The notes beneath the pieces are model-generated. The model was not told where the DNA came from and made no database searches. It worked only from the letters and a program-made list of their open reading frames with translations. From positions 13,748 to 77,747 of the forward strand of contig JAGPUQ010000024.1 in assembly GCA_018069525.1 (NCBI GenBank): a stretch of DNA of 64,000 nucleotides. The letters run 5' to 3'. Numbering within the stretch: position 1 is the first letter of the stretch; each line of letters opens with the position of its first letter. Source of the stretch: Porticoccaceae bacterium (GTDB lineage: Bacteria; Pseudomonadota; Gammaproteobacteria; Pseudomonadales; Porticoccaceae). Shown here in pieces: positions 1 through 64,000 of this stretch. The position numbers and the translations under genes were made by a program.

Positions 1-640
1 TTTCAGTTCCTGGAGTGGTGGCCTTGGCGAGATCAACCGGGTTTTGCATTTGGCTGATGCCGCCGCCGATGATATTGCTTTCGCCCCAGGAAATAACCTG
101 TTTGCCGGCGCGGATACTCAGAGGGTGGTCGCCAAAGTGCCAGGTATTAAATACAAATAGATCGAGTAATCGAAATTTGTTACCGGCAAGATGCTGAGCG
201 TCGTCATCAATGCCGTTGGCTAGCGTTCGCGGTGTTGGGCGAGAGCAGTTACTGCAATCTCTGTTGACGATGGTGTTATCGTAAACGTAGGATGCGCGCG
301 CAAAAAATCCCATGTCGCCTTTACTACCGCTGATATCCGTAATCAGGGATAACGGCGTGCTGTAAATATCGCCGCCGTCTGGGAATACCGTTCGATTACC
401 CGAGGCGGAACCATTTTGGGCGCTTTGCAGCCGCATCGCAGCGCTGGCGGAAAATGTGGAGTCAATAAAAAAATGGATATCCCTGTCGTCAAAGCGTATC
501 TGTAATGCGTGGGCTTGTGGTACCGGTAGTAACAAGGTGCTCAGAACAGTAAGAAAAAGTAGAAAAAACTGCCAATTGATCGCGTGGATTTTATTGATCC
601 CCCGCTGATGTGCAAGGTTTAAGTCACTGACGTTAGACAA
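1..640 (-). CDS. DUF1302-like outer-membrane protein, N-terminal portion (3' end lies beyond window start)
   Basis: Absent from the ORF track because there is no stop in the window. My translation of the minus strand from TTG at 640 gives LSNVSDLNLAHQRGINKIHAINWQFFLLFLTVLSTLLLPVPQAHA (signal peptide). It continues LQIRFDDRDIHFFIDSTFSASAAMRLQ...RAGKQVISWGESNIIGGGISQMQNPVDL and stays open to position 1. It lies 45 nt downstream of a DUF1329 gene, its usual partner. Confidence 0.6.
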   Translation of the reverse strand, partial: MSNVSDLNLAHQRGINKIHAINWQFFLLFLTVLSTLLLPVPQAHALQIRFDDRDIHFFIDSTFSASAAMRLQSAQNGSASGNRTVFPDGGDIYSTPLSLITDISGSKGDMGFFARASYVYDNTIVNRDCSNCSRPTPRTLANGIDDDAQHLAGNKFRLLDLFVFNTWHFGDHPLSIRAGKQVISWGESNIIGGGISQMQNPVDLAKATTPGTE

Positions 641-685
641 GCTGAACCCCTAAATGTGTTTTTCTATTCATCCTTTACTCTGCAA

Positions 686-2068
686 TTAGCGCTTGGCCTT
701 CATTTTTAATCTGCCGGGCATAAAGTAGCTGTCGTTTCGATTAAAAGAAAAATCATAGGGCGGATAGGCATTATCGATATGAGTAAGAAAATATCGATCC
801 GAATCTAGTTTGTAAAAAGTGTTTAAGGTCGCAAGAAACACCGGTACTTCGTAATAGTTAATGTTGTGGGCTTCGCTGAATCGACTGACGTGGCCACCAT
901 CATCGTAGTGTTCCGCCAACAGTATTTTCCAGGAATCTTCGTCGACATAGTAACGACGTTGTCGGTAATGATGTGCCACTCCCTCTTTTCTGACAGCCTC
1001 GACCACCCAGACGCGGTGCAATTCGTAGCGCGCCAGATCTTGATTGATGTGGCGAGGTTTGACTATGGTGTCGGTATTTTGAGCGTCACTGTGCAATTGA
1101 TAGGCATTATAGGGCACGTATAATTCCTGTTTGCCCAGCAATGTCCAGTTGAAGTTGGTAATCGGGCCGCGGAACATACTCCCCTGATCGTATAAGTTAA
1201 TGCCCTCCGAGCGACCGCTGGGTTGGTCTGCAGGTGTCATTGTGGAACGCTTTACTCGGCGCTTGCCCGGGTTATAACTCCAATTTCGCCGCTCCTGTGT
1301 CTTACTATTGATATAGCGGTAGTATAAAAATATGGTGCCCGCGTCTTTCGCCGGGCGCAGTGTGTGCAATAGCCCGCGAAGTTTGACGTTATTCAGGTTT
1401 TCTAGCGTGGTGTTGTCATCACCGTATGGGTATTTAATTTCCTGTAGCCACACGCTGTGTTGGTAGGAGCCATCGCTGGCGGTCAGGATATTACCAAGGT
1501 AACCACGGTAACCGCCGGTTTTGTAGCTGAGTCGCGCATTCCAAATGACTTGCTCGCCGTTCTCCGGGTGGGGGAAGGGGACGCCGCGCACGATACCTTC
1601 CACCCCGGCGCCGGTATCGACGATACGGGCTTGCCCGCTATATTTAATGGTGGCGTCGAGTACGGATTGTGGGTGAGAGGCGCTACGTTGAGTGGGGTAA
1701 ATATTCAGACGGTAGCTGTCGGGGTATTTTTCCAGCAGAGCCAGATGTCCGGTCGAGAGCCGGTGCTTAAATTGTGCGGCGTTACTTTGGTCAATAGTGA
1801 ATAGAATTTCATCGTTTTTGTAAGGATCGGGGTGGCGATCCCCGGGTTGGTAGGCCGTAGGTGGGATGCGGATACCGCCTTTCCAGGGCGGAATGCTGCC
1901 TTCGGTATTTCCGGCCCGTTCTGCGCCTACCGTAGTCAGGCTGGGGTCGTGATTAGCCAGAGCGAGAGTTGCAAATAGAACTAAGACCAAGGCTATCATC
2001 GAGCTGATAGCGGCGTTGCCGACAAGTTCCGAGCTGGTGGTGAGTGGTGCTCTCAAGGTGATAATCAT
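686..2068 (-). CDS. DUF1329-family periplasmic/outer-membrane protein
   Basis: The ORF 686..2137 has a hydrophobic signal segment (MIALVLVLFATLALA) followed by GNTEGSIPPWKGG, which I recognise as the DUF1329 N-terminal signature. I trimmed the start to Met-24 (2068); the start is uncertain. Confidence 0.65.
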   Translation of the reverse strand: MIITLRAPLTTSSELVGNAAISSMIALVLVLFATLALANHDPSLTTVGAERAGNTEGSIPPWKGGIRIPPTAYQPGDRHPDPYKNDEILFTIDQSNAAQFKHRLSTGHLALLEKYPDSYRLNIYPTQRSASHPQSVLDATIKYSGQARIVDTGAGVEGIVRGVPFPHPENGEQVIWNARLSYKTGGYRGYLGNILTASDGSYQHSVWLQEIKYPYGDDNTTLENLNNVKLRGLLHTLRPAKDAGTIFLYYRYINSKTQERRNWSYNPGKRRVKRSTMTPADQPSGRSEGINLYDQGSMFRGPITNFNWTLLGKQELYVPYNAYQLHSDAQNTDTIVKPRHINQDLARYELHRVWVVEAVRKEGVAHHYRQRRYYVDEDSWKILLAEHYDDGGHVSRFSEAHNINYYEVPVFLATLNTFYKLDSDRYFLTHIDNAYPPYDFSFNRNDSYFMPGRLKMKAKR

Positions 2069-2177
2069 GAATGTTTTTACTAATCTCGAAAAAGGTAACA
2101 GCTTGTCATTATTTGCGATTATGCAGCGTTTTGGCAAGTGTTACGACAGGCAGCTTACGGCTATCAGGTAAGGGTTA

Positions 2178-3071
2178 TCATTTTTTGTTGGTATAACTCT
2201 CCTCGCGAGCCATATCTACAAGAGCAAATAAATCAGGTTCTTCGCGACCACTGGTCGTCGCTTGATCTAAATAACTGTTCAGCACTTCGGCTAGCGGCAA
2301 CTTAATTCCCACATCTTGCGCGCTTTGTAGCACCGCTTTAATGTCTTTGTGACCCAGCTTTAAAGTACCCTGGCCTTGATCGAAGGAGTCGCGATTGGCC
2401 AGGGGAATCATAAAGTCGATGACGTGCCGAGGTGCAACGCAATCGGTTAATACCCTGAGTACAGTTTCGGCGTTGAGGTCATTGCGCTCCGCAAAGGCGA
2501 TGGCCTCGGCGAGTCCGGTAAGGGTCGCAACGAAAGTGAGTTGATGGCACAGCTTTAGCAGTTGGCCGTTGCCACTTTTGCCCAGGTAGTGAAGTTTGTT
2601 ACTGAAACTTGCTAGTACTGGACGTGCGCGGGCAAACGCGTTTTCGTTACCGCCCACCATCATGCTTAGTTCGCCGAGTTCAGCCCAGGGCGTAGAGCCG
2701 CTCACCGGCGCATCGAGAAAATACTTGCCCTGTTGTTTCGCTCGCGCCGCCAGCTCTCGGCATTGAGCGCTGGGCGTGGTGCCCAAATCTACAATAATGC
2801 CGCCAGTACGCATGCTGGCGAGCAAGCCGTCCGGCGCGCAGATAACGGCTTCGGTTAAATCGGCGTTGGATACGCTGATCAACACCAGGTCTTTGTCTGC
2901 GCCCAATTCGCCGATGTTTTGAGCACTGGACGCGCCTTTGGCCTGCGCTTGCTGGAGGACGGTTTTATCGCGATCGTAAACTTGCAAAGCGAAGCCCGCC
3001 GCAAGAATTCGGTTTACCATCGCCTGGCCCATAGCGCCCAGGCCGATGAAGCCCAGTTTAAGATCACTCAT
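2178..3071 (-). CDS. NAD(P)-dependent beta-hydroxyacid dehydrogenase (3-hydroxyisobutyrate dehydrogenase family)
   Basis: 297 aa with an N-terminal Rossmann motif (LGFIGLGAMGQAM). Length and overall pattern are typical of the HIBADH/6-PGDH-like family. Confidence 0.8.
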   Translation of the reverse strand: MSDLKLGFIGLGAMGQAMVNRILAAGFALQVYDRDKTVLQQAQAKGASSAQNIGELGADKDLVLISVSNADLTEAVICAPDGLLASMRTGGIIVDLGTTPSAQCRELAARAKQQGKYFLDAPVSGSTPWAELGELSMMVGGNENAFARARPVLASFSNKLHYLGKSGNGQLLKLCHQLTFVATLTGLAEAIAFAERNDLNAETVLRVLTDCVAPRHVIDFMIPLANRDSFDQGQGTLKLGHKDIKAVLQSAQDVGIKLPLAEVLNSYLDQATTSGREEPDLFALVDMAREESYTNKK

Positions 3072-3120
3072 GAAGGTAGCAACCCACGTTGATAGTTGGC
3101 CATTGGTTTGGCGATCTGCT

Positions 3121-3132
3121 CACTATATAGTG
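3121..3132. promoter_or_regulatory. Perfect 12-bp palindrome CACTATATAGTG in a divergent promoter region
   Basis: Read directly. It lies 50 nt upstream of the minus-strand dehydrogenase start. A second palindrome GTCCAC-A-GTGGAC is at 3211-3223, and a direct repeat TAAGACGTA is at 3260-3268 and 3274-3282. Confidence 0.25.
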
Positions 3133-3333
3133 TATTTTCGCCATGCTATTTTTCATTTGCACTAGAATTTTTATTCATAGTACAATCTTTTATCCTTAGT
3201 GCAACGTGTTGTCCACAGTGGACTTTGACCAAATGGGGCAGAGCGTTAAGACCGATTAATAAGACGTACTGACTAAGACGTAAACATAAGGTAGACAATT
3301 AAAACTGATAATTAAAACAGGGGCTTAGCATCT

Positions 3334-4596
3334 ATGAAAGTATTGGCATTTGAGCAACTCAGTTACCGGCATTTACCCGACGACTTTACCCAAAAATACA
3401 ACTCGGTGGTTGATACTCCCTACCACGAACTGGTGGATAGGGATTTGATGCATCAGGACCACGTCGATTTTCTCGACGAGATGCTCTACGCCGCGCGCAT
3501 GGGCTTCGATGGCATCGCTACTACCGAACACAGCCAGGCTTCTTACGATGTGCTGCCCAACCCCAACCTGCAAATGTCGGCACTCGCTTACGCAACAGAG
3601 CAGGAAAAACTGGATGTGGCATTAGCCGTGCTCGGCCGCTCTCTGGGTAAGTCTCGTGAACCGATACGCATTGCCGAAGAGTATGCAGCTATTGACCAAA
3701 TTAGTGGTGGTCGTCTGGTGGCCGGCTTTCCGGTTGCCTTGAGCTACGACGCTTCACAAAATGCTGGGCATCCCCCTATCGAAACCCGGGAGCGCTACGA
3801 GGACAATCGTCGTCTGATCGAGCGAGCCTGGGCTGCCAAAGAGCCCTTTGCCTGGAATAGCAAATACAACCGTTACCCCAATGTGAATCCCTGGCCGCGG
3901 CCCTATCAGGAAAAGCCTCCTATCTGGTCGCCGTCCATTGGTACGCCGAGCAGTCTGGCCCGAATCCTCAATGATGATGACGTATTCCTCTATCTGAGCT
4001 GGTTCGGCCCCAAGTACACCGGCCCACGTATTTTTGATCGCTACTGGGATCTGGCTACTGAAATGGGTAAAGAAGCAAATCCTTATCGTCTGGCCTTTGT
4101 ACAGGGCGTTGTGGTGGGCGAAACCGACGAAATCGCCCACAAAGAATATGGGCCGCATGTCGAGCGGGGCTATCAACAGGGTCTGGGTTCGGTGCCTTTG
4201 TCCGGGCTTGGGTTGCCGGGTTACGTGGATATTAATGGCGTCGAAGCTATGGTGAAAGATCCAGGCGATTTCGGCATTGTTCCTAAAATGAAAACTATTA
4301 AATACTCGGAATTGGTTGATGCTCAGTGCGTCATCGCGGGCAGCCCCGCCACAGTTACCGAGCAGCTGGTAGAAATGATACGCCGCTTCCGCATTGGTAA
4401 TTTAATCTTGATGGTGCAGATGGGCTCTATGCCCAAAGAGCTGGTGAAGAAAAATATTACGTTGCTTTCCGAACAGGTACTGCCGACCTTGCGCAAAGAA
4501 TGGCAGGACGATAACTGGGAACATCGTTGGTGGCCCACGGGTGCGAATAAGTCCGCAAACAAATCCGCAAATAAAAAGCCTAGGGCGGGAGAATAA
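3334..4596 (+). CDS. LLM-class (luciferase-like) flavin-dependent monooxygenase/oxidoreductase
   Basis: 420 aa. The pattern GFDGIATTEHS...ISGGRLVAGFPV is typical of the luciferase-like monooxygenase fold. The C-terminus carries a repeat-derived tail (ANKSANKSANKK). Confidence 0.75.
   Translation: MKVLAFEQLSYRHLPDDFTQKYNSVVDTPYHELVDRDLMHQDHVDFLDEMLYAARMGFDGIATTEHSQASYDVLPNPNLQMSALAYATEQEKLDVALAVLGRSLGKSREPIRIAEEYAAIDQISGGRLVAGFPVALSYDASQNAGHPPIETRERYEDNRRLIERAWAAKEPFAWNSKYNRYPNVNPWPRPYQEKPPIWSPSIGTPSSLARILNDDDVFLYLSWFGPKYTGPRIFDRYWDLATEMGKEANPYRLAFVQGVVVGETDEIAHKEYGPHVERGYQQGLGSVPLSGLGLPGYVDINGVEAMVKDPGDFGIVPKMKTIKYSELVDAQCVIAGSPATVTEQLVEMIRRFRIGNLILMVQMGSMPKELVKKNITLLSEQVLPTLRKEWQDDNWEHRWWPTGANKSANKSANKKPRAGE
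4543..4578 (+). repeat. 12-bp x3 tandem repeat inside the 3' end of the LLM gene
   Basis: gcgaataagtcc / gcaaacaaatcc / gcaaataaaaag, read directly. It encodes ANKS ANKS ANKK. Confidence 0.8.
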
Positions 4597-4598
4597 AA

Positions 4599-5417
4599 AT
4601 GAGCGCAATAAATATTAAAGGCCCGGAACGCACCGAAATTCTCGACGTACACAATGGGCGTATTAAATTACAGGTAAAAATTGCCGGTTCTGGCCCCGCT
4701 CTGGTGTATTTTCATCCTGCGGCAGGTTTGTACTGGGATGAATTTCTCGATCAGTTGGCCGAAACCCACACTGTTTATGCGCCGGAATTACCCGGCACCT
4801 CCGCAGGTGATCCCTACGCGATTAAACAAGTGGATAATTTTGCAGACTTGCTGTTGATCTATGAAGAAGCACTCAACATGCTGGGCCTGAAGCAAGCTAT
4901 TGCTGTGGGGCAGTCTCTCGGCGGTATGATCGCGGTGGATCTTGCGGCGCATTTCCGCGACCTTTTCAGCCGCATGGTGCTGCTGGCTCCCGGTGGCTTG
5001 TGGCGCGAAGACCTGCCCTACAAGTTACTTGAGTTGTACGCCGCACCACCGGAAGAAATTCCTGGCTATTTGTTTCACGACTTCAGTATTCCCCGCGCCC
5101 AGGCCATGTTGGCGCTGCCGGAAAACCCGGAGCTGATTCCCAAGCACATCGCGGCCAGCGTTTGGGCCCTGGGTTGTTCGGGTAAGTTTCTCTGGCCCTT
5201 TGCCGAGCAGGGTTTGGCTAAACGAATCCATCGTATTACTACGCCCACTTTAGTGGTGTGGGGGAAAAATGACGTACTGGTACCGGTAGGATACGCTGAG
5301 TTATTTAAACAGGGTATTAAAGATTGCCAGCTTAAAGTATTCGATAACTGCGGACATATTCCTCAAATTGAGAAATTTGAGGAAACTACCAAACTGGTTA
5401 AGAAGTTTATTGTCTAG
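4599..5417 (+). CDS. alpha/beta-fold hydrolase
   Basis: 272 aa with the nucleophile elbow GQSLGG and a C-terminal catalytic His context (NCGHIPQIE). It starts 2 nt after the upstream stop, so it is probably co-transcribed with the LLM gene. Confidence 0.8.
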   Translation: MSAINIKGPERTEILDVHNGRIKLQVKIAGSGPALVYFHPAAGLYWDEFLDQLAETHTVYAPELPGTSAGDPYAIKQVDNFADLLLIYEEALNMLGLKQAIAVGQSLGGMIAVDLAAHFRDLFSRMVLLAPGGLWREDLPYKLLELYAAPPEEIPGYLFHDFSIPRAQAMLALPENPELIPKHIAASVWALGCSGKFLWPFAEQGLAKRIHRITTPTLVVWGKNDVLVPVGYAELFKQGIKDCQLKVFDNCGHIPQIEKFEETTKLVKKFIV

Positions 5418-5533
5418 TTGGTTTTACAGTGAAACCGACGATCAAAAATCATGGCCAGGCAATTATACAGCCGCGTTTTTGGAGGCGTCAACAGCCTGCG
5501 TTTGGGTGATTAAATTCAAAGAGTAAACGCTTA

Positions 5534-5989
5534 ATGAGCGCTGGTTCCTTAATAAAACTGAGCTGCAATTTTTTTCTACCCCAGTCGGATAGCGATGGTT
5601 TTATTTACAGCGGCCTGGAGAAGGGTTTTAAGGTCTTTGTTTTTAGTATTAAGTGTTCAGAGTGCAACCATATTTCTAATATTGCCAGACTTGACCGCAA
5701 AGGCGCTTATTTAAATTTGATTGCCGACCAACGATTTTTTCTTCTGTTAATGACAAATTTAAAAGTTGAAAGAAATTTGGCTGGCGGCGAAGTACTAAAA
5801 ACCTCACAAGGCTTACGCCCTAAAATCTATTCCTTGATTTGCGAACGATGCGAGGAAAGCTATTCGATCGTCTATGCAGTCGATGAGAATGGAGCAAGCG
5901 GATATCAAATCGAATTGCTGGGTGTGTTTAAAGAAGCGTTATTAATTGGAGGCCCGGAAAGAAAAATTCCGAAACGAGTTGAATTCTGA
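5534..5989 (+). CDS. hypothetical protein with two CxxC pairs (zinc-ribbon-like)
   Basis: 151-aa ORF, visibly AT-richer than its neighbours. CSEC and CERC pairs are about 70 aa apart. I recognise no family. Confidence 0.4.
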   Translation: MSAGSLIKLSCNFFLPQSDSDGFIYSGLEKGFKVFVFSIKCSECNHISNIARLDRKGAYLNLIADQRFFLLLMTNLKVERNLAGGEVLKTSQGLRPKIYSLICERCEESYSIVYAVDENGASGYQIELLGVFKEALLIGGPERKIPKRVEF

Positions 5990-5992
5990 AGT

Positions 5993-6022
5993 TGGCGCAT
6001 CGGCCAATTTCACTACTTGAGC
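5993..6022 (-). pseudogene. Degenerate stub of the 5' part of a tRNA-Leu gene
   Basis: ccaatttcactacttgagcc aligns with ccaatttcaccacctgggcc, the 5' acceptor/D-arm end of the intact tRNA-Leu at 11101-11120. The remainder of the tRNA is missing. Confidence 0.6.
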
Positions 6023-6211
6023 CTACACGGAAATCCTATTCGTACTGGAGCGGCACTTTACTGGCGGTTTTAAAGGTTCTCAATCTACGATGCTGGAAGG
6101 GTATGATAGTCGTAGAGTTGATGGTGCCTTATAAGGATTGACTAGCTGTATGCGCAAACAAAACCTCAGGCGGGACCTCCGCGCCGATAAGGAGGCAGCC
6201 CGGTACGAGCA
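5993..6211. repeat. Left copy of a ~215-bp degenerate direct repeat (tRNA-Leu stub + intergenic + first ~21 rnr codons)
   Basis: Hand alignment to 11091-11309 is ungapped with a constant offset of 5098 nt. I counted about 40 mismatches in about 209 aligned positions (about 80% identity). Confidence 0.8.
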
Positions 6212-6311
6212 GGTCGACGCGGTGGTTAATAAGACCGTGGCCTATACAGGTGTGTCCGAAATGCTGTATTTGAGCAGTGTGTCTGGAATAATAAATAAGG
6301 TATGCCTGTGA
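6150..6311 (+). pseudogene. Remnant of an rnr 5' end (first ~21 codons homologous, then unrelated, 53 codons)
   Basis: Translation MRKQNLRRDLRADKEAARYEQV... compares with authentic RNase R MRKKHLKRDPHADREAARYEQP.... Similarity stops abruptly after codon 21. Confidence 0.65.
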
Positions 6312-7153
6312 ATCAGGAAATTAATGGGGCGCAAGCCCCTGATAGTGCCGCTGGCGCCATAGCTATGGAGGGTAGTGTGGATCTTGCGAACAAAAAAAAT
6401 AGATCTGGGCCAGATAGACCGCTCGTCACCATTATTACCTCAACCTATAATGCTGCGGAGCATTTACCGAGTGCGATCAAATCTATTCGAAATCAGTCGT
6501 ATAGCAATGTCGAGTGGATTGTTGTTGACGGTGCATCCAAAGACGGCACGCTCGATATCCTTCGTCAAAACCAGGATGTGGTCGATCATTGGGTCAGTGA
6601 GCCCGACGCCGGTATTTACGATGCCTGGAACAAGGGGCTTAGGCTAGCACATGGCGAATGGGTATGGTTTCTTGGAGCGGACGACGAGATGGTCACTGAT
6701 GCTATCGAAGTCATGATGGAAGTGGTTAGGAACTCACCCATTCCGCTCGATTTTGTTTGTGGGAAGGTCGAGTTATATCGTGGCCCTTCCCGAATTAGGG
6801 CTATAGGTAAGCCGTGGTCCTGGCGTAGATTCAAAAAATATATGTGTGTCGCTCACACGGGTGCGATGCATCGAGCCTCATATTTTGATCGCTACGGAGA
6901 GTTTGATGATTCGTTTAGAATATCTGGTGACTATGAAATATTACTCAGGGCCGGCGCTGAGCTAAAGGCTGGTTTTACGCAAAACGTATTAGCGCGGATG
7001 CAAGTCGGCGGTGAAAGCAACCGGAACCCAATAGTTTTTCAGGAGGCGCTACGAGCCAGGCTTAAACACGCTGTGACATCACCATGGGGCGGTCGCGTCG
7101 ATGCTTTGTGGGCGGAATGTAAATGGAATATCCGACGTTTCTTTGGACTTTAG
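6302..7153 (+). CDS. family-2 glycosyltransferase
   Basis: VTIITSTYNAAEHLPSAIKSIRNQSYSNVEWIVVDGASKDGT plus GADDE (DxD-like) match the classic GT2 N-terminal pattern. The start could instead be Met-22 (6365). Confidence 0.8.
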   Translation: MPVNQEINGAQAPDSAAGAIAMEGSVDLANKKNRSGPDRPLVTIITSTYNAAEHLPSAIKSIRNQSYSNVEWIVVDGASKDGTLDILRQNQDVVDHWVSEPDAGIYDAWNKGLRLAHGEWVWFLGADDEMVTDAIEVMMEVVRNSPIPLDFVCGKVELYRGPSRIRAIGKPWSWRRFKKYMCVAHTGAMHRASYFDRYGEFDDSFRISGDYEILLRAGAELKAGFTQNVLARMQVGGESNRNPIVFQEALRARLKHAVTSPWGGRVDALWAECKWNIRRFFGL

Positions 7154-7166
7154 ATACGGAAATTTC

Positions 7167-8285
7167 ATGCCTAAACGATTAGTTGTGTCCGCAGTTAATT
7201 TGGTCGAAGGTGGGACGCTTACAGTGTTGCGCGATTGCCTTGCAGCGGCGGTCGAAACGCTCCCCCCTGAGTGGGAAATTATTGCCGTGGTACATGATCG
7301 TAAGCTGTTTTCTGCTGAACGAGTGCGGTTTATCGATTTTCCTGATGTTAAGCGATCATGGTTGCGACGCTTGTACCATGAGTTTTTTCAACTTGGAAAA
7401 CTTTCCCGAGAACTTAAACCCGATGTATGGTTTTCCCTTCACGACATGTCACCTCGGGTTCAGGCACCACGGCAAGTGGTTTACTGCCACAACCCCTCGC
7501 CGTTCTATCGACCGCGGCTACGCGAGGCTTTGTGGGAACCGAAGTTTTTTCTATTTACACTTTTTTATCGTTATCTGTATCGCATCAATATTCACGCGAA
7601 CACTTTAGTTGTGGTACAGCAAGACTGGATTCGTAGAGAGTTTCAGCGCATGTATGGCGTGGATCATGTGGCCGTGGCCCACCCGGTTATCAATGAATCT
7701 CCAAGACAAAATACGCGCGCACTTTCTGAGCGGCCGGACGTGTTTTTTTATCCATCCTTGCCGAGAGTATTCAAGAATTTCGAAGTGCTGTGCGAGGCTG
7801 CGCAGATTCTCTATCGACGGCTGGGGGATGTGTTTGAAGTGCGTTTAACTCTCTCCGGGAACGAATCGCGTTATGCAGCCTATCTCCACCGGCGTTACTC
7901 CACCTCGCCAGTTATTCGTTTCATTGGGCTACAAAATAAGGAACAAATGATACAGCAATACCAGGAGGCTTCTACAGTTGTGTTTCCGTCTCGACTTGAG
8001 ACCTGGGGCTTGCCAATTTCGGAAGCCAAACATTGGGGTAAAACACTTCTGGTTGCCGATTTACCGTATGCACACGAAACGGTAGGAGATTATGGCAAGG
8101 TGATTTTTTTTGACTCTCTTGACCCCAACCAATTGGCTGATTTTATGGAGGCCCAGCTTGAAAATGAGCTGCAGGTTGGTGTGCACACACAGTCCGACAT
8201 TGCCCAGCCGTTCGCGGCGAATTGGGATGAGCTTATTCGCCTTGTAATTGGCGAGCCTGTCAGCCCAGTAGCCGAACGACCGTGA
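7167..8285 (+). CDS. family-1/4 (GT-B) glycosyltransferase
   Basis: EX7E-type motif FPSRLETWGLPISEAKHWGKTLLV. I trimmed the start from 7101 to ATG 7167 (MPKRLVVSAVNLVEGG), 14 nt after the upstream stop. Confidence 0.75.
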   Translation: MPKRLVVSAVNLVEGGTLTVLRDCLAAAVETLPPEWEIIAVVHDRKLFSAERVRFIDFPDVKRSWLRRLYHEFFQLGKLSRELKPDVWFSLHDMSPRVQAPRQVVYCHNPSPFYRPRLREALWEPKFFLFTLFYRYLYRINIHANTLVVVQQDWIRREFQRMYGVDHVAVAHPVINESPRQNTRALSERPDVFFYPSLPRVFKNFEVLCEAAQILYRRLGDVFEVRLTLSGNESRYAAYLHRRYSTSPVIRFIGLQNKEQMIQQYQEASTVVFPSRLETWGLPISEAKHWGKTLLVADLPYAHETVGDYGKVIFFDSLDPNQLADFMEAQLENELQVGVHTQSDIAQPFAANWDELIRLVIGEPVSPVAERP

Positions 8286-9031
8286 TTTCCATATCAATTG
8301 TCAGTCATGGCCAAGCTAAATTGATTGCAAGGGTGATGGCTGACCTGGCGGCAATTGCGGGCTCGTTAAACTTTGAACTCATTTTAACTAAAAATATTCC
8401 AGAGCAGTGGACCTTCTTGATGGAGGAGCTACCCTATCCTGTAAAAATTATCGAGAACGCAACTCCCAGGGGTTTCGGTGCAAACCATAATGCTGCGTTT
8501 CAGCTGGCGGGAGGTAAGTGGTTTTGCGTGCTGAACCCCGATATTCGTATGCCGACGAACCCGTTTCCACTTTTACTCGAGGCGCTAACAGGACCATCTG
8601 CATGCGTAGTGGCACCAGCGATCCTTGCGCCGACCGGACAGATTGAAGACAGCGTACGACGATTCCCCACTCCGCTTTCACTATTTATGAAAACCTGGGG
8701 GAAGGGAGACGGTCGATATTTGTTTTCGGTGAATGATGCGCCGTTTTCAGTCGATTGGGTGGGGGGAATGTTTATGTTGTTCGGCGCCGAAAATTACAGG
8801 CGTGTGGGTGGTTTTGACGAGGGGTTTTTCCTCTATTATGAAGATGTGGATATTTGCGTACGTTTACAAAAGTTCGGTGGTCGAGTGATAGCTTGTCCGC
8901 AAGCTCAAGTCATTCACGATGCGCGTCGCTCTAGCCGGAGCGATTTTAGGTACTTGCGTTGGCATATTGCCAGCCTGGTGCGCTATCTTGTCAAACATTG
9001 GTTGCGGTTGCCGAAAACAGATAAGTTGTGA
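8282..9031 (+). CDS. family-2 glycosyltransferase (rhamnosyltransferase-like)
   Basis: SIVSHGQ...NPD...GGFDEGFFLYYEDVDICVRL is typical of the GT2 WbbL-like group. The GTG start overlaps the upstream stop (GTGA). Confidence 0.7.
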   Translation: MISISIVSHGQAKLIARVMADLAAIAGSLNFELILTKNIPEQWTFLMEELPYPVKIIENATPRGFGANHNAAFQLAGGKWFCVLNPDIRMPTNPFPLLLEALTGPSACVVAPAILAPTGQIEDSVRRFPTPLSLFMKTWGKGDGRYLFSVNDAPFSVDWVGGMFMLFGAENYRRVGGFDEGFFLYYEDVDICVRLQKFGGRVIACPQAQVIHDARRSSRSDFRYLRWHIASLVRYLVKHWLRLPKTDKL

Positions 9032-9090
9032 CGTTGGTTCAGCCAGAGTAACTTGGCGGTTTTGAAATAAATAGGAGTGCTTGTAGCCGG

Positions 9091-9615
9091 ATGAAAAATA
9101 ATAAGACTGAAGGAAATAACGGAGTCACTTTTGAGTTTGTTTGGGAAAATATTGGTCCTGAATTGATTGAGAAGGTGATAAGTTTCTGGGTCTCCGAAAA
9201 CGCATTTCAGGGTGATAGAGCAATAATGGAATCCCGAGCTCGGCAGTTAATTGTTGTGGCCAGAGATGCAGATAAAAATATAATAGCGGTGAATACGGCG
9301 GAGCGAATGAAGATTCCCTTATTGCTGAATAACTGGTTTTATTTTTATCGTGTTTTCGTTTCGCCTGCCTATCGAAAAAAAGGAGTGATGATGGCTGTTT
9401 CTCATAGAGCTAGAGAGTATTTACATCAACGTTTTATAAGTGGCGAGGATACGGTAGCAAAAGGTTTCTATACTGCAGCAGAAAATTCTATCTTGCAAAA
9501 AGTGCAGACTCAGGCCGTCATGGTTATTGGCGGTATCGATCACCCATTTATCGGCGTAGATAAAAAAGGGCGTCATCTGCGTGTCGGCTGGTTTGATGGG
9601 GCTACAATAGACTGA
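9091..9615 (+). CDS. hypothetical protein, GNAT-like fold suspected (tandem paralogue 1)
   Basis: 174 aa. YFYRVFVSPAYRKKGVMMAVSHRAREYL resembles GNAT motif A. It is about 45% identical by eye to the next ORF. Confidence 0.45.
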   Translation: MKNNKTEGNNGVTFEFVWENIGPELIEKVISFWVSENAFQGDRAIMESRARQLIVVARDADKNIIAVNTAERMKIPLLLNNWFYFYRVFVSPAYRKKGVMMAVSHRAREYLHQRFISGEDTVAKGFYTAAENSILQKVQTQAVMVIGGIDHPFIGVDKKGRHLRVGWFDGATID

Positions 9616-9692
9616 TTGTATAAACTCGCGGGTAATGAAAAATTTTACAAATAATGTATGTCCGGCGCTTGGTTTTAAAGGGGAGGTAAAAA

Positions 9693-10226
9693 ATGGAAGA
9701 AAACGTATTAGGTCACATAGATAAGGTGTTCGAGGGAGTAGCCTTCGAGTTCGTATGGCAAAATATTACCCCTGAATTGATTGAAGAAGCAAAAAATTTC
9801 TGGGTTTCTGAAAATGCAATTCCAGCGAGCGGAGATGTCGAGTCCAGAGCTCGTCAATTGATGGTTGTAGTCAGGGACTCTGAGCATAAAATCATTGCGG
9901 TAAGTACCGCAGAATGCCTGCCAATTCCTCAGTTACTTAATAATATGTTTTATTATTTCCGCTGCTTTGTTTCCTCAAGCCGTCGTCAGGAAGGGCTGCT
10001 TATGGAGATGTCTCACAAGGCCAGAGAGTATACGCATCCGCAGTTCTTAAGCGGTGAAAACACTGAAGCGAAAGGGTTCTACTACTCGCTGGAGAGCGAG
10101 ATACTCAAAGAAGCGATGACTGAGGCGGTTTTAACTGTAGGCGGTTTAGATCATTCGTTTATTGGGCTTGATAACAGAGGGCGCCGTTTGTTCGTCGGCT
10201 GGTTTGATGGTGCCAAAATAGATTGA
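9693..10226 (+). CDS. hypothetical protein, GNAT-like fold suspected (tandem paralogue 2)
   Basis: 177 aa. It shares FEFVW-NI-PELIE...FWVSENA...SRARQL-VV-RD...IIAV-TAE...VGWFDGA-ID with 9091..9615. Confidence 0.45.
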   Translation: MEENVLGHIDKVFEGVAFEFVWQNITPELIEEAKNFWVSENAIPASGDVESRARQLMVVVRDSEHKIIAVSTAECLPIPQLLNNMFYYFRCFVSSSRRQEGLLMEMSHKAREYTHPQFLSGENTEAKGFYYSLESEILKEAMTEAVLTVGGLDHSFIGLDNRGRRLFVGWFDGAKID

Positions 10227-10299
10227 CCAGGCGTATTAGTTTAGATTTAGCACGCCTCGTGGTGCGTTTATAAATTAATGCCTATTGACCAAAGGGCTG

Positions 10300-10872
10300 T
10301 CAATGAACCTTGTCCCGGGTTAGCTGTTCCATTGTTTGTATAGCGAAATCCGTTCGCTCTTCGACGGAGCCACGGAGTTCGATTAATTCTATGTCGAAGT
10401 CTCTGGCAGTTTTGATTATCGCGTCTTCAATATCGGTTCGATGCTTTTCTGAAGAAGGACGGTTGCCGCCCAGTTCCAGAGGAATTTCGGTCGGGAGAAA
10501 AAACACAAAATCGAAGTGACCGAGGTACCACGGGAGCAACTGGTCGATAGCATTTTTTAGCTGAGAGTTTTTGGGGCCTTCGATTTTTAGATATGCCGCG
10601 TAATCGAGTAGGGTACGGTCGTAGATGATGTACTGATTAGCGGATTGCTCCAGCCGGCGAAGGTGTTCCCCCAGCAGTAGATAATATATGTGGTCGGATG
10701 TCAGAGGCGGTTTTTGTTTACTCAGCAATGGACGTAATACATCGATGGGTTCAGGTCGCAGCTCTACGTTTGCGCCGTCGTCACGCAAGGCCCTGGTGAG
10801 AGAACTTGCGAGCGTTGATTTGCCGGAGCAATGACTGCCGGATATGCCGATGCGCCACAGCTCTTTGTTCAC
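10300..10872 (-). CDS. P-loop ATPase/kinase (AAA_28 / NadR-kinase-like)
   Basis: 190 aa. The Walker A motif GISGSHCSGKST sits at the extreme N-terminus. It is a small single-domain protein. Confidence 0.6.
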   Translation of the reverse strand: MNKELWRIGISGSHCSGKSTLASSLTRALRDDGANVELRPEPIDVLRPLLSKQKPPLTSDHIYYLLLGEHLRRLEQSANQYIIYDRTLLDYAAYLKIEGPKNSQLKNAIDQLLPWYLGHFDFVFFLPTEIPLELGGNRPSSEKHRTDIEDAIIKTARDFDIELIELRGSVEERTDFAIQTMEQLTRDKVH

Positions 10873-10983
10873 AGTATTGGGGCCACAGAGTGTTGGTTCA
10901 TGACGGGGACGAATGTCTCGAGCTTGTATCCAAAAGAAATCGTACCAAGTTCAGCATCCCTTGTAAGGCTTTGACGGTTTAAT

Positions 10984-11012
10984 CAGAATAGAAAGCCTGG
11001 TGGGCTATTCTG
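10984..11012 (-). terminator. Stem-loop just downstream of tRNA-Leu
   Basis: cagaatag-N13-ctattctg forms an 8-bp perfect stem, 22 nt beyond the tRNA 3' end. There is no clear U-tract. Confidence 0.3.
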
Positions 11013-11033
11013 TTGATTACTTGAACTTATTAT

Positions 11034-11120
11034 TGGTGCCCAGGAGAGGACTTGAACCTCCACGACCTTGCGATCACTAGCACCTGAAGCTAGCGTGTCT
11101 ACCAATTTCACCACCTGGGC
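11034..11120 (-). tRNA. tRNA-Leu (anticodon CAG)
   Basis: The reverse complement folds by hand. The acceptor stem is GCCCAGG/CCTGGGC. The anticodon stem CTAGC/GCTAG has loop TTCAGGT. There is a long variable arm, a TTCAAGT T-loop, and an encoded CCA. Length is 87 nt. Confidence 0.9.
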
Positions 11121-11309
11121 CTGTACGGAAATACTATCCGACGGGGAGCGGCACTTTACTGGCCGCTTTAAAGGTTGTCAATCAGTCATGCTGGAAGGGT
11201 ATGATAGCCGCAGAATTGATTGTGGCAAATAAGGATTAACTAGCTGTATGCGTAAAAAACACCTCAAGCGGGATCCCCACGCGGATCGGGAAGCGGCTCG
11301 GTACGAGCA
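11091..11309. repeat. Right (functional) copy of the ~215-bp direct repeat
   Basis: See 5993-6211. This copy contains the intact tRNA 5' end, the rnr promoter region and the true rnr start. Confidence 0.8.
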
Positions 11310-13743
11310 ACCCATTACCAGCCGGGAGTATATCCTCTCTCTACTCTCTAAAAGCGTTGGGCCAATGACCCAGGAAGAGCTGTGCCGTGAGTTCGGTATG
11401 GACGACACGGATCAGATAGAGGCCCTGCGGAGACGCCTACAGGCCATGGTGCGCGACGGACAGATCGTGCGCAATCGCTCTGGGGCTTTTGGCGCGCTGG
11501 ATAAGATGAATGTGATTAAGGGCCGGGTGAGTGGTCATCCGGAGGGTTTTGGCTTTGTGATTACCGGTAGTGGCGAGGCGGATATTTTCCTGTCCAGCCG
11601 GCAGATGCGTCGAGTCTTGAGTGGCGACGAAGTATTAGTGCGTATAGAGGGTTTTGATCGCAAGGGACGCCCGGAAGGTTCCATTGTGGAGGTGGTGGAT
11701 CACCGCACTCAGCAGCTGGTCGGGCGCTACTTTACCGAGGGCGGAATTCATTTTGTACGGCCCGATAACCCCAGTATTAGCCAGGATGTATTGATTGGTT
11801 CCGAGGACACCAGCGGCGCCAGTGCCGGGCAGATTGTGCTGGTAGACATTACGCGTCAGCCCTCGCGCAATAATCAGCCTGCCGGGCGTGTGTCGCGGGT
11901 GCTGGGTGACCATATGGCTCCGGGCCTGGAGATTGAAGTCGCCATCCATAGCTTTGGTATCCCTCAGGCCTGGTCGGAAGGCTTACAGGCGGATGTCGAT
12001 GCCATTCCGGATCACGTGCAGGAAAAGGATTGCGAGGGTCGGGCCGATCTACGCCATTTGCCGCTGGTGACGATCGATGGCGAAGACGCTCGGGATTACG
12101 ATGATGCCGTTTACTGCGAGCCGGTTAAAGGCCGTGGCTGGAATCTGTATGTGGCGATTGCGGATGTGTCCCACTATGTGAAACCCGATTCTGAGCTGGA
12201 TCGAGAGGCCTATCAGCGCGGCAACTCCGTGTACTTTCCAGACCACGTGGTTCCTATGCTGCCGGAGAAACTCTCCAATGGTTTGTGCTCGCTCAAACCC
12301 GAAGTGGATCGGCTGTGCATGGTCTGCGAGATGCGCATCGACACCAAAGGTAAGATTAAGCGCTTCCAGTTTTACGATGCAGTGATGTGTTCCCGCGCGC
12401 GGCTCACTTATACCCAAGTGGCCTCGATGATTGCTCAGCGCGGTGACGCTGATAGCGGAGTGCGCAAGCAGTTTCAGGGCGTGGTTGAGCACGTTGATGA
12501 TTTGTACAATCTGTATGGTGCTTTGCATAGCGCTCGCGACCGCCGTGGCGCGATTGATTTTGAGACCGGTGAAAGTCGCATACTGTTTGATGCCGAACGC
12601 AAAATTGAACAAATTATTCCCACCGAGCGCACCGACGCTCATCGGCTGATTGAAGAGTGCATGTTAGCGGCCAATGAGTGCACCGCTATTTTGCTCGAAA
12701 AAAGTAAATTGCCGGTGCTGTACCGAGTTCACGAGGGGCCAAAAGAAGAAAAGCTCGCCAACCTTAGAGAGTTTCTTGGTGAGATTGGTTTGGGTTTACC
12801 GGGTGGCGATAAGCCATCCCCAGAAGATTATCAGGCGGTGTTGCGTAAAATTCGCGAACGACCGGACGCCAGTATTGTTCAGTCGGTGATGCTGCGCTCG
12901 ATGAGTCAGGCGGTGTATCAGCCGGAGAATAAAGGGCATTTTGGCTTAAATTACGAGGCTTATACCCATTTTACCTCGCCGATTAGACGTTATGCCGATT
13001 TATTGGTGCATCGCGCTATTCGTGGTTTGTTACTCAGTAAACGCCGAGTTGCCCACTTAAACCGGCATAAAAAGGCTAAACGGCTGCCGCTGGAAACCAG
13101 CTACCCTTACGATGCCGTGAATATGGTCGATGCCGGTGTGCAAACTTCCATGAGTGAGCGCCGTGCCGACGACGCCACCCGCAGTGTAGTGAACTGGCTG
13201 AAGTGCGAATACCTTGTCGACCATATCGGCGACGAGTTTGCCGGAATAGTTACCGGGGTTACCGGCTTTGGTTTATTTGTCGAGCTGGAAGGTCTTTATA
13301 TTGACGGCCTGGTGCATATCACCGGGCTACCGAAAGATTATTATCATCACGAGCCTGCCCACCATCGTTTGGTGGGTGAGCGCACCCGGCGAGTGTTTCG
13401 TTTGGGTGATCGCCTGCAAGTGAACGTAGCGCGGGTTGATCTGGAAGAACGCAAAATTGATTTCGAACTCGTAGAAACCGCAGGAGAGAAAGGCTCTACT
13501 CGGCGTCAACCGAATCAAGGTAAAGCGGGTCCAGGTAAAGGCGGGCAAGGGCAAAGTAAAAGTAAAGGTAAACCGGGTACCGGTAAGTCTGGTAAGCGTG
13601 AAGGTGGGCAAAATAAAAAAAGGCGCAGTAGAAATACTGGCGGTTCAACTTCTGGTCAAAAGCCATCGTCTAAAAACGTATCAGGTAAAAAATCGCCAGG
13701 GAAAAACATATCGAGTAAAAAGCCCAGCAAAAAAAGCCGCTAA
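11248..13743 (+). CDS. rnr: ribonuclease R
   Basis: 831 aa with RNB-domain motifs (TIDGEDARDYDDAV, HFGL..YTHFTSPIRRYADLLVHR), a C-terminal S1 domain and a Lys/Gly-rich basic tail. Confidence 0.95.
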   Translation: MRKKHLKRDPHADREAARYEQPITSREYILSLLSKSVGPMTQEELCREFGMDDTDQIEALRRRLQAMVRDGQIVRNRSGAFGALDKMNVIKGRVSGHPEGFGFVITGSGEADIFLSSRQMRRVLSGDEVLVRIEGFDRKGRPEGSIVEVVDHRTQQLVGRYFTEGGIHFVRPDNPSISQDVLIGSEDTSGASAGQIVLVDITRQPSRNNQPAGRVSRVLGDHMAPGLEIEVAIHSFGIPQAWSEGLQADVDAIPDHVQEKDCEGRADLRHLPLVTIDGEDARDYDDAVYCEPVKGRGWNLYVAIADVSHYVKPDSELDREAYQRGNSVYFPDHVVPMLPEKLSNGLCSLKPEVDRLCMVCEMRIDTKGKIKRFQFYDAVMCSRARLTYTQVASMIAQRGDADSGVRKQFQGVVEHVDDLYNLYGALHSARDRRGAIDFETGESRILFDAERKIEQIIPTERTDAHRLIEECMLAANECTAILLEKSKLPVLYRVHEGPKEEKLANLREFLGEIGLGLPGGDKPSPEDYQAVLRKIRERPDASIVQSVMLRSMSQAVYQPENKGHFGLNYEAYTHFTSPIRRYADLLVHRAIRGLLLSKRRVAHLNRHKKAKRLPLETSYPYDAVNMVDAGVQTSMSERRADDATRSVVNWLKCEYLVDHIGDEFAGIVTGVTGFGLFVELEGLYIDGLVHITGLPKDYYHHEPAHHRLVGERTRRVFRLGDRLQVNVARVDLEERKIDFELVETAGEKGSTRRQPNQGKAGPGKGGQGQSKSKGKPGTGKSGKREGGQNKKRRSRNTGGSTSGQKPSSKNVSGKKSPGKNISSKKPSKKSR

Positions 13744-13762
13744 ACCTACGAGTAACGTGTGT

Positions 13763-13802
13763 AAAAAAACCGGTAGCGTTGTTAACGTTACCGGTTTTTT
13801 TG
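13763..13802. terminator. Bidirectional intrinsic terminator between convergent rnr and LLM genes
   Basis: aaaaaaaCCGGTAgCGTTgttAACGtTACCGGttttttt is a GC-rich hairpin flanked by an A-run and a T-run. Confidence 0.8.
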
Positions 13803-13847
13803 ATTGGTTTTTTAATAAACCTATTTTAACAAAACTTGAACCCGGTC

Positions 13848-14954
13848 TTAGCTGGCAATTGCGGTGGGTATGGTTCGTCCTAATAACGGTTCGCCGGGTA
13901 ATTTTTGCAATTCTGGCATCACTTCTTTGGCGAATAAACGCATGCTTTGTTCGGCTTCGCTATGGGACATACCGCCATAGCTGAACACGCCGTTAAAGGC
14001 GCACGCGCCGGTGCGACCGAGGAAGTCGTGAAGGGTATTGAGACATTTTTCCGGGGTGCCCCACACCTGTAGGCTCATAAAGAACTTGATTGCACCTTCG
14101 ATATCGGCGGCAACGTGGTCTTGCATGCTGGCGTAGGCCTCGTAACCTTTGGTTTTTTTAAGATGTTCACCGGCCATTTCGTAATGATCGATAACGGAAC
14201 GATAATAATTACCAATGTACTTTTCCGCCATTTCTTCGGCTTTATCGGCACTTTCGTGGCAGTAGGTCCAGCCGGCGAGAATCGGGGCGGGGGCATCAAC
14301 ACCGTTCACCTCGAGGTAGATGTTCCGGTAGGCGGTCATTTCACGTTCAACGTGTTCCCAGGGTTTTTGCGGAATCACTAATAAACCGATGCCGAGTTTG
14401 GCCATGATGGGTGAGGACTCGGGAGACACCGCGGCAGCGTAGGTGCGACCCTTAAAGGTGTTGAAAGGGCGCGGACGCAGTTCGCGGCGCACTTGTTTCA
14501 CCTGCTTGCCATCGTATTCACAGAAGCCGCTTTCGAGACCTTCGAGAATCATTTCCGCCGACTCGGTAAAGGTTTCCCGAGAGGTATTCATATCGCGACC
14601 AAAGCCTTCAAACTCTACTCGGCCCAGGCCTCGACCGATACCGAGAATCACCCGGCCATTGGACATATTGTCGAGCATGACGATTTCTTCGGCGACGCGA
14701 ATGGGGTCGTGCCAGGGTAGTACCATCACCATAGTACCGAGGCCGATGTCGGGATTACGTCCGGCCCAGTAGGACAGAAACTGGGTGACATCAGGACACA
14801 TGGTGTAGTCGGTGAAATGGTGCTCCACGCCCCAAATCGACTGGAAGCCCAGCTCAATACCGAGATCGCCGAGCTTGAGATCTTCGTGGTACACCTGTTG
14901 ATCAGTCGTGTTGGGGTTGAGGCCTTGAAAGATTAAAGAAAGTCCGACGTCCAC
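13848..14954 (-). CDS. LLM-class (luciferase-like) flavin-dependent monooxygenase
   Basis: 368 aa. GFQSIWGVEHHFTDY...SNGRVILGIGRGLGRVEFEGFG resembles the LuxA/alkanal-monooxygenase pattern. Confidence 0.8.
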   Translation of the reverse strand: MDVGLSLIFQGLNPNTTDQQVYHEDLKLGDLGIELGFQSIWGVEHHFTDYTMCPDVTQFLSYWAGRNPDIGLGTMVMVLPWHDPIRVAEEIVMLDNMSNGRVILGIGRGLGRVEFEGFGRDMNTSRETFTESAEMILEGLESGFCEYDGKQVKQVRRELRPRPFNTFKGRTYAAAVSPESSPIMAKLGIGLLVIPQKPWEHVEREMTAYRNIYLEVNGVDAPAPILAGWTYCHESADKAEEMAEKYIGNYYRSVIDHYEMAGEHLKKTKGYEAYASMQDHVAADIEGAIKFFMSLQVWGTPEKCLNTLHDFLGRTGACAFNGVFSYGGMSHSEAEQSMRLFAKEVMPELQKLPGEPLLGRTIPTAIAS

Positions 14955-15041
14955 GATGTTTTCCTCCGGGTTTAATCGTTAAGAGAGATAAGAATGTTTG
15001 ATGATTAAAGTTTTGGGATGTTCTTGTTAAAAACTACTCCG

Positions 15042-15809
15042 CTAAATGGCCAGGGAAAACCCGCCATCGACGACAATCAAAGCACCGGTGACAAAGTCGG
15101 ACGATTTGCTTGCCAGAAAGATGGAAAGCCCTTCGAGATCTGCAGGTAATCCAGCACGCTTGGCGGGTGTTTTTTCGATCATGTAGGTGAGAACCGGCGC
15201 AGGTTCGGGAACCGAGCAAGGGTTCATGTCCGTGTCGAACAAACCACAGACGATGACGTTAACCTGAATGTTATCTTTGCCCCAGCCCTCAGCCAGGCTT
15301 TGACTCATATGATCCATGCCACCTTTTGCGGCGGCGTAGTGTGCCAACTTGCCGAAGCCTTTTTTGGTAATAAATGAGCTGATGTTGATGATTTTTCCGC
15401 CACCGGCTTTGACCATTTCGGGATAACAGGCTTTGGAGCACAGGAATACAGAGGTTAAATCGACGGCCATGAATTTGTCCCATAATTCCAGCGACATTTC
15501 CTCGGTTTTTACGCCCCAGCTAATACCGGCATTGTTGACCAGGGTATCCACACGCCCGAAATGCTCGACAGTTTCTTTCACCATGCGGTTGACGTCGTCT
15601 TCTATAGAGACGTCGGCCTGTACGGTTAATACCTGCGCGCCGATGGCCTTCAGTTCTGCGCTGGCAGAGTCGAGTTTGTCCTGGTTGCGGCCGACAATAG
15701 CCACTGCAGAACCGGCTTTGGCCAGGCCCTTGGCGATGCCCAAACCGAGGCCACCGTTGCCGCCGGTAATAATGGCCACTTTCCCGTTTAAATCAAATGC
15801 ATTCAACAT
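15042..15809 (-). CDS. SDR-family oxidoreductase (FabG/gluconate-5-dehydrogenase-like), array member 1
   Basis: TGGNGGLGLG cofactor motif, NNAGI, and the catalytic S...YAAAK. This is the most divergent of the four tandem copies. Confidence 0.85.
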   Translation of the reverse strand: MLNAFDLNGKVAIITGGNGGLGLGIAKGLAKAGSAVAIVGRNQDKLDSASAELKAIGAQVLTVQADVSIEDDVNRMVKETVEHFGRVDTLVNNAGISWGVKTEEMSLELWDKFMAVDLTSVFLCSKACYPEMVKAGGGKIINISSFITKKGFGKLAHYAAAKGGMDHMSQSLAEGWGKDNIQVNVIVCGLFDTDMNPCSVPEPAPVLTYMIEKTPAKRAGLPADLEGLSIFLASKSSDFVTGALIVVDGGFSLAI

Positions 15810-15946
15810 GGGCCTACCTGTGTAATCGAAGGGGAGGTCCGCCCCGATTTCTTAATTTCTGATTCAACCAATAAAAAAGAGCATCTATAAGTGTTCGTTA
15901 AACTGGGGGAGGTTCACTCCAGCCCCCTAAAAATTATCTCATCAGA

Positions 15947-16726
15947 TTACATTGCCAAACTTACGCCACCATCGGCCACGATAATAGCACCGGTAATAAA
16001 GTCCGACGCCGGGCTAGCCAGTAACTGGGTCAAGCCTTCGAAATCAGCGGGGACACCAAAGCGCTTACAGGCCGATTTGTCGATGGCATGGTCGACAAAA
16101 CTTCCCATTTTATTGGGGCCGGTGCAGGGCATCATTTCGGTATCTACTAAACCGGGGCAAATCACGTTGACCTGTATGTTCTCTTTACCCCAGCCGCGAG
16201 CCAGGCTTTGGCTCATATGATCCATGCCGCCTTTGGCCGCGGCATAGTGGGTGAGTTTGCCGAAACCGATTTGGGTAATGATCGAACTAATATTAATAAT
16301 TTTGCCGCCACCAACTTTGACCATCTCCGGGTACACTGCCTTACAACAAAGGAAGCACGAGGTTAGATTGATTTTGATAAAGGTATTCCAGGTCTCAAGT
16401 GGCAACTCTTCCGTGGGAACCCCCCAGCTAATTGCCGCGTTGTTAACCAGGATGTCGATGCGACCAAAGCGCGCAACGGTTTCGGCCACCATACGATTCA
16501 CGTCATCCTCGGAAGACACATCGGCTTGAATCGGTAAGACCTCGTAACCCTCGGATTTCAGCTCGGCCTCTGCTTTATCGAGTTTTTCCTGTTTACGGCC
16601 CACAATCGCGACCTTGGCACCGACTCTCGCCAGGCCTTTCGCGATACCCAGACCCAAACCGCCGTTGCCGCCGGTGATAATGGCAACTTTCCCGGTTAAA
16701 TCAAAAATATTACCTTGGTTTACCAT
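15947..16726 (-). CDS. SDR-family oxidoreductase, array member 2
   Basis: Same motifs, with NNAAI. I count about 28 differences in about 253 aligned residues against member 4. Confidence 0.85.
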   Translation of the reverse strand: MVNQGNIFDLTGKVAIITGGNGGLGLGIAKGLARVGAKVAIVGRKQEKLDKAEAELKSEGYEVLPIQADVSSEDDVNRMVAETVARFGRIDILVNNAAISWGVPTEELPLETWNTFIKINLTSCFLCCKAVYPEMVKVGGGKIINISSIITQIGFGKLTHYAAAKGGMDHMSQSLARGWGKENIQVNVICPGLVDTEMMPCTGPNKMGSFVDHAIDKSACKRFGVPADFEGLTQLLASPASDFITGAIIVADGGVSLAM

Positions 16727-16790
16727 AATGTCTACCTTTTGAAGAGCTGGTTTTAAGTCTGTGTATCTCGAGTGGGCATTGTTCGATGCT

Positions 16791-16838
16791 TACTACTTTC
16801 TGGAGCTACTACTTTCGAGAGCCACTACTTTCGAGAGT
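16791..16838. repeat. 16-bp x3 tandem repeat in the spacer between SDR copies 2 and 3
   Basis: tactactttctggagc / tactactttcgagagc / cactactttcgagagt. Confidence 0.8.
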
Positions 16839-16848
16839 TAACTAACAG

Positions 16849-16880
16849 TCGCCACTACCACCGGGTGGAGGTAGTGGCGA
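16849..16880. terminator. 11-bp perfect stem-loop inside the SDR array
   Basis: tcgccactacc-N10-ggtagtggcga. The T-run (tgcttttta) follows on the plus strand only, which is antisense to the SDR genes. Confidence 0.35.
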
Positions 16881-16950
16881 TGCTTTTTATCTATTGCGTC
16901 TTGCGTATCACCCTACATCAATGACGGGTAAAACTTTTAGACCCTTACGT

Positions 16951-17721
16951 TTAGACCGTCAGAGTCATACCGCCATCAGCGACGATAACGGCCCCGGTAA
17001 TAAAGTCCGACGCCGGGCTGGCCAATAACACGGCCAAACCTTCAAAGTCGGCGGGCATGCCATGGCGCTTAACGGGGGTTTTGTTGACGATGTAGTCGAT
17101 GATGGCGCCACGGTGATCAGGGCCTTCACAGGGCATCATTTCAGTGTGAACCAGACCGGGACATACCACGTTGACCTGGATATTATCTTTACCCCAGCCT
17201 TGCGCTAAACTTTGGGTCATATGATCCATGCCGCCTTTAGCCGCCGCATAATGTACCAGTTTACCAAAGCCTTTTTGGGTGATTGCCGAACTGATATTAA
17301 TGATCTTGCCGCCACCGGCTTTGATCATTTCCGGATAAACTGCTTTGGAACACAAGAAGCACGAGGTGAGGTTAATATCGATAAATTGATTCCAGGTTTC
17401 CAGCGGCATGGTTTCTGTGGCCACGCCCCAGCTAATCGCCGCATTGTTGACCAGGATGTCCACGCGACCAAAATGGTCTACAGTTTCTTTCACCATCCGG
17501 TTAACGTCGTCCTCCAGGGAAACATCTGCTTGCACCGATAAGACTTCAAAGCCCTCGGCTTTGAGCTCGGCCTCGGCTTTATCGAGTTTTTCTTGTTTGC
17601 GACCGACAATGGCGACCTTGGCACCGGCCTTCGCCAGGCCGCGGGCGATACCCAACCCTAAGCCACCGTTGCCGCCGGTGATAATGGCGACTTTTCCTGT
17701 AATATCAAACATATCCAACAT
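16951..17721 (-). CDS. SDR-family oxidoreductase, array member 3
   Basis: Same motifs as the other members, 256 aa. Confidence 0.85.
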   Translation of the reverse strand: MLDMFDITGKVAIITGGNGGLGLGIARGLAKAGAKVAIVGRKQEKLDKAEAELKAEGFEVLSVQADVSLEDDVNRMVKETVDHFGRVDILVNNAAISWGVATETMPLETWNQFIDINLTSCFLCSKAVYPEMIKAGGGKIINISSAITQKGFGKLVHYAAAKGGMDHMTQSLAQGWGKDNIQVNVVCPGLVHTEMMPCEGPDHRGAIIDYIVNKTPVKRHGMPADFEGLAVLLASPASDFITGAVIVADGGMTLTV

Positions 17722-17761
17722 AGTACTTACCTTGTTTATTTAGCTAATTTATATAGAAAGA

Positions 17762-18529
17762 TTACATTGCCAGGCTAAGACCGCCGTCGGCCACGATAAT
17801 GGACCCGGTAATAAAATTGGAAGCTGGGCTGGCCAGCAATTGGGTCAAGCCTTCGAAGTCGGCGGGGACACCAAAGCGATTACAGGCAGATTTTTTAATC
17901 GCGTAATCGACGATGCCGCCGATTTTGTCAGGGCCGGTACAAGGCATCATCTCCGTGTCGACCAAACCCGGCAGAATCACGTTGACTTGGATGTTTTCCT
18001 TACCCCAGCCGCGAGCCAGGCTTTGACTCATATGATCCATGCCGCCTTTGGCCGCGGCATAATGCACGAGCTTGCCGAAACCGAGTTTGGTGATAATCGA
18101 ACTCACATTAATAATTTTGCCGCCACCGACTTTGACCATTTCGGGGTACACCGCCTTACAGCAGAGGAAACAGGAGGTCAGGTTGATGCTGATAAACTTA
18201 TTCCAGGTTTCCAGCGACATTTCTGCGGTGGGTACGCCCCAACTAATGGCTGCGTTGTTGACCAGAATGTCGACGCGACCAAAGCGCTCGACGGTTTCGG
18301 CCACCATACGATTCACGTCATCCTCGGAAGACACATCGGCTTGAATCGGTAAGACCTCATAACCTTCAGCTTTCAGCTCGGCTTCGGCTTTATCGAGTTT
18401 TTCTTGTTTGCGTCCGACGATGGCGACTTTAGCGCCGATTTTAGCTAGACCTCTGGCCATGCCGAGGCCCAAACCGCCATTACCGCCGGTGATAATGGCC
18501 ACTTTTCCCGTTAAATCAAACGTATTCAA
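17762..18529 (-). CDS. SDR-family oxidoreductase, array member 4
   Basis: Same motifs, 255 aa. It is the first gene of the array in transcription order. Confidence 0.85.
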   Translation of the reverse strand: MNTFDLTGKVAIITGGNGGLGLGMARGLAKIGAKVAIVGRKQEKLDKAEAELKAEGYEVLPIQADVSSEDDVNRMVAETVERFGRVDILVNNAAISWGVPTAEMSLETWNKFISINLTSCFLCCKAVYPEMVKVGGGKIINVSSIITKLGFGKLVHYAAAKGGMDHMSQSLARGWGKENIQVNVILPGLVDTEMMPCTGPDKIGGIVDYAIKKSACNRFGVPADFEGLTQLLASPASNFITGSIIVADGGLSLAM

Positions 18530-18796
18530 AATGAAAGCTCCTCATTGATCACAGGGTAGGCCCCTGTAGTTTAGTTATATTGGTCGGACTGACACCTTTG
18601 GTATAGGCCAACGCCAAAGTAAAGTGCCTTGCCTGTAATTTGTTATCAGGTCAGTGGATCGATGATCTACGTGACGGAGGCTATTCTGAGTAAAATCCAG
18701 ACAAAAATCTACCCTCTGGTAACATTTAATTTACGGTGGGTAACCCGCAGGCGGGGTTAGCGGTTTCGTGGAGGGGAAGTTAGGAGTGGGGAATAC

Positions 18797-19882
18797 CTAG
18801 CGCGCCGCCGCAATCCCCAGGCCCACTGGCACCCCGTCTTCGATTTGATCCAGATATTCAGACAGGCCGTAGCCGGTTTTGCCCTTGCAGCGATATTCGG
18901 TCATGGCTTCGGTGATACGGGTATTTAACTGCGTTCCATCCTCTGCCTTGCGGCGATTTCGTAGAGGAATCAAGGAGATAACCTTCCCGGTAAACTCAAA
19001 TTCTTCGCCGCGTTCGGTTTTGCACCAGGCTGTCATACCGGTTTGGTAATGATTCTCATCCCACTGGGAATCGACTCGGGCATCCACAATTAAATCATAG
19101 CGACCTTCGGTAAAGACCATGCCGCCGCAATCAAAGCTGCCATCGCGCATGCCCATGGTCATGATCATCGCCCCTAAATTCGGGCCCAGTGAAATCGGCA
19201 GCCAGCGATACCAGTAGATATTCTGCCAGTAGCGCGGGCCCCAACTGTGGTCGCGCAGACCGTAACCGTCAATCTGCCATTTTTCCTTGCCGACACGAAT
19301 AGAGCCGCTGGCCGAGACATGCTGCTCGAAGTGGGCTCGGGCCATGGCAATCGTGGTATCCAGCTGGAGAGGAGAGCCATCGGCGTTTAAATGTTCGCCG
19401 CCGTACATAGGCGACAGGCCACGGTAGTCGAGGTCGATATTACAATCTTCGAGACTATTATTCTTAAAGGCTTTACCGGGATCGATCATCTCGTGGGGAT
19501 TATCCAGCACCAGGATTTTCCCGCTGTAGCTCACCTTTTGTTGTTTAAAAGGTTCGATAATTTTAAATTCGGCACCACCGGCCCTGAGCACTTCGTTCGT
19601 GTCGATCTCGGAGCGATGAAAGATAAACCCGACTCGGCCACCGGGCAGATAAAGGCAGATAGACACTTCTGCGTAACCCTCGTTTACCCGGTTGCCGATG
19701 CGTAGCCAGCCGCCGACCTGTTGCTTACCGTCGTAAATATTGTAGTAGGCGCTCTCGTTGAAATTGGCTACCGGCTCTGGGGCGTGGTTGTATTCATCCT
19801 CGGGATCGAGTCGCACATTGTTACCGGGCTTGGTGATAAATACGTGTTTTGAGGGTAGGTATTTTGGGGATAGGTTTGTCAT
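18797..19882 (-). CDS. conserved hypothetical protein (RDHSWGPRYW-motif family), paralogue 1
   Basis: I trimmed the start to ATG 19882 (MTNLSPKY...), which has GAGGAAG 6 nt upstream. It shares NFNES.Y...GGW.R.GNR.NEG.AE.S.C.YLP.GRV and G.G.RDHSWGPRYW with 20085..21089. Confidence 0.6.
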   Translation of the reverse strand: MTNLSPKYLPSKHVFITKPGNNVRLDPEDEYNHAPEPVANFNESAYYNIYDGKQQVGGWLRIGNRVNEGYAEVSICLYLPGGRVGFIFHRSEIDTNEVLRAGGAEFKIIEPFKQQKVSYSGKILVLDNPHEMIDPGKAFKNNSLEDCNIDLDYRGLSPMYGGEHLNADGSPLQLDTTIAMARAHFEQHVSASGSIRVGKEKWQIDGYGLRDHSWGPRYWQNIYWYRWLPISLGPNLGAMIMTMGMRDGSFDCGGMVFTEGRYDLIVDARVDSQWDENHYQTGMTAWCKTERGEEFEFTGKVISLIPLRNRRKAEDGTQLNTRITEAMTEYRCKGKTGYGLSEYLDQIEDGVPVGLGIAAAR

Positions 19883-20084
19883 GGTTGGCTTCCTCGTATC
19901 AACAGTTCGCACCAGGCGTTTTATACCGATGTGTTTTAGAAACAGGTCGGCAGTAAGCATAGGCTTCGAATTTTCTAGACGCAATTACCAAAGGGAAATA
20001 AAACTTACCCGGCGTTTGCCTCAATAAGCGGATCGGTTATAGTTCGTCGTCTTCCGCTAGGCATTTATATGTTGGGGACATGCA

Positions 20085-21089
20085 ATGACAGCAATTAGGC
20101 TCGATCCAATCGACGAATACGGCCACGCGCCGAGTGAAGATAGTAACTTTAACGAGAGCGTGTATTCCAGCGGCTGGGATCCAAGGGCCAGGCTGGGCGG
20201 CTGGATGCGTCTGGGTAATCGGATCAACGAAGGTCACGCTGAATTATCGGTGTGCATGTATTTGCCCGATGGCCGAGTAGCCTGTCAATTCTTACGCCCC
20301 GAAATTGATACTAATGACAAGCACTCCGCCGGGGGGCTTGATTATCAGGTGGTCGAGCCTTTTAAGGCCGTCAACATGCACTATCACGGTGAATTGATGG
20401 TGCTCGACGATCCCCAACTGCTGCGCAATCCCGGTAAACTCTTTAAAACCGCACCTCGGGTTGATGGCGAGGTGATTTTTAATCACACCGGAGTGTCCCC
20501 CATGCACGGCGGCGAGCCGATGGAGCCGGAGCTGGAGACCATGTACGGGCGGGATTTTTCCCTCGGCCACTTTAATCAACATATACGAACCACCGGCAGT
20601 TTGCGGGTCGGCGATGAGTCCTGGAATATCGATGGCTTTGGTTGGCGCGACCACTCCTGGGGTCCGCGCTACTGGACTAATATTAATTTCTACCGTTTGT
20701 TTGTCGCCAACTTTGGCGCGGATCGCGGCTTTATGGTGTTGAAACGCACCGATCGACAAAACCGCGTGCATCGCAAGGGCGTACTGTTATTCGATGGTGA
20801 TTACGAAGAAGTGATTGATATCGATGTGATGACGGAGTGGACGGAATCGAAAGACCCAGCCGCTGTGACCATTGGTGTGCGTACCGAAAAACGTGCAGTG
20901 CGGATTGAAGGAAAAATTATCACCATGGCTCCGTTAAGCAATCGCCGCCAGGTCGGTGATGAAACCTTGAGCTGCCGTATTGCCGAGGGTTTTACCCAGT
21001 GGCGTTGGGACGATGGTCGGGAAGGTCTGGGCATTACCGAGTACATCGAATTTTTGGAAGACGGTGAACCGGTGGGTTATCCACTTTGA
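20085..21089 (+). CDS. conserved hypothetical protein (RDHSWGPRYW-motif family), paralogue 2
   Basis: 334 aa, divergently transcribed from paralogue 1. It is the first gene of the plus-strand operon 20085-26679. Confidence 0.6.
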   Translation: MTAIRLDPIDEYGHAPSEDSNFNESVYSSGWDPRARLGGWMRLGNRINEGHAELSVCMYLPDGRVACQFLRPEIDTNDKHSAGGLDYQVVEPFKAVNMHYHGELMVLDDPQLLRNPGKLFKTAPRVDGEVIFNHTGVSPMHGGEPMEPELETMYGRDFSLGHFNQHIRTTGSLRVGDESWNIDGFGWRDHSWGPRYWTNINFYRLFVANFGADRGFMVLKRTDRQNRVHRKGVLLFDGDYEEVIDIDVMTEWTESKDPAAVTIGVRTEKRAVRIEGKIITMAPLSNRRQVGDETLSCRIAEGFTQWRWDDGREGLGITEYIEFLEDGEPVGYPL

Positions 21090-21126
21090 TTTGAGTATGG
21101 GTGTTAGTTGTGGAAAAGAGCAGTAA

Positions 21127-22149
21127 ATGTCAGTAGTCGAGTCTCCCGTTACCGATTCTTTAGAGGGCATTATCGTTAGGCTTGAGGCTGCGGTACGCCG
21201 TCGGTTTGGCGGCGATGCCAGTATTGTCAACGTGGACGTCGCAACGTTGGGGGCGTCTAACCGAACTTTATTATTTGATTTGCTCGACGGTAATACCACA
21301 AGGCGGCTGGTACTGCGCCAGGAAACCTATCGCTCGCCGGTGTCGCCATTTCTGTCACCCCACGATCAATATCGCATTCACCAGGTAGTGCATAGCCACG
21401 GGCTGGCTATTCCCGAACCGATCTTCGAATTAGACGAAACCGACGATCTGGATCGGGGCTTTGTAGTGGCTTGCATTGACGGTGAAACCCTGCCCAAAAC
21501 TTTATTGGGCGATCCCGCATTCGCCTCGGCGCGATCTTGCTTTGCCACCCAGAGTGGCGAATTTTTTGCCCGCCTGCACGCTATCCCGGTCGCTGAGCTG
21601 CCCTTTCTGGCAGACTCCGCGGATAGTATCGATCCCCTGAATGCGCAGCGGCAGCGCTACGATAGCTACCAGGAATCCCACCCCGGCATCGAGGTGGGAT
21701 TGCGTTGGCTAGAAAATAATCGCCCTCAGGAGCGCGCGCCGAAATTGATTCACGGCGACTATCGCGTGGGCAATTTGTTGCTCAATCATCAGGGCATTAC
21801 CGGCGTACTGGATTGGGAATGTGCTCACCAGGGTAATGCCATGGAGGACATAGGCTGGTTATGTTTACGATCCTGGCGTTTTGGTCGTATCGATAAACCC
21901 GTCGGCGGTATGGGGCCGCGTAGCGAACTCTATGCCGCTTACTCAGCCAACGGCGGCGAGACGGTAGATCCGGAAGAGGTTAGGTGGTGGGAAATTTTTG
22001 CCTCGCTGAAATGGGCGATATTAAATATCATGCAGGCCGATGGTCACGTGCGCGGGGAGCGACGCTCGCTACCCTTTGCCTGCTGCGGACGTAACGCCGC
22101 TATGATTGAGTACGATATGTTGATGACCATTAGTGGGCGTTTCCAGTGA
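21127..22149 (+). CDS. APH-fold phosphotransferase (LvaA / ACAD10-11 kinase-domain-like)
   Basis: Brenner motif LIHGDYRVGNLL followed by VLDWECAHQGNAMEDIG. 340 aa. Confidence 0.75.
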   Translation: MSVVESPVTDSLEGIIVRLEAAVRRRFGGDASIVNVDVATLGASNRTLLFDLLDGNTTRRLVLRQETYRSPVSPFLSPHDQYRIHQVVHSHGLAIPEPIFELDETDDLDRGFVVACIDGETLPKTLLGDPAFASARSCFATQSGEFFARLHAIPVAELPFLADSADSIDPLNAQRQRYDSYQESHPGIEVGLRWLENNRPQERAPKLIHGDYRVGNLLLNHQGITGVLDWECAHQGNAMEDIGWLCLRSWRFGRIDKPVGGMGPRSELYAAYSANGGETVDPEEVRWWEIFASLKWAILNIMQADGHVRGERRSLPFACCGRNAAMIEYDMLMTISGRFQ

Positions 22150-22159
22150 GTATTTGTTT

Positions 22160-22561
22160 ATGAGCCACGATCGCCCGGACATCCCGGAAATATTGGCTAC
22201 ACTGAAGGAGTTTACCCGTGGAGTCGCCGATAAAGCTCGGGGCAGCGAACGCTACGACGCTTTGTGCGCCGGGTTTTTAGTCGATGTGGTTAAGCGCGAG
22301 TTGGTCTGTGTCGAAGCTCAGGATAAAAGTCAGGCACAGCGCCTGACGGCGATCACTGGGCAGTCGGGCGAACTCGAACAGCTCTATGAGGCCTTCTGTC
22401 AAAACGTGCGCGGCGGTCGTCTCGACCAACAATGGGACGAGGTCTTTGATTTTGCCCTGCAACAGGTGATTGATAAAGTTGCGGTGACTAAGCCCGATTA
22501 TTTGGCGCCAGAGCATCAAGCTGATGCGCTGACTGGGAATGTAAAAAAACAGCTTGAATAA
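22160..22561 (+). CDS. small partner protein of the APH-type kinase (LvaB-like position)
   Basis: 133 aa from ATG 22160, 11 nt after the kinase stop. No motif is recognisable. The assignment rests on size and position only. Confidence 0.4.
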   Translation: MSHDRPDIPEILATLKEFTRGVADKARGSERYDALCAGFLVDVVKRELVCVEAQDKSQAQRLTAITGQSGELEQLYEAFCQNVRGGRLDQQWDEVFDFALQQVIDKVAVTKPDYLAPEHQADALTGNVKKQLE

Positions 22562-22617
22562 AAACGGGACTAATTTTTTAAACTAAAATTCTTTTTAATT
22601 AAAAATAGGAGCAGGTA

Positions 22618-23382
22618 ATGGTTGGAAGAGTAGAAGGTAAGGTGGCGGTAGTCACCGGTGCTGGCGGCGGTATTGGTCGCGCAGCCAGTGAAATATTTGG
22701 GCGGGAGGGTGCTAGTGTCGTCATTGCCGATATTAACGTGACAAGCGGCGAAGAAACCGCGCATTTAGTAGAGAAAGCGGGAGGCAAAGCGATTTTTCTA
22801 AAATGCGATGTTTCCAAAGCCGAAGATGCCGAAGCCTTAACCAGGGCCGCAGTGGTTAATTTTGGCGGCCTGCACTGCGCTTTTAATAATGCGGGGGTGG
22901 AGGGCGAATACGCCAGAATAGCCGACGCCACCGAAGAAAATTTTATGCTCAACTATCAGGTCAATATGCTCGGCGTATTTTTGTGCATGAAATATCAAAT
23001 TCGACAAATGCTCACCCAAAGCGAAGGCGGAGCGATTGTAAATACCGCATCCGATGCGGGCTTAGTTGGTGTTAAAAATCTCGGTCAATATTCGGCTTCC
23101 AAGCACGCGGTGATCGGTCTAACTAAATCTGCAGCACTGGATTACGCGACTAAACATATCCGCGTCAATGCGGTGTGCCCGGGTCCGATCCGCACGCCGA
23201 TGCTGGAGCGGATTTTCGAAGAAAATCCCAGAATTGGTGAAGCCATGATCGCAGCGCAGCCCATTAAGCGCCTGGGTGAACCCCATGAAATCGGCGACGC
23301 AGCGGTGTATTTGTGCTCCGATGCCGCATCGTACATAACCGGTCACGCGATGCCGGTGGACGGCGGTTATATGGCTACCTAA
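22618..23382 (+). CDS. SDR-family oxidoreductase (classical; glucose-1-dehydrogenase-like)
   Basis: TGAGGGIGRA, NNAGV, YSASKHA. An AGGAG RBS lies 6 nt upstream. Confidence 0.85.
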   Translation: MVGRVEGKVAVVTGAGGGIGRAASEIFGREGASVVIADINVTSGEETAHLVEKAGGKAIFLKCDVSKAEDAEALTRAAVVNFGGLHCAFNNAGVEGEYARIADATEENFMLNYQVNMLGVFLCMKYQIRQMLTQSEGGAIVNTASDAGLVGVKNLGQYSASKHAVIGLTKSAALDYATKHIRVNAVCPGPIRTPMLERIFEENPRIGEAMIAAQPIKRLGEPHEIGDAAVYLCSDAASYITGHAMPVDGGYMAT

Positions 23383-23430
23383 ATAGCTACCTGGATAGTT
23401 AGGTAATCAGCCACGTAACTAGCCAAAAAA
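23371..23430 (+). repeat. 12-bp x5 degenerate tandem repeat starting with the last 3 codons + stop of the SDR gene
   Basis: atggctacctaa / atagctacctgg / atagttaggtaa / tcagccacgtaa / ctagccaaaaaa. Confidence 0.75.
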
Positions 23431-23473
23431 ATTAAGATATAAATTTTAAGTTTTCATTTAAAGGAGTTAAACA

Positions 23474-24577
23474 ATGCGCATTCAAGCCGCAGTATTGCGG
23501 GAGTTAGGCCAGGCCTTCGAAATCGAAGAGCTGGAGCTGGCCCCGCCAAAAGCAAACGAGGTACTGGTACGTACGGTTGCCAGTGGTATTTGCCACAGTG
23601 ATTATTCCGTTGTCCACGGGGTGTTGCGTTCACCTTTGCCGGTGGTGTTGGGCCACGAAGGTGCGGGTATTATTGAGGAAGTCGGCCCCGGTGTGACGCA
23701 CCTTAAACCCGGTGACAAAGTGATTGCTTCGCTGACGCCCAGCTGTGGCCAGTGCACTATGTGTAAAGAGTTGAAACCGTTTATGTGTTCGCAAATGGGT
23801 AAGTTGCTTACTGACTGCACTCAGCTGGATGGTACGACTCGCCACAAAACCCTGGGTGGTGAAGATGTTTACGCCTTGTGTGGCGTTGGTTCCTTCGGTT
23901 CTCATATGGTGATGCCCGCCGGTAGTGCCATTAAAGTCCCTGAGGATACTCCGCTCGAAACCACTTGCCTGATTGGCTGTGGCGTCACCACCGGTACTGG
24001 TGCCGCGCTCAATACCGCGAATGTACAACCCGGAGAAGCGACTGCGGTGATTGGTTGTGGCGGCGTGGGCCTGTCGATTATTCAGGGTTGCCGCATTGGT
24101 GGTGCGACTATCATTATTGCCATTGACCCGATGGAAGAAAAGCGCGATCTGGCGATGGATATGGGCGCTACGCACACCATTAACCCCTTTGAAGAAGACC
24201 CCATTGCCCGGGTGAAAGAAATTACCGGTGGTATCGGTGTTCACTACGCCTTTGAAGCGCTAGGGAGGGTGGAAACCATGGAGCAGACCTGGGGCATGAT
24301 CCGTCCTACCGGCACGGCAGTGATTGTCGGTGTCGCGTCATTAGATCAATCGGTAAAAATTCCGGCAGCGGGTTTGTTGGCGGAGTACGAAATCCAGGGT
24401 TCCTGCTACGGTTCGTCGACCCCGAAAAAAGATATCCCCCGATTTGTTGAGCTGTATAAATCCGGTGAATTAAAGCTGGACGAAATGATTACTCAGCGCA
24501 TCGAATTAAAAGAGATTAACCGTGCCTTTGACGAAATGGGTCGCGGTGAAGGTGCGCGTTCGGTCATTATGTATTAA
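23474..24577 (+). CDS. Zn-dependent alcohol dehydrogenase (MDR family)
   Basis: GICHSD, GHEGAG, the structural-Zn cysteine cluster (CGQCTMCK..C) and GCGGVGLS. Confidence 0.85.
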   Translation: MRIQAAVLRELGQAFEIEELELAPPKANEVLVRTVASGICHSDYSVVHGVLRSPLPVVLGHEGAGIIEEVGPGVTHLKPGDKVIASLTPSCGQCTMCKELKPFMCSQMGKLLTDCTQLDGTTRHKTLGGEDVYALCGVGSFGSHMVMPAGSAIKVPEDTPLETTCLIGCGVTTGTGAALNTANVQPGEATAVIGCGGVGLSIIQGCRIGGATIIIAIDPMEEKRDLAMDMGATHTINPFEEDPIARVKEITGGIGVHYAFEALGRVETMEQTWGMIRPTGTAVIVGVASLDQSVKIPAAGLLAEYEIQGSCYGSSTPKKDIPRFVELYKSGELKLDEMITQRIELKEINRAFDEMGRGEGARSVIMY

Positions 24578-24672
24578 TAAAAATGTCTGGCCGAATACAA
24601 AAAAATATTCCCGATTAAATAGTTATCAATTTAATGATTGTTGTCGGTGAAAAAACCGATCAGGAGAAAAAC

Positions 24673-25776
24673 ATGAAAACTAAAGCCGCAGTGCTTTATG
24701 AAATAGGCGGACCGCTCGTTATTGAAGAATTGGAGTTGTCGCCACCACAGGCAGGGGAAGTGCTGATTAAGTATGCTGCCAGCGGTATTTGCCACAGCGA
24801 TGTGTCGTTCCGGGACGGCGTACTGGAAACCGCGCTGCCCGCTGTGCTCGGTCACGAAGGTTCCGGCGTGATTGAAGCGGTAGGAGATGGCGTTACTAAT
24901 GTTAAGGTCGGCGATCACGTGATTGTTTCGCTGACACCGCAGTGTGGCGAATGTTTATTTTGCAAAGAAGGTAAGCCCTTCTTGTGTGCGCAAATGGGCG
25001 AGGTTATCTGGAAGGCGTCTTTACTCGATGGCTCCAAGCGGCTTAAAAATGCGAAAGGCGATGAAATTGGCCAGCTAGTGTGTGTGGGCACTTTCGCCGA
25101 GCGTGCGGTGATTCCCGCAGGCATGGCCTCAAAAATTAATCCTGATGCGCCACTGGAAACGGTTTGTTTGATTGGTTGTGGGGTAACCACCGGCGTGGGC
25201 GCGGCCCTCAATACCGTGAAAATGGAAGTCGGTGATAGCTGTGCGGTGATTGGTTGCGGCGGCGTCGGTTTGTCTGTTATTCAGGGCGCCCGCATTGCCG
25301 GTGCAGGTACGATTATTGCGATTGATCCGGTGCCACAAAAGCGCGAGCTAGCCTTATCCCTGGGCGCCACTCACGCCATCGATCCAATGGTTGGTAATGT
25401 CGTTAAGGAAGTGAAAAAAATTCAACGAGGTGGGGTTCATTACGCCTTTGAAGCCCTGGGTCGCAAAGACACCATCGAGCAGGCCTGGTCTATGGCTCGC
25501 GCTACGGGTACCGCAGTCATTGTCGGCGTGCCATCTCCCGATACGGTGTTGGAATTACCCGTGTTAGGGTTCTTTGGTGAGAAGCATTTCAAGGGTTCTG
25601 CCTACGGGACCACTCTGCCATCCCGCGATATTCCCAAATTTGTTGATCTGTATATGAAAGGCGATTTGCGGCTTGACGATATGATCACCAGCCACATTAC
25701 GCTCGAGGATATCAATGATGCTATGGCTGAAATGACTCGTGGAGAAGGTGTGCGTACGGTGATTAAATACGATTAA
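24673..25776 (+). CDS. Zn-dependent alcohol dehydrogenase (MDR family), paralogue
   Basis: Same motifs (GICHSD, GHEGSG, CGECLFCK, GCGGVGLS). I moved the start to ATG 24673, which is preceded by AGGAGA. Confidence 0.85.
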   Translation: MKTKAAVLYEIGGPLVIEELELSPPQAGEVLIKYAASGICHSDVSFRDGVLETALPAVLGHEGSGVIEAVGDGVTNVKVGDHVIVSLTPQCGECLFCKEGKPFLCAQMGEVIWKASLLDGSKRLKNAKGDEIGQLVCVGTFAERAVIPAGMASKINPDAPLETVCLIGCGVTTGVGAALNTVKMEVGDSCAVIGCGGVGLSVIQGARIAGAGTIIAIDPVPQKRELALSLGATHAIDPMVGNVVKEVKKIQRGGVHYAFEALGRKDTIEQAWSMARATGTAVIVGVPSPDTVLELPVLGFFGEKHFKGSAYGTTLPSRDIPKFVDLYMKGDLRLDDMITSHITLEDINDAMAEMTRGEGVRTVIKYD

Positions 25777-25827
25777 TTATTACGTCAGTGTTTATTGAAA
25801 CAAACAGATAACCAAGGAGATATAACA

Positions 25828-26679
25828 ATGCAAGAATTAACAACAAGCCCCTTTGTCGACGACTTTGTGTTTCTTGAAAGCCCACGCTGGCACGATGGCA
25901 AGCTTTGGGTATCCGATATGTTCGGCTGTGCGGTTTACACCATTGCCGCCGATGGCAGCAGAACAGAAGTTGCCAAATTCCCCGAGCGACCTTCGGGCAT
26001 TAACTTTATGCCGGACGGCTCCGTGGTGATCGTGTCTATGGCCGATCGTAAGCTAATGAAAGTAGAAAACGGTCAGTTGAGTGAATATGCAGATCTTTCC
26101 GCTATGCTGGCCTACGACATTAATGACTGCGTCTGCGACGCTAAGGGTAATATTTATGTTGGCACCTTTGGTTACGATGTGTTCGCCCATCAGGAACCAC
26201 AGCCAGCAACGCTGACCGTGGTAAAACCCGATGGCAGTATTACTACGGTGGCTGACGATATACATTTCCCCAACGGTTGTGTGATTGCCAACAATGGTAA
26301 AACCCTGGTGGTTGCTGAAACGTTTGTCTGTAGGCTAACGGCCTTTGATATTGAGTCCGACGGTTCATTATCCAATCGACGAGTATTTGCCGATATGGGC
26401 GAGCGTACTCCCGATGGTATTTGTCTCGATGCGGATGGAGCCATCTGGGTGGCCTGTTTTGAGCAGGGCGAATTTGTTCGTGTGCTCGACGGCGGTGAAA
26501 TCACTCATCGTGTTGACGTGGGTGATCGTCGTGCGGTTGCCTGTAACCTGGGTGGCGATGATGGCAAGACACTGTATTGCCTGATTTACGATGGTAGCCT
26601 GGAAGACATCCCTCTGGGTAAGCGCAATGCCTTGATTGAAACCGCCCGGGTGGATGTTGCCGGTGCGGGTTCACCCTAA
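25828..26679 (+). CDS. SMP-30/gluconolactonase/LRE-family lactonase
   Basis: ESPRWHDGKLWVSD...PDG...FPNG...PDGICLDADGAIWVA matches the beta-propeller lactonase pattern. I moved the start to ATG 25828, which is preceded by GGAG. Confidence 0.75.
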   Translation: MQELTTSPFVDDFVFLESPRWHDGKLWVSDMFGCAVYTIAADGSRTEVAKFPERPSGINFMPDGSVVIVSMADRKLMKVENGQLSEYADLSAMLAYDINDCVCDAKGNIYVGTFGYDVFAHQEPQPATLTVVKPDGSITTVADDIHFPNGCVIANNGKTLVVAETFVCRLTAFDIESDGSLSNRRVFADMGERTPDGICLDADGAIWVACFEQGEFVRVLDGGEITHRVDVGDRRAVACNLGGDDGKTLYCLIYDGSLEDIPLGKRNALIETARVDVAGAGSP

Positions 26680-26713
26680 AAGGCGACTTAAATTTGCTAG
26701 AATGGAGTTAATG

Positions 26714-26741
26714 AAACGGAGCCGGGTGCTCCGTTTTTTTA
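26714..26741 (+). terminator. Rho-independent terminator of the 20085-26679 operon
   Basis: ACGGAGC-cgggt-GCTCCGT followed by TTTTTTT. Confidence 0.85.
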
Positions 26742-26773
26742 CCCTGTTGCCTAATCAGAGTAAGAGATACGCA

Positions 26774-27022
26774 GTGACTGAGAGAGAAGAGCACAGGCAG
26801 GTTAACGAAGTCGTCGATACTTCCGGCCTGCGCTGCCCGGAGCCAGTGATGATGTTGCACAACGTTATTAGGAAAGTTGCCGCGGGAGATATTATAAAAG
26901 TGATTGCAACGGACCCCTCGACGCAGCGAGATATTCCCAAGTTTTGCCGTTATCTGGGTCACGAGCTATTGGAAGAGATAGTCACCGAGGACAGCTATCT
27001 TTACTTTATTCGTCGAGCCTAA
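26774..27022 (+). CDS. tusA: sulfurtransferase TusA-family protein
   Basis: DTSGLRCPEPVMMLHNVIRKV..GDIIKVIATDPSTQRDIPKFC matches the TusA/SirA motif. The track ORF starts at 26636, but that start would span the terminator. I placed the start at in-frame GTG 26774 (83 aa); the start is uncertain. Confidence 0.8.
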   Translation: MTEREEHRQVNEVVDTSGLRCPEPVMMLHNVIRKVAAGDIIKVIATDPSTQRDIPKFCRYLGHELLEEIVTEDSYLYFIRRA

Positions 27023-27825
27023 ATATTGGCGAGTTCTTTTAAGCCATCCATGTCAAGAATTTCAATTTCTTTTTTATCGACCTGGAGCAGTTGCTGTTTC
27101 TGAAAGCGACTGAATACTCGGCTCACGGTTTCAACCGTTAGACCCATATAATTACCGATATCCGCGCGGGACATTGGCAGACGGAAACGCTGTTCGGATA
27201 GATTGCGTTTAGCGTTGCGAGCGGAAATGCTGATCAACAAAGTGGCGACACGCTCGTCGGCGCTGTTTTTGCTTAACAAAGTGGCGAGATGTTGGTCGTT
27301 AGTAATTTCCTGACTCATTAATTTAAAGAAGTGCCGTTGCAAGGAAGGCAGGGTAATACTCAGTTCCTCGAGGCGGTGAAACGGAATTTCACACACGGAG
27401 GAAGTTTCCAGCGACACCGCCGAGCTGATGTGGTCGGTGTGAGCGATGCCGTCCATACCAAATACTTCGCCCGGCAAATAAAAACCGGTAACCTGTTCTA
27501 CGCCTTCGTCGTCAGCGGTAAAGGCTTTAATGGCGCCGCTGCGAACCGCAAAAATGGAATGAAATTTATCGCCCGAGCGGTAAATGTACTCGTCTTTTTG
27601 AAAGGGGCGGCCACGCTGCACGATTTTATCGAGCTTTTCGACATCTTCAATTTCCAGTGCCAGGGGCAAACACAAGCTTTTCATGCGGCAATCACCGCAA
27701 CTCATGGCCTGATTGTGGGGACAGGATTGATTACTCATGGCAGTCATCTTGGTTGATGCGAAGGACAGACTGCCGGATTGCAGTGGCTGCGGCTTAACGT
27801 GCGGTTTAACAATGGATAAGCCCAT
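27019..27825 (-). CDS. fnr: FNR/ANR-type oxygen-sensing Crp-family transcriptional regulator
   Basis: N-terminal Cys cluster (C-x7-C-x2-C-x5-C: SCPHNQAMSCGDCRMKSLC) plus an internal Cys (SSVCEIPF). The C-terminal HTH is RADIGNYMGLTVETVSRVFSRF. The start is either 27825 (TAATG overlap with the upstream gene) or 27747 (MTAMSNQ, a more typical length). Confidence 0.9.
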   Translation of the reverse strand: MGLSIVKPHVKPQPLQSGSLSFASTKMTAMSNQSCPHNQAMSCGDCRMKSLCLPLALEIEDVEKLDKIVQRGRPFQKDEYIYRSGDKFHSIFAVRSGAIKAFTADDEGVEQVTGFYLPGEVFGMDGIAHTDHISSAVSLETSSVCEIPFHRLEELSITLPSLQRHFFKLMSQEITNDQHLATLLSKNSADERVATLLISISARNAKRNLSEQRFRLPMSRADIGNYMGLTVETVSRVFSRFQKQQLLQVDKKEIEILDMDGLKELANI

Positions 27826-29048
27826 TATAGTTCTCTCTTACTGGAAAGGGTAAATAACAAAATATGGATGGCATAGAGATTTTTAATACCTTCCGATGTT
27901 AAATAGTAGTCATTCCCCGTTTTGACAAGCCACGGGGTGTCGAGCAGACCAGTTGCTTCGGCAAGGTTTTGAAAGTCTTTTGAATTAACCCGGTGTTGGC
28001 TGAGTAAGTGCTGTAAGGCGGCAAAGGCCAATGTGCAGCCAGGTGGTTGTCGAAAAATTGTTTTGGGCGGCAGAGAGCGATTATTGATGGCTTCAATATA
28101 ATTTTTCGCTGTGGCATCGGTGCGGTAGTAAGTGTTGTGTAAGCGTCCCATGGCCTCAATACCCAGGCCAAGCCATTGTTGTTGCCGCTCTTGCTGGAAG
28201 CCCCAGGGGCTGAGTTGTAAAGCCTCGCGTTGGGATGCTTCGTGCAGTTTATGGTGTTTTGGGATAAATCGATCGTTGCCCAGTGCGAGCCAATTCTGAT
28301 CGCTCAGCTCGGTGAGGGTTTGGAATAGTAAGTTGGCACCGGTGCTACGTTGGGCAAGCGTTTGAGGTTTACGGTCATCGGTTTGGGCAAGGTGAATTAA
28401 ATCGCAACCGGACTGGATTAAATCCCGTAATAAGCGGCTAAGAAATGCCGGATGCGAGTCACTGCTAAACAGTATTCGGCATTCCACGCCGATCTGCCCG
28501 AAGTTCGCAAGGTGGGCAAATGCCATATCCAACTTCGACAGACTGCGGTCGTCGCTGGCAATGCTGGCGTCGACAATCAGGTTAATGCGATTGAAACCGA
28601 GGCCGCTCAACAAGGCCAATCGTTCATCGGTGAGCGCCGAGGGTCTGAGTTCGATTCCGCGCACGGTATCGGCGGAGTCGTCGAGGGGGAATTGTTTATT
28701 CAGTCGATAAATCAGCGCGGTGATGGCTTCTGGCGAGAATTGGCGCACGGAGTCACCCCGCAACCACAAAGTATGAGTGATTCTCTGGTTCGGCAGCAAT
28801 TCCTCTAATAGGCTGGCCTCCTGGCAGATGAACTGCTCGTAGTCCTCGACAGTTTGTCGGGGGCAGTAAACGTTAATGCCCAGCGAGTGAGCAATCTCCT
28901 CGCGTCCTGCTAGATCCTGTACCGAGTGGGCAGGGAGCTTTTGTCGCTCGCTGTACCAGGGCAGCACGACGTTATTAAAACCCGCGGGTAGCGCGGGTGC
29001 CGCTGACAACAAGGCTGGGTTTTTTACCATCAATTTGCGCACTACCAC
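27825..29048 (-). CDS. HemN-like protein lacking the radical-SAM CxxxCxxC motif
   Basis: It is collinear with coproporphyrinogen dehydrogenase HemN (..GLGFNRINLIV.., and the C-terminal HemN_C-like region). The segment where HemN carries CxxxCxxC reads INVYCPRQTVEDYEQFICQE. No CxxxCxxC occurs anywhere in the 407 aa. Confidence 0.6.
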   Translation of the reverse strand: MVVRKLMVKNPALLSAAPALPAGFNNVVLPWYSERQKLPAHSVQDLAGREEIAHSLGINVYCPRQTVEDYEQFICQEASLLEELLPNQRITHTLWLRGDSVRQFSPEAITALIYRLNKQFPLDDSADTVRGIELRPSALTDERLALLSGLGFNRINLIVDASIASDDRSLSKLDMAFAHLANFGQIGVECRILFSSDSHPAFLSRLLRDLIQSGCDLIHLAQTDDRKPQTLAQRSTGANLLFQTLTELSDQNWLALGNDRFIPKHHKLHEASQREALQLSPWGFQQERQQQWLGLGIEAMGRLHNTYYRTDATAKNYIEAINNRSLPPKTIFRQPPGCTLAFAALQHLLSQHRVNSKDFQNLAEATGLLDTPWLVKTGNDYYLTSEGIKNLYAIHILLFTLSSKREL

Positions 29049-29165
29049 GGAATGGTCATCATAAGGTCTGGACTAAACATGCTGGTTTAACGGCGCGGCC
29101 CCACACCTAAACCCTTCCCAGGGCCGACTCCCATACCTCTTATTCATTAGCGGTCTCCGAGAATG

Positions 29166-29200
29166 TGGTCTATGGTCTATGGTCTATGGTCTATGGTCTA
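29166..29200. repeat. Perfect heptanucleotide repeat (TGGTCTA)x5
   Basis: Read directly. It lies in the 342-bp divergent intergenic region between the hemN-like and usp genes. Confidence 0.95.
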
Positions 29201-29321
29201 GTGACACGTGATCTATGCCCTGCAGCAGGAAAAAAACCAAGCTGGTTTTGGCAAGTAGCCCGTCGTCTTTACAGCATAGGATACGAGGGAAGTAATGTAA
29301 TGCGACGGCGCTGTTACTGGA

Positions 29322-29335
29322 ATGACCTGCATCAA
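29322..29335. promoter_or_regulatory. Candidate FNR/ANR box
   Basis: ATGAC-ctgc-ATCAA matches the consensus TTGAT-N4-ATCAA at 8/10 positions. Its centre is about 63 nt upstream of the usp ATG, and fnr is encoded 1.5 kb away. Confidence 0.35.
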
Positions 29336-29390
29336 TTAAAAACCTTGAGGCCGCCTCTATACTGCCGTTGCGAATATAAGGAGAGTCCGG

Positions 29391-30254
29391 ATGGAAAAAT
29401 TATTAGCGGTGATTAACAGTTGGGAGAGCGCCGATCAGGTGATGGCGAGGACTCAATATTTGGCGAACAAGATGCATACCGGTTTCGCGGTATTTCGGCC
29501 CGTGCACGGGCAGCTAAGCGAAATGGAAAAGTACATCGGTTTTGATGATTTTGAACGCCTGCGCGATCAAATTATGACTGAGGAGCGGCGCTTGCTCGCC
29601 GAGTTCTGTCTCGGCAAAACCGACGATTTCCACACCGAGTGGTGCGAACGCGTGCATGTGGCCGTTGCCGGGGCCGCTGAGCAGCAGGGTTCCGGCCTGG
29701 TGGTAATGGCAGCCAGTGGCAAGGGTGTGTTGTCCAGCTTGATTCACCGAGCCGACGACTGGCACCTGTTGCGAGAAGTGCCCTGTCCGGTGGTGATGTT
29801 GCCGGAAACCTTAGTGGCTCCCGATAAAGTAGTGGTAGCCCTCGATTGCCTGGATGAAGACGATACTCACCAACAACTCGCCGAGCGGGTGCTCGATAGC
29901 GCCAGTGCCTTTGCCAAAGCCTTTGCCGTGCCGCTGACTGCGATTACCGTCATGCCAGACCCCGCGCTGATTTACGCTAACTTGGTCAGCGTACCCTTCG
30001 ATATGGATTTTCAGCAGCGGGCCAGGAAAAGTGCGGAAGAAAACTTACAGCAGTTAATTGCGCGCACCGGCGTTTCCGTCGATCATATTAAAGTTGAGGT
30101 TGGGCGTATTGAAGATATTGTCAGCAAAGCTGCGGAGGGCGGTATTTTGGTGATCGGTAGTGCCGCTAATCGGGGCCTCAAAGGTTTGTTGCTGGGTAAT
30201 ACCGCCGAGCGGGTTTTACAGCATGTACAGACCGAGATGTTGGTGGTGAATTAA
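29391..30254 (+). CDS. tandem-domain universal stress protein (UspE-like)
   Basis: 287 aa with two Usp domains. The C-terminus GSAANRGLKGLLLGNTAERVLQHVQTEMLVV is typical. A GGAG RBS is present. Confidence 0.8.
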   Translation: MEKLLAVINSWESADQVMARTQYLANKMHTGFAVFRPVHGQLSEMEKYIGFDDFERLRDQIMTEERRLLAEFCLGKTDDFHTEWCERVHVAVAGAAEQQGSGLVVMAASGKGVLSSLIHRADDWHLLREVPCPVVMLPETLVAPDKVVVALDCLDEDDTHQQLAERVLDSASAFAKAFAVPLTAITVMPDPALIYANLVSVPFDMDFQQRARKSAEENLQQLIARTGVSVDHIKVEVGRIEDIVSKAAEGGILVIGSAANRGLKGLLLGNTAERVLQHVQTEMLVVN

Positions 30255-30379
30255 CTATTTTGTATTGGCTTCTCAGATAACTCTTTTGGATTCTGTTAAC
30301 CCGGTCAGGGCGTTAACTGTTGGAGGTGTTTCCCGTGCGTGCCTATTACTCAGAGCCCATGTTGGCTGCTGATTTAGGG

Positions 30380-31435
30380 CTAGGGCTTACGCGTTGCAGC
30401 GGCGGTAATGTAGTGGCTCTTGCGAATCAGGAAGCGCTTCTCGACCAAGTGCCACATAGCGATTGAGCTACCTGTAGTTATCACAATAACTGCCATCAAA
30501 AAGTACCACGGGCTTTCATGAAACCAGTTCGAATAAATTAATAGCTGGATGATCGGGAAGTGAAGAATGTAAATTCCATAAGAAAAATCGCCATACTTTC
30601 CAAAGTTACCTAGATATAAGAACAGACCAAAAAAAACAACGACTATTGCGAGCGCTAAGGGCTCAAGAATGAGCAAAGGGAAAAACATGTTTATTAAAAG
30701 AACTAACGTTGCAGCAGTCAGAAAATATCCGGCGCGACGTTCAAATAGAGGCAAAAAATAGTAGATAAAAGCGCCGGCCATAAAGTACGAAAGCTGTCCT
30801 GGCAATTGACGGGCAAGTTCCACGTAAATTCCCGATCCGGTACGCTCCGCAACTACTGCTAAAACTTCTGCATAGGATACGGATGAACAATAGACGAATA
30901 TGAGTACTGGAAGATGGGAGAATTTCCGAAACAAAAAAACGAATACTGGAACGGTTAGGTAGAACATCGCTTCAATTTTTAAGGTCCACAACGCGCCATT
31001 AACGGCGCTCATGTTGTTGGTATCAAAAACGCCTGGAAGTGTTGGCTGCAAGAAGTTTAGGAACGTGAGATTTGAAAAAACGTACTTGATCCAAACAAAT
31101 GAGAAATAGTCCCCGATGTTCTCTGAGCTGACAGCGATTAAACTTAATGCGCAAAGTATTACTACCGTGAAATAGGCAGGGTAGATGCGACAAATGCGTT
31201 TTTTTGCGTACGCGCTAATAGTATCTGTCCGCTCAAAGCTCATGAAAATAAGAAACCCACTAACCACAAAGAACGCCTTCACCGCCACCGCCGATGATAA
31301 AACGCTTGAAATAATGCCTAATTGCTGGAATCCGGAAAGTTGATGGGCATGGACGAGCAAAACGGTTCCTGCAAATAGCAGTCGTAGTAGATCAAAGTTA
31401 TTCTTTTTCAATCGAGGGTTATTGTGCTGTAGCAA
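30380..31435 (-). CDS. acyltransferase-3 family membrane O-acyltransferase
   Basis: 351 aa and polytopic. The N-terminus FDLLRLLFAGTVLLVHA is typical of the OafA/YrhL family. It is visibly AT-rich. Confidence 0.75.
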   Translation of the reverse strand: MLQHNNPRLKKNNFDLLRLLFAGTVLLVHAHQLSGFQQLGIISSVLSSAVAVKAFFVVSGFLIFMSFERTDTISAYAKKRICRIYPAYFTVVILCALSLIAVSSENIGDYFSFVWIKYVFSNLTFLNFLQPTLPGVFDTNNMSAVNGALWTLKIEAMFYLTVPVFVFLFRKFSHLPVLIFVYCSSVSYAEVLAVVAERTGSGIYVELARQLPGQLSYFMAGAFIYYFLPLFERRAGYFLTAATLVLLINMFFPLLILEPLALAIVVVFFGLFLYLGNFGKYGDFSYGIYILHFPIIQLLIYSNWFHESPWYFLMAVIVITTGSSIAMWHLVEKRFLIRKSHYITAAATRKP

Positions 31436-31777
31436 ATCGAGCTCCTGGCGGTTTATTCAATAGCTGTATGCTTTCTAGTTTTTTTGGCCTGGTTTTAAGT
31501 TGACGATACGATTTTATGGTAAATATTGTTTAAAAACAAATGGTTGGGCAATTCTTTCTTGCCCCGTTGGAGCTTTCGTATTAGTCGGAATCCACGTAAA
31601 AAGGCAAGCTCGACACTGTCGATCGTTATTTAAAATCGCATGCTGACCCTGTGTAAATTGTGCAATCGCCTGTAGCCCACAAGGGCTGCGGGTATTATAG
31701 AGGAGCTAAGCCAGGAGGGCGGTATTCTTTATGTATGGCTGTGCGAGTGCAGGGTGAAAAGTTAAAGAGAGTTATTA

Positions 31778-32449
31778 TTAGGGCAAGGGTACTGTGCCTG
31801 CTGATCCCCAGAGCTTATCGAGTCGCTGTTTACGCCCGCAGTTCCACTTATAGAATTTATAGCGTTTGGGGTTTTTTAAATAATAATTCTGGTGATAATC
31901 CTCGGCGGGATAAAAGGTGGTGGCGGCAGTGATTTCGGTTTGGATAGAACCCTTGAGGACTTTGCTTGCCCCGAGTGCGTCTTTGCTCGATTGCGCCAGA
32001 GTGTGCTGGTCTTCGTCGAGATAGAAAATACCGCTGCGGTATTGGCTGCCTTTGTCACAAAACTGACCGCGGGCATCCAGGGGATCTATATTGCGCCAGA
32101 AAACGGCGAGGAGGGTGTCGTAATTAACGGTCTCCGAATCATAGAGTACTTCAATAGCCTCGGTGTGCCCGGTGCCACCGCCGGATACTTGAGGATAGCT
32201 GGGGTTGGGAACATCGCCGCCGATATAACCGGACACGGCTTCGCTGACACCATCGACGGTTTCAAAAGCTTCTTCCATACACCAGAAGCAACCTCCGGCA
32301 AAAATGGCGCGGGCTTCGGCGGCGGTGCTGGCCTGTGCGAAACCCAAAAGCAGGATGAAGGTAGCGGCGAGCAGTGCGCCCAGGCTCAGATTATTGTTTT
32401 CCGAAGAATTATTAGTCTCGGTGGGTAGCATTATTTTGTTGGTTTTCAC
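31778..32449 (-). CDS. msrA: peptide-methionine (S)-S-oxide reductase MsrA with N-terminal signal/anchor
   Basis: GGCFWCME active site and GHTEAIEV. A hydrophobic N-terminal segment (LGALLAATFILLLGFAQA) precedes the domain. Confidence 0.9.
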   Translation of the reverse strand: MKTNKIMLPTETNNSSENNNLSLGALLAATFILLLGFAQASTAAEARAIFAGGCFWCMEEAFETVDGVSEAVSGYIGGDVPNPSYPQVSGGGTGHTEAIEVLYDSETVNYDTLLAVFWRNIDPLDARGQFCDKGSQYRSGIFYLDEDQHTLAQSSKDALGASKVLKGSIQTEITAATTFYPAEDYHQNYYLKNPKRYKFYKWNCGRKQRLDKLWGSAGTVPLP

Positions 32450-32663
32450 AGTTGATCCTTAAGTACGGTGAAGGCTTATGTCAGTGTGGTTTGAGTAAGA
32501 GTTGGGCTTGCAGTTCCCCAAAAGATTTTCGTGTTTGGGTGCCTTTGTCTTATCTAAAGTATTCCATGCTAGTGGCTTGTTGTTTGGCGCATAGAAGTGA
32601 GATAGTGTGATTCTTCATCCGTCCTATCTACCAACACATCAGGCTACAGGCTAAGGTACATTA

Positions 32664-33659
32664 ATGCAGGATACTCGCCCACTGTTGTTGGACACCGCGT
32701 TTCCAGCGCTGCTCCGCAATCAACTCACGACCTTGCAGGTGAATCTCGGCTATCTGTGTAATCTTAGCTGTACTCACTGCCACGTCAATGCCGGGCCGAG
32801 TCGCACGGAGTTGATGGATGCGGATACGGTTGATTTGGTGATTGAGGTGCTGGCGGCGCGCAATATAGCTACACTGGATTTAACCGGTGGCGCGCCAGAA
32901 ATGAACCCGCATTTTCGGCGTTTGGTGGTGGCGGCGCGAGCACTCGGTGTGGAGGTGATTGATCGCTGTAATCTCACTATCTTGCTGGAGCCGGGTTATG
33001 AAGATTTGCCTGAGTTTCTTGCAGCCAATAAGGTGGTGATTACCGCGTCACTACCGTGTTACTCCGAACAAAATGTCGCCGAGCAGCGGGGCAAAGGGGT
33101 ATTTGAGCAAAGCGTTGAGGCGCTACAACAACTTAACCAACTGGGTTATGGCAAAGTGGACTCGGACTTAGAATTGAATTTAGTCTACAACCCCAACGGC
33201 GCGTTTTTGCCGCCGGACCAGGTGACTTTGCAGCGGGAGTATCAGGAATCTCTCGGTAAGGAATACGGCATTGTATTTAACGATTTATTTACCATTACCA
33301 ATATGCCGATTAGTCGTTTTGGTGCGGTGTTGCTGGCGAAGGGTAATTACGAATCTTACATGGGCTTACTGAAAGATAATTTTAATGCCGATAATCTTAA
33401 TGGTTTGATGTGCCGAACCATGGTGAGCGTGGATTGGCAGGGTAATCTTTACGACTGCGATTTTAATCAGATGCTGGAATTTCCGATGCAGTCAAACCTA
33501 CAGCCTTTGGCAGAGTTAATTGGCTCGGATCGCAATACTCGTCATTTGCGCGAATTGTTAGAGCACGATTTAAACGCCAGTCATATTACGGTTGGCGAAC
33601 ACTGCTACGGTTGTACCGCTGGCGCGGGGAGCAGTTGTGGCGGTGCGCTCGACGGCTAG
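32664..33659 (+). CDS. arsS: ArsS-type radical SAM/Cys-rich-domain protein
   Basis: CNLSCTHC (CxxxCxxC) near the N-terminus and a C-terminal CYGCTAGAGSSCGG. I recognise this as the TIGR04167-type family (from memory). Confidence 0.7.
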   Translation: MQDTRPLLLDTAFPALLRNQLTTLQVNLGYLCNLSCTHCHVNAGPSRTELMDADTVDLVIEVLAARNIATLDLTGGAPEMNPHFRRLVVAARALGVEVIDRCNLTILLEPGYEDLPEFLAANKVVITASLPCYSEQNVAEQRGKGVFEQSVEALQQLNQLGYGKVDSDLELNLVYNPNGAFLPPDQVTLQREYQESLGKEYGIVFNDLFTITNMPISRFGAVLLAKGNYESYMGLLKDNFNADNLNGLMCRTMVSVDWQGNLYDCDFNQMLEFPMQSNLQPLAELIGSDRNTRHLRELLEHDLNASHITVGEHCYGCTAGAGSSCGGALDG

Positions 33660-33691
33660 TGTCCGGCGCTTACCCCTGAGCCTATCCCAGT

Positions 33692-34420
33692 ATGTCCCCG
33701 GCACCTGATCATGAGCAGTGTATGACACCTTCTGTTTCTATCATTATCCCCGTGTTGAACGAAGCCGCCACGGTGGCTGCCTGTCTGCAAACTTTGCAAA
33801 GCTTATCTACCTCCGACGCGACAGTGACGCTCGAAATTATTGTCGTCGATGGCGGCAGTAGCGATGCCACGGTCGAGCTGGCCACGCCTTTGGCAGATCA
33901 ATTGATCGTCGCGGGCCAGGGCAGGGCCGGGCAGATGAACACGGGAGCTAAGGCGAGCAGCGGCGAGTATGTGTTGTTTCTACACGCAGACACCCGTTTG
34001 CCGGATGATATTCTTGCGGTGATAGCGAGTTGGCAAAATGCGGAGCTGCCACTCTGGGGGTTTTTCTCCGTACAGTTAAGTGGTTCGGCGCGGCCCCTGC
34101 GCATTGTCGAAACCATGATGAACTGGCGTTCCCGCCTGATGGGAATCGGCACCGGCGATCAATGTTTGTTTGTGAATCGGCAACTATTTAATTCCATTGG
34201 TGGTTTTGCGGATATGCCTTTAATGGAAGATATTGAAATCTGTCAACGACTCAAGCGGATGAATAAACCGCGAGTCGAAATTCATCCCGTAGTGACGTCC
34301 AGCCGCAAGTGGGAACGAGAGGGTATCTGCAAAACGATTGTCCTTATGTGGCGCTTGCGACTGGCCTACTTTTTCGGTGCAAAGCCGGAAGAGCTGGCGC
34401 GCAAGTATTATTCTTCGTGA
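33692..34420 (+). CDS. GT2-like transferase associated with ArsS-type rSAM (TIGR04283-like)
   Basis: SIIIPVLNEA...VVDGGSSD...LHADT matches the GT2 pattern. It lies directly after the rSAM gene. Confidence 0.65.
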   Translation: MSPAPDHEQCMTPSVSIIIPVLNEAATVAACLQTLQSLSTSDATVTLEIIVVDGGSSDATVELATPLADQLIVAGQGRAGQMNTGAKASSGEYVLFLHADTRLPDDILAVIASWQNAELPLWGFFSVQLSGSARPLRIVETMMNWRSRLMGIGTGDQCLFVNRQLFNSIGGFADMPLMEDIEICQRLKRMNKPRVEIHPVVTSSRKWEREGICKTIVLMWRLRLAYFFGAKPEELARKYYSS

Positions 34421-35142
34421 CTGGTTTATATCCCAAAACGTTTTTGTATCCCGAAGCATTAATTATCCAGTTTGCCAAAGCGCCGGTTGTGGGTCAGGTC
34501 AAAACTCGGATGCAGCCCCACCTCAATGCTGAGCAATGCGCGGACTTACACCGACGTCTGGTCAGTCATACCTTCCACAAGTTGATAAGCGAAAAGGTGG
34601 CACCGGTAGAGCTTTGGGTCGGCGGTGAGGATGACGGTGAGGGTGGTGAAGGTTTTTTTACCGAGTTGGTGAGCGGCGCTAAATCGTATGTCGATGTCGA
34701 TGTCGAAGCCGATGGTACTGGTGCTGATGATTCGGGAGAGCCCGGGCGATCGCCAACCATCGTGGCGCAGAGTGGCAAGGATCTTGGCGAGCGCATGTAC
34801 CGTGCTTTTGAGCAGGCTTTAACTCGATCCCGCCCGGTTATTCTGGTGGGCAGCGATTGCCCCTTCTTTAGTAAGGACTATTTCACCACCGCCATTGAGT
34901 TCTTGCACAGCGGGCAAGACGCCGTCCTCGGCCCAGCGGAGGATGGGGGTTACGTGATGATGGGCTTGAATCGAGTCAGCCCTGCGTTGTTCCACAGCAT
35001 CGATTGGGGCTCAGCTCAAGTGCTCGCTCAGACCCGTGAGCGGCTGGCGGAGCAGGGCTGGCAATGGCGCGAAATGCCGCCCCTGGCCGACATTGATGAG
35101 CCAAAAGACCTTGTTAGGCTCGAAGACTTGGGTGTTATCTGA
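34417..35142 (+). CDS. DUF2064/TIGR04282-like transferase
   Basis: LIIQFAKAPVVGQVKTRM...GSDCP...GPAEDGGYVMMGL matches the DUF2064 pattern. The GTG start overlaps the upstream stop (GTGA). An acidic insertion (VDVDVEADGTGADD) is present. Confidence 0.65.
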   Translation: MTGLYPKTFLYPEALIIQFAKAPVVGQVKTRMQPHLNAEQCADLHRRLVSHTFHKLISEKVAPVELWVGGEDDGEGGEGFFTELVSGAKSYVDVDVEADGTGADDSGEPGRSPTIVAQSGKDLGERMYRAFEQALTRSRPVILVGSDCPFFSKDYFTTAIEFLHSGQDAVLGPAEDGGYVMMGLNRVSPALFHSIDWGSAQVLAQTRERLAEQGWQWREMPPLADIDEPKDLVRLEDLGVI

Positions 35143-35319
35143 ACTAGGTCACATAATCTCTTGATTTAGTTGTGATTATAATGCTTGACGTCAGGCCGAT
35201 TTGATCGTAATTTAGCGCTCAACGGCACTGTGTATCGCACTATGTCGTTGATAGTTTGAGGTGTTTGATTAGGTAAGACTTAGTTGTTTAACGAGTTTCG
35301 AGGTTTAGGAGATTTCGAT

Positions 35320-35496
35320 ATGAGTGCAGCAGAGTTAGAACTAGAAGCATCGGATAATTCAGATGAGTTATTCCAAAGTGCACAGGAACGACGCCGGGTG
35401 ATAATTAGCAGTACAGCCCGCCGTCGTCTCGAAGACAAGCTAGAACAGCGACGTCTCGAAAAAGCGATTCAGGAATACGACTTCGATCTTGATTGA
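35320..35496 (+). CDS. small charged hypothetical protein (58 aa)
   Basis: ATG 35320 is preceded by GGAG. The sequence is an acidic N-terminus followed by RRRLEDKLEQRRLEKAIQEYDFD. It resembles small 'PA3496-like' proteins from memory only. Confidence 0.4.
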   Translation: MSAAELELEASDNSDELFQSAQERRRVIISSTARRRLEDKLEQRRLEKAIQEYDFDLD

Positions 35497-35738
35497 GGTT
35501 TAGGTCTAGGTTTAGGGTAATGGGCAGTAAGCCTTGTCCGCGTTGATTTAATGCGAGTTAAGGCAACGCGAATTAAGGTAAGCGGCCCTCCCTAATAAAG
35601 TCTAATTCCTTGAAAACGCCTGCGCCGTGTCACCCTGGCACCGCGCAAAGGTTTTGTTTCCCCTACTTTTCCCGGTTTAGGCCCAAATCAGCTTATAATT
35701 CAGCCTGTCCCTGTGTCGGTTTATCAGAGAGAGGCTAC

Positions 35739-36422
35739 TTGGCCCCCCCACCCTTGTTATCAACAGCAGCATCCACGTTACCCGAGGCTCCATCGGAGTC
35801 CTTGTTGGCGTTCGCTGCGCTCGGTTTTGAGCGCGACGATGTGCCGCTCTTCGATGGCCTTTCGGGAGCTGTCGCTGCGGGCGATATCCTGCAAATCGCA
35901 GGTGGTAACGGCAGTGGTAAAACCACTTTATTACGGATCTTAAGCACCGCTCTAACTGCTACCGAGGGAAGTTTACACTGGCGTGGCATAGCCCTGGCCC
36001 TCCAGCGTGCCGAGTACCTGGCGGATCTGGTGTTTGTTGGGCACTCGCCCGGCATCAAGCTGGCATTGACGCCCAGGGAAAATTTATCCTGGCTGGCGCG
36101 CCTGTACCCGGTTCGAGAGCAGGACATTGCTGAGGCCCTGGTGCGTGTGGGTTTGGCTGGGCTCGAGGATGTTCCTTGCCGCACCCTGTCCGCCGGACAG
36201 CAGCGCCGGGTTGCTCTGGCGCGCCTGGTGATTGCCCGGGCGACTTTATGGATTCTGGATGAACCGATGACTGCCATCGATCAGGATGGCGTGGCATTAA
36301 TTGAGGAACTACTGCGAGCACATGCCGAGGTCGGTGGTGCCGTGATTTTGAGTAGCCACCAAGCTCTGAACATTGATGGGGTTCGAGTGCTTGATCTGGC
36401 GGAGTACGCCTGTCATGACTGA
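35739..36422 (+). CDS. ccmA: heme exporter ATP-binding protein CcmA
   Basis: Walker A GGNGSGKTT, signature LSAGQQRR, Walker B LWILDEP. The track start at 35610 gives an implausibly long N-terminus, so I chose in-frame TTG 35739 after a purine-rich stretch. The start is uncertain. Confidence 0.85.
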   Translation: MAPPPLLSTAASTLPEAPSESLLAFAALGFERDDVPLFDGLSGAVAAGDILQIAGGNGSGKTTLLRILSTALTATEGSLHWRGIALALQRAEYLADLVFVGHSPGIKLALTPRENLSWLARLYPVREQDIAEALVRVGLAGLEDVPCRTLSAGQQRRVALARLVIARATLWILDEPMTAIDQDGVALIEELLRAHAEVGGAVILSSHQALNIDGVRVLDLAEYACHD

Positions 36423-37158
36423 GGCGCTGCGTACTCCAGCTTCCCAGCAAGCGGTTCAGGAACGCTTGCCGCCAGAGCTGTTGCCACCCGGAGAAGGTTT
36501 TGTCGGCATCCTCAAGCGGGATTTATTACTGGCATTCCGGCATCGTGGCGAGCTGGCGAACCCTTTAATATTTTTTATTATGGTCACCGCTTTAATACCG
36601 ATCGCGGTGGGGCCGCAGAAAGCTCTGCTGTCGCAACTGGCACCGGGAATGATTTGGGTGATGGCGCTGTTGGGCACCTTGTTATCGAGTGACAGTCTAT
36701 TTCAAAGCGACTACGCCGATGGCACCCTGGAACAGCTGATTATTTCACCGCAGCCACTGTGGTTACTGGTGCTAGCGAAAATATCGGCGCACTGGCTGGT
36801 GACGGGTTTGCCGATTACACTAGCGGCCCCGATTTTGGGTCTAATGTTGGCGCTGCCTGAAGCCGGTTACGCAACTCTGGTGTTGGGTTTAGCGATGGGG
36901 ACGGCGACCTTCAGTTTATTTGGTGCGATTGGCGCGGCCTTGACCGTCGCCTTGCGCAAAGGCGGTGTGTTACTTTCGCTGATCGTTATGCCGCTGTACT
37001 TTCCGGTACTTATTTTTGGCAGCGCAGCGGTGCAGCGGGTTGTTGATGGCGGTAGCGCAGGCGCGCCTTTGGCCTTACTCGGTGCGGTGTTTGCTTTTGC
37101 TCTACTGTTGTCGCCCTTTGCGACGGCAGCCAGTTTGCGGGCCGGAATAAACGGCTAG
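36415..37158 (+). CDS. ccmB: heme exporter permease CcmB
   Basis: Polytopic membrane protein at the canonical position. ATG 36415 overlaps the ccmA stop (ATGA). Confidence 0.85.
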   Translation: MTEALRTPASQQAVQERLPPELLPPGEGFVGILKRDLLLAFRHRGELANPLIFFIMVTALIPIAVGPQKALLSQLAPGMIWVMALLGTLLSSDSLFQSDYADGTLEQLIISPQPLWLLVLAKISAHWLVTGLPITLAAPILGLMLALPEAGYATLVLGLAMGTATFSLFGAIGAALTVALRKGGVLLSLIVMPLYFPVLIFGSAAVQRVVDGGSAGAPLALLGAVFAFALLLSPFATAASLRAGING

Positions 37159-37162
37159 TGGT

Positions 37163-37218
37163 TTTATTAGGTTTGAATTGTTAGGTTTAAATTGTAAGGT
37201 TTACATTGTAAGGATTAA
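37163..37218 (+). repeat. 14-bp x4 degenerate tandem repeat right after the ccmB stop
   Basis: tttattaggtttga / attgttaggtttaa / attgtaaggtttac / attgtaaggattaa. Confidence 0.75.
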
Positions 37219-37229
37219 TTATCAACACG

Positions 37230-38000
37230 ATGTGGCGTTGGTTTCATAGATTAGGTTCTCCCCGCTGGTTTTATCAAACCAGCGGACGGTGGTTGCCGTG
37301 GTTGGCCGTACTGACGCTGGCATTGCTGGTTATCGGCACGCTTTGGGGACTGGCTTTTGCGCCTGAAGACGCACGGCAGGGCAATAGTTTTCGTATTATT
37401 TATATTCATGTGCCGGTGTCGTTTTTGGCGCTGGCCGGATATTACGTAATGGCGGTAGCCGGAGCTGTTAATCTGATTTGGCGAATTAAATTAGCCGATA
37501 TGGTGATGACAGCTGCTGCGCCATTGGGTGCAGCCTTAACATTTTTGGCACTGTTTACCGGCGCGATCTGGGGCAAGCCCACCTGGGGCACTTACTGGGT
37601 GTGGGATGCGCGTATTACGTCTATGTTGGTGCTGCTGTTTTTGTATTTGGGCGTAGTGGTGTTGCGTAATTCATTCTCGGGGCGGGATACGGCGGGCAAG
37701 GCCTGCGCGATTCTGGCTTTGGTGGGTACCGTCAATATTCCGATTATTTATAAATCGGTGGACTGGTGGTTTACCTTGCATCAGCCCGCGACCATTAAAC
37801 TCAGCGGCGCACCGAGTATGCACCCGGATATGTTTAAGCCCCTGCTGGTCATGATCCTGGCCTATTACTGTTTTTATGCACTGGTACTGATTTTGAATAC
37901 CCGAACCGAAATTCTGCATAGAGAGCGGCGCACGGCATGGGTGAATGACTTGGCAGTGAGTGAATTGGCCGTAACTGAATTGACGAGTAACGAGCAATGA
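37230..38000 (+). CDS. ccmC: heme exporter/heme-handling protein CcmC
   Basis: Trp-rich motif WGTYWVWDARIT. Confidence 0.9.
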   Translation: MWRWFHRLGSPRWFYQTSGRWLPWLAVLTLALLVIGTLWGLAFAPEDARQGNSFRIIYIHVPVSFLALAGYYVMAVAGAVNLIWRIKLADMVMTAAAPLGAALTFLALFTGAIWGKPTWGTYWVWDARITSMLVLLFLYLGVVVLRNSFSGRDTAGKACAILALVGTVNIPIIYKSVDWWFTLHQPATIKLSGAPSMHPDMFKPLLVMILAYYCFYALVLILNTRTEILHRERRTAWVNDLAVSELAVTELTSNEQ

Positions 38001-38212
38001 ATATTCAATTTGACGGCTTTTACTTTGAGAGCCTGGCGGAATTTTTTGCCATGGGTGGTCACGCCACTTATGTGTGGGGAGCCTACGGCGTAGCCCTGGT
38101 GGTTATGGTGTGGCTGGTAGTGCGTCCGCTGCTGCGACGCGCCAGTATTTTGAATGAGCTGCGGCAGAATTTGAAAAAACGTCAACATTCACTATATGAA
38201 GAAAGCCGATAG
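37997..38212 (+). CDS. ccmD: heme exporter protein CcmD
   Basis: 71 aa with a single TM segment. It sits at the canonical position and overlaps the ccmC stop. Confidence 0.8.
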   Translation: MNIQFDGFYFESLAEFFAMGGHATYVWGAYGVALVVMVWLVVRPLLRRASILNELRQNLKKRQHSLYEESR

Positions 38213-38268
38213 CCATAGAAAGCCGAGAGCAATAGATAGCCAATAGCCACAGATAGGAACACGAGATT
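38201..38268 (+). repeat. 17-bp x4 degenerate tandem repeat spanning the ccmD stop
   Basis: gaaagccgatagccata / gaaagccgagagcaata / gatagccaatagccaca / gataggaacacgagatt. Confidence 0.7.
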
Positions 38269-38333
38269 TTTGATGTTTATTTTTGACAAAACAAATCACA
38301 AAACAAGCGGCCGAATAAAATCGGGGAGTACTT

Positions 38334-38846
38334 ATGCATCCCCTACGTAAACGGCGGCTGTTGCTGGTGGTATTTTTAGTGGTGGTGGCTTCCGCGGCGG
38401 TGGGTTTAGTTCTTTATGCGCTAAAAGAAAACATCAGTTTTTTTTATACACCCAGCGCAGTCGCTAACGGTGAAGCACCCCACGGTCCGATAATCCGGGT
38501 CGGTGGTATGGTGGTCGCTAATAGCGTTGAGCGTAACCCTAAGGCTTTAGATGTTAGCTTTAAGGTGAGCGATGGCGCGAATGCCGTATTGATTACTTAC
38601 GCCGGTATTCTGCCGGATATGTTTGCCGAAAATGAAGCGGCGGTGGCGGTGGGTCGTCTGCGCGAAGATGGCGTGTTGGTCGCTGACGAAGTACTGGCCA
38701 AGCACGATGAAAAATATACCCCGCCGGAAGTTGCCGATGCGATGTCGAAAGCCTACGAGGCTCAACAAAAACAAAAAGCGGCATCTGGAAAGTTAGAATT
38801 GGAAAAATCAATTTCTGAAAAAACCGAGAGTGCGATTCAACCATGA
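38334..38846 (+). CDS. ccmE: heme chaperone CcmE
   Basis: N-terminal anchor and the heme-binding His context AKHDEKYTPPEV. Confidence 0.9.
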   Translation: MHPLRKRRLLLVVFLVVVASAAVGLVLYALKENISFFYTPSAVANGEAPHGPIIRVGGMVVANSVERNPKALDVSFKVSDGANAVLITYAGILPDMFAENEAAVAVGRLREDGVLVADEVLAKHDEKYTPPEVADAMSKAYEAQQKQKAASGKLELEKSISEKTESAIQP

Positions 38847-40894
38847 CAGCAGAGTTTGGTCATTTCGCATTAATTTTGGCACTGTGCCTGGCCTTCCTGC
38901 TGGCCCTGTTGCCGCTGCTGGGTAGCGCGCGGGGTAATGTCCTGTGGATGTCGACAGCGCGACCGTTGGCGTTGGGACAGTTCGTGTTTACCGCCATCAG
39001 TTTCGCGTGTCTGGTGTCGGTATTTTTGGGCGATGATTTTTCAGTTAAGTACGTGGCGAATAATTCCCACACCTTATTACCGGATCGCTATAAAGTTAGC
39101 GCGGTGTGGGGTGCTCACGAAGGTTCTCTATTACTGTGGGTGCTTATTCTCTCGGGCTGGACCCTTGCCGTCGCGACGTTCAGCCGTTCTCTACCACTGG
39201 TGTTGCTGGCACGAGTGCTGGCGGTTATGGGGATGATTGGTGTCGGCTTTTATTTGTTCGTGTTGCTTACTTCCAACCCCTTTGAGCGCGCGTTGCCGTT
39301 CTCGGTTGTTGAAGGCGGGGATCTCAATCCCCTGCTGCAGGACATCGGTTTAATTATTCATCCACCTTTGTTGTACATGGGCTATGTGGGCTTTTCGGTG
39401 GGCTTTGCGTTTGCTATCGCCGCCTTGCTGGGTGGCAAACTCGACGCCGCATGGGCGCGCTGGACTCGCCCCTGGATCAACACAGCGTGGGCTTTTCTTA
39501 CCGTTGGTATTGCCCTGGGTAGCTGGTGGGCCTACTACGAATTAGGTTGGGGTGGTTGGTGGTTTTGGGATCCGGTGGAAAATGCATCGTTTATGCCCTG
39601 GCTGGTAGGTACGGCCTTAGTACATTCCTTAGCCGCGACCGAAAAGCGGGGCGTGTTTCGCAGCTGGACATTGTTGTTGGCGATTTTGGCTTTTTCTCTG
39701 AGTTTACTCGGTACGTTTTTAGTACGCTCCGGGGTGCTGACCTCGGTGCATGCCTTTGCGTCTGACCCCACTCGGGGAATTTTTATTCTTGGTTTTCTCG
39801 CAGTGGTGATTGGTGGTTCGCTGCTGCTCTACGCATTGCGTAGTCCGACTTTGAAAAACGCGGTGAGCTACGGGTGGCGTTCGCGAGAAATGTTTTTGCT
39901 CGCCAATAACGCACTGTTGGTAGTGATTGCGACGGTAATTTTATTGGGCACGCTGTACCCCTTATTAGCGGATGTCATGGACTGGGGCACCGTGTCGGTG
40001 GGGCCACCGTATTTCAATCTGTTTTTTGCACCCGTTACTTTAATGCTCGCTCTATTGATGGGCATCGCCGTGTGGTTGCAGTGGAAAGATACCTCGATGG
40101 TTCGCTTGCGCAGTGCCGTGGGTCTGCCGGCCATACTGGCTTTGGCAATGGCGGTACTCGTGCCGGCGTATTTGGGTCTTGGCGAAAAAGGATTCGACGC
40201 CCAGAATTGGCAGTGGAGTGCAATGCTCGCAGTCGGCATGGCGACCTGGGTAGTGGCGATGACGGTGCGCGATGTTTGGCATAAGTCGTCTTCGTCGCAG
40301 GGTCGAAAATACGGTTTGCAAAAACTGCGGGCCAGTTACTGGGGCATGGTGTGTGCACACATTGGTGTGGCCGTGGCAATTGCCGGTGTGGGCATTACCA
40401 CCAGTTACAGCGAGCAACGCGATGTACGCCTGGCACCGGGTGAACATATTCAAGTGGGTGCCTATGAGTTTGTATTTGACGGCGTCAGGAATACTGAGGG
40501 CCCCAATTATCGTGCGCAAACCGGAACGGTGAAGGTAAATCGAAACGGTCACCTGGTAGCAACGCTATACCCGGAAAAACGCCGTTACCTTGCCAGTAAT
40601 CAGGTGATGACCGAAGCCGCTATTGACGGAGGTTTGTTACGGGATATATATGTCGCGCTGGGCGAAGCGCTTACTGACGGAGATGGCCGTGATGGCGGTG
40701 GAGCCTGGGCTTTACGCCTGTATGTGAAACCACTGGTGCGTTGGATATGGTTGGGTGCGCTAATGATTGCCTGCGGTGGTTTATTGGCCGCTGTGGATAA
40801 ACGCTATCGTCGTGTGGTGCCCGGCAGCGCAGTGGCAGCTAAGCCAGCAGATGCAGTTGCTCCGATTCCAACGACCGATGCGGTGAAGGTTTAG
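38843..40894 (+). CDS. ccmF: cytochrome c heme lyase subunit CcmF
   Basis: 683 aa with the WWD motif GWGGWWFWDPVENASFMPW. Confidence 0.95.
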   Translation: MTAEFGHFALILALCLAFLLALLPLLGSARGNVLWMSTARPLALGQFVFTAISFACLVSVFLGDDFSVKYVANNSHTLLPDRYKVSAVWGAHEGSLLLWVLILSGWTLAVATFSRSLPLVLLARVLAVMGMIGVGFYLFVLLTSNPFERALPFSVVEGGDLNPLLQDIGLIIHPPLLYMGYVGFSVGFAFAIAALLGGKLDAAWARWTRPWINTAWAFLTVGIALGSWWAYYELGWGGWWFWDPVENASFMPWLVGTALVHSLAATEKRGVFRSWTLLLAILAFSLSLLGTFLVRSGVLTSVHAFASDPTRGIFILGFLAVVIGGSLLLYALRSPTLKNAVSYGWRSREMFLLANNALLVVIATVILLGTLYPLLADVMDWGTVSVGPPYFNLFFAPVTLMLALLMGIAVWLQWKDTSMVRLRSAVGLPAILALAMAVLVPAYLGLGEKGFDAQNWQWSAMLAVGMATWVVAMTVRDVWHKSSSSQGRKYGLQKLRASYWGMVCAHIGVAVAIAGVGITTSYSEQRDVRLAPGEHIQVGAYEFVFDGVRNTEGPNYRAQTGTVKVNRNGHLVATLYPEKRRYLASNQVMTEAAIDGGLLRDIYVALGEALTDGDGRDGGGAWALRLYVKPLVRWIWLGALMIACGGLLAAVDKRYRRVVPGSAVAAKPADAVAPIPTTDAVKV

Positions 40895-40895
40895 T

Positions 40896-41450
40896 ATGGA
40901 ACGCCTTAAATTATTTATACCGCTGTTGATTTTTATATTACTAGCGGTGGCTTTATATTTCGGTTTGGATCGCGACCCCAGCGCAATGCCTTCGGCATTA
41001 ATCGATAAATCCGTGCCGGCTTTTACGCTGCCCAGTTTGGCGGATGAAGAAACACCCGTTACAGAAACATTCCTTACAGAAAAACTGTTTCAGGGCGAGG
41101 CGGCACTATTAAATGTGTGGGCAACCTGGTGCGTGTCCTGTCGTATGGAACACCGCTATTTAATGGATCTTGCCAAACTGGGTGTGCCGATTGTCGGGTT
41201 GAATTACAAAGATGAGCGCGGCGCCGCACAGCGGTGGCTGGTCGAGCTGGGTGATCCCTACCGGGAAGTGATTTTTGATGCCGAGGGTAGCCTCGGCCTT
41301 GACCTGGGTGTCTTCGGCGCACCGGAAACTTATGTGGTCGATGGGCAAGGCATGATTCGCTACAAGTATGTTGGTGTCGTGGATGAGCGAGTCTGGCAGC
41401 AAAAAATCGCTCCGGTGTTTCACGGCTTACAGGAGTCACCCACTCCTTGA
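40896..41450 (+). CDS. ccmG: thiol:disulfide oxidoreductase DsbE/CcmG
   Basis: Thioredoxin fold with WATWCVSC and GVFGAPETY. Confidence 0.9.
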   Translation: MERLKLFIPLLIFILLAVALYFGLDRDPSAMPSALIDKSVPAFTLPSLADEETPVTETFLTEKLFQGEAALLNVWATWCVSCRMEHRYLMDLAKLGVPIVGLNYKDERGAAQRWLVELGDPYREVIFDAEGSLGLDLGVFGAPETYVVDGQGMIRYKYVGVVDERVWQQKIAPVFHGLQESPTP

Positions 41451-41995
41451 AACGAATACTATTGCCATTGGTTTTTGTTGGCGCGTACTTGTTCAGCTTT
41501 TCATTGACGAGCTTCGCCGCTATTGAGGCAGAAGACTTTAGCTCCGAGGAGTTACGACTGCGCTATCAGACTTTGGTGGATGAAACCCGTTGTCCTAAGT
41601 GTCAAAATCAAAATTTGGCGGGTTCTGATTCGCCGATCTCCGCAGATTTGCGCGGACAAATTCGTCGCTTGCTGCACGAGGGTTCGAGCGATCAGGAAAT
41701 TGCCGATTATCTGGTGGCCCGCTATGGCGATTACGTGCTGTATCGGCCGCGCTGGCAATCCTCTACTTACGTGTTGTGGCTTGGTCCTATTATCTTATTA
41801 CTGCTCGCGGCTGCGGTGGTATTTACCGTAGTGCGCCGTCGTCGCGACGATGCGGTAGGTGAGGGTGATATCGATAAAAAAAATGTACTTAATGCAGCGG
41901 AGCAAGCCGCACTTGATCAGGTGTTAGATCATTCTCCGATAAGCCATTCACCGATAAGCAATGACCGAATAAATAATGAACGGAGCGCGTCCTGA
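41447..41995 (+). CDS. ccmH: cytochrome c maturation protein CcmH
   Basis: RCPKCQNQNL (LRCxxC) motif. The TTG start overlaps the ccmG stop. The C-terminal tail is repeat-derived (HSPISHSPISNDRINNER). Confidence 0.85.
   Translation: MKRILLPLVFVGAYLFSFSLTSFAAIEAEDFSSEELRLRYQTLVDETRCPKCQNQNLAGSDSPISADLRGQIRRLLHEGSSDQEIADYLVARYGDYVLYRPRWQSSTYVLWLGPIILLLLAAAVVFTVVRRRRDDAVGEGDIDKKNVLNAAEQAALDQVLDHSPISHSPISNDRINNERSAS
41930..41989 (+). repeat. 15-bp x4 degenerate tandem repeat forming the last 20 codons of ccmH
   Basis: cattctccgataagc / cattcaccgataagc / aatgaccgaataaat / aatgaacggagcgcg. Confidence 0.75.
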
Positions 41996-43215
41996 TGGTG
42001 TGGCTGGGTTTTGCTGCGATGTTACTTGCCGCTTTGGGTTTTCTCGGCGCAGTGTTTTTTAATAAAAATCTAGATCATCCGGATGATCTAGATTCCGCTG
42101 AAGTCGTCAGGCAATCCAATATTTCCAGTTTTCGAAATAGACAGACCGAGCTGGATGCGCAGTTAGCCAGTGGCGACATAGACAATCTCCAGTATCAAGG
42201 TCTGTTGGTCGAGGCGCAGCGCAGTCTGCTCGATGATGTGGCTGTGGTGGCGTCGAACAATGCTTCCATAAGTGGTCGCTGGTTGTTAACAAGTTGTGGG
42301 GTGTTGGTGATCGCGCTGGCGTCGGTTTTGTATTACTACCTGGGTGCCGCTGCGGACGTGGAGATTCGTCGAGGTTTGGAACAGGTAAGCGATGGCCCTC
42401 AGCCTGCGCTTACCGAGCAAATTCGTGCACGACTTAAGCAGCGGCCGGACAATTTTTTTTATTGGGCTTTATTGGCACGTTTTGATCATCAGGACGGAAA
42501 ATTAGCCGACGCACTTCAGTCCTATCAGCGGGCTTTGATGTTGAGTCCGGAAGACAATACCATTCGTTCAGAATATGCACAGGTACTGTTTATCGCTGCG
42601 GGTAGTGTGGTCACCGAAGCAGTGTCTGCCCAGGTGCAGCAGGTTCTGGCTCGGGATATTAACGATTCCTCAGCACTGGGGCTGCGCGGTATTGGTTTTT
42701 TTGCCGCTGGAAATTATCGTGCGGCACTGGCAGATTGGCAGCATGCCTTACAGAGCTTGCCGCCGCGCTCCGAAGCCGCTGGTGCTATGCGGTCGGGTAT
42801 TGCTGCGGCTCAAGCCCGGCTGGGGGAGAGTGGCGTCGGCAGCGTCGGCGTTCGTGCAAGAGTTGCGCTTAGCGAAGACTTGGCCACAATACTCGAGTCC
42901 GCCCCGGAAACCCTGGTGTTTATTTATGTGCAGGAGTGGCAAGCTATGCCGATGCCGATGATGGCCCGTCGGGTCACGGTTGCCGATTTGCCCTTGGAAA
43001 TCGAATTCAGTAACGACCAGGCTTTAATGCCAGGCCGGGATTTTTCAACAGTGTCCAAGTTTGAAGTCGTCGCCCGGGTTTCCCATGCGGGTACTCCGCT
43101 ACCCGCGTCCGGGGATTATGAGGGGCGACATGGGCCGATAGAGTTGCAAGGTAAGACTGACGCGCCGGGAGAAACTCAGACCTTCTCCTTAATGATTGAT
43201 CGTCGGTTGCCATAG
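41995..43215 (+). CDS. ccmI: c-type cytochrome biogenesis protein CcmI (TPR)
   Basis: N-terminal TM segments followed by TPR-like repeats (YWALLARFDHQDGKLADALQSYQRALMLSPED). It holds the last position of the ccm operon, and its ATG overlaps the ccmH stop. Confidence 0.8.
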   Translation: MVWLGFAAMLLAALGFLGAVFFNKNLDHPDDLDSAEVVRQSNISSFRNRQTELDAQLASGDIDNLQYQGLLVEAQRSLLDDVAVVASNNASISGRWLLTSCGVLVIALASVLYYYLGAAADVEIRRGLEQVSDGPQPALTEQIRARLKQRPDNFFYWALLARFDHQDGKLADALQSYQRALMLSPEDNTIRSEYAQVLFIAAGSVVTEAVSAQVQQVLARDINDSSALGLRGIGFFAAGNYRAALADWQHALQSLPPRSEAAGAMRSGIAAAQARLGESGVGSVGVRARVALSEDLATILESAPETLVFIYVQEWQAMPMPMMARRVTVADLPLEIEFSNDQALMPGRDFSTVSKFEVVARVSHAGTPLPASGDYEGRHGPIELQGKTDAPGETQTFSLMIDRRLP

Positions 43216-43286
43216 AAAATATCAAATCACATCCTAAGGTCGCGCATTAACTAGCGCAAAAATATTTTAAAAGAGGCAACTATTAC

Positions 43287-44054
43287 ATGACAAACAGTGT
43301 ACGTACCGAAAGCCGTGAGGAGTACGCAGCCAAACATTCGGCAACGCAAATTGCCGATCGTCTGGAGGAGGGCCCCGGCTCCCTGTATCTAAAAGATTTT
43401 GTCTACGGCGCTATCGATGGTGCCGTAACCACCTTTGCCGTGGTCGCCGGTGTGGCCGGTGCGGGTTTGTCTCCGGGGATTATTATTATTCTTGGTTTTG
43501 CTAATTTAATCGCCGACGGTTTTAGTATGGCCGTGAGTAACTTCCTCGGTACTCGATCGGAAAACCAATTTCGCCAGCAGACCCGCAAACGGGAGATGGA
43601 TGAAATTGACAAATGGCCGGAGGGCGAACGGGAAGAAATACGACAAATTTATGCCAGCAAGGGTTTTGAGGGCGAGTTGCTGGAGCAAGTGGTGGGAGTG
43701 ATTACATCCGACAAAGAGCGTTGGGTGGATGTGATGATTCAGGAAGAGCACGGTATGTCCCTTCACGACCACGATGCTCGCGCGGCGGGACTTGCCACTT
43801 TTGTCGCTTTTATCGCGATTGGTTTGATTCCTTTGCTGCCCTACCTGTTGAACTGGATTGTGCCAGGATCAATCAATGGCCCATTTTTATGGAGTTGTGT
43901 GATGACCGGTATTGCATTCTTATGGGTGGGCGCGTTAAAGGCGCGCTTTATCAATCAGGCCTGGTTGGTCGGGGCTGTGGAAACCGTAGGTATTGGTGGT
44001 GCCGCCGCCGCTATGGCCTATGGGATTGGGGTGTTACTGAAAGGTTTGGCTTAA
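43287..44054 (+). CDS. VIT1/CCC1-family iron/manganese transporter
   Basis: YGAIDGAVTTFAVVAGVAGA...ANLIADGFSMAVSNFLG is typical of the VIT family. 255 aa. Confidence 0.75.
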   Translation: MTNSVRTESREEYAAKHSATQIADRLEEGPGSLYLKDFVYGAIDGAVTTFAVVAGVAGAGLSPGIIIILGFANLIADGFSMAVSNFLGTRSENQFRQQTRKREMDEIDKWPEGEREEIRQIYASKGFEGELLEQVVGVITSDKERWVDVMIQEEHGMSLHDHDARAAGLATFVAFIAIGLIPLLPYLLNWIVPGSINGPFLWSCVMTGIAFLWVGALKARFINQAWLVGAVETVGIGGAAAAMAYGIGVLLKGLA

Positions 44055-44090
44055 GACGCTGGTTTAAGACGCTGACTTAAGGTGCTGGCT
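44039..44090 (+). repeat. 13-bp x4 degenerate tandem repeat spanning the VIT gene stop
   Basis: gaaaggtttggct / taagacgctggtt / taagacgctgact / taaggtgctggct. Confidence 0.75.
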
Positions 44091-44160
44091 CAAAGAACAT
44101 CGCGAGGCTATTAGTTCTCACTCAGGTAAGGTATATAATCATTCGACGATCAGGTAACAG

Positions 44161-45165
44161 GTGATGTCGGAATCAGTAAAACAATGGTGGCCGGTAGATC
44201 GTCGGGAAACTGAAGGTCGGGAAGTTCAAGATCGAGCGGCGACTGATAAAAGCTGGGAGCAGACTGAACGCAGCTGGGATAAGCGAGCCGCTGAATTGGC
44301 GAATACAACAAGCTTAAGAACCTTCAGAGAAAATCCCAATCTTCCGGGGATCCGCAAGAAAACTCGAAAATACCTCAGTTGGAAAACCCTACATTATTTG
44401 CATTCCCACGACAGTAGTGGATTGTTGCGCAAATACTTTTGGCGGCACCCCTTAAAACACGGGGCCGGGTTAGCGCGGAATCTACTTCGCAGTCTACGAG
44501 GTAAGCCCACCTACATTCGCGATGACGATTTCTTTTTCTATGGTCTGAAAAATACCGAAGAGTTATGCAAAAAACTGGAAAACCCATTGACCTTGTTAGT
44601 GGTCGGCTTCTCGTACTGCCATAAACCCTTTGAATGTCCCGCCGGACGATTTACCGATGCCTGTTACCACGATCCTGCTAACGAAGTCTGTGGCCAGTGT
44701 TTTATCGGCAAGTCGGTACATTTTTTGCCTAAAGACGAGGCAAAGGAAAGAATAATCCCGCTGTTTATTACCACCGTTCATTACCTGGGCGATGAGATGG
44801 TCAAGCTGCGACAAACGCGGCCTGACTACGATCCGCTATTTTTAATTACCGCCTGCGAACTGACCCTGGAAATGTTTGGCTTTGTCGGCGCATCTGTGGG
44901 TTTTAAAGGTATTGGTGTGCGGCTCGATGGCCAAATTTGTAATACCATGCGGGCATTTGAAGCTTCTGAGGAAGGCGTTAAGCCGGGTATGGCCATTGTT
45001 ACCGACCCGACTCAGGCACGGATGATGGAAGTGTATCGGGAAATTAACTTGAGTTTGAAGCCTGAAACCATAATGGGTAATGATGAAGGCGTAGTTGGTA
45101 CTGGTCCGATAAAAAATTCTTCTTTAGCCAGAGAAGCGCTTATCGCTACGGATCGTATTTTTTAA
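44161..45165 (+). CDS. Cys-rich hypothetical protein (possibly DUF116-like)
   Basis: 334 aa. The central LLVVGFSYCHKPFECPAGRFTDACYHDPANEVCGQCFIGK resembles the DUF116 cysteine pattern as I remember it. Confidence 0.4.
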   Translation: MMSESVKQWWPVDRRETEGREVQDRAATDKSWEQTERSWDKRAAELANTTSLRTFRENPNLPGIRKKTRKYLSWKTLHYLHSHDSSGLLRKYFWRHPLKHGAGLARNLLRSLRGKPTYIRDDDFFFYGLKNTEELCKKLENPLTLLVVGFSYCHKPFECPAGRFTDACYHDPANEVCGQCFIGKSVHFLPKDEAKERIIPLFITTVHYLGDEMVKLRQTRPDYDPLFLITACELTLEMFGFVGASVGFKGIGVRLDGQICNTMRAFEASEEGVKPGMAIVTDPTQARMMEVYREINLSLKPETIMGNDEGVVGTGPIKNSSLAREALIATDRIF

Positions 45166-45226
45166 ACCCGGTAAGTGCGAAATAGAATAGAGCACAATAT
45201 TTTGATAGCCGTACGCTACGTGGTTT

Positions 45227-45757
45227 TCAATACTCCTGATCTTCTATTTCAACGACTAAATCACTAGACAAATCTTCAAGACTGCCCTGAACTTGGTCTC
45301 TGGCAAGGGTTGCAGGCAAGGTCAGGGAAGCGCGAAGATTAAATAACAGTTCCCCGGTCATGGGTGCGCTTTCACAATAGGTTTGTAGTTCTTCGACATT
45401 CACCTTTAATCTTGCTAGTCGGGCACTAATCTCTTGCACAATACCGGGTCGATCATTGCCGGTTAGCGTGAGTAGTAGAGGGGTGCCGGTGATCGGCAGA
45501 GTATCGCTGGTGGTTTCCGCATCGACTTCCGTCGTTATACGAATACCTTCCTTGGCGAGTTGTTTGAACGCGGCTTGCAATGCCGCTAGCTGGTCGTCGG
45601 CCAGGGTGATGCTCACAATCCCCGCAAACTTTCCCGCCAGCCGTGAGAGGCTGCTCTCCAGCCAATTACCCTGGTGACTAGTGATGATCTCGGCAAGGCG
45701 CTCAACAATACCGGGACGGTCGTCGGCGATAACGGTGATAACCAGATGATTTTTCAT
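45227..45757 (-). CDS. GcvR-like tandem ACT-domain protein
   Basis: Two ACT-like halves, each starting ..DRPGIV. (VIADDRPGIVERL and LTGNDRPGIVQEI). 176 aa. Confidence 0.7.
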   Translation of the reverse strand: MKNHLVITVIADDRPGIVERLAEIITSHQGNWLESSLSRLAGKFAGIVSITLADDQLAALQAAFKQLAKEGIRITTEVDAETTSDTLPITGTPLLLTLTGNDRPGIVQEISARLARLKVNVEELQTYCESAPMTGELLFNLRASLTLPATLARDQVQGSLEDLSSDLVVEIEDQEY

Positions 45758-45883
45758 GGAATATTGGCCTTATTGTTAACGCAGTATAGCTGACACAGTA
45801 TGCGCTGTGATTACAGGGCGAAACGGGGTATTTTAGTCGATCATACGCCTAGTTAACGCAGCTTACCCGGTGGTAATATTGGG

Positions 45884-45897
45884 TGACCTATAGGTCA
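45884..45897. promoter_or_regulatory. Perfect 14-bp palindrome TGACCTATAGGTCA upstream of the acyl-CoA dehydrogenase array
   Basis: Read directly, 86 nt upstream of the ATG at 45983. The decamer gttaacgcag also occurs twice in the same intergenic region. Confidence 0.35.
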
Positions 45898-45982
45898 GGA
45901 ATTGCTATTGTAAACGCTGTGCCAGCCTTCTATTGTGCAGCGCTGAGTTTTTATTTTAATAGATTATTGTCAGGGTTTTACT

Positions 45983-47146
45983 ATGGATTTTGCGTTGTTA
46001 GACGAACAGAAAATGATTTACCAGTACGGACAAAATATCGCTAAGGACTTTGACCGCAAATACTGGATGGATTGTGCCGACGCCTCTAGATTCCCCGAGG
46101 AGATGTATCAGCGGGTCGCCGACGACGGTTTTGTTGGCTTGATGGTGCCCGAGGCTTATGGCGGATCAGGTTTAGGGATGTTTGAAATGGGCTTGTTTAA
46201 CGAGGGTTTGTCGGAGCAGGGCACACCACTGCTGAGCCTGGTGATCGGTGCCACTATGTGTCTGGGTGCCATTAGTAAGCACGGTACAGAAGAGCAAAAA
46301 CAGCAGTATTTGCCGCCTTCCTGCCGGGGCGAAACACGTTTTTGCTTTGGTATTACCGAAGCCGATGCGGGTACCAATACCATTCGCATTAACACCATTG
46401 CCGCACCCCAGCCGAATGGTCGCTTCAAACTCAATGGTAGCAAAACCTATATTACCGATGCTAAAGAGTCGGACTATATGCTGCTGGTAACGCGCACGAC
46501 TCCGCACACGGAGGTAAAACGCAAAACCGAAGGCTTTACTTTGTTTATCGTCGATACCAAGGCAAAAGGTATCGAAATGCAGCCTATCGACATAAGTGTG
46601 CCAATTCCCGAAATGCAATATCAGATCTTTTTTGACGATGTGGACCTGGGACCCGAGCAGGTATTGGGTGAAGTTGATAAGGGTTTTGAGGTCTTATTCG
46701 ACTCCTTAAACCCCGAGCGTATTCTGGTGGGTTCTATCTGTGTGGGCCTGGGTCGCTACGCATTGGCAAGAGCTGTCGAGTACGCCAGCGAACGCTCGGT
46801 GTTTAAAGGGCCCATAGGAGCTTATCAGGCACTGCAACATCCTTTGGCCCGGGCTAAAACTGAAATTGAAGCGGCGTCGTTATTAACCCATAAAGCGGCG
46901 AGCTTGTTTGACCAGGGCGAGCCCTGTGGCGATGAGGCCAATATGGCGAAATTCGCCGCCTCGGAAGCCTGTGTGAACGCCGTGGATGCCGCGCTCCAGT
47001 GTTTTGGTGGCAATGGGTATACCAAGGAATATGGCATTTTTGACTTATACCCCGTCGCGCGTTTAATGAAGACAATACCGTTCAATAATGAAATGGTGTT
47101 GAATTATATCGGTGAGCGAGTGCTGGGTTTACCGCGATCTTACTAG
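45983..47146 (+). CDS. acyl-CoA dehydrogenase, array member 1
   Basis: 387 aa. ITE.DAGTN, ...KTYITDA..., and a C-terminal ..NEMVLNYIGE (catalytic Glu context). Confidence 0.85.
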   Translation: MDFALLDEQKMIYQYGQNIAKDFDRKYWMDCADASRFPEEMYQRVADDGFVGLMVPEAYGGSGLGMFEMGLFNEGLSEQGTPLLSLVIGATMCLGAISKHGTEEQKQQYLPPSCRGETRFCFGITEADAGTNTIRINTIAAPQPNGRFKLNGSKTYITDAKESDYMLLVTRTTPHTEVKRKTEGFTLFIVDTKAKGIEMQPIDISVPIPEMQYQIFFDDVDLGPEQVLGEVDKGFEVLFDSLNPERILVGSICVGLGRYALARAVEYASERSVFKGPIGAYQALQHPLARAKTEIEAASLLTHKAASLFDQGEPCGDEANMAKFAASEACVNAVDAALQCFGGNGYTKEYGIFDLYPVARLMKTIPFNNEMVLNYIGERVLGLPRSY

Positions 47147-47162
47147 CCACCGGCGCTACTAG
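47131..47162 (+). repeat. 16-bp x2 repeat spanning the ACAD-1 stop
   Basis: accgcgatcttactag / ccaccggcgctactag. Confidence 0.55.
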
Positions 47163-47213
47163 TTTTGCATTCGATTTGCTGGCTATAAACGCGAATTAAT
47201 TTGGAGGAAGAGT

Positions 47214-48377
47214 ATGGACTTTTTACTTTCTGACGAACAAAAAATGATTTACGACTATGGCGAGAGTCTGGCGAAAACCTATGACCGCGCCTACTGGATG
47301 GAACACGCCGAGCGTCGTGCTTTTCCGGTCGATATGTACAAGCAGATAGCCGCCGACGGATTTGTTGGAACCATGGTGCCGGAGCAGTACGGTGGTTCTG
47401 GTCTCGGTATGGTAGAGATGGCGCTGTTTAAAGAAGGGCTCTCCAATCAGGGTGTTCCGCTGTTGAGTTTGGTGGTGGGCGCCTGTATGTCGATGTCGGT
47501 TATTGGTAAATATGGCAGCGAAGAACAGAAACAAAACTATTTGCCCGCCGCCTGTAGCGGCGATATTCGCTTTTGTTTTGCCATTACCGAGCCGGACGCA
47601 GGAACCAATACCATTAAAGCGTCGACCATCGCAAAGCCCACCGCTGACGGTCGTTTTAAATTGACCGGACGTAAAACTTATATCACCGATGCTCTGGAAT
47701 CCGATTACGCTTTAGTGGTAACGCGCACCAAGCCACATACCGAAGTTGCGCGAAAAACCGATGGTTTTACGTTGTTTATTGTCGATACCAAATCGAAAGG
47801 TATTGAGATGCATCCGATCCCGGTAAGTATTCCCTTGCCGGAACTACAGTACCAGGTGTTTTTCGACGATGTGGATCTCGGCCCGGAAAACGTACTCGGT
47901 GAAGTCGATAAAGGTTTCGATATTCTGTTTGATTGCCTGAACCCAGAACGTATTTTGGTGGGTTCGATCAGCTGTGGTATCGGCCGCTTCGCAATGGATA
48001 AAGCCGTGGCCTATGCCAGCGAGCGCACCGTGTTTAAGGGCCCCATCGGGGCCTATCAGGCCTTGCAGCATCCACTGGCCAAAGCTAAAACTGAAATTGA
48101 GCTGGCCTCATTAATGACCCGCAAAGCCGCCTGGATGTACGATCAGAAAATGGAGTGTGGCGGTGAAGCCAGTATGGCGAAATATGCTGCTGCTGAAGCC
48201 TCTATCCACGCGGTGGATGCGTCGTTGCAATGTTTTGGGGGTAACGGTTACACCAAAGAGTATGGCATTTTTGATCTTTATCCGCTGGCGCGTTTGTTTA
48301 AAACTGCGCCGCTGAATAGCGAAATGGTATTGAATTACATCGGCGAGAAAGTACTGGGTTTACCGCGCTCCTATTAG
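47214..48377 (+). CDS. acyl-CoA dehydrogenase, array member 2
   Basis: 387 aa, collinear with member 1 without gaps. Roughly 70% identical by eye. Confidence 0.85.
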   Translation: MDFLLSDEQKMIYDYGESLAKTYDRAYWMEHAERRAFPVDMYKQIAADGFVGTMVPEQYGGSGLGMVEMALFKEGLSNQGVPLLSLVVGACMSMSVIGKYGSEEQKQNYLPAACSGDIRFCFAITEPDAGTNTIKASTIAKPTADGRFKLTGRKTYITDALESDYALVVTRTKPHTEVARKTDGFTLFIVDTKSKGIEMHPIPVSIPLPELQYQVFFDDVDLGPENVLGEVDKGFDILFDCLNPERILVGSISCGIGRFAMDKAVAYASERTVFKGPIGAYQALQHPLAKAKTEIELASLMTRKAAWMYDQKMECGGEASMAKYAAAEASIHAVDASLQCFGGNGYTKEYGIFDLYPLARLFKTAPLNSEMVLNYIGEKVLGLPRSY

Positions 48378-48437
48378 CCGGGCACTTATTAGCCGAGAAC
48401 TTATTAGCTGGGCACTGATTAAGCGCACAGTTATTAA
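48363..48437 (+). repeat. 15-bp x5 in-frame tandem repeat: the last 4 codons + stop of ACAD-2 reiterated
   Basis: ccgcgctcctatTAG / ccgggcacttatTAG / ccgagaacttatTAG / ctgggcactgatTAA / gcgcacagttatTAA. Confidence 0.9.
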
Positions 48438-48472
48438 ATTTTTGTAAAAAATATTATTACTGGAAAAAGCAC

Positions 48473-49636
48473 ATGAATTTCAATTTATCCGACGAACAAA
48501 AAATGATTTACGAGTACGGCCAAAGTCTGGCAAAAGATTTTGATCGTAAATACTGGAGCGAATGCGCCGAGCGCAAGGCCTTTCCTACCGAGATGTATCA
48601 GAAAGTCGCCGACGATGGTTTTGTCGGCATTATGGTGCCGGAAGCCTACGGTGGCTCGGGGCTGGGTATGTTCGAGATGGTGTTGTTCCAGGAAGGTTTG
48701 TCCAATATGGGTATTCCGCTGCTGAGCCTGGTGGTCGGGGCGACGATGTCCCTGTCCCCGATTGGAGATCACGGCACCGAGGAGCAAAAGCAAAAATACC
48801 TACCCGCTGGCTGTACTGGAGATCTGCGGTTTTGTTTCGCGATTACCGAACCGGATGCTGGTACCAATACCATGAAAACCTCCACCATGATTAAAGCAAC
48901 GGGTAATGGTGGCTATCGGCTCAATGGTCGAAAAACATTTATTACCGATGCCAAAGAGTCGGATTACATGTTGGTGGTGACGCGAAACAAGAGTCTCGAT
49001 GAGGTCGAGCGAAAGACCGACGGCTTCACCATTGTGATTGTTGATACCAAAGCCAAGGGTGTCGAAATGCATCCCATCGATGTCAGTATCCCAATGCCGG
49101 AATGTCAGTATCAGGTGTTTTTTGACGACGTTGAGATTGGTTCGGAAAATATTCTTGGTGAGGTCGGACGCGGTTTTGATATTTTGTTTGAATCCTTAAA
49201 CCCGGAGCGAATTATTCTCGCTGCGGTATGTACCGGTATTGGTCGCTACGCCATGGATCAAGCGGTGGCATATGCTAACGAGCGCGTGGTGTTTAAGGGC
49301 CCCATCGGGGCGTATCAAGCTTTGCAGCATCCACTGGCAAAAGGTAAAACCGAAATTGAATTGGCTTCGCTGATGACTCGCAAGGCGGCCTGGTTGTTTG
49401 ATCAAAAATTGCCTTGTGCTGCGGAAGCTAATATGGCGAAGTACGCGGGTGCGGAGGCCTCGATGCACGCCATCGACGCGTCTTTACAATGCTTTGGCGG
49501 TAACGGCTTTACCAAGGAGTACGGTATTTTTGATCTTTATCCCATGGCACGACTGTTGAAAACCGCGCCGCTGAATAGTGAAATGGTGCTGAATTATATT
49601 GGCGAGCATGTGATGGGTTTGCCGCGGTCTTACTAA
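48473..49636 (+). CDS. acyl-CoA dehydrogenase, array member 3
   Basis: 387 aa, collinear with members 1 and 2. Confidence 0.85.
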   Translation: MNFNLSDEQKMIYEYGQSLAKDFDRKYWSECAERKAFPTEMYQKVADDGFVGIMVPEAYGGSGLGMFEMVLFQEGLSNMGIPLLSLVVGATMSLSPIGDHGTEEQKQKYLPAGCTGDLRFCFAITEPDAGTNTMKTSTMIKATGNGGYRLNGRKTFITDAKESDYMLVVTRNKSLDEVERKTDGFTIVIVDTKAKGVEMHPIDVSIPMPECQYQVFFDDVEIGSENILGEVGRGFDILFESLNPERIILAAVCTGIGRYAMDQAVAYANERVVFKGPIGAYQALQHPLAKGKTEIELASLMTRKAAWLFDQKLPCAAEANMAKYAGAEASMHAIDASLQCFGGNGFTKEYGIFDLYPMARLLKTAPLNSEMVLNYIGEHVMGLPRSY

Positions 49637-49680
49637 GCGCGGTAAATTTAGCGCGGCAAATTAAATGCTGCTACTAGAGA
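49621..49680 (+). repeat. 15-bp x3-4 degenerate tandem repeat spanning the ACAD-3 stop
   Basis: gccgcggtcttacta / agcgcggtaaattta / gcgcggcaaattaaa / tgctgctactagaga. Confidence 0.65.
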
Positions 49681-49704
49681 ATGGAAACCATTAAGCGAGC
49701 GTTA

Positions 49705-51549
49705 TTAGGTCTGATGTTGAGTTGTTAGTAGTTCGGTCAATTGCTCAGCGGACAGCGCTTTGCTGAAATAGTAACCCTGCATCAGGTGACAACCGAGCTC
49801 GAGCAGGATATCCAGGTGTTCTTTAGTTTCCACGCCCTCGGCAATCGCCTCGGCGTCGTAGGCTCTGGCCAGGGTTTGTATCGCCGCAACCACGGTTTTG
49901 TCGCGATTACTTTCGGTAATGCCCTGAACAAAACTGCGGTCGATCTTGACGAAGTCGATGGGCAGCTCGCGTAGGCACGAGAGCGCGGCGCGGCCACTGC
50001 CAAAATTATCGATATTAAAGCGCACACCCAGGTTGCGGCAGGAATTCATAATGCGAGAGGCGCGCGCAGTGTCTTCGAGTGCGCCGGTTTCGCTGACCTC
50101 CAGGATAAGGCGATCCGCCGGGAAATCGGTGTGTTCGAGAAGCAGTGATTGCAGGGAGGGCAGAAAATCTTCTTCGAGGAATTCACGCGCAGAAATATTG
50201 ACGGTGACGCTTACCGATAGTTTGGCTTGCTGCCACACCAGGGTTTGCTTCATCGCGGTGCGCAATACGTGACGACCTAGTTCAAGAGTCAGGCGGGGGC
50301 CGTGACGCTCGACGGTGGTGATAAAGTCTTTGGCGTCGCGCATTGAGCCGTCGGGAAGACGCCAGCGAACCAGGGCCTCTACCGCGACAATATGATTATT
50401 TGTTACATCGACCACCGGTTGATAGTAGATGACCAGATCGTCATTTTTAAGTGCGCTGGCAACATTGGCAATCATTTCTTTACGTTGGCGCACAATGGCG
50501 GCGGTGTCGCTGTTGTACAGGCAGACCTGATTACCGCCGAACTGTTTGGCCTGGTACATGGCCAAATCCGCATTTTTCAGCATAGTGTTTGCGTCGCTTG
50601 CGTCTTCCGGATAAATAGCGATGCCGATACTTGGACTTACAGCTAGTGTGTCTTTTATCCCGGGAACTTCGATATTTAGTGCTTCGATAATACGATCGGC
50701 GGCGACCATAGGTTCATCGGGCCAGTCTTTATATTCCAGCAATACGACAAACTCATCGCCGCCGAGCCGACCAACGACGTCGCCAGTGCGCACCACGGAG
50801 TTTAAGCGCAAGGCCACGGTACATAAAAGTTCATCGCCAATAGCGTGACCAACCTGGTCGTTGACGGCCTTAAAACCATCGAGATCGATGACCATTAGCG
50901 CGATCAGGCGATCGTGGCGTTTGGCGCTGTCCAGAGCCGCTTCCAGGCGCGAGATGAAATACCCTCGGCTTGGTAATTTGGTGAGATCATCGTGATTGGC
51001 GCGATAAGTTAGGTTTTGTTCCAACTGAGTGCGTTCCAGGGCCAGGCCGATCTGAGAGGCTATGGTTTCGGTAAAGCTAATCGTGAGATCACTGGGTTGA
51101 GTAGCTTCTTTGCTAAACCAGGACAGCGTTAAGACCCCGATAGCCGTGCCGGCAACGATGATGGGAATGGCCAGATTTGAGCGCATGCCGCTTTCGATAA
51201 AGGCGTCGAGTGATTGGGGGTGGGCGGCGTAGTTAGGCACGAAAATGGACTTCTTCTGGCGTAAAGCTTGTCCGCTTATCCCCTGGCTTTTATTTAGTGT
51301 GAAATCGGTAAAGAGCTGCTGTTTTTCAGGACTCAGTCCGAGAAAGAATTTGTAGGTTAATTGTTTTTTTTCGTTCAGCGTGACCAGAGCGGCGGCATCG
51401 GCACCGACCAGGTCGGCGGCAACTTGTGCGGCTTTGCGGAAAAACTTTTCGAAATCTGTCTCTAACGACAGGGCACTAATAACCTGCCACAGAGCTTCGA
51501 CGCTTGCGGATTCTGGGCTTGTTATTGGATCAACCGCAGGCGTGGTCAT
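49705..51549 (-). CDS. GAF-GGDEF-EAL signalling protein (c-di-GMP turnover)
   Basis: RLGGDEFVVLL (GGDEF) and YYQPVVDV...AVEALVRW (EAL). The N-terminal region is GAF-like. Confidence 0.85.
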   Translation of the reverse strand: MTTPAVDPITSPESASVEALWQVISALSLETDFEKFFRKAAQVAADLVGADAAALVTLNEKKQLTYKFFLGLSPEKQQLFTDFTLNKSQGISGQALRQKKSIFVPNYAAHPQSLDAFIESGMRSNLAIPIIVAGTAIGVLTLSWFSKEATQPSDLTISFTETIASQIGLALERTQLEQNLTYRANHDDLTKLPSRGYFISRLEAALDSAKRHDRLIALMVIDLDGFKAVNDQVGHAIGDELLCTVALRLNSVVRTGDVVGRLGGDEFVVLLEYKDWPDEPMVAADRIIEALNIEVPGIKDTLAVSPSIGIAIYPEDASDANTMLKNADLAMYQAKQFGGNQVCLYNSDTAAIVRQRKEMIANVASALKNDDLVIYYQPVVDVTNNHIVAVEALVRWRLPDGSMRDAKDFITTVERHGPRLTLELGRHVLRTAMKQTLVWQQAKLSVSVTVNISAREFLEEDFLPSLQSLLLEHTDFPADRLILEVSETGALEDTARASRIMNSCRNLGVRFNIDNFGSGRAALSCLRELPIDFVKIDRSFVQGITESNRDKTVVAAIQTLARAYDAEAIAEGVETKEHLDILLELGCHLMQGYYFSKALSAEQLTELLTTQHQT

Positions 51550-51674
51550 TCGAAATAGTCATTCGGAATCAGTTAGTCAAAATCTGGAACGGCCAGTATG
51601 ACAGAACTGTAGTCAAAATATGCGACCATAGTCACACATTCACGGGCTTGCTAAGGTAAGCCGAGAGTGCGGAT

Positions 51675-52478
51675 TTAACCCTGGTCTGGGTCGACATCGC
51701 TACCTTCGTCAACATCATCTTGATTATCTTCGCTGGATTTTTGTTTTGCGCGGTACACCCAGCGACCGAAAAATACGCCGACCTCAAACAGTAACCACAT
51801 GGGTATTGCCAGCATGGCCTGGGAGATCACATCGGGTGGTGTTAGTAGCATGGCGAGAACAAAACAGCCGACGACGATATAAGGCCGTTTGTCAGTGAGG
51901 CCCCTGGGGGTGAGTACACCGGCCCAAATTAGAATGACGGTGGCAATGGGAATTTCAAAGGCGATGCCAAAGGCAAAAAATAATTTAAGTACGAAGTCCA
52001 GATAATAGGAAATGTCGGTCATCACTGCGACGCTTTCCGGGCCGACCTGGGTAAAAAACCCGAACACCGCAGGGAAAACGACGTAATAGGCAAACGCCAT
52101 TCCAGAGTAAAACAAAGCGACGCTGGAGATAAAAAGAGGCAGCACGATATGGCGTTCTTTTTGGTAAAGCCCCGGCGCCACAAAGGCCCATACTTGATAG
52201 AGAATAAACGGCATGGCTGCAAAGAGCGCCAGTATCAGGGTTAATTTAAACGGGGTCAGGAAGGGGGAGGCCACCTGAGTGGCGATCATGGTAGAGCCTT
52301 CCGGCAAGTACACTCTTAGGGGTTCGGAGACAAAAGTATAAAGCTCGTTGGCAAAGGGAAACATGCACAGGAATAACAGCGCGATCACCATCACCATACG
52401 CAGCAGGCGGTCGCGCAATTCGATCAGGTGATCGGCCAGGGCCATATTGTCGGAGGTGTTGGCGCTAGTCTCGCTCAC
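51675..52478 (-). CDS. tatC: twin-arginine translocase subunit TatC
   Basis: Polytopic protein with HLIELRDRLL near the N-terminus. It holds the canonical position after tatB. Confidence 0.9.
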   Translation of the reverse strand: MSETSANTSDNMALADHLIELRDRLLRMVMVIALLFLCMFPFANELYTFVSEPLRVYLPEGSTMIATQVASPFLTPFKLTLILALFAAMPFILYQVWAFVAPGLYQKERHIVLPLFISSVALFYSGMAFAYYVVFPAVFGFFTQVGPESVAVMTDISYYLDFVLKLFFAFGIAFEIPIATVILIWAGVLTPRGLTDKRPYIVVGCFVLAMLLTPPDVISQAMLAIPMWLLFEVGVFFGRWVYRAKQKSSEDNQDDVDEGSDVDPDQG

Positions 52479-52978
52479 TGCTCGGCCTTGCTGTGGTCTA
52501 TATCGGTGTTGTCAGCTTCGCTGCTCAGTTTGTTTGGCTTCTTGTCAGGAAGGTCGTCGGGCAAGTTGTCAGGAGCGTCGTGAGGAAAGCCGTCGGGTAT
52601 CTGATCAGGAAAGTCGTCGGGGAAGTCATCGTCATCGATAAAATCTATATCTTCAGCGTCCTGATCGAGGAGCGATGACTGATCACCGTCAGAGTCAGCG
52701 CCTTTAGCGGACTTGTTTTGCCCTTGATTGAACTGTTCCTCAACTTCCCTGCGCTCTTTGTCGAGTTGCTCAAGCAATAAGCTGTTGTGCACCTCGCGTT
52801 TGATTTCGTCGATGCCGAATTCCCGTTCCATTTCCTGACGGGCATCGCCGACGGTACGGCGCAGCTTGCCCGTCCAGTAGCCGATAAATCGAGCGGCTTC
52901 TGGTAGGCGCTTGGGCCCAATCACAATCAATGCGATCAGGCCAATCAACATTAATTCGGCGAAGCCGATATCGAACAC
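52475..52978 (-). CDS. tatB: twin-arginine translocase subunit TatB
   Basis: MFDIGFAELMLIGLIALIVIGPKRLPE. The C-terminal half is built of PD-rich repeats. Confidence 0.9.
   Translation of the reverse strand: MFDIGFAELMLIGLIALIVIGPKRLPEAARFIGYWTGKLRRTVGDARQEMEREFGIDEIKREVHNSLLLEQLDKERREVEEQFNQGQNKSAKGADSDGDQSSLLDQDAEDIDFIDDDDFPDDFPDQIPDGFPHDAPDNLPDDLPDKKPNKLSSEADNTDIDHSKAEQ
52544..52639 (-). repeat. In-frame 12/24-bp tandem repeats encoding the acidic PDxF/L tail of TatB
   Basis: gtcaggaaggtcgtcgggcaagtt / gtcaggagcgtcgtgaggaaagcc / gtcgggtatctgatcaggaaagtc / gtcggggaagtcatcgtcatcgat (plus-strand reading). Confidence 0.75.
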
Positions 52979-53033
52979 GGGAAGCTCTCTAGCTGATTAG
53001 ATAGGGGGAGTGGGGATGCTTAGGAGGTGAGGC

Positions 53034-53297
53034 CTAAACCTTGGTTTCTTCTTTACTGCTTTCTTCAGCGCTTTCTTCAGCGCTTGCTTCTGCACTTTGC
53101 TGGGTCATATCAGCGGCGTCTTCGCCATCTTCTACCTGTTTTTGCTCGTCGTCTTTGTTGCCCATGGCGTCTTTGAAGCCCTTGATTGCGCCACCGACAT
53201 CGCCACCGATATTTTTAAGCCGCTTGGTGCCGAAAATCAGCAATACGATTGCCAAAATAATCAGCAGTTGCCACATACTAATGCCACCTAAGCCCAT
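53034..53297 (-). CDS. tatA: twin-arginine translocase subunit TatA
   Basis: [27 protein letters not shown]. The C-terminal tail [12 protein letters not shown] comes from 12-bp x3 repeats at 53058-53093. Confidence 0.9.
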
Positions 53298-53310
53298 AAC
53301 GTTCTCCTAA

Positions 53311-53655
53311 TTATTTGTTGCGGCTGGCTTTTTCGTCCAGCCCGGATAGACCGAAACGACGGTCGAGTTCCTGTAGTACAGACCCGGCATTCTCGCCCAG
53401 GTGGGAGAGCATTACCAGTGAATGAAACCAAAGGTCGGCAGTTTCGCTAATCAACTCACTGCAATCGCCACTTTGTGCTGCGTCTTTGGCGGCCAGTACT
53501 GTTTCCGTGCACTCTTCGCCGACTTTTTCGAGGATTTTGTTTAAACCCTTTGCGTGCAGGCTGGCGACGTAGGACTGGTCAGGATCGCCACTCTTCCTGG
53601 CCTCGAGAACCTCGGTGAGTTGTTGCAGGGTGTTGTTGGTCAAAGCATCGCTCAT
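53311..53655 (-). CDS. hisE: phosphoribosyl-ATP pyrophosphatase HisE
   Basis: [31 protein letters not shown]...[13 protein letters not shown]. Confidence 0.9.
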
Positions 53656-53689
53656 GGTGTGTTTACGTCTTGTGTATTGGAATAACTCG

Positions 53690-54163
53690 TCAGGATGAAT
53701 ACAGCTGTTTTGGGTCTTTTAACACGGCGTCTATGGTTTGCCATTTGCCGTCTTCAAATTTCCGGTAAAAACAAGTTGCTCTACCCGTATGACAGGCGAT
53801 GCCGCCGACCTGTTCCACCTGCAGCAAAATAACATCCTGATCGCAATCGAGACGCAATTCGCGGATAAGCTGGATGTTCCCAGATTCTTCGCCTTTGCGC
53901 CATAACTTTTGGCGGGAGCGGGACCAGTACACGGCCCGCTGTTCTGCAACGCTTAGCGCCAGGGCTTCCCGGTTCATCCACGCCACCATCAATACCGTAC
54001 CGCTGCTGGCGTCCTGGGCAATGGCGGGCACCAGACCGTCGGCGTTCCAGCGCACCTCGTCAAGAAACGCGGTATCAGCGGTATCAATAGCGGGGCTTGA
54101 TGGCGCGCCAGTGGCGGGATTTGATGGGGCGCCAGTGGCGGAATTTGATGGAGAATCGGACAC
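53690..54163 (-). CDS. hisI: phosphoribosyl-AMP cyclohydrolase HisI with a repeat-derived N-terminal extension
   Basis: GLVPAIAQD...MVAWMN...[17 protein letters not shown]...[10 protein letters not shown]. The N-terminus [20 protein letters not shown] is encoded by 24-bp repeats. Confidence 0.9.
54094..54163 (-). repeat. 24-bp x~3 in-frame tandem repeat at the 5' end of hisI
   Basis: ttgatgg recurs at 54097, 54121 and 54145. The units encode PSN(S/P)ATGA. Confidence 0.8.
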
Positions 54164-54202
54164 GTTATCGCTGCCAAAAGTGTTGTATTAAAGCTGATTA
54201 TC

Positions 54203-55759
54203 TCAGTTTAGGCCGAGCAGTAACAGCGCGCCACCAGCGGCGACACCGACGGCAATGCCGAGGGAGAAAATTAGCGCAGTCTTAATGCTGAGCCCATTGG
54301 ATGACGCCCGTGCATCGGCAAGGGCTTGCAGCGACTGGTCTATATGACTGATGCGCTCTAAACCTTGAAACATCAACTGCGGGACCTGGGGGAACTGCTC
54401 TAGCCACTCCGGGCCGTGACGTTTGAGTTGCTCCAGCAAGCGAGTGGGTTTAAAGCGTTGTTTGAGCCATTTTTCGAGGAAGGGGTGAGCGGTATCCCAA
54501 AGGTTGAGGTCGGGGTAGAGCTGTCGTCCCAGCCCTTCGATATTGAGCAGTGTTTTCTGCAGCAGGACCAAAGAGGGTTGAATCTCGGTATCAAAGCGGC
54601 GGGCAACTCGAAACAAATTAATAAGCAGATGTGCCAGCGAAATATCTTTGAGAGGGCGTTGGAAAATGGGTTCGCAGACGGTGCGTATGGCACTCTCGAA
54701 CTCGTTTACGGGAGTGCCTTTGGGAACCCAGCCGGAGAGAATATGCAGCTCTGCGACTTGTCGGTAGTCGCGACGAAACACCGCGAGAAAATTGCGTGCC
54801 AGATAATACATATCTGTATCCGACAGTGTGCCCACCACGGCACAATCGATGGCGATGTAGCGAGCGTGTTCCGGCCTACTGGTATCGACAAAAATATTGC
54901 CGGGATGCATATCGGCGTGGAAAAAGTTGTGCTCGAAAACCTGGGTAAAAAAGATTTCGACGCCGCGCTCGGCGAGTACCTTAAAGTCGGTGTTGGCAGC
55001 GCGCAGGGTCTCGATGTCGGTGACCGGAGTGGCGTAGATGCGCTCCATGACCAGTACGTCGGTGTTGGTATAAGGCCAGTACACTTCCGGCACATAGAGC
55101 AGTGGCGAGTGCTCAAAGTTGCGGCGCAAAATCGCAGTGTTGGCGGCTTCTCGCTGTAGATCGAGTTCGTCGAGAATCGTGGTGCGGTAATCGCGGGCGA
55201 CTTCTATGGGCCGCAGTCGCCGGGCTTCGGCACTGTATTTTTCCAGCGTGCGGGCCAGGGCAACAAGGAGAGCACAATCTTGTTTAATGGTTTTCTGGAT
55301 ACCGGGGCGAATGGCTTTAATCACCACTTCGCGACCATCTTCAAGCGTTGCGGCATGAACCTGAGCAACCGATGCGGAGGCCAGAGGCTCGCGCTCAAAA
55401 CTGGCAAACAGAGTGTCGAGGCTCCCGCCAAGGGCGGATTCCACAATAGTCACAAATTGTGCGCTGGGAAAGGGCGGCACGTCGTCCTGCAGTTTGTTGA
55501 GCTCGATGCAAATATCCGCAGGGATTAAGTCGGGTCGGGTCGACAGTAATTGACCGAATTTGATAAATACCGGGCCGAGACGCTCGATGGCCAGACGCAG
55601 GCGAACCCCGCGAGCCTGTTTTGGTTTGGGCAGAATACGCAATAAGGCCAGGGGGTAGCGTAGCGGCCAGGGCAGCTTTAAACCCTCGGGCAGCGTATCG
55701 AGCCGGTAGCGCAGTACCACCCAGAGAATATGCAGCGAGCGCAGCAATGAGGTAATCAT
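54203..55759 (-). CDS. ubiB: ubiquinone biosynthesis regulatory kinase UbiB
   Basis: ABC1/UbiB kinase pattern ([18 protein letters not shown]..., [23 protein letters not shown]). Two C-terminal TM segments. Confidence 0.95.
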
Positions 55760-55760
55760 G

Positions 55761-55814
55761 ATTTAGCGGTCATGCTGAATTTGACGCTCAGGCTGAATTT
55801 AACGCTCATACTGA
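55761..55814 (-). repeat. 18-bp x3 in-frame repeat: ubiJ stop region reiterated (three TGA codons 18 nt apart) up to the ubiB ATG
   Basis: Minus strand: tca gta TGA gcg tta aat / tca gcc TGA gcg tca aat / tca gca TGA ccg cta aat, then cATG (ubiB). Confidence 0.85.
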
Positions 55815-56528
55815 TGGCTCGCGATTGAGCAGGGGCTCTAGTTTGGCGAACACAGCGTCCAGCGGGTTTTTAGGCTTGCCACTTTTTGTTTCGACCCCCT
55901 TGGGGTGGCGCTCCTCGTCGCGGTAGTTTGCGTAACTTTCCCAAACGCGTTGGGCGCCATCATTGGACCAGGCCCTGGCGCTTTCGATACCTTGACTAAA
56001 CAGGTGGGCAGGGATGTCGCCGACCCGATCTTCAATGCGATCGGAGAGTGTGTTTTGCCAATCGATGTCGAGTTGCCGCAGGGTGCTTAAAATTTTCAGC
56101 AGGCGCGCAATATCGCCCTCGACCGTGAGGCCAGAGGGCAGCTCACCGCTGTTTCGCCAGAGCCATTGGCCGAGCGCGAGGGGTGTGCTGTGAACCTTTA
56201 TATCCGCTACAGGGTTATTTATGTCCGACGCTACAGGGCTGTTTATACCCGCCGCTACAGGGCTGTTACCCGAAATCGGTTGCAAGCTAAGTTCGCCGTG
56301 CTGCAGTGTGAGTAATATCGTGCTGATAGTTTCCGGGATAACACCGGCCAGCAGCGGTAACAGGCGAGCGGCCGTATCCGCAGCGGTTCCCCCTGTGGTC
56401 AGATTGAACACCACGGTAGCTTCGCCCAGCGCGGCGAGCTCATCCCGGCGTTTTGGATCTTCGCCAAGGGCCTCGTTGATAAGCGCAGCCGCTCTTTGAC
56501 AGGCGATGTCTTCAGCTACGCTGATCAA
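55806..56528 (-). CDS. ubiJ: ubiquinone biosynthesis accessory factor UbiJ (SCP2-like)
   Basis: It sits between ubiE and ubiB, and its N-terminal region is SCP2-like. An internal 8-aa x3 repeat ([24 protein letters not shown]) is encoded by 24-bp repeats at 56202-56273. Confidence 0.75.
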
Positions 56529-57349
56529 ACTTGTGGGCCCTTTTTACCTTGGGTGCTATTTTGAATGTCTTGTTGAGTGTCTTCTTGGGTGCTTTGTTGA
56601 ACGCCTTTGACACCCTTGTGGAGGGCGACAATGCCGCCGGTCATATTGTGGTATTGGCACTGGGAGAAACCCGCATCTTCCATCATAGTTTGCAGGGTGC
56701 CCTGATCGGGATGCATGCGGATGGATTCGGCGAGATAGCGATAGCTATCGGCATCGCCGGTGATGATTTTGCCTATTTTAGGGAGCAGGTGGAACGAATA
56801 TTGATCGTAGACTTTTTCCAGCACCGGGTTGCCCGGTTTGGAAAACTCCAGCACCAGCAGGCGGCCACCGGGTTTCAGGCACGCTTGCATGGAGCGTAGC
56901 GCGCGGGCTTTGTCGGTGACGTTGCGCAGGCCAAAGGCTATGGTGATGCAGTCGAAGGTGTTGTCGGGGAAAGGTAGCTGCTCGGCGTCGGCAAGAGAGT
57001 AAGCGATATTTCCGGTGACGCCGCGGTTGAGCATGCGATCCCGCCCGACCTTGAGCATGGATTCGTTAATGTCGGCGAGAATCACCTGGCCTTGAGGCCC
57101 GACCTTGCGAGCAAATTTGGCGGCGAGATCGCCAGTACCACCGGCGATATCGAGCACTCGATGTCCCGGTCTGACGGCAGCCATTTCCACCGTGGCCTGT
57201 TTCCAGATGCGATGCAGGCCGCCTGACATCAGGTCGTTCATAACATCGTATTTGGCCGCCACGGAGTCAAATACCTCGGCGACCCGGGAGGACTTCTGCC
57301 CGGTGGCGACTTGTTCAAAGCCGAAATGGGTGGTTTTTTCTTCGTTCAT
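56525..57349 (-). CDS. ubiE: demethylmenaquinone/ubiquinone C-methyltransferase UbiE
   Basis: THFGF...[12 protein letters not shown]...FGLRNVTD. A ~23-aa Gln/Thr-rich C-terminal extension is built of repeats ([17 protein letters not shown]). Confidence 0.95.
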
Positions 57350-57512
57350 ACCGGAGGGTTCCTGGCTCTGGTCACTCAGCGCAAAATTGTTTTAAAAGCA
57401 GCGGTATTGTACACGCACTGATTTAAAAACAGAGCCTGGTATTGAGTGGGGTGCAGCTTTTAAAAGCTTGTTATTTAAAGACGGAGTGCGGGATGAGTGA
57501 ATCGGCAATACC

Positions 57513-59246
57513 TTAACCCGCTCTTTGCGTGGGCTCTGGCTCGAGGTAACGAACTCGTTTTTCCGCTTTGATACGACTCAGGTCGAGGATCATCAGTCCA
57601 TCGACACAGTCAGCAAAGGCCGGGTCGATGTTAAATCCGACAAATTGCACGCCTTCCGGTTCGCAGGCTTCCGTGTATTGTTTATACAGCGTCGGCACCG
57701 ACAGGCCCATGTTGGCGAGTTCGCGTTTTAAACGCCTGAACTCGGCTCGATAATCATTGCCGGGAAAGCGTTGGGTCAGCGCCTTGCGCCGCATGGGAGA
57801 AATAGTAAAGGCATCTACCGGTGCGGCGATGGCCTGCTGCGGGGGGAAGTGCCGCTGATAGAAGTGCACCAGCATTTCCAGGGCGGGGCGAGGATAGGCA
57901 GCGCTCAGACTGACCGGGCCAAACAAGTAGCGGTATTGGGGATTTTCACGCAGGAAAGCACCGATGCCGAACCACAGGTAGTTGAGACTGCGTTTGCCCC
58001 AGTACTTGGGTTGCACGAAACTGCGGCCGAGTTCGAGTCCCTGGGCAAGATAGGGCTGCATACCGGAATCAAACTGGAACAAGGTTTGGGTGTAGAGCGA
58101 ATGTCCGGAGGTGGTGCCGCAAAACCGATAGGCGCCAACAATTTCCGTCTCGGCTTCGTCCCACAGAATTAGATGTTGGTAGTGGCGGTCGAAGTCATCC
58201 AGGTCGCGATCTTGTCCAGAACCTTCCTCGACAGCGCGAAAAGACAATTCTCGTAAACGGCCAATTTCGCGCATGATGCAACTGTCCGTTTGCGGATGAT
58301 GATAGAGATAGATGTGTTTGTTGTCGGAGGTTTCCCCAAGCCGCTGGCAGCGATGTATTTCGGTGCGCAGTTGCTGGCGATTTTCTGGCTGTGCGACCGC
58401 TGTTTCGCCCATAAAGATACCAGCGCGACCCTTGCCAATGCGACCCTTGCCAATGAGGTACGGGTGGCGCTGAAATAAACTGACCTTTTCTTTTAGCGGA
58501 ACGGCTGTGGTCTGGTAGCTTCGAAAACTAATGGCCTCACCGATGCGGATGTCGATGCGTCGTCCCCGTTGTTTAAACATTTCCCGCACCAGCCATAGCG
58601 TAGACAGGGGCAGTGCAAGCCATGACAACAGATAAAAAAAGCTGGAGTTGCGGCCCCCTACAAACACAGGCAGTACGGGTGCTCTGGCGGCGCTGGCAAT
58701 GCGCAGAAAGCCGCTGTGCCATTGCCCGTCGCGAATACCTTTGCGGCCAAAGCGAGAGACTTCTCCCGCTGGGAAAATAATGAGCGCACCGTGGTTTTCC
58801 AGGTGTTGGTGAATCGCCCCGAGCTGTTTACGCGTGGTCTTGCCATTCATATTGTCAACGGGCAGTAATAATGGCGTAAGCGGTTTTACTATTGCGAGTA
58901 ATTTATTGGCGACTATTTTTACGTCGGGGCGCACTGTAGAGACTATTTTTAGTAGCGCAAGACTGTCGAGAGAACCGATGGGGTGGTTGGCAACGATGAC
59001 GACTTTGCCGCGAGCCGGAATGCGCTGGTTTTCGATATCTGGCAGCCAATAATCAAAATCAAAGTAATTGAGTGCCTGCTCGACAAAATCAAAACCGCTT
59101 AGGTGGGGGTGGTCGCGTTCAAATTGTTGTAATTGTTTTTCGTGAAATAACTTGCGCAAGGCGCTAATCACGAGTTTTGCTAGCCAGGGGTGGTTTGCGC
59201 AGAATTGGGGCTGGCGTTTCTGCAGCAAATTCTTTACGTCTAACAT
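57513..59246 (-). CDS. bifunctional acyltransferase: N-terminal PlsC-like + C-terminal GNAT/OlsB-like domain (OlsF-like candidate)
   Basis: 577 aa. VVIVANHPIGSLD acyltransferase motif plus IFPAGEVSR. The C-terminal half resembles N-acyltransferase/hemolysin-like GNAT domains. The domain order matches what I recall for OlsF. Confidence 0.55.
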   Translation of the reverse strand: MLDVKNLLQKRQPQFCANHPWLAKLVISALRKLFHEKQLQQFERDHPHLSGFDFVEQALNYFDFDYWLPDIENQRIPARGKVVIVANHPIGSLDSLALLKIVSTVRPDVKIVANKLLAIVKPLTPLLLPVDNMNGKTTRKQLGAIHQHLENHGALIIFPAGEVSRFGRKGIRDGQWHSGFLRIASAARAPVLPVFVGGRNSSFFYLLSWLALPLSTLWLVREMFKQRGRRIDIRIGEAISFRSYQTTAVPLKEKVSLFQRHPYLIGKGRIGKGRAGIFMGETAVAQPENRQQLRTEIHRCQRLGETSDNKHIYLYHHPQTDSCIMREIGRLRELSFRAVEEGSGQDRDLDDFDRHYQHLILWDEAETEIVGAYRFCGTTSGHSLYTQTLFQFDSGMQPYLAQGLELGRSFVQPKYWGKRSLNYLWFGIGAFLRENPQYRYLFGPVSLSAAYPRPALEMLVHFYQRHFPPQQAIAAPVDAFTISPMRRKALTQRFPGNDYRAEFRRLKRELANMGLSVPTLYKQYTEACEPEGVQFVGFNIDPAFADCVDGLMILDLSRIKAEKRVRYLEPEPTQRAG

Positions 59247-59360
59247 CTTACATCCGGCATCCGCTGTCCACGATTGGCAATCCCTTCTACCAGTGAGTGT
59301 CAGTTATAACAGATATTTGACGGCTGTGTGACCAGAGCTGTGGCTAGTTGATGAGATAGG

Positions 59361-59435
59361 ATTGAACAGGGCTAAGTTAAACAGGGCAGGGTTAAACAGG
59401 ACTGAGTTAAACAGAGCAGAGTTAAAACAGCAGGG
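59361..59435. repeat. 15-bp x5 degenerate tandem repeat between suhB and the OlsF-like gene
   Basis: attgaacagggctaa / gttaaacagggcagg / gttaaacaggactga / gttaaacagagcaga / gttaaaacagcaggg. Confidence 0.85.
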
Positions 59436-59464
59436 CAGAAAAAATAGGTTAAGGCAAAAGCGGT

Positions 59465-60268
59465 CTACTTTAGATGCCCCAGATGTTTGCCGACAATGCT
59501 CAACGTCGGTTTAAACAGGCGAGGAGTGCTAGCGACGATATGACCGGTATCGAGATAACTGTCGCCGCCCTGAAAGTCGCTGATCATGCCGCCAGCTTCA
59601 CGTACTAAGAGTACGCCAGCAGCGATATCCCAGGGCTGTAAGTACATTTCCCAAAAGGCGTCGTAGCGTCCGGCGGCGACATAGGCCAGGTCCAGAGAGG
59701 CCGCACCCATGCGACGAATTCCAGATGAATCATCGGCCAGATCCTTTACGCAGGTCAAATAAGGATCGATATTGTCGAAAGGTTTACTGCTAAACGGAAT
59801 GCCCGTGGCAAATAAAGCTCCGGCCCTGGCGAGCCGCCCCGATACCCGAATGCGCTGGCCATTTAAAAAAGCGCCCTTGCCGCGGCTAGCGGTAAATTCT
59901 TCGCGCTTGATGGGGTCGTAAACCACGGCGTGTTCCAGGCGGCCCTTATAACGGAAGGCAATGGACACCGCATAGTGGGGAATGCCGCGGATAAAATTAG
60001 TGGTGCCGTCCAGGGGATCAATCAGCCACTCGCTGTCCGTGTCCCGACCTGCCTGTGCGCCGAACTCTTCGCTGACAATACTGTGGTCGGGATAGGCTTT
60101 GCGCAGATGCTCGATAATAATGCTTTCGGCATCCCGATCGACTTCGCTGACGTAGTCGTGTTGACCTTTGGCTTCTACTTTAATCCGGTCGAGTCGATCG
60201 GAGGCACGCACGATTTGCACACCAGCGGCGCGAGCGGCTTGCAGTGCAATGGATAGCATCGGTTCCAT
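59465..60268 (-). CDS. suhB: inositol monophosphatase family protein SuhB
   Basis: MEPMLSIALQAARAAG, WLIDPLDGTTNF, WDIAAG. Confidence 0.9.
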   Translation of the reverse strand: MEPMLSIALQAARAAGVQIVRASDRLDRIKVEAKGQHDYVSEVDRDAESIIIEHLRKAYPDHSIVSEEFGAQAGRDTDSEWLIDPLDGTTNFIRGIPHYAVSIAFRYKGRLEHAVVYDPIKREEFTASRGKGAFLNGQRIRVSGRLARAGALFATGIPFSSKPFDNIDPYLTCVKDLADDSSGIRRMGAASLDLAYVAAGRYDAFWEMYLQPWDIAAGVLLVREAGGMISDFQGGDSYLDTGHIVASTPRLFKPTLSIVGKHLGHLK

Positions 60269-60455
60269 AGAATATAGAGATCATGTCGCAATAGAAGGCC
60301 GCGCATCATACCAGAATGGTTTATTGAGAGAGTGGTTTTTACTGATCCTAGAGCCAGTTTCAGTGGTGGCGCGGTGCGTTGCTCACCTGAGATATGCTGT
60401 CAGCATCGGGCAAATATGGGTTCGAGACGTAATTGGCTTAATGACTTGAGCTTTT

Positions 60456-60530
60456 GGGTTCCGGTTAAGGCGCTAAGCTAAAATGGCCCGGTTAAGGCGC
60501 TAGCATGGCCCGGTTAAGGCGCTAGCATGG
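60456..60530. repeat. 22-bp iterons upstream of the mini-peptide gene (two perfect copies + one degenerate)
   Basis: atggcccggttaaggcgctagc occurs at 60483-60504 and identically at 60505-60526. A degenerate copy gggttccggttaaggcgctaagc is at 60456-60478. A 6-1-6 palindrome ATGCTG-T-CAGCAT is at 60394-60406. Confidence 0.9.
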
Positions 60531-60659
60531 ATTGCCCCTCGGCATAATCGGCGCTTGTATACTATTTGCGGGCGTTTTACAATGAGGTTTCGCAACATTT
60601 TGTTGCCTTGGCTTACACGTGCAACCTTATCATATTCCATATGCACAACGGTGAAAGAC

Positions 60660-60878
60660 ATGAAGACTGAGAACGATGTGAAGACAAATATGAAGATAGA
60701 CCTGAAGACCGAGCAGGCTTCGGTACCAGAAGATAATGCTCGCCGGGCTTTCCTGAAACATAGCGCCTATGCGGCCTACACCACGCCAGCTATCCTGTCG
60801 TTGGTGGTTTCGGGTCGCGCGGCTGCGACCTCGCATTTTAATTGCCCGCCTAAGAGTCAAAACCCCGGCTGTCCGTAG
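60660..60878 (+). CDS. 72-aa pre-peptide: Tat-type signal peptide + 16-residue two-Cys C-terminal tail (candidate modified/exported peptide)
   Basis: MKTENDVKTNMKIDLKTEQASVPEDNARRAFLKHSAYAAYTTPAILSLVVSGRAAATSHFNCPPKSQNPGCP. I trimmed the track ORF 60555..60878 to ATG 60660; in-frame alternatives are GTG 60678 and ATG 60690. It lies immediately upstream of the PqqD-like/kinase gene. Confidence 0.5.
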   Translation: MKTENDVKTNMKIDLKTEQASVPEDNARRAFLKHSAYAAYTTPAILSLVVSGRAAATSHFNCPPKSQNPGCP

Positions 60879-60916
60879 CCAAACCCCCGACTGTGTTTGA
60901 CAACTGGATTTGATCG

Positions 60917-60943
60917 GAAGGTTCTCGGTCTCTGCGAACCTTC
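60917..60943 (+). terminator. 8-bp stem-loop after the peptide gene (possible attenuator/processing site)
   Basis: GAAGGTTC-N11-GAACCTTC. No U-tract follows. Confidence 0.3.
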
Positions 60944-61089
60944 AGCGTATTAAAAGATTAGAGATCAAAACAGAGCGAATTAAGGGACTAGGCGTTGTGA
61001 AGAGAAGTAAAGTTTCCCGCTGATCGACACAGTTCTGTATTCGTTGACTTGAGACAGGGCAGCATTAAAGACACTATACTCTGCCCACC

Positions 61090-62322
61090 TTGAAACTCTC
61101 AAAACCTCGCGCTGATATCAATTTCCTACCGTTTTTAGACGGTGCAGTGCTATTCCACGTTGCGACACAAAGGCTGTGGGTCTTGAATAGCTCGCAGACT
61201 TTTATTTGGTGTTGGTTAGAAGAGTGCACAGGTATCGAGCAACTCGCTCACAAGCTCAGCGATACCTTTGATATTAGTCTCAAGCAGGCTAAATCAGATA
61301 CGCAGTTAGCATTTGATAGTCTGGCTGGAAACGGTCTGCTAGAAGGAGGGAGCCTTCTAGCGCCCAGCCCCGAGCCAGCGGGGCAAGATTTACTTGCGCC
61401 GCTGGGCCATACCGTTAAACCAACGCTTAACGAAACCGCATCTAGTCGGCTTCGTCTGAGCATCCTCAACACCTATATTGTGATAACGATAGAGGATCCG
61501 GTTTTACTGGGAGAAATGTTAAGGATATACGCGCCGTTTCTCGATGAGGGCGTTGTTCCTGATGCGTCGTCGGCTGAGCTATCATTAATCGTCCGCGCTG
61601 TATCGCCGGGAGCTACGGGGTTAAATCATTTCGATATTCTTATTGATCATCAAAGCCTGGGTTTAGACATTAGCAGAGAAAGGCTTGTCCCTTACCTGGT
61701 GACTGCGATTTTCCAAAAGGTTTCCAGGCAGCTGGGAGGCCAGGTAGCGCTGCATAGCGCAGCACTTACCCGTGCTGAGACAACCTTGATTTTCCCCGCC
61801 AATTCGGGCGCTGGAAAATCCACTCTTTGTGCTGTGCTGATGTCGAAAGGGTGGGGCTGCTTAAGCGATGAACTGGCTATTCTTAATCCCGTGGAAGCTT
61901 TGGTTACACCACTACCCTTACCGATGAGTATAAAATCTGGATCCATCGATCCCTTACGTCGGTATTACCCAGAGCTAGTAAGCTACCCTTTGCACCATAG
62001 GGCTGACGGCAAGCAGGTGAGATACTTGCCGATTAAGACTCTCGACGCAGTCAATAAACGGGATTCTTACGCTCTTTCAGCGATTGTTTTGCCAACATAT
62101 TCACCGGGTGAAAACACAAAATTATTATCTGTGAGTAAAATAACAGCCCTGGAAAAAATAACGGAAACGGGTTCGTCTGAGCGCCTGCTGACAGTAGAGG
62201 ATATCCGCAGTCTTATTAGTTTGATTGAAAAAATACCCTGTTATCAATTGGTGTATGGGTCAACTGAAGAAGCTGCAGATGTCCTGGACGCGTTTGTGGA
62301 TGGGACGTATCAGGTCAGTTGA
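61090..62322 (+). CDS. PqqD-like (RRE) domain fused to an HPr-kinase-C-like P-loop domain
   Basis: The N-terminus FLPFLDGAVLFHVATQRLWVLNSSQTFIWCWLEE..IEQLAHKLSDTFDISLKQAKSDTQLAFDSLAGNGLLE matches the PqqD pattern. The C-terminal half has LHSAALTRAETTLIFPANSGAGKSTLCAVLMSKGWGCLSDELAIL, as in HprK-related kinases. TTG start. Confidence 0.6.
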   Translation: MKLSKPRADINFLPFLDGAVLFHVATQRLWVLNSSQTFIWCWLEECTGIEQLAHKLSDTFDISLKQAKSDTQLAFDSLAGNGLLEGGSLLAPSPEPAGQDLLAPLGHTVKPTLNETASSRLRLSILNTYIVITIEDPVLLGEMLRIYAPFLDEGVVPDASSAELSLIVRAVSPGATGLNHFDILIDHQSLGLDISRERLVPYLVTAIFQKVSRQLGGQVALHSAALTRAETTLIFPANSGAGKSTLCAVLMSKGWGCLSDELAILNPVEALVTPLPLPMSIKSGSIDPLRRYYPELVSYPLHHRADGKQVRYLPIKTLDAVNKRDSYALSAIVLPTYSPGENTKLLSVSKITALEKITETGSSERLLTVEDIRSLISLIEKIPCYQLVYGSTEEAADVLDAFVDGTYQVS

Positions 62323-62377
62323 ATCTGAAGTCTTTCTACATGCGCCCTAGCTATAAATTTTTTCCGGATTTAGCGAG

Positions 62378-63589
62378 GTGCCCGTGAGATACGACTGGTT
62401 ATCTTTTGCTGGATACTCTAACGTGCTCCCCATGAACAATAGCTACGTCTTGCTCGGTAATTTTTTAGCGCCGGTAAAAAACGGTGAAGTGCTCAATACC
62501 TTAAAAAAAGCGATTACTGAGGAGTCGATCAACTGGGAGAGCTTAGTGCTTCAGGCTAATACCCAGATGTGTACGCCGCTTCTCTTTGCCCGTCTTAAAC
62601 AGGATGACCTGCTGCAATACCTGCCAGAAAATCTGCAGGAATATTTGCGAGTGATCTACGACAGTAATTTGATGCGAAACGAGGCATTGAAAACTGGATT
62701 AGAACCACTCTTGCAAATGTTTGCGGATGAAAATATCGATTCGATACTACTCAAGGGCGCGGCAACCTTTGTGGACGAACTTTATACCGCACCGGGATCG
62801 CGATATATGGGGGATTTGGATATTCTCATACCCGAGGAAAAAATATCCCTCGCCCGCCAATTCTTGATCACTTCGGGCTTTGACGAAATTCACGACCCGT
62901 ATATGGAGTTTTCTGGTCAACCCACTGACGTCCGTCACCACCAGATTCAACGGTATCTGAAACCCGGGACGCCCGTCGCGATTGAGCTGCATTTTAAGCT
63001 TGCCTACGGCCAGGCTGGACGAGTTGTAGAGACTGAGGCGGCCTGGGAGAACGCTGAAAATGTTGTTTTTCGAGGTATAAAGACCAAGGTTTTATCGCCG
63101 ACCTATCGCGTGTTGCATAATGTTATTCACGGATTACTTCCGCATTGTGAATATATAAAGGGAGAGGTATCCCTGCTGCAATTGGCTGAGTTTTCGGCGC
63201 TTGCGGCGCGCTACGGGGAAGAAATTGACGGGCTTGTACCCAAAGTTTTGTGCGCCCGACAAAATCTTAGTAAAGAGTTACGTGGTTACACCGGTCTTGC
63301 TCGAAAATTGATGTTTTTGGAGGCCACCGACTTAGGGAGCGAGGAAATACCGAAATGGCATTTAGACCGCATTGTTAGCGTTGGGGACAGCGGAGCGCAG
63401 CTTGACAATATGGATAAATCTTTTTCTTTAAAGCTTCGACTGTTCACGTACAAAATATATTATTTTATGAAGCTGCCTGGCTGGTTTTGGGATAATGTCA
63501 GTTACGCTGAGGGCGAAGGGGCTTTTTGGAGTCGAATCCGACTGTTGCTCGCTAGATTGTTTAGCTTCAGAAGTTGGAAAAAAATCTGA
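62378..63589 (+). CDS. PF14907-type 'uncharacterised nucleotidyltransferase' family protein
   Basis: ILLKGAATFVDELYTAPGSRYMGDLDILIPEEKISLARQFLITSGF matches the LKG...R...DlDiL signature I associate with NTP_transf_5. The start is GTG 62378 or ATG 62432. Confidence 0.55.
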   Translation: MPVRYDWLSFAGYSNVLPMNNSYVLLGNFLAPVKNGEVLNTLKKAITEESINWESLVLQANTQMCTPLLFARLKQDDLLQYLPENLQEYLRVIYDSNLMRNEALKTGLEPLLQMFADENIDSILLKGAATFVDELYTAPGSRYMGDLDILIPEEKISLARQFLITSGFDEIHDPYMEFSGQPTDVRHHQIQRYLKPGTPVAIELHFKLAYGQAGRVVETEAAWENAENVVFRGIKTKVLSPTYRVLHNVIHGLLPHCEYIKGEVSLLQLAEFSALAARYGEEIDGLVPKVLCARQNLSKELRGYTGLARKLMFLEATDLGSEEIPKWHLDRIVSVGDSGAQLDNMDKSFSLKLRLFTYKIYYFMKLPGWFWDNVSYAEGEGAFWSRIRLLLARLFSFRSWKKI

Positions 63590-63609
63590 GGGTTGATCAT
63601 AGGTAATGA

Positions 63610-64000
63610 TCAAATAGCGATTTGACGACATCTTTCGCTTAACCAATCTTCCATCAAGAATTTCAGGCCCTGGTAAACCGCTCCGGTGCGGATTCTGTCG
63701 CGCTCCAATATTAAATACAGTTGTTTGCTTTGATGTCCGCTACTACTGGCTTTGGTGATCCAGGCGGTGCCCACCGGTTTGTCTTTTGTGCCGCCATCGG
63801 GACCAGCGATGCCGGTAAAGCTGAGTGCGAGATCGGCGTTGAAACGTGTTAATGCCCCCAGGGCCATTTGCTCTGCAGTGGCAGTGTTAAATGGGCCGTC
63901 TAGCTCTAAATCGCTGGCGGAGACATCGAGGAAGTTGGTTTTAACCGCATTGGAGTAGGACACCACGCCACCCAGAAAATACTCGGAAGACCCCGGGCTG
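63610..64000 (-). CDS. CinA-family C-terminal (PncC nicotinamide-nucleotide amidohydrolase) domain, 3' part (start beyond window end)
   Basis: The frame stays open to position 64000. My upstream translation is SPGSSEYFLGGVVSYSNAVK, followed by LSFTGIAGPDGG...PVGTAWI. Confidence 0.75.
   Translation of the reverse strand, partial: SPGSSEYFLGGVVSYSNAVKTNFLDVSASDLELDGPFNTATAEQMALGALTRFNADLALSFTGIAGPDGGTKDKPVGTAWITKASSSGHQSKQLYLILERDRIRTGAVYQGLKFLMEDWLSERCRQIAI

Follow-up and report, generated by a model that had tools for sequence, protein, structure and literature searches.

The window analyzed here, a 64,000-nucleotide stretch of DNA from a Porticoccaceae bacterium, carries a conserved three-gene core encoding a DUF7065/DUF7064 protein, an LvaA-type APH kinase and an LvaB-type DUF6285 subunit. 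We infer that this core forms a kinase and phospho-lyase module performing ATP-dependent dehydration, the reading we prefer, and one to which we give an even chance of being correct. In this model, the kinase and its DUF6285 partner would spend ATP on turning a hydroxyl group intractable to ordinary dehydrogenases or hydratases into a phosphoester. The DUF7064 protein would then eliminate the phosphate, forming a C=C bond, for a net ATP-dependent dehydration. An AttH-fold lyase would thus replace an acyl-CoA dehydrogenase (ACAD), following the logic of the 25-hydroxysteroid kinase with the 25-phosphosteroid lyase (25-HSK and 25-PSL) and of LvaAB with LvaC. The neighboring SDRs, two ADHs, lactonase and luciferase-like monooxygenase would either form the hydroxylated intermediate or use it up, along a route from alcohol to ketone, to lactone or ester, to hydroxy acid. 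A possible substrate is a hydroxyacyl-CoA, the type used by every characterized relative of the kinase; a free alcohol of a lipid-like or terpenoid kind is the alternative. This reading suggests that ATP is spent on removing a stubborn hydroxyl during alcohol or lactone breakdown.

ORF calls and Pfam matches bear out the gene set that the first-pass annotation had placed here (APH kinase, 133-aa protein, SDR, two Zn-ADHs and lactonase), each in its position. However, the true first gene of the operon had been overlooked. This gene (20085-21089, + strand) encodes a 334-aa DUF7065/DUF7064 protein (Pfam PF23213 and PF23212) and ends 37 nt before the start of the gene for the APH-fold small-molecule kinase (21127-22149, + strand; 340 aa; PF01636, E = 2.5e-29). 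The kinase stop codon is followed after 10 nt by the ORF for the 133-aa protein (22160-22561, + strand), which had been described as having no recognizable motif, but is a member of Pfam DUF6285 (PF19802, E = 1.3e-14). This is the sole DUF6285 gene in the genome, and the AF2 model of its product, of low confidence, has five helices.

The catalytic loop of the kinase (HGDYRVGN) is intact and the metal-binding motif DWE is present, in agreement with the motifs first read from the sequence (HGDYRVGNLL and DWE). Matches in the PDB were 3DXP, 9O56, 3ATS and ACAD11, with the best E-value for 3DXP (4.5e-10) and one of 1e-5 for ACAD11. By these sequence comparisons, the closest solved kinases are those of the ACAD11/3DXP/Rv3168 group and not antibiotic kinases. 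Assignment as an antibiotic-resistance kinase was rejected, since the best of these models, APH(3'), gave 29.9 of the 205 bits required, and the Mph models 19-20 of 500-550 (NCBIfam cut-offs). No other protein of this genome matches the lvaA-position kinase as well as the window kinase does (30% identity, E = 1e-44), yet in the kinase tree the window kinase falls in a separate 100/100 clade of seven, every member of which is DUF7064-linked, and the Pseudomonas lva-type kinases fall in a different clade (30 rows). The expectation that the kinase would group with LvaA and ACAD10 rather than with antibiotic kinases was correct in its second part, but the kinase lies outside the Pseudomonas LvaA clade. 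From sequence, it belongs to the LvaA-type (DUF6285-partnered) group, within which it forms its own well-supported clade.

The comparison with the LvaB family rests on lvaRABCDE-type operons of the P. putida group, with locus L105 as the reference. There the gene order is PrpR/sigma-54 regulator, APH, DUF6285, ACAD, SDR, AMP-ligase and symporter, such that the lvaB position is occupied by a DUF6285 gene. All sampled DUF6285 genes lie beside, or are fused to, an APH gene (31/31, 13/13, 79/79 and 4/4), and natural APH-DUF6285 fusions occur. Because DUF6285 fills the lvaB slot and accompanies an APH in every genome sampled, the description "LvaA/LvaB-like" is correct at the family level, and homology of the kinase and small-protein pair to LvaA/LvaB is supported by sequence. 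The suggestion that the gene order mirrors lvaA-lvaB-(lvaC)-lvaD holds for these two families but fails for the SDR, which is only 29% identical to the lvaD-position SDR, compared to 51% for a gene on contig 8. The proposed comparison with LvaA, LvaB and LvaC returned the first two (30% identity for LvaA, DUF6285 for LvaB), but LvaC is absent from the operon. All characterized relatives of the kinase (LvaAB and ACAD10/11) pass their product to an Asp-type ACAD.

Sequence and modeled structure make the DUF7064 protein a strong candidate to fill the place of the "missing" enzyme that eliminates the phosphate. Its AF2 model (pLDDT 94.5) is predicted to adopt an AttH-like double beta-barrel, and the top five PDB chains in a Foldseek search were all 25-PSL (9G4C/9G2I/9FZN; E = 1.7e-13 to 3.6e-12, TM 0.62-0.65). 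The next group, made up of pericyclases, AttH and kievitone hydratase, scored no better than E = 5e-10. A profile search of the PDB gave 25-PSL as the sole match, a weak one (E = 0.026) with three collinear motifs. Among the aligned segments, RDHSWGPR corresponds to RDRSWGVR of 25-PSL, giving a family signature of RD(H/R)SWG(P/V)R, or RDxSWGxR. The 20085-21089 protein is only 13-14% identical to 25-PSL. A DUF7064 paralogue on contig 23 matches 25-PSL by plain phmmer (E = 9.6e-7) and also matches the window DUF7064 proteins (E = 8e-11 to 6e-17). Together, the sequence and model comparisons argue that the DUF7064 protein is a homologue of 25-PSL. Counting against a lyase role are the low identity and the AttH-like fold itself, which also houses hydratases and pericyclases.

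The DUF7064 gene always adjoins a kinase of the window-type clade. The order DUF7064-APH-DUF6285 is contiguous in four different gene contexts, with 13-40 nt between neighbors wherever the called genes do not overlap. In this genome, four of the five DUF7064 genes are within 4 kb of an APH gene, for which the chance expectation is ~1.8% each, and ~14 of the 20 DUF7064 copies in a relative's genome (G694) are APH-linked. Two genes of each kind, APH and DUF7064, are found on contig 23. The best match of the contig-23 kinase is 3ATS, the structure of the M. tuberculosis APH Rv3168. By locus number, Rv3168 neighbors Rv3169, whose family model weakly matches DUF7064 proteins. The contig-23 APHs are closer to 9FSG, which we take to be 25-HSK, than is the window APH (E = 1.3e-14 versus 8e-5). 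The window kinase was rejected as a 25-HSK orthologue, given that its match to 9FSG is so much poorer than that to 3DXP. Across 201 Porticoccaceae genomes, DUF6285 was found in 43, all of which also have DUF7064; DUF7064 alone was found in 8, DUF6285 alone in 0 and neither in 150, counts that follow genus boundaries and so do not represent independent events.

Downstream of the core, on the same strand, are genes for a classical SDR oxidoreductase (22618-23382; 254 aa; PF13561 and PF00106), two Zn-dependent alcohol dehydrogenases (23474-24577, 367 aa, and 24634-25776, a 380-aa ORF; both ADH_N and ADH_zinc_N) and an SMP-30/gluconolactonase/LRE-like (SGL) lactonase (25828-26679; PF08450, E = 8.3e-50, residues 28-261), which ends the operon as had been proposed. 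The SDR is 81% identical to its orthologue in locus L192 and scores 322.6 bits with NF004818, under the NCBIfam cut-off of 336. The first ADH is 87% identical to its L192 orthologue and matches TIGR03989 (E = 4e-112, under the cut-off); the second is TIGR03989/TIGR02818-like. Both are class-III/NDMA-ADH-like, with scores below the NCBIfam cut-offs. The SGL ORF opens at a TTG at 25795, but the ATG at 25828 is the probable start, giving a protein of 283 aa where homologues have 283-285 aa. The N-terminus, as read, has no signal peptide, and the lactonase is predicted to be cytoplasmic.

Divergently transcribed, on the - strand, is a second DUF7065/DUF7064 gene (18797-19882; PF23212, E = 3e-32), whose ORF reaches 19984 and whose ATG start gives a 361-aa protein 42% identical to the 20085-21089 product. 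Four tandem SDR paralogues (15042-18529, - strand; 255-259 aa; Pfam and NCBIfam) are part of a divergent arm kept in L002, L004, L005 and L192, and the arm ends with a luciferase-like (FMN-type) monooxygenase (13848-14954; 368 aa; PF00296, E = 1e-51) that is 75% identical to its L192 orthologue. A monooxygenase of this family lies beside the three-gene core in L005, L176, L194, L195 and L196. As first annotated, the window has a second luciferase-like monooxygenase (3334-4596). Both had been put forward as possible type-II Baeyer-Villiger enzymes, but the assignment reaches only to the superfamily PF00296, with the best NCBIfam matches far under cut-off. The whole block, from the monooxygenase and SDR array through DUF7064, APH, DUF6285, SDR and both ADHs to SGL, is kept on independent metagenome contigs and in a related genome; the arrangement is therefore not due to chance. 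No steroid-degradation genes and no Mo-hydroxylase were found among the annotated ORFs of the window.

These neighbors also bear on the possibility that the phosphorylated product is an end in itself, as a hydroxy acid or sugar acid entering central metabolism, or for detoxification or resistance, rather than a leaving group, and that the adjacent genes encode loosely related oxidoreductases. An SGL lactonase and gluconate-5-dehydrogenase-like SDRs would suit sugar-lactone metabolism, and substrates of APH-fold kinases are very diverse. In addition, locus L177 couples DUF7064-APH-DUF6285 to an enolase-superfamily protein and to an ABC transporter whose permease is fused to SGL. We nevertheless think this explanation unlikely, given an antibiotic-kinase score far under the cut-off (29.9 versus 205 bits), an obligate DUF7064 neighbor that resembles a phosphate-eliminating lyase, and nearest characterized relatives that all make phosphoesters for elimination (PMC12440821; PMC8449060).

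The first-pass annotation was right that no ACAD is present in the operon and that three tandem ACADs lie ~24 kb downstream (45983-49636), but its proposal that these supply the LvaC function now seems very improbable. They have the ACAD fold and are in the same window, yet they are not LvaC-type. Their identity to the lvaC-position ACAD is only 28-29%, compared to 59% for an ACAD on contig 26, and they rank under at least five other ACADs of the genome. Their C-termini read TKEYG...LGLPRSY and lack the catalytic-Asp motif DGP(D/S)EVH, and they are nearest to the generic PRK12341/AcrC-type class (NCBIfam, under cut-offs). Several genes, including fnr, a hemN-like gene, usp, msrA and ccm genes, separate them from the operon, and those of their relatives that lie beside the core elsewhere are nearer to paralogues on contigs 12 and 8.

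Asp-type ACADs are encoded on contigs 26, 8 and 18 of the genome, with the ACAD10/11-type enzymes on contigs 18 and 8. The contig-18 enzyme (C18:181435-182637), also overlooked earlier together with its operon linkage to the same gene set in a sister genus, has the motif ADGPDEVH, and its match to the ACAD domain of ACAD11 reaches E = 1e-136 to 1e-140. This ACAD is the foremost alternative to the DUF7064 protein as partner of the kinase, or else a further partner. In the classical LvaABC or ACAD10/11 route, 4-hydroxyacyl-CoA from lactone-derived hydroxy acids would be phosphorylated by the kinase with DUF6285, this ACAD, acting in trans, would remove the phosphate to yield 2-enoyl-CoA, and the DUF7064 proteins would do something else, such as double-bond hydration or isomerization. 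This route, which we regard as possible if on the unlikely side, is compatible with the dehydration module, and both eliminating enzymes could serve the pathway. ACAD10/11-type enzymes use 4-phosphoacyl-CoA and not ordinary acyl-CoAs (PMC12440821), and the contig-18 gene stands alone among housekeeping genes without a kinase of its own. An orthologue with 84% identity heads the same operon in L197 (ACAD-ADH-ADH-SGL-DUF7064-APH-DUF6285) and in genus g231, each of whose five genomes has the ACAD gene within ~6 kb of its DUF7064 genes, and 39 of the 41 Porticoccaceae genomes (of 201) with an orthologue at 83% identity or more carry DUF6285. Most DUF6285 loci elsewhere have an adjacent Asp-type ACAD (21/31, 11/13 and 76/79).

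Several observations weigh against the trans-acting ACAD. Within the host's own genus, the gene and the operon are 72-615 kb apart or on different contigs, and no Asp-type ACAD is found beside DUF7064-APH-DUF6285 in L176, L194, L195, L196 or L177. ACAD10/11-type ACADs commonly stand alone (three do so in genome G892, with none adjoining any of its 20 APH genes), and the argument that orphan matches orphan is therefore weak. The window encodes no AMP-binding CoA ligase, as previously noted, with none among the five ORFs of at least 500 aa. Finally, the route leaves unexplained the DUF7064-APH linkage, which is the tightest in our data.

Among known systems, the levulinate (lva) operon of Pseudomonas putida encodes LvaA/LvaB, a 4-hydroxyvaleryl-CoA kinase (Rand et al., 2017, as relayed in PMC6692424, PMC12440821 and PMC11342911). 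The window operon shares with lva an APH-fold kinase gene followed at once by one for a ~12-15 kDa DUF6285 protein and then an SDR gene. It differs in having a kinase from a separate clade (~30% identity), an SDR that is not the LvaD counterpart, no LvaC-type ACAD, LvaE ligase or sigma-54 LvaR regulator, and a DUF7065/DUF7064 gene before the kinase, which is found in none of the lva-type loci sampled. In eukaryotic ACAD10 and ACAD11, kinase and ACAD are fused (PMC12440821; PMC11342911). The window kinase belongs to this broad APH subgroup, and ACAD10/11-type ACADs occur on contigs 18 and 8 of the host, but the kinase is a stand-alone, unfused protein of 340 aa in an operon without an ACAD, and its ACAD11 match is only E = 1e-5. 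The AttH, CrtC, kievitone hydratase and fungal pericyclase family has the double beta-barrel in common with the DUF7064 protein. However, these enzymes hydrate or cyclize without a phosphorylated substrate, score at least three orders of magnitude worse than 25-PSL, and had no kinase link in the material examined.

For 25-hydroxysteroids, it is established that an APH-like kinase and a separate lyase together bring about ATP-dependent dehydration (PMC8449060; PMC7411048; PDB 9FZN/9G2I/9G4C). The Sterolibacterium denitrificans 25-HSK/25-PSL system and the window module would share this logic, with an APH-like kinase and a separate AttH-like-fold lyase, and 25-PSL is both the best structural and the sole profile match of the DUF7064 protein, with RDxSWGxR in common. 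The lyases are only 13-14% identical, the window kinase is instead LvaA-type with a DUF6285 subunit, and the host, a marine Porticoccaceae bacterium, has a small genome. Whereas kinase and lyase genes lie apart in Sterolibacterium (PMC8449060), their counterparts in the window lie side by side.

The operon lies in a Porticoccaceae genome of 2.73 Mb in 27 contigs, the window being its contig 17. It opens with a gene for a DUF7065/DUF7064 protein (20085-21089), followed by genes for an APH kinase carrying the motifs HGDYRVGN and DWE (21127-22149), a 133-aa protein that begins 10 nt past the kinase (22160-22561), an SDR (22618-23382), two Zn-ADHs (23474-24577 and 24634-25776) and a cytoplasmic SGL lactonase (25828-26679), all on the + strand and with fnr convergent with the 3´ end. 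The genes listed in the first-pass annotation thus all stand; its operon started one gene too far downstream, at the kinase. A divergent arm encodes a paralogue of the DUF7065/DUF7064 protein (18797-19882), four SDR paralogues (15042-18529) and a luciferase-like monooxygenase (13848-14954), and a second luciferase-like monooxygenase is encoded at 3334-4596 (+). Three independent metagenome contigs and one related genome carry the complete block as well, with proteins 56-87% identical. Scans for promoters (15 vs 13.9 in shuffled sequence) and terminators (22 vs 16.5) did no better than in shuffled sequence and so did not inform the operon boundaries. The window also holds a gene for a DUF1329 protein (LolA-like) at 686-2137 (-), of a family linked to the uptake of hydrophobic substrates, and DUF1329 genes are also found near DUF7064 clusters at three loci elsewhere (L175, L176 and L194). 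Upstream of fnr, and overlapping it by one base, a 407-aa ORF (27825-29048, -) gave no Pfam match at E 1e-3 and matched HemN models only weakly and in part (59.8 bits vs a cut-off of 325); it appears to encode a HemN-like protein that has degenerated or diverged.

The 133-aa protein belongs to Pfam DUF6285 and is the sole copy in this genome. DUF6285 was present in 33 of 401 Pseudomonadota genomes surveyed, and in 31 of 301 genomes from one large-genome family of the same order. A Pseudomonadaceae lvaA-like kinase from one surveyed DUF6285 locus, used as a query for further loci, retrieved, among others, Pseudomonas guariconensis, P. soli, P. japonica, P. putida KH-21-134, P. capeferrum and P. 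taiwanensis. The P. putida KH-21-134 locus has a divergent PrpR_N/sigma-54 regulator gene followed by genes for an APH (352 aa), DUF6285 (118 aa), an ACAD (390 aa), an SDR (255 aa), an AMP-binding ligase (553 aa) and an SSF symporter, a layout that corresponds to the published lvaR-ABCDE(FG) gene order of the levulinate pathway (PMC6692424). The lvaB product is a 12 kDa protein that co-purifies with LvaA (PMC6692424). The equation of LvaB with DUF6285 is indirect, resting on operon layout in P. putida-group genomes other than KT2440. The DUF6285 gene adjoins or is fused to an APH gene in every sampled set (31/31, 13/13, 79/79 and 4/4). Several lineages of Pseudomonadota have single-chain APH-DUF6285 fusions ~450-490 aa long (L057, L058, L060-L065; P0269, P0278, P0280, P0281), and these natural fusions support a role for DUF6285 as a kinase subunit. 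The AF2 model of DUF6285 was poor (pLDDT 63, five helices), and a literature search on DUF6285 and PP_2792 returned nothing relevant.

When the kinase from the lvaA position was compared with this genome, the window kinase was the best match (30% identity, E 1e-44; the runner-up was at E 4e-20). Among solved structures the window kinase matched 3DXP, 9O56, Rv3168 (3ATS) and the ACAD11 kinase domain, and it scored far under the cut-offs of antibiotic-kinase models, for which reason we rejected that reading. The first-pass annotation had set the LvaA/ACAD10 clade against antibiotic or homoserine kinases as the grouping that would refute it, and on that criterion the window kinase comes out on the LvaA/ACAD10 side. 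In a maximum-likelihood tree, however, the window kinase fell in a separate 100/100 clade (n=7), all from DUF7064-bearing loci, and the Pseudomonas lva-type kinases fell in a different, 30-row clade. On this phylogeny, the window kinase is a member of the LvaA family and not an orthologue.

In 21/31, 11/13 and 76/79 sampled loci, the DUF6285 gene has an lvaC-like ACAD gene no more than 6 kb away, and none was found within that distance in any of the four close relatives of this operon. Three tandem ACADs further along the window (45983-49636) had been suggested to fill the LvaC role. We rejected them: their identity to the lvaC-position ACAD is 28-29%, and they do not carry DGP(D/S)EVH, have C-termini of the form TKEYG...LGLPRSY, and match generic NCBIfam models only, under the cut-offs. 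Three Asp-type ACADs (DGP[DS][EQ]VH) are encoded elsewhere in the genome, on contigs 26, 8 and 18 (L170, L171 and L174). On contig 26, an APH gene precedes an ACAD gene whose product is 59% identical to the lvaC-position ACAD. The order on contig 8 is His-phosphatase, ACAD, APH, MDR, SDR and SDR, an arrangement similar to the lva variant of P. citronellolis, and one SDR there is 51% identical to the SDR from the lvaD position. The contig 18 ACAD (ADGPDEVH) matches ACAD11 at E 1e-136 to 1e-140 and is solitary, amid the housekeeping genes aroA, cmk, rpsA and a DEAD-box helicase gene. The lvaC-position ACAD of Pseudomonas lva-type operons (L105, L087) is 34% identical to this ACAD11-like type, and its relative on contig 26 matches ACAD11 at E 6e-63; by these comparisons the lvaC-position ACAD is only moderately ACAD11-like. 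Set against the literature, this leaves two explanations: a real difference between KT2440 and these relatives, or published figures that are something other than plain identities. In ACAD11, molecular-dynamics modelling implies a role for R86 and R176 in CoA binding (PMC12440821), which is too slight a basis for deciding if the substrate of the window kinase carries CoA.

The gene that opens the operon offers a different candidate for the elimination step. The DUF7065/DUF7064 family is highly conserved, with 3129 relatives, many of them 60-76% identical; a literature search on DUF7064/7065 returned nothing relevant. An AlphaFold model of the upstream protein, built from 37 sequences, reached pLDDT 94.5 and pTM 0.91, and its top five matches among solved structures were all 25-phosphosteroid lyase (25-PSL; 9G4C, 9G2I, 9FZN; E 1.7e-13 to 3.6e-12, TM ~0.63). 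Fungal pericyclases, AttH and kievitone hydratase came after these, at E 5e-10 or weaker. A DUF7064 family profile found 25-PSL as its sole, weak match in the PDB (E 0.026). Identity to 25-PSL is 13-14%, and the two share three collinear motifs, H..NF.(E/D)..Y.N, RD(H/R)SWG(P/V)R and G.G..E(Y/F), the second of which is the most conserved block of the DUF7064 family. The partner of 25-PSL, the 25-hydroxysteroid kinase (25-HSK), is an APH-like kinase (PMC8449060, PMC7411048).

Linkage between DUF7064 and kinases extends well past this locus. The order DUF7064-APH-DUF6285 is constant across four settings: alongside SDR-ADH-ADH-SGL in Porticoccaceae; next to ECH-ACAD-SDR, together with a divergently transcribed luciferase-like gene, in four other assemblies from Gammaproteobacteria; beside genes for an ABC transporter and an enolase-superfamily protein; and downstream of ACAD-ADH-ADH-SGL. 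In most contexts this core unit comes with a luciferase-like gene. One gammaproteobacterial assembly encodes a 697-aa molybdopterin oxidoreductase (L196:12331-14424) between ECH and ACAD, 3´ of the core unit, which recalls anaerobic sterol degradation, where Mo-hydroxylases flank the kinase/lyase steps. The DUF7064-APH association also holds among paralogues that are not accompanied by DUF6285. In this genome, 4/5 DUF7064 genes are located no more than 4 kb from one of six APH genes, for which the chance is ~1.8% each. A second kinase and lyase-like cluster, outside the window on contig 23 (C23:24042-30152, equivalent to L172:6043-12153), comprises two tandem 403-aa APHs, a 186-aa ORF, two DUF7065/DUF7064 proteins and a Y_phosphatase3 protein. 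The best PDB matches of these APHs are Rv3168 (3ATS, E 2e-20) and 9FSG (1e-14), and a DUF7064 paralogue from the cluster matches 25-PSL at E 9.6e-7 and the window DUF7064 proteins at E 8e-11 to 6e-17. DUF7064 exceeded the Pfam cut-off in 2/401 Pseudomonadota genomes vs 51/201 Porticoccaceae genomes, where a single genome has as many as 20 copies and most copies adjoin kinase genes; the 43 Porticoccaceae genomes with DUF6285 all fall within these 51. Three Porticoccaceae genomes have 20, 19 and 14 matches (G694, G727 and G693), and in the first (L178-L189) the copies lie in islands, ~14/20 of them adjoining ~400-aa APH kinases.

We suggest that the operon encodes a kinase plus phospho-lyase unit, in which the LvaAB-type kinase would phosphorylate a hydroxyl, so creating a leaving group that the 25-PSL-like DUF7064 protein would eliminate. 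This most economical reading accounts both for an operon that has no ACAD and for a DUF7064 gene that is never parted from the kinase. We give it roughly even odds, since the activities are predicted ones, the identity to 25-PSL is so low, hydratases and cyclases share the fold, and there is a serious rival, namely that the ACAD10/11-type ACAD of contig 18 eliminates the phosphate in trans. An 84%-identical orthologue of that ACAD is the first gene of the same operon at another locus (L197), and orthologues of the contig 18 ACAD are encoded ~6 kb or less from DUF7064 genes in 5/5 sister-genus genomes and occur with DUF6285 in 39/41 genomes. However, this co-occurrence follows genus lines, solitary ACAD10/11-type ACADs are common elsewhere, and in the genus of this genome the linkage is lost, with the ACAD and the operon 72-615 kb apart. 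The argument that a solitary kinase must serve the solitary contig 18 ACAD was down-weighted, given a genome (G892) with three solitary ACAD10/11-type ACADs, none adjoining its 20 APH genes. Both the DUF7064 protein and the contig 18 ACAD may serve the pathway.

Whether the kinase plus phospho-lyase unit would act on a CoA thioester can be argued both ways. In favour of such a substrate, CoA is required by all characterised kinase relatives (PMC12440821), and ECH, ACAD and SDR genes are added in four contexts. Against it, the operon and window have no CoA-handling gene, no CoA ligase being present among window ORFs of sufficient length, and the substrate of 25-PSL is a free phosphosteroid. The outer pathway of the first-pass annotation, which would lead from alcohol to ketone, lactone and hydroxy acid through the ADHs, SDRs, luciferase-like enzyme and lactonase, is plausible. 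What the first-pass annotation observed is confirmed, and its interpretation as a lactone or 4-hydroxy-acid operon is partly supported.

Porticoccaceae are aerobic marine bacteria, and we tentatively propose, as a reading less likely than not, that ATP-dependent dehydration serves them widely in catabolism. Up to ~20 paralogous pairs of an APH-type kinase and an AttH-fold phospho-lyase per genome would target unreactive (e.g. tertiary) hydroxyls of terpenoid, sterol-like or branched acyl substrates, and the window operon would be a hybrid, an LvaAB-type kinase that elsewhere acts on acyl-CoAs having been recruited to such a lyase. If so, the lyases would eliminate phosphate from phospho-intermediates independently of flavin, as an alternative to LvaC/ACAD10-11, and DUF7064/DUF7065 and Rv3168-Rv3169-type gene pairs would gain a first function. 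The coupling at this locus, if real, would itself assign functions to DUF6285, DUF7064 and DUF7065, hint at the role of the M. tuberculosis Rv3168/Rv3169 pair, and yield new biocatalysts for converting alcohols to alkenes.

Activation of an alcohol with ATP, followed by elimination of phosphate, is a rare route for dehydrating an unactivated alcohol. Documented cases are the degradation of levulinate and 4-hydroxy acids (LvaABC, ACAD10/11) and anaerobic degradation of the sterol side chain (25-HSK/25-PSL). The window locus has the kinase type of the former and the lyase type of the latter, and is best described as a new combination that joins an LvaAB-type kinase to a 25-PSL-like protein.

What the first reader, a model, noticed from the sequence alone, without database searches (positions are those of the whole stretch)
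48363..48437. Stop-codon reiteration: the last four codons plus stop of an acyl-CoA dehydrogenase gene repeated five times in frame
The sequence reads ccg cgc tcc tat TAG | ccg ggc act tat TAG | ccg aga act tat TAG | ctg ggc act gat TAA | gcg cac agt tat TAA. These are five consecutive 15-nt units. The first is the real C-terminus (PRSY*), and every unit ends with an in-frame stop.

The two paralogous genes have their own versions: 47131-47162 (16 nt x2, ..cttacTAG / ..gctacTAG) and 49621-49680 (15 nt x3-4).

The same architecture recurs at unrelated genes in this window (see the following findings). It therefore looks like a genome-wide process that duplicates gene termini, not a local accident. 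I know of no described element of this kind. Possible readings:
- slippage hot-spots at termination regions;
- relics of a mobile mini-repeat that targets stop codons;
- selected back-up stops or ribosome-release spacers.
Basis: seen in the sequence. Interest (0 to 1): 0.65.

Follow-up and report, generated by a model that had tools for sequence, protein, structure and literature searches.

The report
Local tandem repeat spanning a stop codon
The five-fold repeated "last codons plus stop" is real, but it is one of many short, strain-variable tandem duplications that fill the non-coding spacers of this Porticoccaceae genome and survive wherever they do no harm, not a process aimed at gene ends.

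Summary
**Observation: confirmed.** Window 48363-48437 holds five head-to-tail 15-nt units, each ending in an in-frame TAG or TAA. Unit 1 is the conserved C-terminus (LPRSY*) of the middle of three tandem acyl-CoA dehydrogenase genes.

**Interpretation: partly supported.** A genome-wide process exists, but it is not aimed at stop codons.
- The window has 13 arrays (period >=10, TRF score >=50), against 0.15 in shuffles.
- Arrays cover 9% of same-strand spacers and about 6% of divergent, stop-free spacers, but 0.7% of coding DNA.
- Arrays inside genes all have periods divisible by 3 (7/7). Non-coding arrays do so at chance (4/11), and stop-spanning arrays have periods 13, 14, 15, 17 and 18.
- Placed at random within their own spacers, 2.7 arrays should span a stop; 5 do (p=0.056). 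In relatives the figures are 6 against 5.1.
- A sister strain (3.8% diverged) has six units here. Eight of the 13 indels between the strains are 12-18-nt unit gains or losses, against 0 of 44 in control pairs.
- The unit is not dispersed, has no Rfam match and no significant fold.

**Best reading:** a locally born minisatellite (VNTR). Short tandem duplication and slippage create arrays, and selection removes the harmful ones. A duplication that includes the stop leaves the protein unchanged.

This is a new member of a known kind, of modest interest.

The parts
47214..48377 (+). Acyl-CoA dehydrogenase gene 2 of 3 tandem paralogues (387 aa, ends LPRSY*); its last 12 nt plus TAG form unit 1 of the array
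   Evidence: ORF list; Pfam Acyl-CoA_dh_N/M/1; conserved LPRSY* terminus in about 110 homologues
48363..48377 (+). Unit 1 (CCGCGCTCCTATTAG): coding, contains the functional stop codon
48378..48437 (+). Units 2-5, non-coding degenerate copies (8-12 of 15 identical to unit 1), each with TAG/TAA in the old frame. The sister strain L001 has one more unit (CCGCGCTTCTATTAG) after window position 48392, between units 2 and 3.
48438..48472 (+). Rest of the 95-nt spacer (AT-rich) up to the ATG of ACAD gene 3; no promoter-like or terminator-like site, no significant fold
49622..49664 (+). Array at the stop of ACAD gene 3: gene end CGCGGTCTTACTAAG followed by CGCGGTAAATTTAG and CGCGGCAAATTAAATG (about 14-nt units). 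One 14-nt unit is missing in L001.
47132..47162 (+). Possible two-unit repeat at the stop of ACAD gene 1 (…CTTACTAG / …GCTACTAG); not significant on its own
44047..44090 (+). 13-nt x 3.4 array spanning the TAA of a VIT1-family gene (out of frame)
38200..38253 (+). 17-nt x 3.2 array spanning the TAG of ccmD (37997..38212); one unit absent in L001
55761..55814 (-). 18-nt x 3 array that spans the TGA of ORF 55806..56528 and makes up the whole 46-nt spacer to the ABC1/UbiB-like gene; three in-frame TGAs
37169..37218 (+). 14-nt x 3.6 array filling the ccmB-ccmC spacer, starting 11 nt after the stop
59358..59426 (-). 15-nt (30-nt higher order) x 4 array, 39 nt downstream of a stop; not touching it
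60461..60530 (.). 22-nt x 3 array in the spacer between divergent ORFs (no large-ORF stop nearby): an example of the same process away from gene ends
29166..29200 (.). Perfect TGGTCTA x 5 in a divergent spacer: a young array, no stop involved

Best explanation
The element is a locally born minisatellite (a bacterial VNTR). It is not a dispersed element and not a termination device.

**Inferred steps.**
1. A 15-nt segment made of the last four codons plus the TAG of the ACAD gene was duplicated in tandem, by replication slippage or a short template switch.
2. Once two copies existed, the array gained and lost units by slipped-strand mispairing, sometimes in two-unit blocks.
3. The non-coding copies then drifted by point mutation to about 55-85% identity.

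**Why it persists here.** The first copy keeps the intact C-terminus and the stop, so the protein is unchanged and the event is nearly neutral. The in-frame stops in later units follow automatically from a 15-nt period that contains the stop.

**The wider pattern.** The same mutational process acts all over this genome at an unusually high rate. Selection then filters the results:
- inside genes, only in-frame arrays in tolerant regions survive;
- arrays are depleted over the RBS and start codon;
- elsewhere in spacers, and over 3' ends, all periods survive.

Spacers here are mostly 50-200 nt, so many surviving arrays touch or lie next to a stop.

**Shown:** repeat structure, strain polymorphism, period statistics, positional distribution, locality of the unit, lack of structure.
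**Inferred:** the slippage mechanism and neutrality.
For: 1. **Strain polymorphism.** The same array has 6 units in the sister strain L001, with otherwise near-identical flanks. Of the 13 indels between the window and L001 (3.76% substitutions over 21 kb), 8 are 12-18 nt unit-sized indels lying in tandemly repeated sequence. Three are at stops (periods 17, 15, 14), four are in CDS (15, 12, 18, 18, all in frame) and one is in a spacer. Four control pairs of 2.3-4.1% divergence have 0 of 44 such indels (Fisher p=8e-7).
2. **Density.** There are 2.0 arrays per 10 kb (period >=10, score >=50). Controls have 0.33, and shuffles 0.15 per whole window.
3. **Selection filter.** CDS arrays have periods divisible by 3 in 7/7 cases (30/38 in relatives). 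Non-coding and boundary arrays do so in 4/11 and 13/33, which is chance. Coverage is 0.7% in coding DNA, 9% in same-strand spacers and 5.8% in both divergent and convergent spacers. The RBS and start are depleted.
4. **No stop targeting.**
5. **Local unit.** There are no other copies beyond chance (6 matches including the 3 in the array, against 1.85 expected). Every array has a different unit.
6. **No RNA family, fold or signal.** No Rfam hit at E<=1, folding z=-0.37, and no promoter-like or terminator-like site in the spacer.
7. **Neutral-like divergence.** Substitution divergence in intergenic arrays is 5.9%, against 4.7% in other intergenic DNA and 8.1% at third codon positions. Unit-to-unit divergence is about 20%, which implies birth a few-fold earlier than the strain split. 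That fits the absence of the array at the orthologous site in the next relatives.
8. **Published background.** Tandem repeats are enriched just downstream of stops and upstream of starts across about 5,400 prokaryotic genomes (PMC12418385).
Against: - An unconditional uniform null over all non-coding DNA expects only 1.0 of 11 arrays to span a stop, and 5 do (p=0.002). The conditional test is borderline in the window (p=0.056). A modest stop-proximal bias is therefore not excluded.
- ACAD-type termini show terminal duplication slightly more often than other genes: 4/112 against 4/476 at >=10/12. These termini are not independent of each other.
- Within the array, the stop-containing half (TATTAG) varies less than the 5' half: 3/36 against 14/54 changes (p=0.053). 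Pure neutral drift does not predict this.
- The cause of the high duplication rate and of the narrow size class (12-24 nt) is unknown.
- The sample is 64 kb plus 21 kb of one species pair, not a whole genome.
Confidence: 0.75

Rival explanations
1. Termination-linked mutational hot spot. Something about the ends of translated or transcribed units, such as stalled complexes or replication-transcription conflicts at gene ends, raises the rate of short tandem duplication at stop codons. Gene termini would then be duplicated preferentially.
For: - The unconditional placement test gives 5 observed against 1.03 expected (p=0.002).
- The conditional test in the window is borderline at 5 against 2.7 (p=0.056).
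- Independent terminal duplications occur at several ACAD paralogues and orthologues: L021 (two paralogue termini, 1476 and 5209) and L028 reach >=10/12, while L023/L025 and L024 are seen only by eye.
- Even control genomes show slightly raised TR coverage at stops.
Against: - Relatives show 6 against 5.1 expected (p=0.39).
- Terminal 15-mers are duplicated no more often than generic intergenic 15-mers: 3.3% against 4.8%.
- Arrays are nearly as dense in divergent spacers without stops.
- 4 of the 8 unit-sized strain indels are inside genes, far from stops.
- The terminal-12-mer statistic is the same in Porticoccaceae and controls.
Confidence: 0.13
2. Selected function. The reiterated units would serve as back-up stop codons, as ribosome-release or decoupling spacers between cistrons, or as binding sites for an RNA-binding regulator, and would be kept by selection.
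For: - All 5 units (6 in L001) keep an in-frame stop.
- The stop-containing half of the unit is less variable (p=0.053).
- The 18-nt array at 55761-55814 also keeps three in-frame TGAs.
- Arrays sit inside operons, where spacing could tune coupling.
Against: - Stop-spanning arrays have periods 13, 14, 15, 17 and 18, so only 2 of 5 are in frame.
- Copy number differs between near-identical strains.
- Orthologous spacers in related genera lack the array or carry unrelated ones.
- There is no shared motif between arrays.
- There is no stable structure.
- Substitution rate in arrays matches other intergenic DNA.
Confidence: 0.07
3. Relic of a dispersed mobile mini-repeat (REP, MITE or MIRU-like) that inserts at stop codons.
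For: Only the superficial recurrence of arrays at several gene ends.
Against: - The unit has no further copies in 64 kb beyond chance.
- Every array's unit is derived from its own flanking sequence, including the gene's own last codons.
- There are no inverted repeats or palindromic structure and no Rfam family.
- No ORF bridges stop and start, as it would in MIRUs.
Confidence: 0.02
4. Assembly artefact or chance similarity.
For: The sequence comes from an uncultured-organism assembly.
Against: - An independent assembly (L001, 3.8% diverged) has the same array with one more unit, and the same neighbouring arrays.
- The TRF score lies far outside the shuffles.
Confidence: 0.01

Closest known systems
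Bacterial VNTRs / minisatellites (the loci used for MLVA typing), and the general enrichment of tandem repeats in prokaryotic intergenic space (Cho et al., NAR 2025, PMC12418385)
   Same: Head-to-tail units of 10-25 nt. The units are locally derived. Copy number varies between close strains. Arrays are enriched just downstream of stops and upstream of starts and rare in CDS unless in frame.
   Different: Density is unusually high in this species: about 9% of operon spacers, 6-fold above controls at TRF score >=50 and about 70-fold at score >=70. Unit-sized indels dominate the indel spectrum. The array includes the gene's own last codons and stop, which gives a striking string of in-frame stops.
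MIRUs of mycobacteria (intercistronic repeats coupled to flanking genes; summarised in PMC12548453)
   Same: Tandemly repeated, variable-number units that sit between cistrons of an operon and touch the stop or start codons of the flanking genes.
   Different: MIRUs are a dispersed family with a consensus of about 40-100 bp, and they carry a short ORF that is translationally coupled. Here each array has a unique 13-18-nt unit copied from the local sequence, with no bridging ORF; in the ACAD2 array every unit ends in a stop.
TAACTGA heptamer direct repeats of Beggiatoaceae and cyanobacteria (PMC4679880), and cyanobacterial STRR repeats (from my own knowledge)
   Same: Abundant short direct repeats in intergenic DNA of particular lineages. 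They contain stop triplets and lie near gene boundaries.
   Different: Those repeats share one heptamer genome-wide and lie mostly just upstream of starts. Here there is no shared unit, and periods are mostly 12-24 nt.
Tandem (back-up) in-frame stop codons
   Same: Additional in-frame stops lie shortly after the real stop.
   Different: Back-up stops are single codons kept by selection in frame. Here the stops come passively with duplicated units, and most comparable arrays in the genome are out of frame.

Membership tests
Bacterial VNTR / minisatellite (locally derived tandem array) | Contiguous head-to-tail copies of one unit, beyond chance | tested here: met
   TRF period 15, 3.3-4.3 copies, score 72-74. 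Shuffles almost never reach score 60.
Bacterial VNTR / minisatellite (locally derived tandem array) | Copy number varies between closely related strains | tested here: met
   5 units in the window against 6 in L001. The ccmD and ACAD3 arrays also differ by exactly one unit.
Bacterial VNTR / minisatellite (locally derived tandem array) | Unit is local, not a dispersed family | tested here: met
   No copies elsewhere beyond chance. Unit 1 is the gene's own terminus.
Bacterial VNTR / minisatellite (locally derived tandem array) | Arises and changes by replication slippage | not testable with these tools
   Inferred from unit-sized indels and higher-order (30-nt) periodicity. Direct proof needs mutation-accumulation or in vitro data.
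REP / MITE dispersed repeats | Many dispersed copies sharing a consensus | tested here: not met
   only the array itself plus 3 three-mismatch hits, against 1.85 expected by chance.
REP / MITE dispersed repeats | Palindromic or inverted-repeat structure | tested here: not met
   Fold z-score -0.37.
MIRU-like intercistronic elements | Shared consensus, and an internal ORF coupled to the flanking stop and start | tested here: not met
   Every unit ends in a stop in the upstream frame. There is no common unit among arrays.
Selected tandem back-up stop codons | Extra stops kept in frame with the upstream gene across loci | tested here: not met
   Stop-spanning arrays have periods 13, 14, 15, 17 and 18. 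Non-coding arrays are divisible by 3 in 4/11 and 13/33 cases, which is chance.
Intrinsic terminator / known RNA element | GC-rich hairpin plus U tract, or a match to an Rfam family | tested here: not met
   No terminator-like site in the spacer. No Rfam hit at E<=1 in 43000-52000.

The most novel reading that the evidence does not exclude
This Porticoccaceae species (and, more weakly, its family) may carry a lineage-specific, hyperactive process that makes tandem duplications in a narrow size class of 12-24 nt. The cause could be an unusual replication or repair configuration. Such a process would build about a tenth of the spacer DNA, dominate the indel spectrum between strains and lengthen intercistronic spacers. 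It might also have a real, roughly 2-fold preference for the first nucleotides around stop codons.
Probability: 0.35. Interest if true: 0.45.

Novelty: new member of a known kind. Interest (0 to 1): 0.28.

Why it matters
For annotation, it shows that strings of reiterated stops at gene ends in this lineage are by-products of short tandem duplication. They should not be read as a new element or a termination device.

For genome evolution, it gives a clean natural example of mutation plus selective filtering. All in-gene arrays are in frame, spacer arrays have any period, and duplications that include the stop are tolerated.

It also flags a species in which 12-18-nt unit gain and loss is the main indel class between strains. 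That could be useful for strain typing of an uncultured marine or groundwater group, and as a lead to an unusual slippage or repair background.

Tried and rejected
- **Dispersed-repeat hypothesis.** I searched the unit with up to 3 mismatches in the window and found nothing beyond chance.
- **Known RNA families.** Rfam at E<=1 over 43000-52000 gave no hit.
- **Structure and signals.** The RNA fold of the spacer has z=-0.37. The promoter and terminator scan found nothing in the spacers.
- **Back-up stop hypothesis.** The period-mod-3 statistics reject it.
- **'Termini are specially duplicated'.** An ungapped test of terminal 15-mers and 12-mers against interior and intergenic positions and against control genomes showed no excess.
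- **Error-prone copying to explain diverged units.** This is not needed. Array substitution divergence between strains is ordinary, and unit divergence fits an age a few-fold greater than the strain split.
- **Uniform null over all non-coding DNA.** It gave p=0.002. I judged it too lax because it counts long regulatory or unannotated regions, so I replaced it with a within-spacer null.
- **Literature.** There are no papers on tandem repeats in Porticoccaceae. One search failed on syntax.
- **Gene calls.** They were a simple longest-ORF heuristic (>=90 aa), not a gene finder. ccmD had to be added by hand.

Full report
**1. The observation**

Window 48363-48437 reads CCGCGCTCCTATTAG / CCGGGCACTTATTAG / CCGAGAACTTATTAG / CTGGGCACTGATTAA / GCGCACAGTTATTAA. 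These are five contiguous 15-nt units. Each ends in TAG or TAA in the frame of ORF 47214..48377.

- Tandem Repeats Finder reports the array at 48372-48436 with period 15 (score 72) and with a higher-order period of 30 (score 74).
- The ORF is one of three tandem 387-aa acyl-CoA dehydrogenase genes: 45983..47146, 47214..48377 and 48473..49636. All three have the three ACAD Pfam domains.
- Its ending, LPRSY*, is shared by about 110 homologous genes in related loci. The first TAG is therefore the genuine stop, and units 2-5 are non-coding.
- In 20 codon-block shuffles of the window, arrays of score >=60 appear 0.05 times per 64 kb. Twelve are observed.

- ACAD3 has a real 14-nt x 1.9 array that starts at the last base of its stop.
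- The ACAD1 pair (8/12 matches at offset 16) is at a level that 12.7% of gene ends in the pooled Porticoccaceae loci (window included) reach by chance.

**2. Where the sequence comes from, and what relatives show**

A scan of one genome per species found the locus at 99% protein identity in a Porticoccaceae MAG (L001, JBALVX010000001.1). About 37 further Porticoccaceae or Cellvibrionales loci match at 73-85%. The remaining hits are Bradyrhizobium, Afipia and Xanthobacteraceae loci, which I used as controls.

- At the same position L001 has six units. The extra one is CCGCGCTTCTATTAG, between units 2 and 3, and the flanks are almost identical.
- More distant relatives do not share the array. 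Several have their own, different, degenerate duplication after the orthologous or paralogous stop.
- The clearest example is L021: cctcgttcatacTAG cctcgttcatacTAG gctcgatcatatTAA.

**3. It is one of many arrays, and they are not tied to stops**

The window has 13 arrays with period >=10 and TRF score >=50, or 2.0 per 10 kb.

| Set | Arrays per 10 kb, score >=50 | Arrays per 10 kb, score >=70 |
|---|---|---|
| Window | 2.0 | 1.4 |
| Other Porticoccaceae | 0.86 | 0.2 |
| Controls | 0.33 | 0.02 |

By location, arrays cover the following fractions of the window:
- 0.7% of coding DNA;
- 9.0% of same-strand spacers;
- 5.8% of divergent spacers, which contain no stop;
- 5.8% of convergent spacers.

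A profile around gene boundaries in the window plus L001 gives these coverages:
- 6.5% at the stop codon;
- 8-10% at +3..+60;
- 8-10% at -100..-31 of starts;
- 4% at -15..-1 of starts, falling to 2.4% at the start codon;
- about 0-0.7% deep in genes.

Other tests point the same way.
- **Period.** Every array inside a gene has a period divisible by three: 7/7 in the window and 30/38 in relatives. Non-coding and boundary arrays do so at the chance rate (4/11 and 13/33).
- **Stop-spanning arrays.** The five in the window have periods 13 (VIT1-family gene), 15 (ACAD2), 14 (ACAD3), 17 (ccmD) and 18 (ORF 55806..56528). In-frame reiteration of the stop is a property of this array's period, not of the class.
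- **Terminal 15-mers.** The 15-mer that ends at a stop has a near copy (>=11/15) 10-24 nt downstream in 3.3% of window genes. The figure is 4.8% for intergenic 15-mers in general and 0.8% for gene-interior 15-mers.
- **Terminal 12-mers.** The analogous statistic is no higher in Porticoccaceae than in controls.

**4. Placement tests**

- If arrays are dropped uniformly over all non-coding DNA, allowing one unit of overlap into 3' ends, only 1.03 of 11 should span a stop. Five do (p=0.002). That null includes long regions that probably hold promoters or uncalled genes.
- Conditioning each array on its own spacer gives 2.7 expected against 5 observed in the window (p=0.056). In the other Porticoccaceae loci it gives 5.1 against 6 (p=0.39).

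I conclude that there is no demonstrable targeting of stops. A bias of up to about two-fold cannot be excluded with this sample.

**5. The arrays are dynamic**

The window and L001 differ by 3.76% substitutions over 21 kb and by 13 internal indels. Eight of these are 12-18 nt long and lie in tandemly repeated sequence, each the size of one unit:
- three at stops (ccmD 17 nt, ACAD2 15 nt, ACAD3 14 nt);
- four inside genes (15, 12, 18 and 18 nt, all in frame);
- one in a spacer or small ORF (12 nt).

Four control pairs of 2.3-4.1% divergence have 44 indels. All but three are 1-4 nt long (the others are 6, 8 and 8 nt, plus one of 58 nt outside the class), and none is 12-18 nt (Fisher p=8e-7).

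Substitution divergence between the strains is as follows:
- 5.9% in intergenic arrays;
- 4.7% in other intergenic DNA;
- 8.1% at third codon positions.

The arrays are therefore neither conserved nor hypermutable. Units differ from each other by about 20%. That fits faithful duplication a few-fold earlier than the strain split followed by drift, and it fits the absence of the array in the next relatives.

**6. What it is not**

- The unit has no other copies in the window beyond chance, and each array has its own unit. This excludes a REP, MITE or MIRU-like family.
- There is no Rfam match at E<=1.
- The spacer RNA does not fold better than shuffles (z=-0.37).
- There is no promoter-like or terminator-like site in the ACAD spacers.

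**7. Most likely mechanism**

The following is inferred.
1. A short tandem duplication, by slippage or template switching, copied the last 12 nt plus the TAG of the ACAD gene.
2. The upstream copy retains the full C-terminus and the stop, so the protein is unchanged and the event is effectively neutral.
3. The array then expanded and contracted by slipped-strand mispairing and decayed by point mutation.

The same process operates throughout this genome at an unusually high rate. Purifying selection removes frameshifting arrays in genes and arrays over ribosome-binding sites and starts. What remains is what we see: in-frame arrays in tolerant coding segments, and arrays of any period in spacers and across stops. 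Spacers are mostly 50-200 nt, so many arrays touch or lie next to a stop.

This matches the published finding that tandem repeats are enriched just outside start and stop codons in prokaryotic genomes (PMC12418385).

**8. Loose ends**

- Within the array, the stop-bearing half of the unit (TATTAG) varies less than the other half: 3/36 against 14/54 changes (p=0.053).
- ACAD termini show terminal duplication slightly more often than other genes: 4/112 against 4/476, and these are not independent.
- The narrow size class of the duplications (12-24 nt), and the reason this species is so rich in them, are unexplained.
- These points keep a modest probability for a termination-linked bias or a lineage-specific duplication mechanism.

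**9. Verdict**

Its specific claim is not supported, because there is no detectable targeting of gene termini, no new element and no selected back-up stops.

The array is a new member of a known kind, bacterial VNTRs in intergenic DNA, in a lineage with notably high density. Interest is modest.

Noticed in passing
window 45983-49636; L013 10001-18641; L021 313-8958: Porticoccaceae carry long head-to-tail runs of ACAD paralogues, all about 387 aa and ending LPRSY*. There are 3 in the window and up to 7 in a row in L013 and L021, which suggests a large expansion of one acyl-CoA dehydrogenase family in one operon-like block.
   Followed up: partly
window 55760-55805 (minus strand): The entire 46-nt spacer between ORF 55806..56528 and the ABC1/UbiB-like gene (54203..55759) is made of an 18-nt x 3 array with three in-frame TGAs. 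It runs straight into the ATG and has no obvious Shine-Dalgarno sequence.
   Followed up: partly
window 29166-29200: A perfect TGGTCTA x 5 heptamer array lies in the spacer between divergent ORFs (29048 minus start, 29391 plus start). It could be a young VNTR or a regulator-binding or phase-variable site.
   Followed up: no
window 60461-60530: A 22-nt x 3 array (CCGGTTAAGGCGCTAGCATGGC, two copies perfect) lies in an 820-nt region between divergent genes, with only weak ORF candidates nearby.
   Followed up: partly
window 37997-38060 (ccmD) and 37941-37982 (ccmC 3' end); L001 about 775-830: The ccm operon (35610-43215) carries in-frame 15-nt repeats in the C-terminus of ccmC. It also has a strain-variable 15-nt repeat (QFGNF/QFDSF/QFESL) at the N-terminus of CcmD. 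ccmF has a 12-nt in-frame repeat near its end that differs between strains (window 40831).
   Followed up: partly
window 54090-54151 and 56204-56267: Two 24-nt x 2.6-2.7 in-frame repeats (8-aa units) lie inside ORFs 53690..54163 and 55806..56528. They have the highest TRF scores in coding DNA here.
   Followed up: no
window 53020-53110 (minus strand): A 12-nt x 3.4 repeat (GCTTTCTTCAGC) lies in a possible tiny acidic ORF ([24 protein letters not shown]). One unit is missing in L001. The 700-nt region 52979-53689 has no large ORF.
   Followed up: no
window 57443-57493: A 51-nt segment is present in the window but absent in L001, in the spacer upstream of ORF 56525..57349. It is flanked by the direct repeat TGAGTG.
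   Followed up: no
window 16845-16880: A strong GC-rich hairpin (GTCGCCACTACC...GGTAGTGGCGAT) followed by T-rich sequence lies between the stop of ORF 16951..17721 (minus) and the 16-nt array 16791-16837. It is a likely intrinsic terminator, with the array lying beyond it.
   Followed up: no
L019 11169-11227; L014 8597-8656; L019 15186-15231: Other Porticoccaceae have their own high-scoring spacer arrays: 20-nt x 3 directly after an ACAD stop in L019, and 14-nt arrays with TRF scores of 92-106. The tendency is family-wide but weaker than in the window's species.
   Followed up: partly

What the first reader, a model, noticed from the sequence alone, without database searches (positions are those of the whole stretch)
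60440..63589. Orphan peptide-tailoring locus: RRE-HPr-kinase-like fusion plus PF14907-type nucleotidyltransferase, without lasso cyclase, protease or exporter
Three co-directional plus-strand genes are wedged between the housekeeping genes suhB (-) and cinA/pncC (-).

- A 72-codon ORF (60660-60878).
- A 410-aa protein. Its first ~90 aa look like a PqqD-type peptide-recognition (RRE) domain, and its C-terminal half looks like an HPr-kinase C-domain with the P-loop SGAGKST.
- A 403-aa protein with the LKG...R.MGDLDIL signature of the NTP_transf_5 family.

From the literature as I remember it, HPr-kinase homologues phosphorylate the C-terminal Ser of some lasso-peptide precursors (paeninodin-type). 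This nucleotidyltransferase type further decorates that phosphate (pseudomycoidin-type). TIGRFAMs also lists 'HprK-related kinase A/B' cassettes with PqqD-like proteins and no known substrate.

Here the RRE is fused to the kinase. The window contains no Asn-synthetase-like cyclase, no transglutaminase-like leader peptidase and no ABC exporter. So this is not a lasso cluster. It looks like a minimal, functionally undescribed 'RRE-kinase + NTase' system that acts on a short peptide.
Basis: partly seen in the sequence, partly recalled or inferred. Interest (0 to 1): 0.8.

Follow-up and report, generated by a model that had tools for sequence, protein, structure and literature searches.

The report
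Tat-signal peptide with RRE-kinase cassette
A three-gene cassette in a Porticoccaceae genome encodes a short peptide whose leader looks like a twin-arginine (Tat) export signal, plus a peptide-binding kinase and a nucleotidyltransferase that probably decorate it before export; it appears to be an undescribed Gram-negative cousin of the 'linear polyphosphorylated peptides' reported from Bacillota in 2026.

Summary
Window 60660-63589 carries a 72-codon ORF, a 410-aa PqqD/RRE + HprK-like kinase fusion, and a PF14907 nucleotidyltransferase, between suhB and cinA.

The small ORF is a real, conserved gene. Leader-matching ORFs lie within 2.8 kb of the fusion gene in 29 of 36 fused loci. A profile search found 322 such proteins in public data, none with a Pfam domain and none with a name other than 'hypothetical protein'.

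The leader has the features of a twin-arginine signal peptide:
- an RRxFL motif;
- a 14-21-residue uncharged stretch that contains a lasso/LPP-type YxxPx[ILM] recognition motif;
- an AxA signal-peptidase site.

A short variable core follows, with Ser/Thr at +1 to +3 and mostly an even number of Cys.

The same three enzyme families define the Bacillota LPP clusters (PMC13381572). LPP clusters add a SipW-like peptidase and an ABC exporter, which are absent here.

My best reading is that the RRE-kinase binds the signal peptide and phosphorylates Ser58, the NTase decorates the phosphate, and housekeeping Tat and LepB then export and cleave the peptide. Related cassettes often sit in exopolysaccharide loci.

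This is a new variant of a known kind. Nothing here has been tested experimentally.

The parts
60660..60878 (+). Precursor peptide gene (72 aa). It has a K/E/D-rich N-region, a Tat-like leader and a 16-aa core. It is identical to NCBI MBQ0799754.1 'hypothetical protein' from a Porticoccaceae MAG.
   Evidence: ORF. A matching ORF is found in 29 of 36 fused loci. 322 family members were found, none with a Pfam domain or a name beyond 'hypothetical protein'. Across three Porticoccaceae genomes the leader has only 3 changes, all synonymous.
60738..60758 (+). Twin-arginine motif A-R-R-A-F-L-K (residues 27-33).
   Evidence: for coordinates. RRxF[LM] is invariant in alignment A2 and present in 123 of 123 family members.
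60777..60794 (+). Y-T-T-P-A-I (residues 40-45), inside the uncharged h-region HSAYAAYTTPAILSLVVSG. This is the candidate RRE-binding motif of the lasso/LPP [Y/W]xxPx[L/V/I/F/A] type.
   Evidence: T42 and P43 are invariant. [YFW]xxPx[LIVMFA] occurs in 119 of 123 members. The motif definition comes from PMC13381572. Binding is inferred, not shown.
60819..60827 (+). A-A-A (residues 54-56), the predicted signal peptidase I (AxA) cleavage site at the end of the leader.
   Evidence: AxA is at the predicted cleavage position in 115 of 122 members. Cleavage itself is inferred.
60828..60875 (+). Core peptide TSHFNCPPKSQNPGCP. Ser58 (60831-60833) is the candidate phosphorylation site. Cys62 and Cys71 could form a C-x8-C disulfide loop.
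   Evidence: The first Ser/Thr lies at core position +1 to +3 in 120 of 122 members. The Cys count is even in 88 of 91 Cys-containing cores. The second half of the core differs among near-identical strains.
61090..62322 (+). RRE-kinase fusion (410 aa). The RRE (winged helix, beta3-alpha3) covers about residues 10-90 (61117-61359). A middle domain and a PEPCK/HprK-like P-loop kinase cover about residues 120-405 (61447-62304).
   Evidence: Family hits. The AlphaFold2 model has pLDDT 87.1 and pTM 0.85, with strands 11-15, 18-23 and 28-32 and helices 34-42, 49-60 and 64-80. By sequence the RRE matches lasso B1 proteins TbiB1 and TfuB1. By fold the whole model matches PEP carboxykinases, E 1e-7.
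61801..61824 (+). Walker A / P-loop N-S-G-A-G-K-S-T (residues 238-245). His222 lies upstream and Asp260-Glu261 (61864-61878, SDELA) downstream.
   Evidence: H222, G242, K243, T245 and D260 are invariant across 23 fused and unfused homologues.
62378..63589 (+). PF14907 (NTP_transf_5) nucleotidyltransferase. The probable true start is ATG 62432. The catalytic motifs are LLKGAATF (62747-62770) and MGDLDIL (62807-62827).
   Evidence: K126, G127, D146, D148, H205 and H251 are invariant in 40 homologues. The model has pLDDT 91.4. Fold matches are Pol-beta-type NTases: MenT1, ANT(2'')-Ia with TMt 0.74, and LnuA.
51732..53297 (-). tatA (53097-53297), tatB (52478-52978) and tatC (51732-52445). These housekeeping Tat translocase genes are proposed to act in trans as the exporter. 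Their closeness to the cassette is probably coincidental.
   Evidence: tblastn with the Pfam-annotated L001 TatA, TatB and TatC. Their role in exporting this peptide is inferred.

Best explanation
This is a minimal RiPP-type pathway for a secreted, phosphate-decorated peptide. It is built like the Bacillota LPP (linear polyphosphorylated peptide) pathway but adapted to a diderm cell.

Proposed sequence of events:
1. The 72-aa precursor carries a leader that doubles as a twin-arginine signal peptide.
2. The N-terminal RRE domain of the 410-aa fusion binds the YxxPxI motif inside the signal's hydrophobic region. This holds the peptide in the cytoplasm. (Inferred.)
3. The fused HprK/PEPCK-like P-loop kinase phosphorylates Ser58, the second residue of the core, possibly several times. 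(Inferred by analogy with LppK on Ser3 of LppA.)
4. The PF14907 nucleotidyltransferase adds a further group to that phosphate, probably a sugar or sugar-phosphate. (Inferred from PsmN and from glycosyltransferase-RRE-kinase triple fusions.)
5. Once released, the decorated peptide is exported by the housekeeping TatABC. Tat tolerates bulky cargo that SecYEG would not. (Inferred.)
6. Signal peptidase I cuts after Ala56, and the two Cys of the 16-aa core are oxidised in the periplasm. (Inferred.)

This would explain why no dedicated protease or exporter is encoded.

The role of the mature peptide is unknown. In most other lineages the cassette is embedded in Wzy/Wzz-type exopolysaccharide loci, which points to a cell-surface or biofilm role.

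Shown here: the genes, the domains, the folds, the conserved anatomy of the precursor, and the genomic associations. Every biochemical step is inferred.
For: **Domains and folds**
- PqqD, a TIGR04352-like kinase and PF14907.
- A confident model with a canonical RRE.
- The RRE matches lasso B1 proteins TbiB1 (E 1.3e-4), TfuB1 and PbaB1.
- A PEPCK-like kinase fold and a Pol-beta NTase fold.
- Catalytic residues are invariant.

**Precursor**
- A leader-HMM hit lies within 2.8 kb of the fusion gene in 29 of 36 fused loci, on either side and on either strand. No strong hit lies elsewhere in 669 kb.
- Among the best 123 of 322 family members: RRxF[LM] in 123; [ST]P in the h-region in 121; [YFW]xxPx[LIVMFA] in 119.
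- AxA at the predicted cleavage site in 115 of 122; Ser/Thr at +1 to +3 in 120 of 122; an even Cys count in 88 of 91 Cys-containing cores.
- RR sits at median residue 19; the h-region is a median 16 uncharged residues with GRAVY 1.45.
- The leader is fixed and the core variable among near-identical strains.

**Export machinery**
- TatABC is present in the genome.

**Precedent**
- LPP clusters use PqqD, TIGR04352/TIGR04249 kinases and NTP_transf_5. LppK polyphosphorylates Ser3 of the core AQSNWK. A signal-peptidase-I-type enzyme removes the leader. The clusters sit in capsule loci.
- A sub-family of the cores found here starts with AQSWN or AKSWN.
- PsmN is needed for adding hexose to phospho-Ser.

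**Link to glycosylation and EPS**
- Triple fusions exist of a glycosyltransferase (PF11397 or Glycos_transf_1), PqqD and the kinase.
- EPS genes flank the cassette in 13 of 36 loci from several lineages.
Against: - Profile models of Tat signals give no significant support. PF10518 did not hit. TIGR01409 hit 2 of 12 precursors at E 0.11, and formate_TAT hit 5 of 12 with a best E of 0.006.
- The Tat call therefore rests on motif anatomy alone.
- The N-region is long and highly charged. Acidic residues are common just before the cleavage site (86 of 122). Both are atypical for Tat signals.
- Campylobacterota relatives have KR instead of RR.
- The invariant RRxFL could instead be a contact for the RRE or the kinase.
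- The kinase and RRE score below the TIGR04352 and TIGR04353 cutoffs. Sequence similarity to true HprK/P is marginal (E about 1).
- LppN showed no activity in a heterologous host, so the NTase step is the weakest link.
- The window's own copy, and those in L001 and L008, have no EPS genes nearby.
- No RRE-leader complex could be modelled.
- Many of the metagenomic loci are close relatives of each other, so the counts are not independent.
Confidence: 0.6

Rival explanations
1. It is the same RiPP-type modification system, but the twin-arginine-like leader is only a recognition element for the RRE and kinase, not an export signal. The modified peptide stays in the cytoplasm, or it leaves by a route encoded elsewhere and is processed by an unlinked protease.
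For: Tat profile HMMs are not significant. The N-region is charged and acidic residues are common in the c-region. KR variants exist. RiPP leaders often carry invariant motifs for their enzymes. The YxxP motif lies inside the supposed h-region.
Against: The complete n/h/c signal anatomy is conserved over 123 sequences: polar residue-RRxFL-R/K, then 14-21 uncharged residues, then AxA. Cys counts in the cores are mostly even, which suggests disulfides outside the cytoplasm. No alternative exporter or protease is conserved in the Pfam-annotated L001-L004.
Confidence: 0.17
2. The small protein is exported or inserted by Tat but is not cleaved. It stays in the inner membrane as a signal-anchored micro-protein with a decorated periplasmic tail, and it modulates the neighbouring polysaccharide polymerase/export machinery (Wzy_C, Wzz, Wza). 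It is not a diffusible peptide product.
For: In several lineages the cassette lies directly next to Wzy_C, Wzz, CpsB, Poly_export and BBP2_2 genes. The h-region of 14-21 residues could span part of a membrane.
Against: AxA sites are nearly universal directly after the h-region (115 of 122). The h-region is short and only moderately hydrophobic, with a central Pro, so it looks like a signal rather than an anchor. The Porticoccaceae copies have no EPS neighbours.
Confidence: 0.1
3. These are accessory tailoring enzymes for a lasso peptide or other RiPP encoded elsewhere in the genome, as with paeninodin/pseudomycoidin-type kinase and NTase. The adjacent ORF would be unrelated.
For: By sequence the RRE is closest to lasso B1 proteins. 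HprK-like kinases and NTP_transf_5 are typical lasso tailoring enzymes.
Against: No Pfam family resembling a cyclase or a B2 peptidase is listed among the called genes of L001-L004, and none turned up among the 30 window ORFs of at least 180 aa that I scanned. The other fetched loci were not screened for these families. The adjacent precursor co-occurs with the fusion in 29-32 of 36 loci. The window core has no Asp or Glu at positions 7-9 for a macrolactam, and no C-terminal Ser.
Confidence: 0.05
4. The kinase and NTase act on a non-peptide substrate such as a polysaccharide or lipid-linked sugar, or they regulate EPS synthesis by phosphorylating a protein as HprK does. The RRE would be vestigial, and the small Tat protein an independent periplasmic factor.
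For: In Desulfogranum japonicum a 38%-identical NTase sits inside an EPS locus with a stand-alone PqqD but no kinase or precursor within 8 kb. Many relatives are associated with EPS loci.
Against: The RRE domain is well conserved and folds canonically. The three genes are tightly linked even where no EPS genes are near. The LPP kinase is experimentally a peptide kinase.
Confidence: 0.06

Closest known systems
Linear polyphosphorylated peptides (LPP) of Bacillota: lppA-K-B-S-D-N (Popov et al., Nat Commun 2026, PMC13381572)
   Same: The same three enzyme families are used: a PqqD-type RRE, an HprK-like kinase annotated with TIGR04352, TIGR04249 or TIGR04355, and NTP_transf_5. Both have a linear precursor without a cyclase, and a leader carrying a YxxPx[hydrophobic] motif. 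In LPP the phospho-acceptor is Ser3 of the core AQSNWK, and a conserved Ser/Thr sits in the same place here. Leader removal uses signal-peptidase-I-type chemistry. Both are frequently embedded in polysaccharide loci.
   Different: Here the RRE is fused to the kinase. The leader is a twin-arginine-type signal peptide, and the rest of the LPP motif (VLxHQxIxFETxxS) is absent. There is no SipW-like LppS and no MsbA-like LppD. The hosts are diderm Pseudomonadota, Desulfuromonadia and Campylobacterota, whereas LPPs were stated to be restricted to Bacillota. Cores are shorter (median 23 aa) and often hold Cys pairs.
Phosphorylated and glycosylated lasso peptides (paeninodin PadeK; pseudomycoidin PsmK/PsmN; PMC6993621)
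   Same: An HprK-like kinase together with an uncharacterised NTase decorates a Ser of a ribosomal peptide. The RRE is of the lasso B1 type.
   Different: There is no macrolactam synthetase, no B2 protease and no ABC exporter. The acceptor here cannot be a C-terminal Ser, because the core ends in GCP.
TIGRFAMs/NCBIfam 'HPr-rel-A system' (TIGR04352 HprK-related kinase A + TIGR04353 PqqD_rel_X + PF14907)
   Same: The gene set and order match. True members in Thauera, Thalassotalea and Colwellia also carry an upstream gene with a twin-arginine-like N-terminus.
   Different: The kinase here scores 118 bits against a cutoff of 200, and the RRE 13.5 against 35. The RRE is fused. The upstream gene of the true system encodes a 218-235-aa protein, not a peptide of 46-131 aa (72 aa here).
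Bufferins and oxazolins (MNIO-modified RiPPs with Sec signal peptides; PMC12452194)
   Same: The RiPP precursor's leader is a general-secretion signal peptide, so housekeeping export and signal peptidase replace a dedicated exporter and protease. In both cases a partner protein is proposed to mask the signal until modification is finished.
   Different: Those are Sec signals, not Tat. The enzymes (MNIO + DUF2063) and the chemistry (Cys-derived heterocycles) are entirely different.
Tat proofreading chaperones (REMPs: TorD, DmsD, NapD)
   Same: A cytoplasmic protein binds a twin-arginine signal peptide and delays export until the cargo has been matured.
   Different: The folds are unrelated (here a PqqD-like winged helix). 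The cargo here would be a small decorated peptide, not a cofactor-containing enzyme. The analogy is purely inferential.

Membership tests
LPP (linear polyphosphorylated peptide) BGC, PMC13381572 | HprK-like peptide kinase (TIGR04352/TIGR04249/TIGR04355-type) | tested here: met
   Residues 210-401 hit TIGR04352 (E 3.4e-34), TIGR04249 and TIGR04355. The same models annotate LPP kinases. The fold is a PEPCK/HprK-like P-loop.
LPP (linear polyphosphorylated peptide) BGC, PMC13381572 | RRE of the PqqD type, encoded as a discrete protein (LppB) | tested here: not met
   A PqqD-type RRE is present, but it is fused to the N-terminus of the kinase rather than discrete.
LPP (linear polyphosphorylated peptide) BGC, PMC13381572 | NTP_transf_5 nucleotidyltransferase (LppN) | tested here: met
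   PF14907 at E 6.3e-39. LPP clusters list NTP_transf_5.
LPP (linear polyphosphorylated peptide) BGC, PMC13381572 | Archaeal-type signal peptidase I (SipW-like LppS, TIGR02228) and an MsbA-like exporter (LppD) in the cluster | tested here: not met
   No peptidase or ABC exporter lies beside the cassette in the window, in the syntenic L001, or in L002-L004. The only ABC system in the window is CcmAB.
LPP (linear polyphosphorylated peptide) BGC, PMC13381572 | Precursor leader motif YxxPxVLxHQxIxFETxxS | tested here: not met
   Only the YxxPx[I/L/M] part is present (YTTPAI). The remainder is replaced by a Tat-like RRxFLK...AxA architecture.
LPP (linear polyphosphorylated peptide) BGC, PMC13381572 | Polyphosphorylation of a Ser near the N-terminus of the core | not testable with these tools
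   A Ser/Thr is conserved at +1 to +3 (120 of 122). Mass spectrometry is needed to show phosphorylation.
HPr-rel-A system (TIGR04352 + TIGR04353) | Kinase reaches the TIGR04352 cutoff (200 bits) | tested here: not met
   118.2 bits. The Thauera kinase scores 343 bits.
HPr-rel-A system (TIGR04352 + TIGR04353) | PqqD partner reaches the TIGR04353 cutoff (35 bits) | tested here: not met
   13.5 bits, E 0.1.
Lasso peptide BGC | Asn-synthetase-like macrolactam synthetase (C) and transglutaminase-like peptidase (B2) | tested here: not met
   None was found among the 30 window ORFs of at least 180 aa that were scanned, nor in the Pfam-annotated neighbourhoods of L001-L004. The other 20 large window ORFs, and small ORFs outside the L001-covered region, were not scanned.
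Lasso peptide BGC | Core with Asp or Glu at position 7-9 for ring closure | tested here: not met
   The window core TSHFNCPPKSQNPGCP has P, P and K at positions 7-9.
Twin-arginine (Tat) signal peptide | Consensus S/T-R-R-x-F-L-K near the N-terminus | tested here: met
   ARRAFLK at residues 27-33. RRxF[LM] is present in 123 of 123 family members, with R or K at +5 in 85 of 122.
Twin-arginine (Tat) signal peptide | Moderately hydrophobic uncharged h-region followed by a c-region with an AxA cleavage site | tested here: met
   The h-region is 19 uncharged residues with GRAVY 0.85, followed by G-R-A-A-A. Across the family the h-region is a median of 16 residues with GRAVY 1.45, and AxA occurs in 115 of 122.
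Twin-arginine (Tat) signal peptide | Recognition by curated Tat-signal profiles (PF10518, TIGR01409) | tested here: inconclusive
   PF10518 gave no hit. TIGR01409 hit 2 of 12 at E 0.11, and formate_TAT hit 5 of 12 with best E 0.006. These short models have little power.
Twin-arginine (Tat) signal peptide | Tat-dependent export and cleavage by LepB | not testable with these tools
   tatA, tatB and tatC are present in the window. Export has to be shown experimentally.

The most novel reading that the evidence does not exclude
This may be a widespread, unannotated class of Gram-negative RiPPs in which the leader peptide is itself a twin-arginine signal peptide. The RRE would act like a Tat 'proofreading' chaperone: it masks the signal's hydrophobic core until the fused kinase and the NTase (or, in some relatives, a fused glycosyltransferase) have built a phospho-glycosyl decoration on the Ser next to the cleavage site. 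The bulky product would then leave through Tat and be trimmed by the housekeeping signal peptidase. The result would be periplasmic or surface phosphoglycopeptides functionally tied to exopolysaccharide and biofilm loci. I found no report of a Tat-routed RiPP in the searchable literature.
Probability: 0.45. Interest if true: 0.85.

Novelty: new variant of a known kind. Interest (0 to 1): 0.72.

Why it matters
**RiPP biology.** If this is right, it extends the phospho-peptide RiPP chemistry just described in Bacillota to diderm bacteria. It would also show a new logic for RiPP maturation: the general Tat pathway and signal peptidase I replace a dedicated protease and exporter, and an RRE doubles as an export-delaying chaperone. 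Sec-type signal leaders (bufferins) are already called 'highly unusual' for RiPPs (PMC12452194). I found no report of a Tat-type leader.

**Annotation and genome mining.** The result gives a concrete substrate hypothesis for the long-orphan TIGRFAMs 'HprK-related kinase' cassettes. It names a family of 322 small proteins that carry no Pfam domain and no name beyond 'hypothetical protein'. It supplies a simple search rule: RRxFL...[ST]P...AxA-x-S next to a PqqD-kinase gene. Standard RiPP pipelines tuned to cyclases, proteases and exporters may miss such clusters.

**Open question.** The system recurs next to polysaccharide loci in both Bacillota and Proteobacteria. That makes the unanswered question of what these peptides do for capsule or biofilm directly testable.

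Tried and rejected
- **Exact-sequence look-ups.** Look-ups of the window's three proteins in the contig index found nothing. Context came from homologues instead.
- **Attenuator hairpin.** A hairpin after the precursor gene is neither significant (z = -0.8) nor conserved in L001 or L008. I dropped it.
- **Promoter and terminator scan.** The scan of 60200-64000 gave no more sites than shuffled sequence.
- **RNA families.** No Rfam family matched 60200-64000.
- **Defence systems.** No PADLOC model hit any of the three proteins. I rejected a defence or toxin reading.
- **Solved structures.** No PDB sequence relative of the NTase was found.
- **Tat profile models.** They gave only sub-threshold hits.
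- **First protein search.** The word-index search suggested the fusion was rare, with 8 full-length hits. The exhaustive profile search overturned this, with 737 hits at E<=1e-30.
- **Horizontal transfer.** The cassette GC is 0.477 against 0.51 for the rest of the window. The difference is too small to argue for recent transfer.
- **Literature.** Searches for 'HprK-related kinase', TIGR04352, TIGR04353, PF14907 or Tat-type RiPP leaders found nothing on this system.
- **Cultured carriers.** The Methylomarinovum NTase homologue was not in the contig index. Desulfogranum japonicum has the NTase and a PqqD in an EPS locus, but no kinase or precursor within the 8 kb fetched on either side.

Full report
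**1. What is in the sequence**

Three co-directional + strand ORFs lie between suhB (59465-60268, -) and cinA (63610 onward, -), with olsF upstream (families).

- **60660-60878:** 72 codons, with GGTGA 5 nt upstream of the ATG.
- **61090-62322:** 410 aa with a TTG start.
  - Pfam PqqD matches residues 19-84 (E 5.5e-8).
  - TIGR04352 HprK_rel_A matches residues 210-401 (E 3.4e-34). At 118 bits it is below the 200-bit cutoff.
  - There are weak hits to lasso PqqD chaperones, TIGR04355, ScmC and TIGR04353.
  - Pfam Hpr_kinase_C did not hit.
- **62378-63589:** PF14907 at E 6.3e-39. The true start is probably ATG 62432.

The window comes from a Porticoccaceae MAG. The 72-aa product is identical to MBQ0799754.1, annotated 'hypothetical protein'.

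**2. Structure**

*Fusion protein.* An AlphaFold2 model built from 23 homologues is confident (pLDDT 87.1, pTM 0.85).
- Residues 11-80 form three strands and three helices, which is the RRE winged-helix layout.
- By sequence profile this part matches lasso B1 proteins TbiB1 (E 1.3e-4), TfuB1 and PbaB1.
- The remainder matches ATP-dependent PEP carboxykinases (E about 1e-7, TMq about 0.41). From established structural knowledge, HprK/P belongs to that fold class.
- His222, the P-loop and Asp260 are invariant across fused and unfused relatives.

*Nucleotidyltransferase.* The model has pLDDT 91.4.
- It has a Pol-beta-type nucleotidyltransferase core, like MenT1, ANT(2'')-Ia (TMt 0.74) and LnuA.
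- There is a weak resemblance to the ribitol-phosphate transferase FKRP.
- It also has a large helical C-terminal part that matched no solved structure.

**3. The small ORF is a real, conserved precursor**

The five closest loci all carry a homologous small gene beside the fusion. It lies upstream in L001, L003 and L004, and downstream in L002.

After genome and metagenome scans, I built an HMM from 17 leaders and ran it over all 669 kb fetched.
- Every hit below E 1e-8 lay next to a kinase gene.
- There were no other hits in the 64-kb window.
- Of 36 non-redundant fused loci, 29 have such a gene within 2.8 kb.
- Three more loci have divergent Tat-like candidates, and two are truncated.
- Some loci carry two precursor genes.

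A profile search of the protein database found 322 family members of 46-131 aa. None has a Pfam domain, and none has a name other than 'hypothetical protein'.

Among three Porticoccaceae genomes whose fusion proteins are 93-96% identical, the 56-codon leader differs by three synonymous changes only. The second half of the core differs: PPKSQNPGCP, PEPGQNPNCD and PEPSQNPDC.

**4. Anatomy of the precursor**

In the window peptide:
- The leader reads ...DNA-RRAFLK-HSAYAAYTTPAILSLVVSG-RAAA.
- The core reads TSHFNCPPKSQNPGCP.

Over the best 123 family members:

| Feature | Count |
|---|---|
| RRxF[LM] | 123 of 123 |
| R or K at +5 | 85 of 122 |
| RR position | median residue 19 |
| h-region | median 16 uncharged residues, GRAVY 1.45 |
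| [ST]P in the h-region | 121 of 123 |
| [YFW]xxPx[LIVMFA] | 119 of 123 |
| AxA at the predicted cleavage site | 115 of 122 |
| First Ser/Thr of the core at +1 to +3 | 120 of 122 |
| Even Cys count, among Cys-containing cores | 88 of 91 |
| Core length | 13-51 aa, median 23 |

This is the n/h/c layout of a twin-arginine signal peptide with a signal peptidase I site. The paired cysteines point to an oxidising, extracytoplasmic destination.

Curated Tat profile models gave only sub-threshold hits, so the Tat assignment rests on this anatomy.

tatA, tatB and tatC are present in the window at 51732-53297.

**5. Context in other genomes**

- The kinase gene is followed directly by a PF14907 gene almost everywhere.
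- NTase adjacency is seen in 26 of 36 fused loci, and the remainder are mostly truncated contigs.
- In the Porticoccaceae the cassette sits between suhB and cinA.
- In Gammaproteobacteria MAGs, a Geopsychrobacteraceae genome and a set of metagenome contigs, it lies beside Wzy_C, Wzz/GNVR-AAA_31, CpsB, Poly_export, BBP2_2/EpsL-like, Bac_transf and VpsP-like genes. EPS genes flank 13 of 36 loci.
- An exhaustive profile search shows that the fused architecture is common. There are 737 cluster representatives at E<=1e-30, and most of the top 150 are about 400 aa and aligned end to end.
- Some relatives carry a further N-terminal glycosyltransferase domain, either PF11397 or Glycos_transf_1. This domain fusion ties the RRE-kinase to peptide glycosylation.

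**6. What is known**

*Pseudomycoidin.* PsmK phosphorylates the C-terminal Ser. The uncharacterised NTase PsmN is needed for hexose addition to that phosphate (PMC6993621).

*LPPs.* In May 2026, Popov et al. (PMC13381572) described Linear Polyphosphorylated Peptides in Bacillota.
- The precursor leader carries YxxPxVL....
- The RRE (LppB) is a discrete protein.
- The HprK-like kinase LppK adds several phosphates to Ser3 of the core AQSNWK.
- A SipW-type signal peptidase I (LppS) acts as the leader peptidase.
- There is an MsbA-like exporter and an NTase (LppN) that was inactive in the heterologous host.
- The clusters are embedded in capsule loci.
- Their supplementary domain table lists PqqD, NTP_transf_5 and TIGR04352/TIGR04249/TIGR04355 for these genes. 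These are the same families found here.
- The authors state that LPPs are restricted to Bacillota.
- A sub-family of the proteobacterial cores begins AQSWN or AKSWN, close to the LppA acceptor site.

*Signal-peptide leaders.* Sec-type signal peptides as RiPP leaders (bufferins) are described as highly unusual. A partner protein is proposed to mask the signal. Tat is not mentioned (PMC12452194).

*This system.* No paper in the library mentions the HprK-related kinase cassettes or a Tat-type RiPP leader.

**7. Most likely mechanism**

- The RRE domain binds the YxxPxI segment of the leader. This step is inferred from homology to lasso and LPP RREs.
- The fused kinase phosphorylates Ser58. This step is inferred from LppK and from the conserved Ser/Thr column.
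- The NTase elaborates the phosphate. This step is inferred from PsmN and the glycosyltransferase fusions, and it is the weakest step.
- Release exposes the twin-arginine signal. TatABC exports the decorated peptide, LepB cuts after Ala56, and Cys62 and Cys71 form a disulfide. All of this is inferred.

Tat, unlike SecYEG, accepts bulky or folded cargo and also small hydrophilic unstructured peptides (established knowledge of the pathway). That would explain the choice of signal. It would also explain the absence of a dedicated protease and exporter.

The biological role is open. The EPS neighbourhoods in two phyla suggest a link to the cell surface or to biofilm.

**8. Rivals**

1. The RR motif serves only enzyme recognition, and there is no Tat export.
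2. The peptide is an uncleaved signal-anchored micro-protein that modulates EPS machinery.
3. The enzymes tailor a RiPP encoded elsewhere.
4. The enzymes act on a non-peptide substrate. Desulfogranum japonicum has the NTase and a PqqD in an EPS locus without a kinase or precursor within 8 kb.

The conserved signal anatomy, the Cys parity, the tight three-gene linkage and the LPP precedent argue against each of these. None is excluded without experiments.

**9. Verdict**

- The system fails the membership tests for LPP sensu stricto: there is no discrete RRE, no LppS or LppD, and the leader differs. It also fails for the TIGR04352/TIGR04353 system (scores below cutoff) and for lasso clusters.
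- I class it as a new variant of a known kind, namely RRE-guided HprK-kinase/NTase peptide decoration.
- The counts come partly from closely related metagenomic contigs, and no step has been tested biochemically.

Noticed in passing
window 60461-60530: A 22-bp unit (CCGGTTAAGGCGCTAGCATGG-like) is tandemly repeated three times in the suhB-precursor intergenic region. The two related Porticoccaceae genomes have two copies. It could be an operator or a promoter element, or simply slippage.
   Followed up: partly
L005 8952-9659; L017 4689-5345; L022 4667-5323: True TIGR04352 systems (kinase 343 bits) in Thauera, Thalassotalea and Colwellia have an upstream 218-235-aa protein ahead of the PqqD-like gene (shown for L005). 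It has no family assignment in the two proteins scanned (L005, L017), and a twin-arginine-like N-terminus (RRRLI, RRSFLKK). A Cys...MSG(N/A) motif follows the predicted cleavage site. The orphan 'HPr-rel-A system' may therefore decorate a Tat-exported protein rather than a peptide.
   Followed up: partly
proteins P0093, P0099, P0139, P0143: These are triple fusions of a glycosyltransferase (PF11397 'GlcNAc', or Glycos_transf_1), PqqD and the kinase. Several other relatives of 460-480 aa have an insert between the RRE and the kinase.
   Followed up: partly
L070 8001-9182 and 14001-14276 (Desulfogranum japonicum): A 38%-identical PF14907 NTase lies inside an EPS locus (glycosyltransferases, pyruvyl transferase, BBP2_2, Poly_export, Wzz) together with a stand-alone 91-aa PqqD. 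No kinase or Tat-like precursor lies within 8 kb.
   Followed up: partly
L014, L016, L059, L069 (Campylobacterota and related contigs): Precursor-like ORFs next to unfused kinases carry K-R instead of R-R (KREFMKKFG.YA..AP.GMYLLM...). This is a natural variant that could be used to test whether the pair is read by Tat or by the RRE.
   Followed up: no
L029, L031-L034, L036, L038; L020; L015: Core peptides are very diverse. Examples are (H/R)G-repeat cores ending in acidic residues, C-x10-C loops, poly-Lys/Arg cationic tails, and Gly-rich cores. Several loci carry two different precursor genes in tandem.
   Followed up: partly
window 32664-35142: A three-gene set: a radical SAM protein with a DUF3641 C-terminal domain, a family-2 glycosyltransferase, and a DUF2064 protein.
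   Followed up: no
window 15042-18529 and 45983-49636: There are four short-chain dehydrogenase ORFs in a row (255-259 aa each). There are also three consecutive 387-aa ORFs; the first is an acyl-CoA dehydrogenase and the other two were not scanned. A divergent pair of DUF7064/DUF7065 proteins lies at 18797-21089. Together these suggest a lipid or hydrocarbon degradation region.
   Followed up: no
window 35610-43215: Cytochrome c maturation genes lie here: CcmA, CcmB, CcmF and CcmH were identified by Pfam, while intervening ORFs were not scanned. CcmAB is the only ABC transporter found among the window ORFs scanned.
   Followed up: yes
window 61090 and L001 10001: NCBI's gene call for the 96% homologue (391 aa) starts 19 codons downstream and removes the first strand of the RRE. 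Conservation of the upstream residues (INFLPFLDG) across homologues supports the longer TTG-initiated ORF, although no Shine-Dalgarno sequence is evident.
   Followed up: partly
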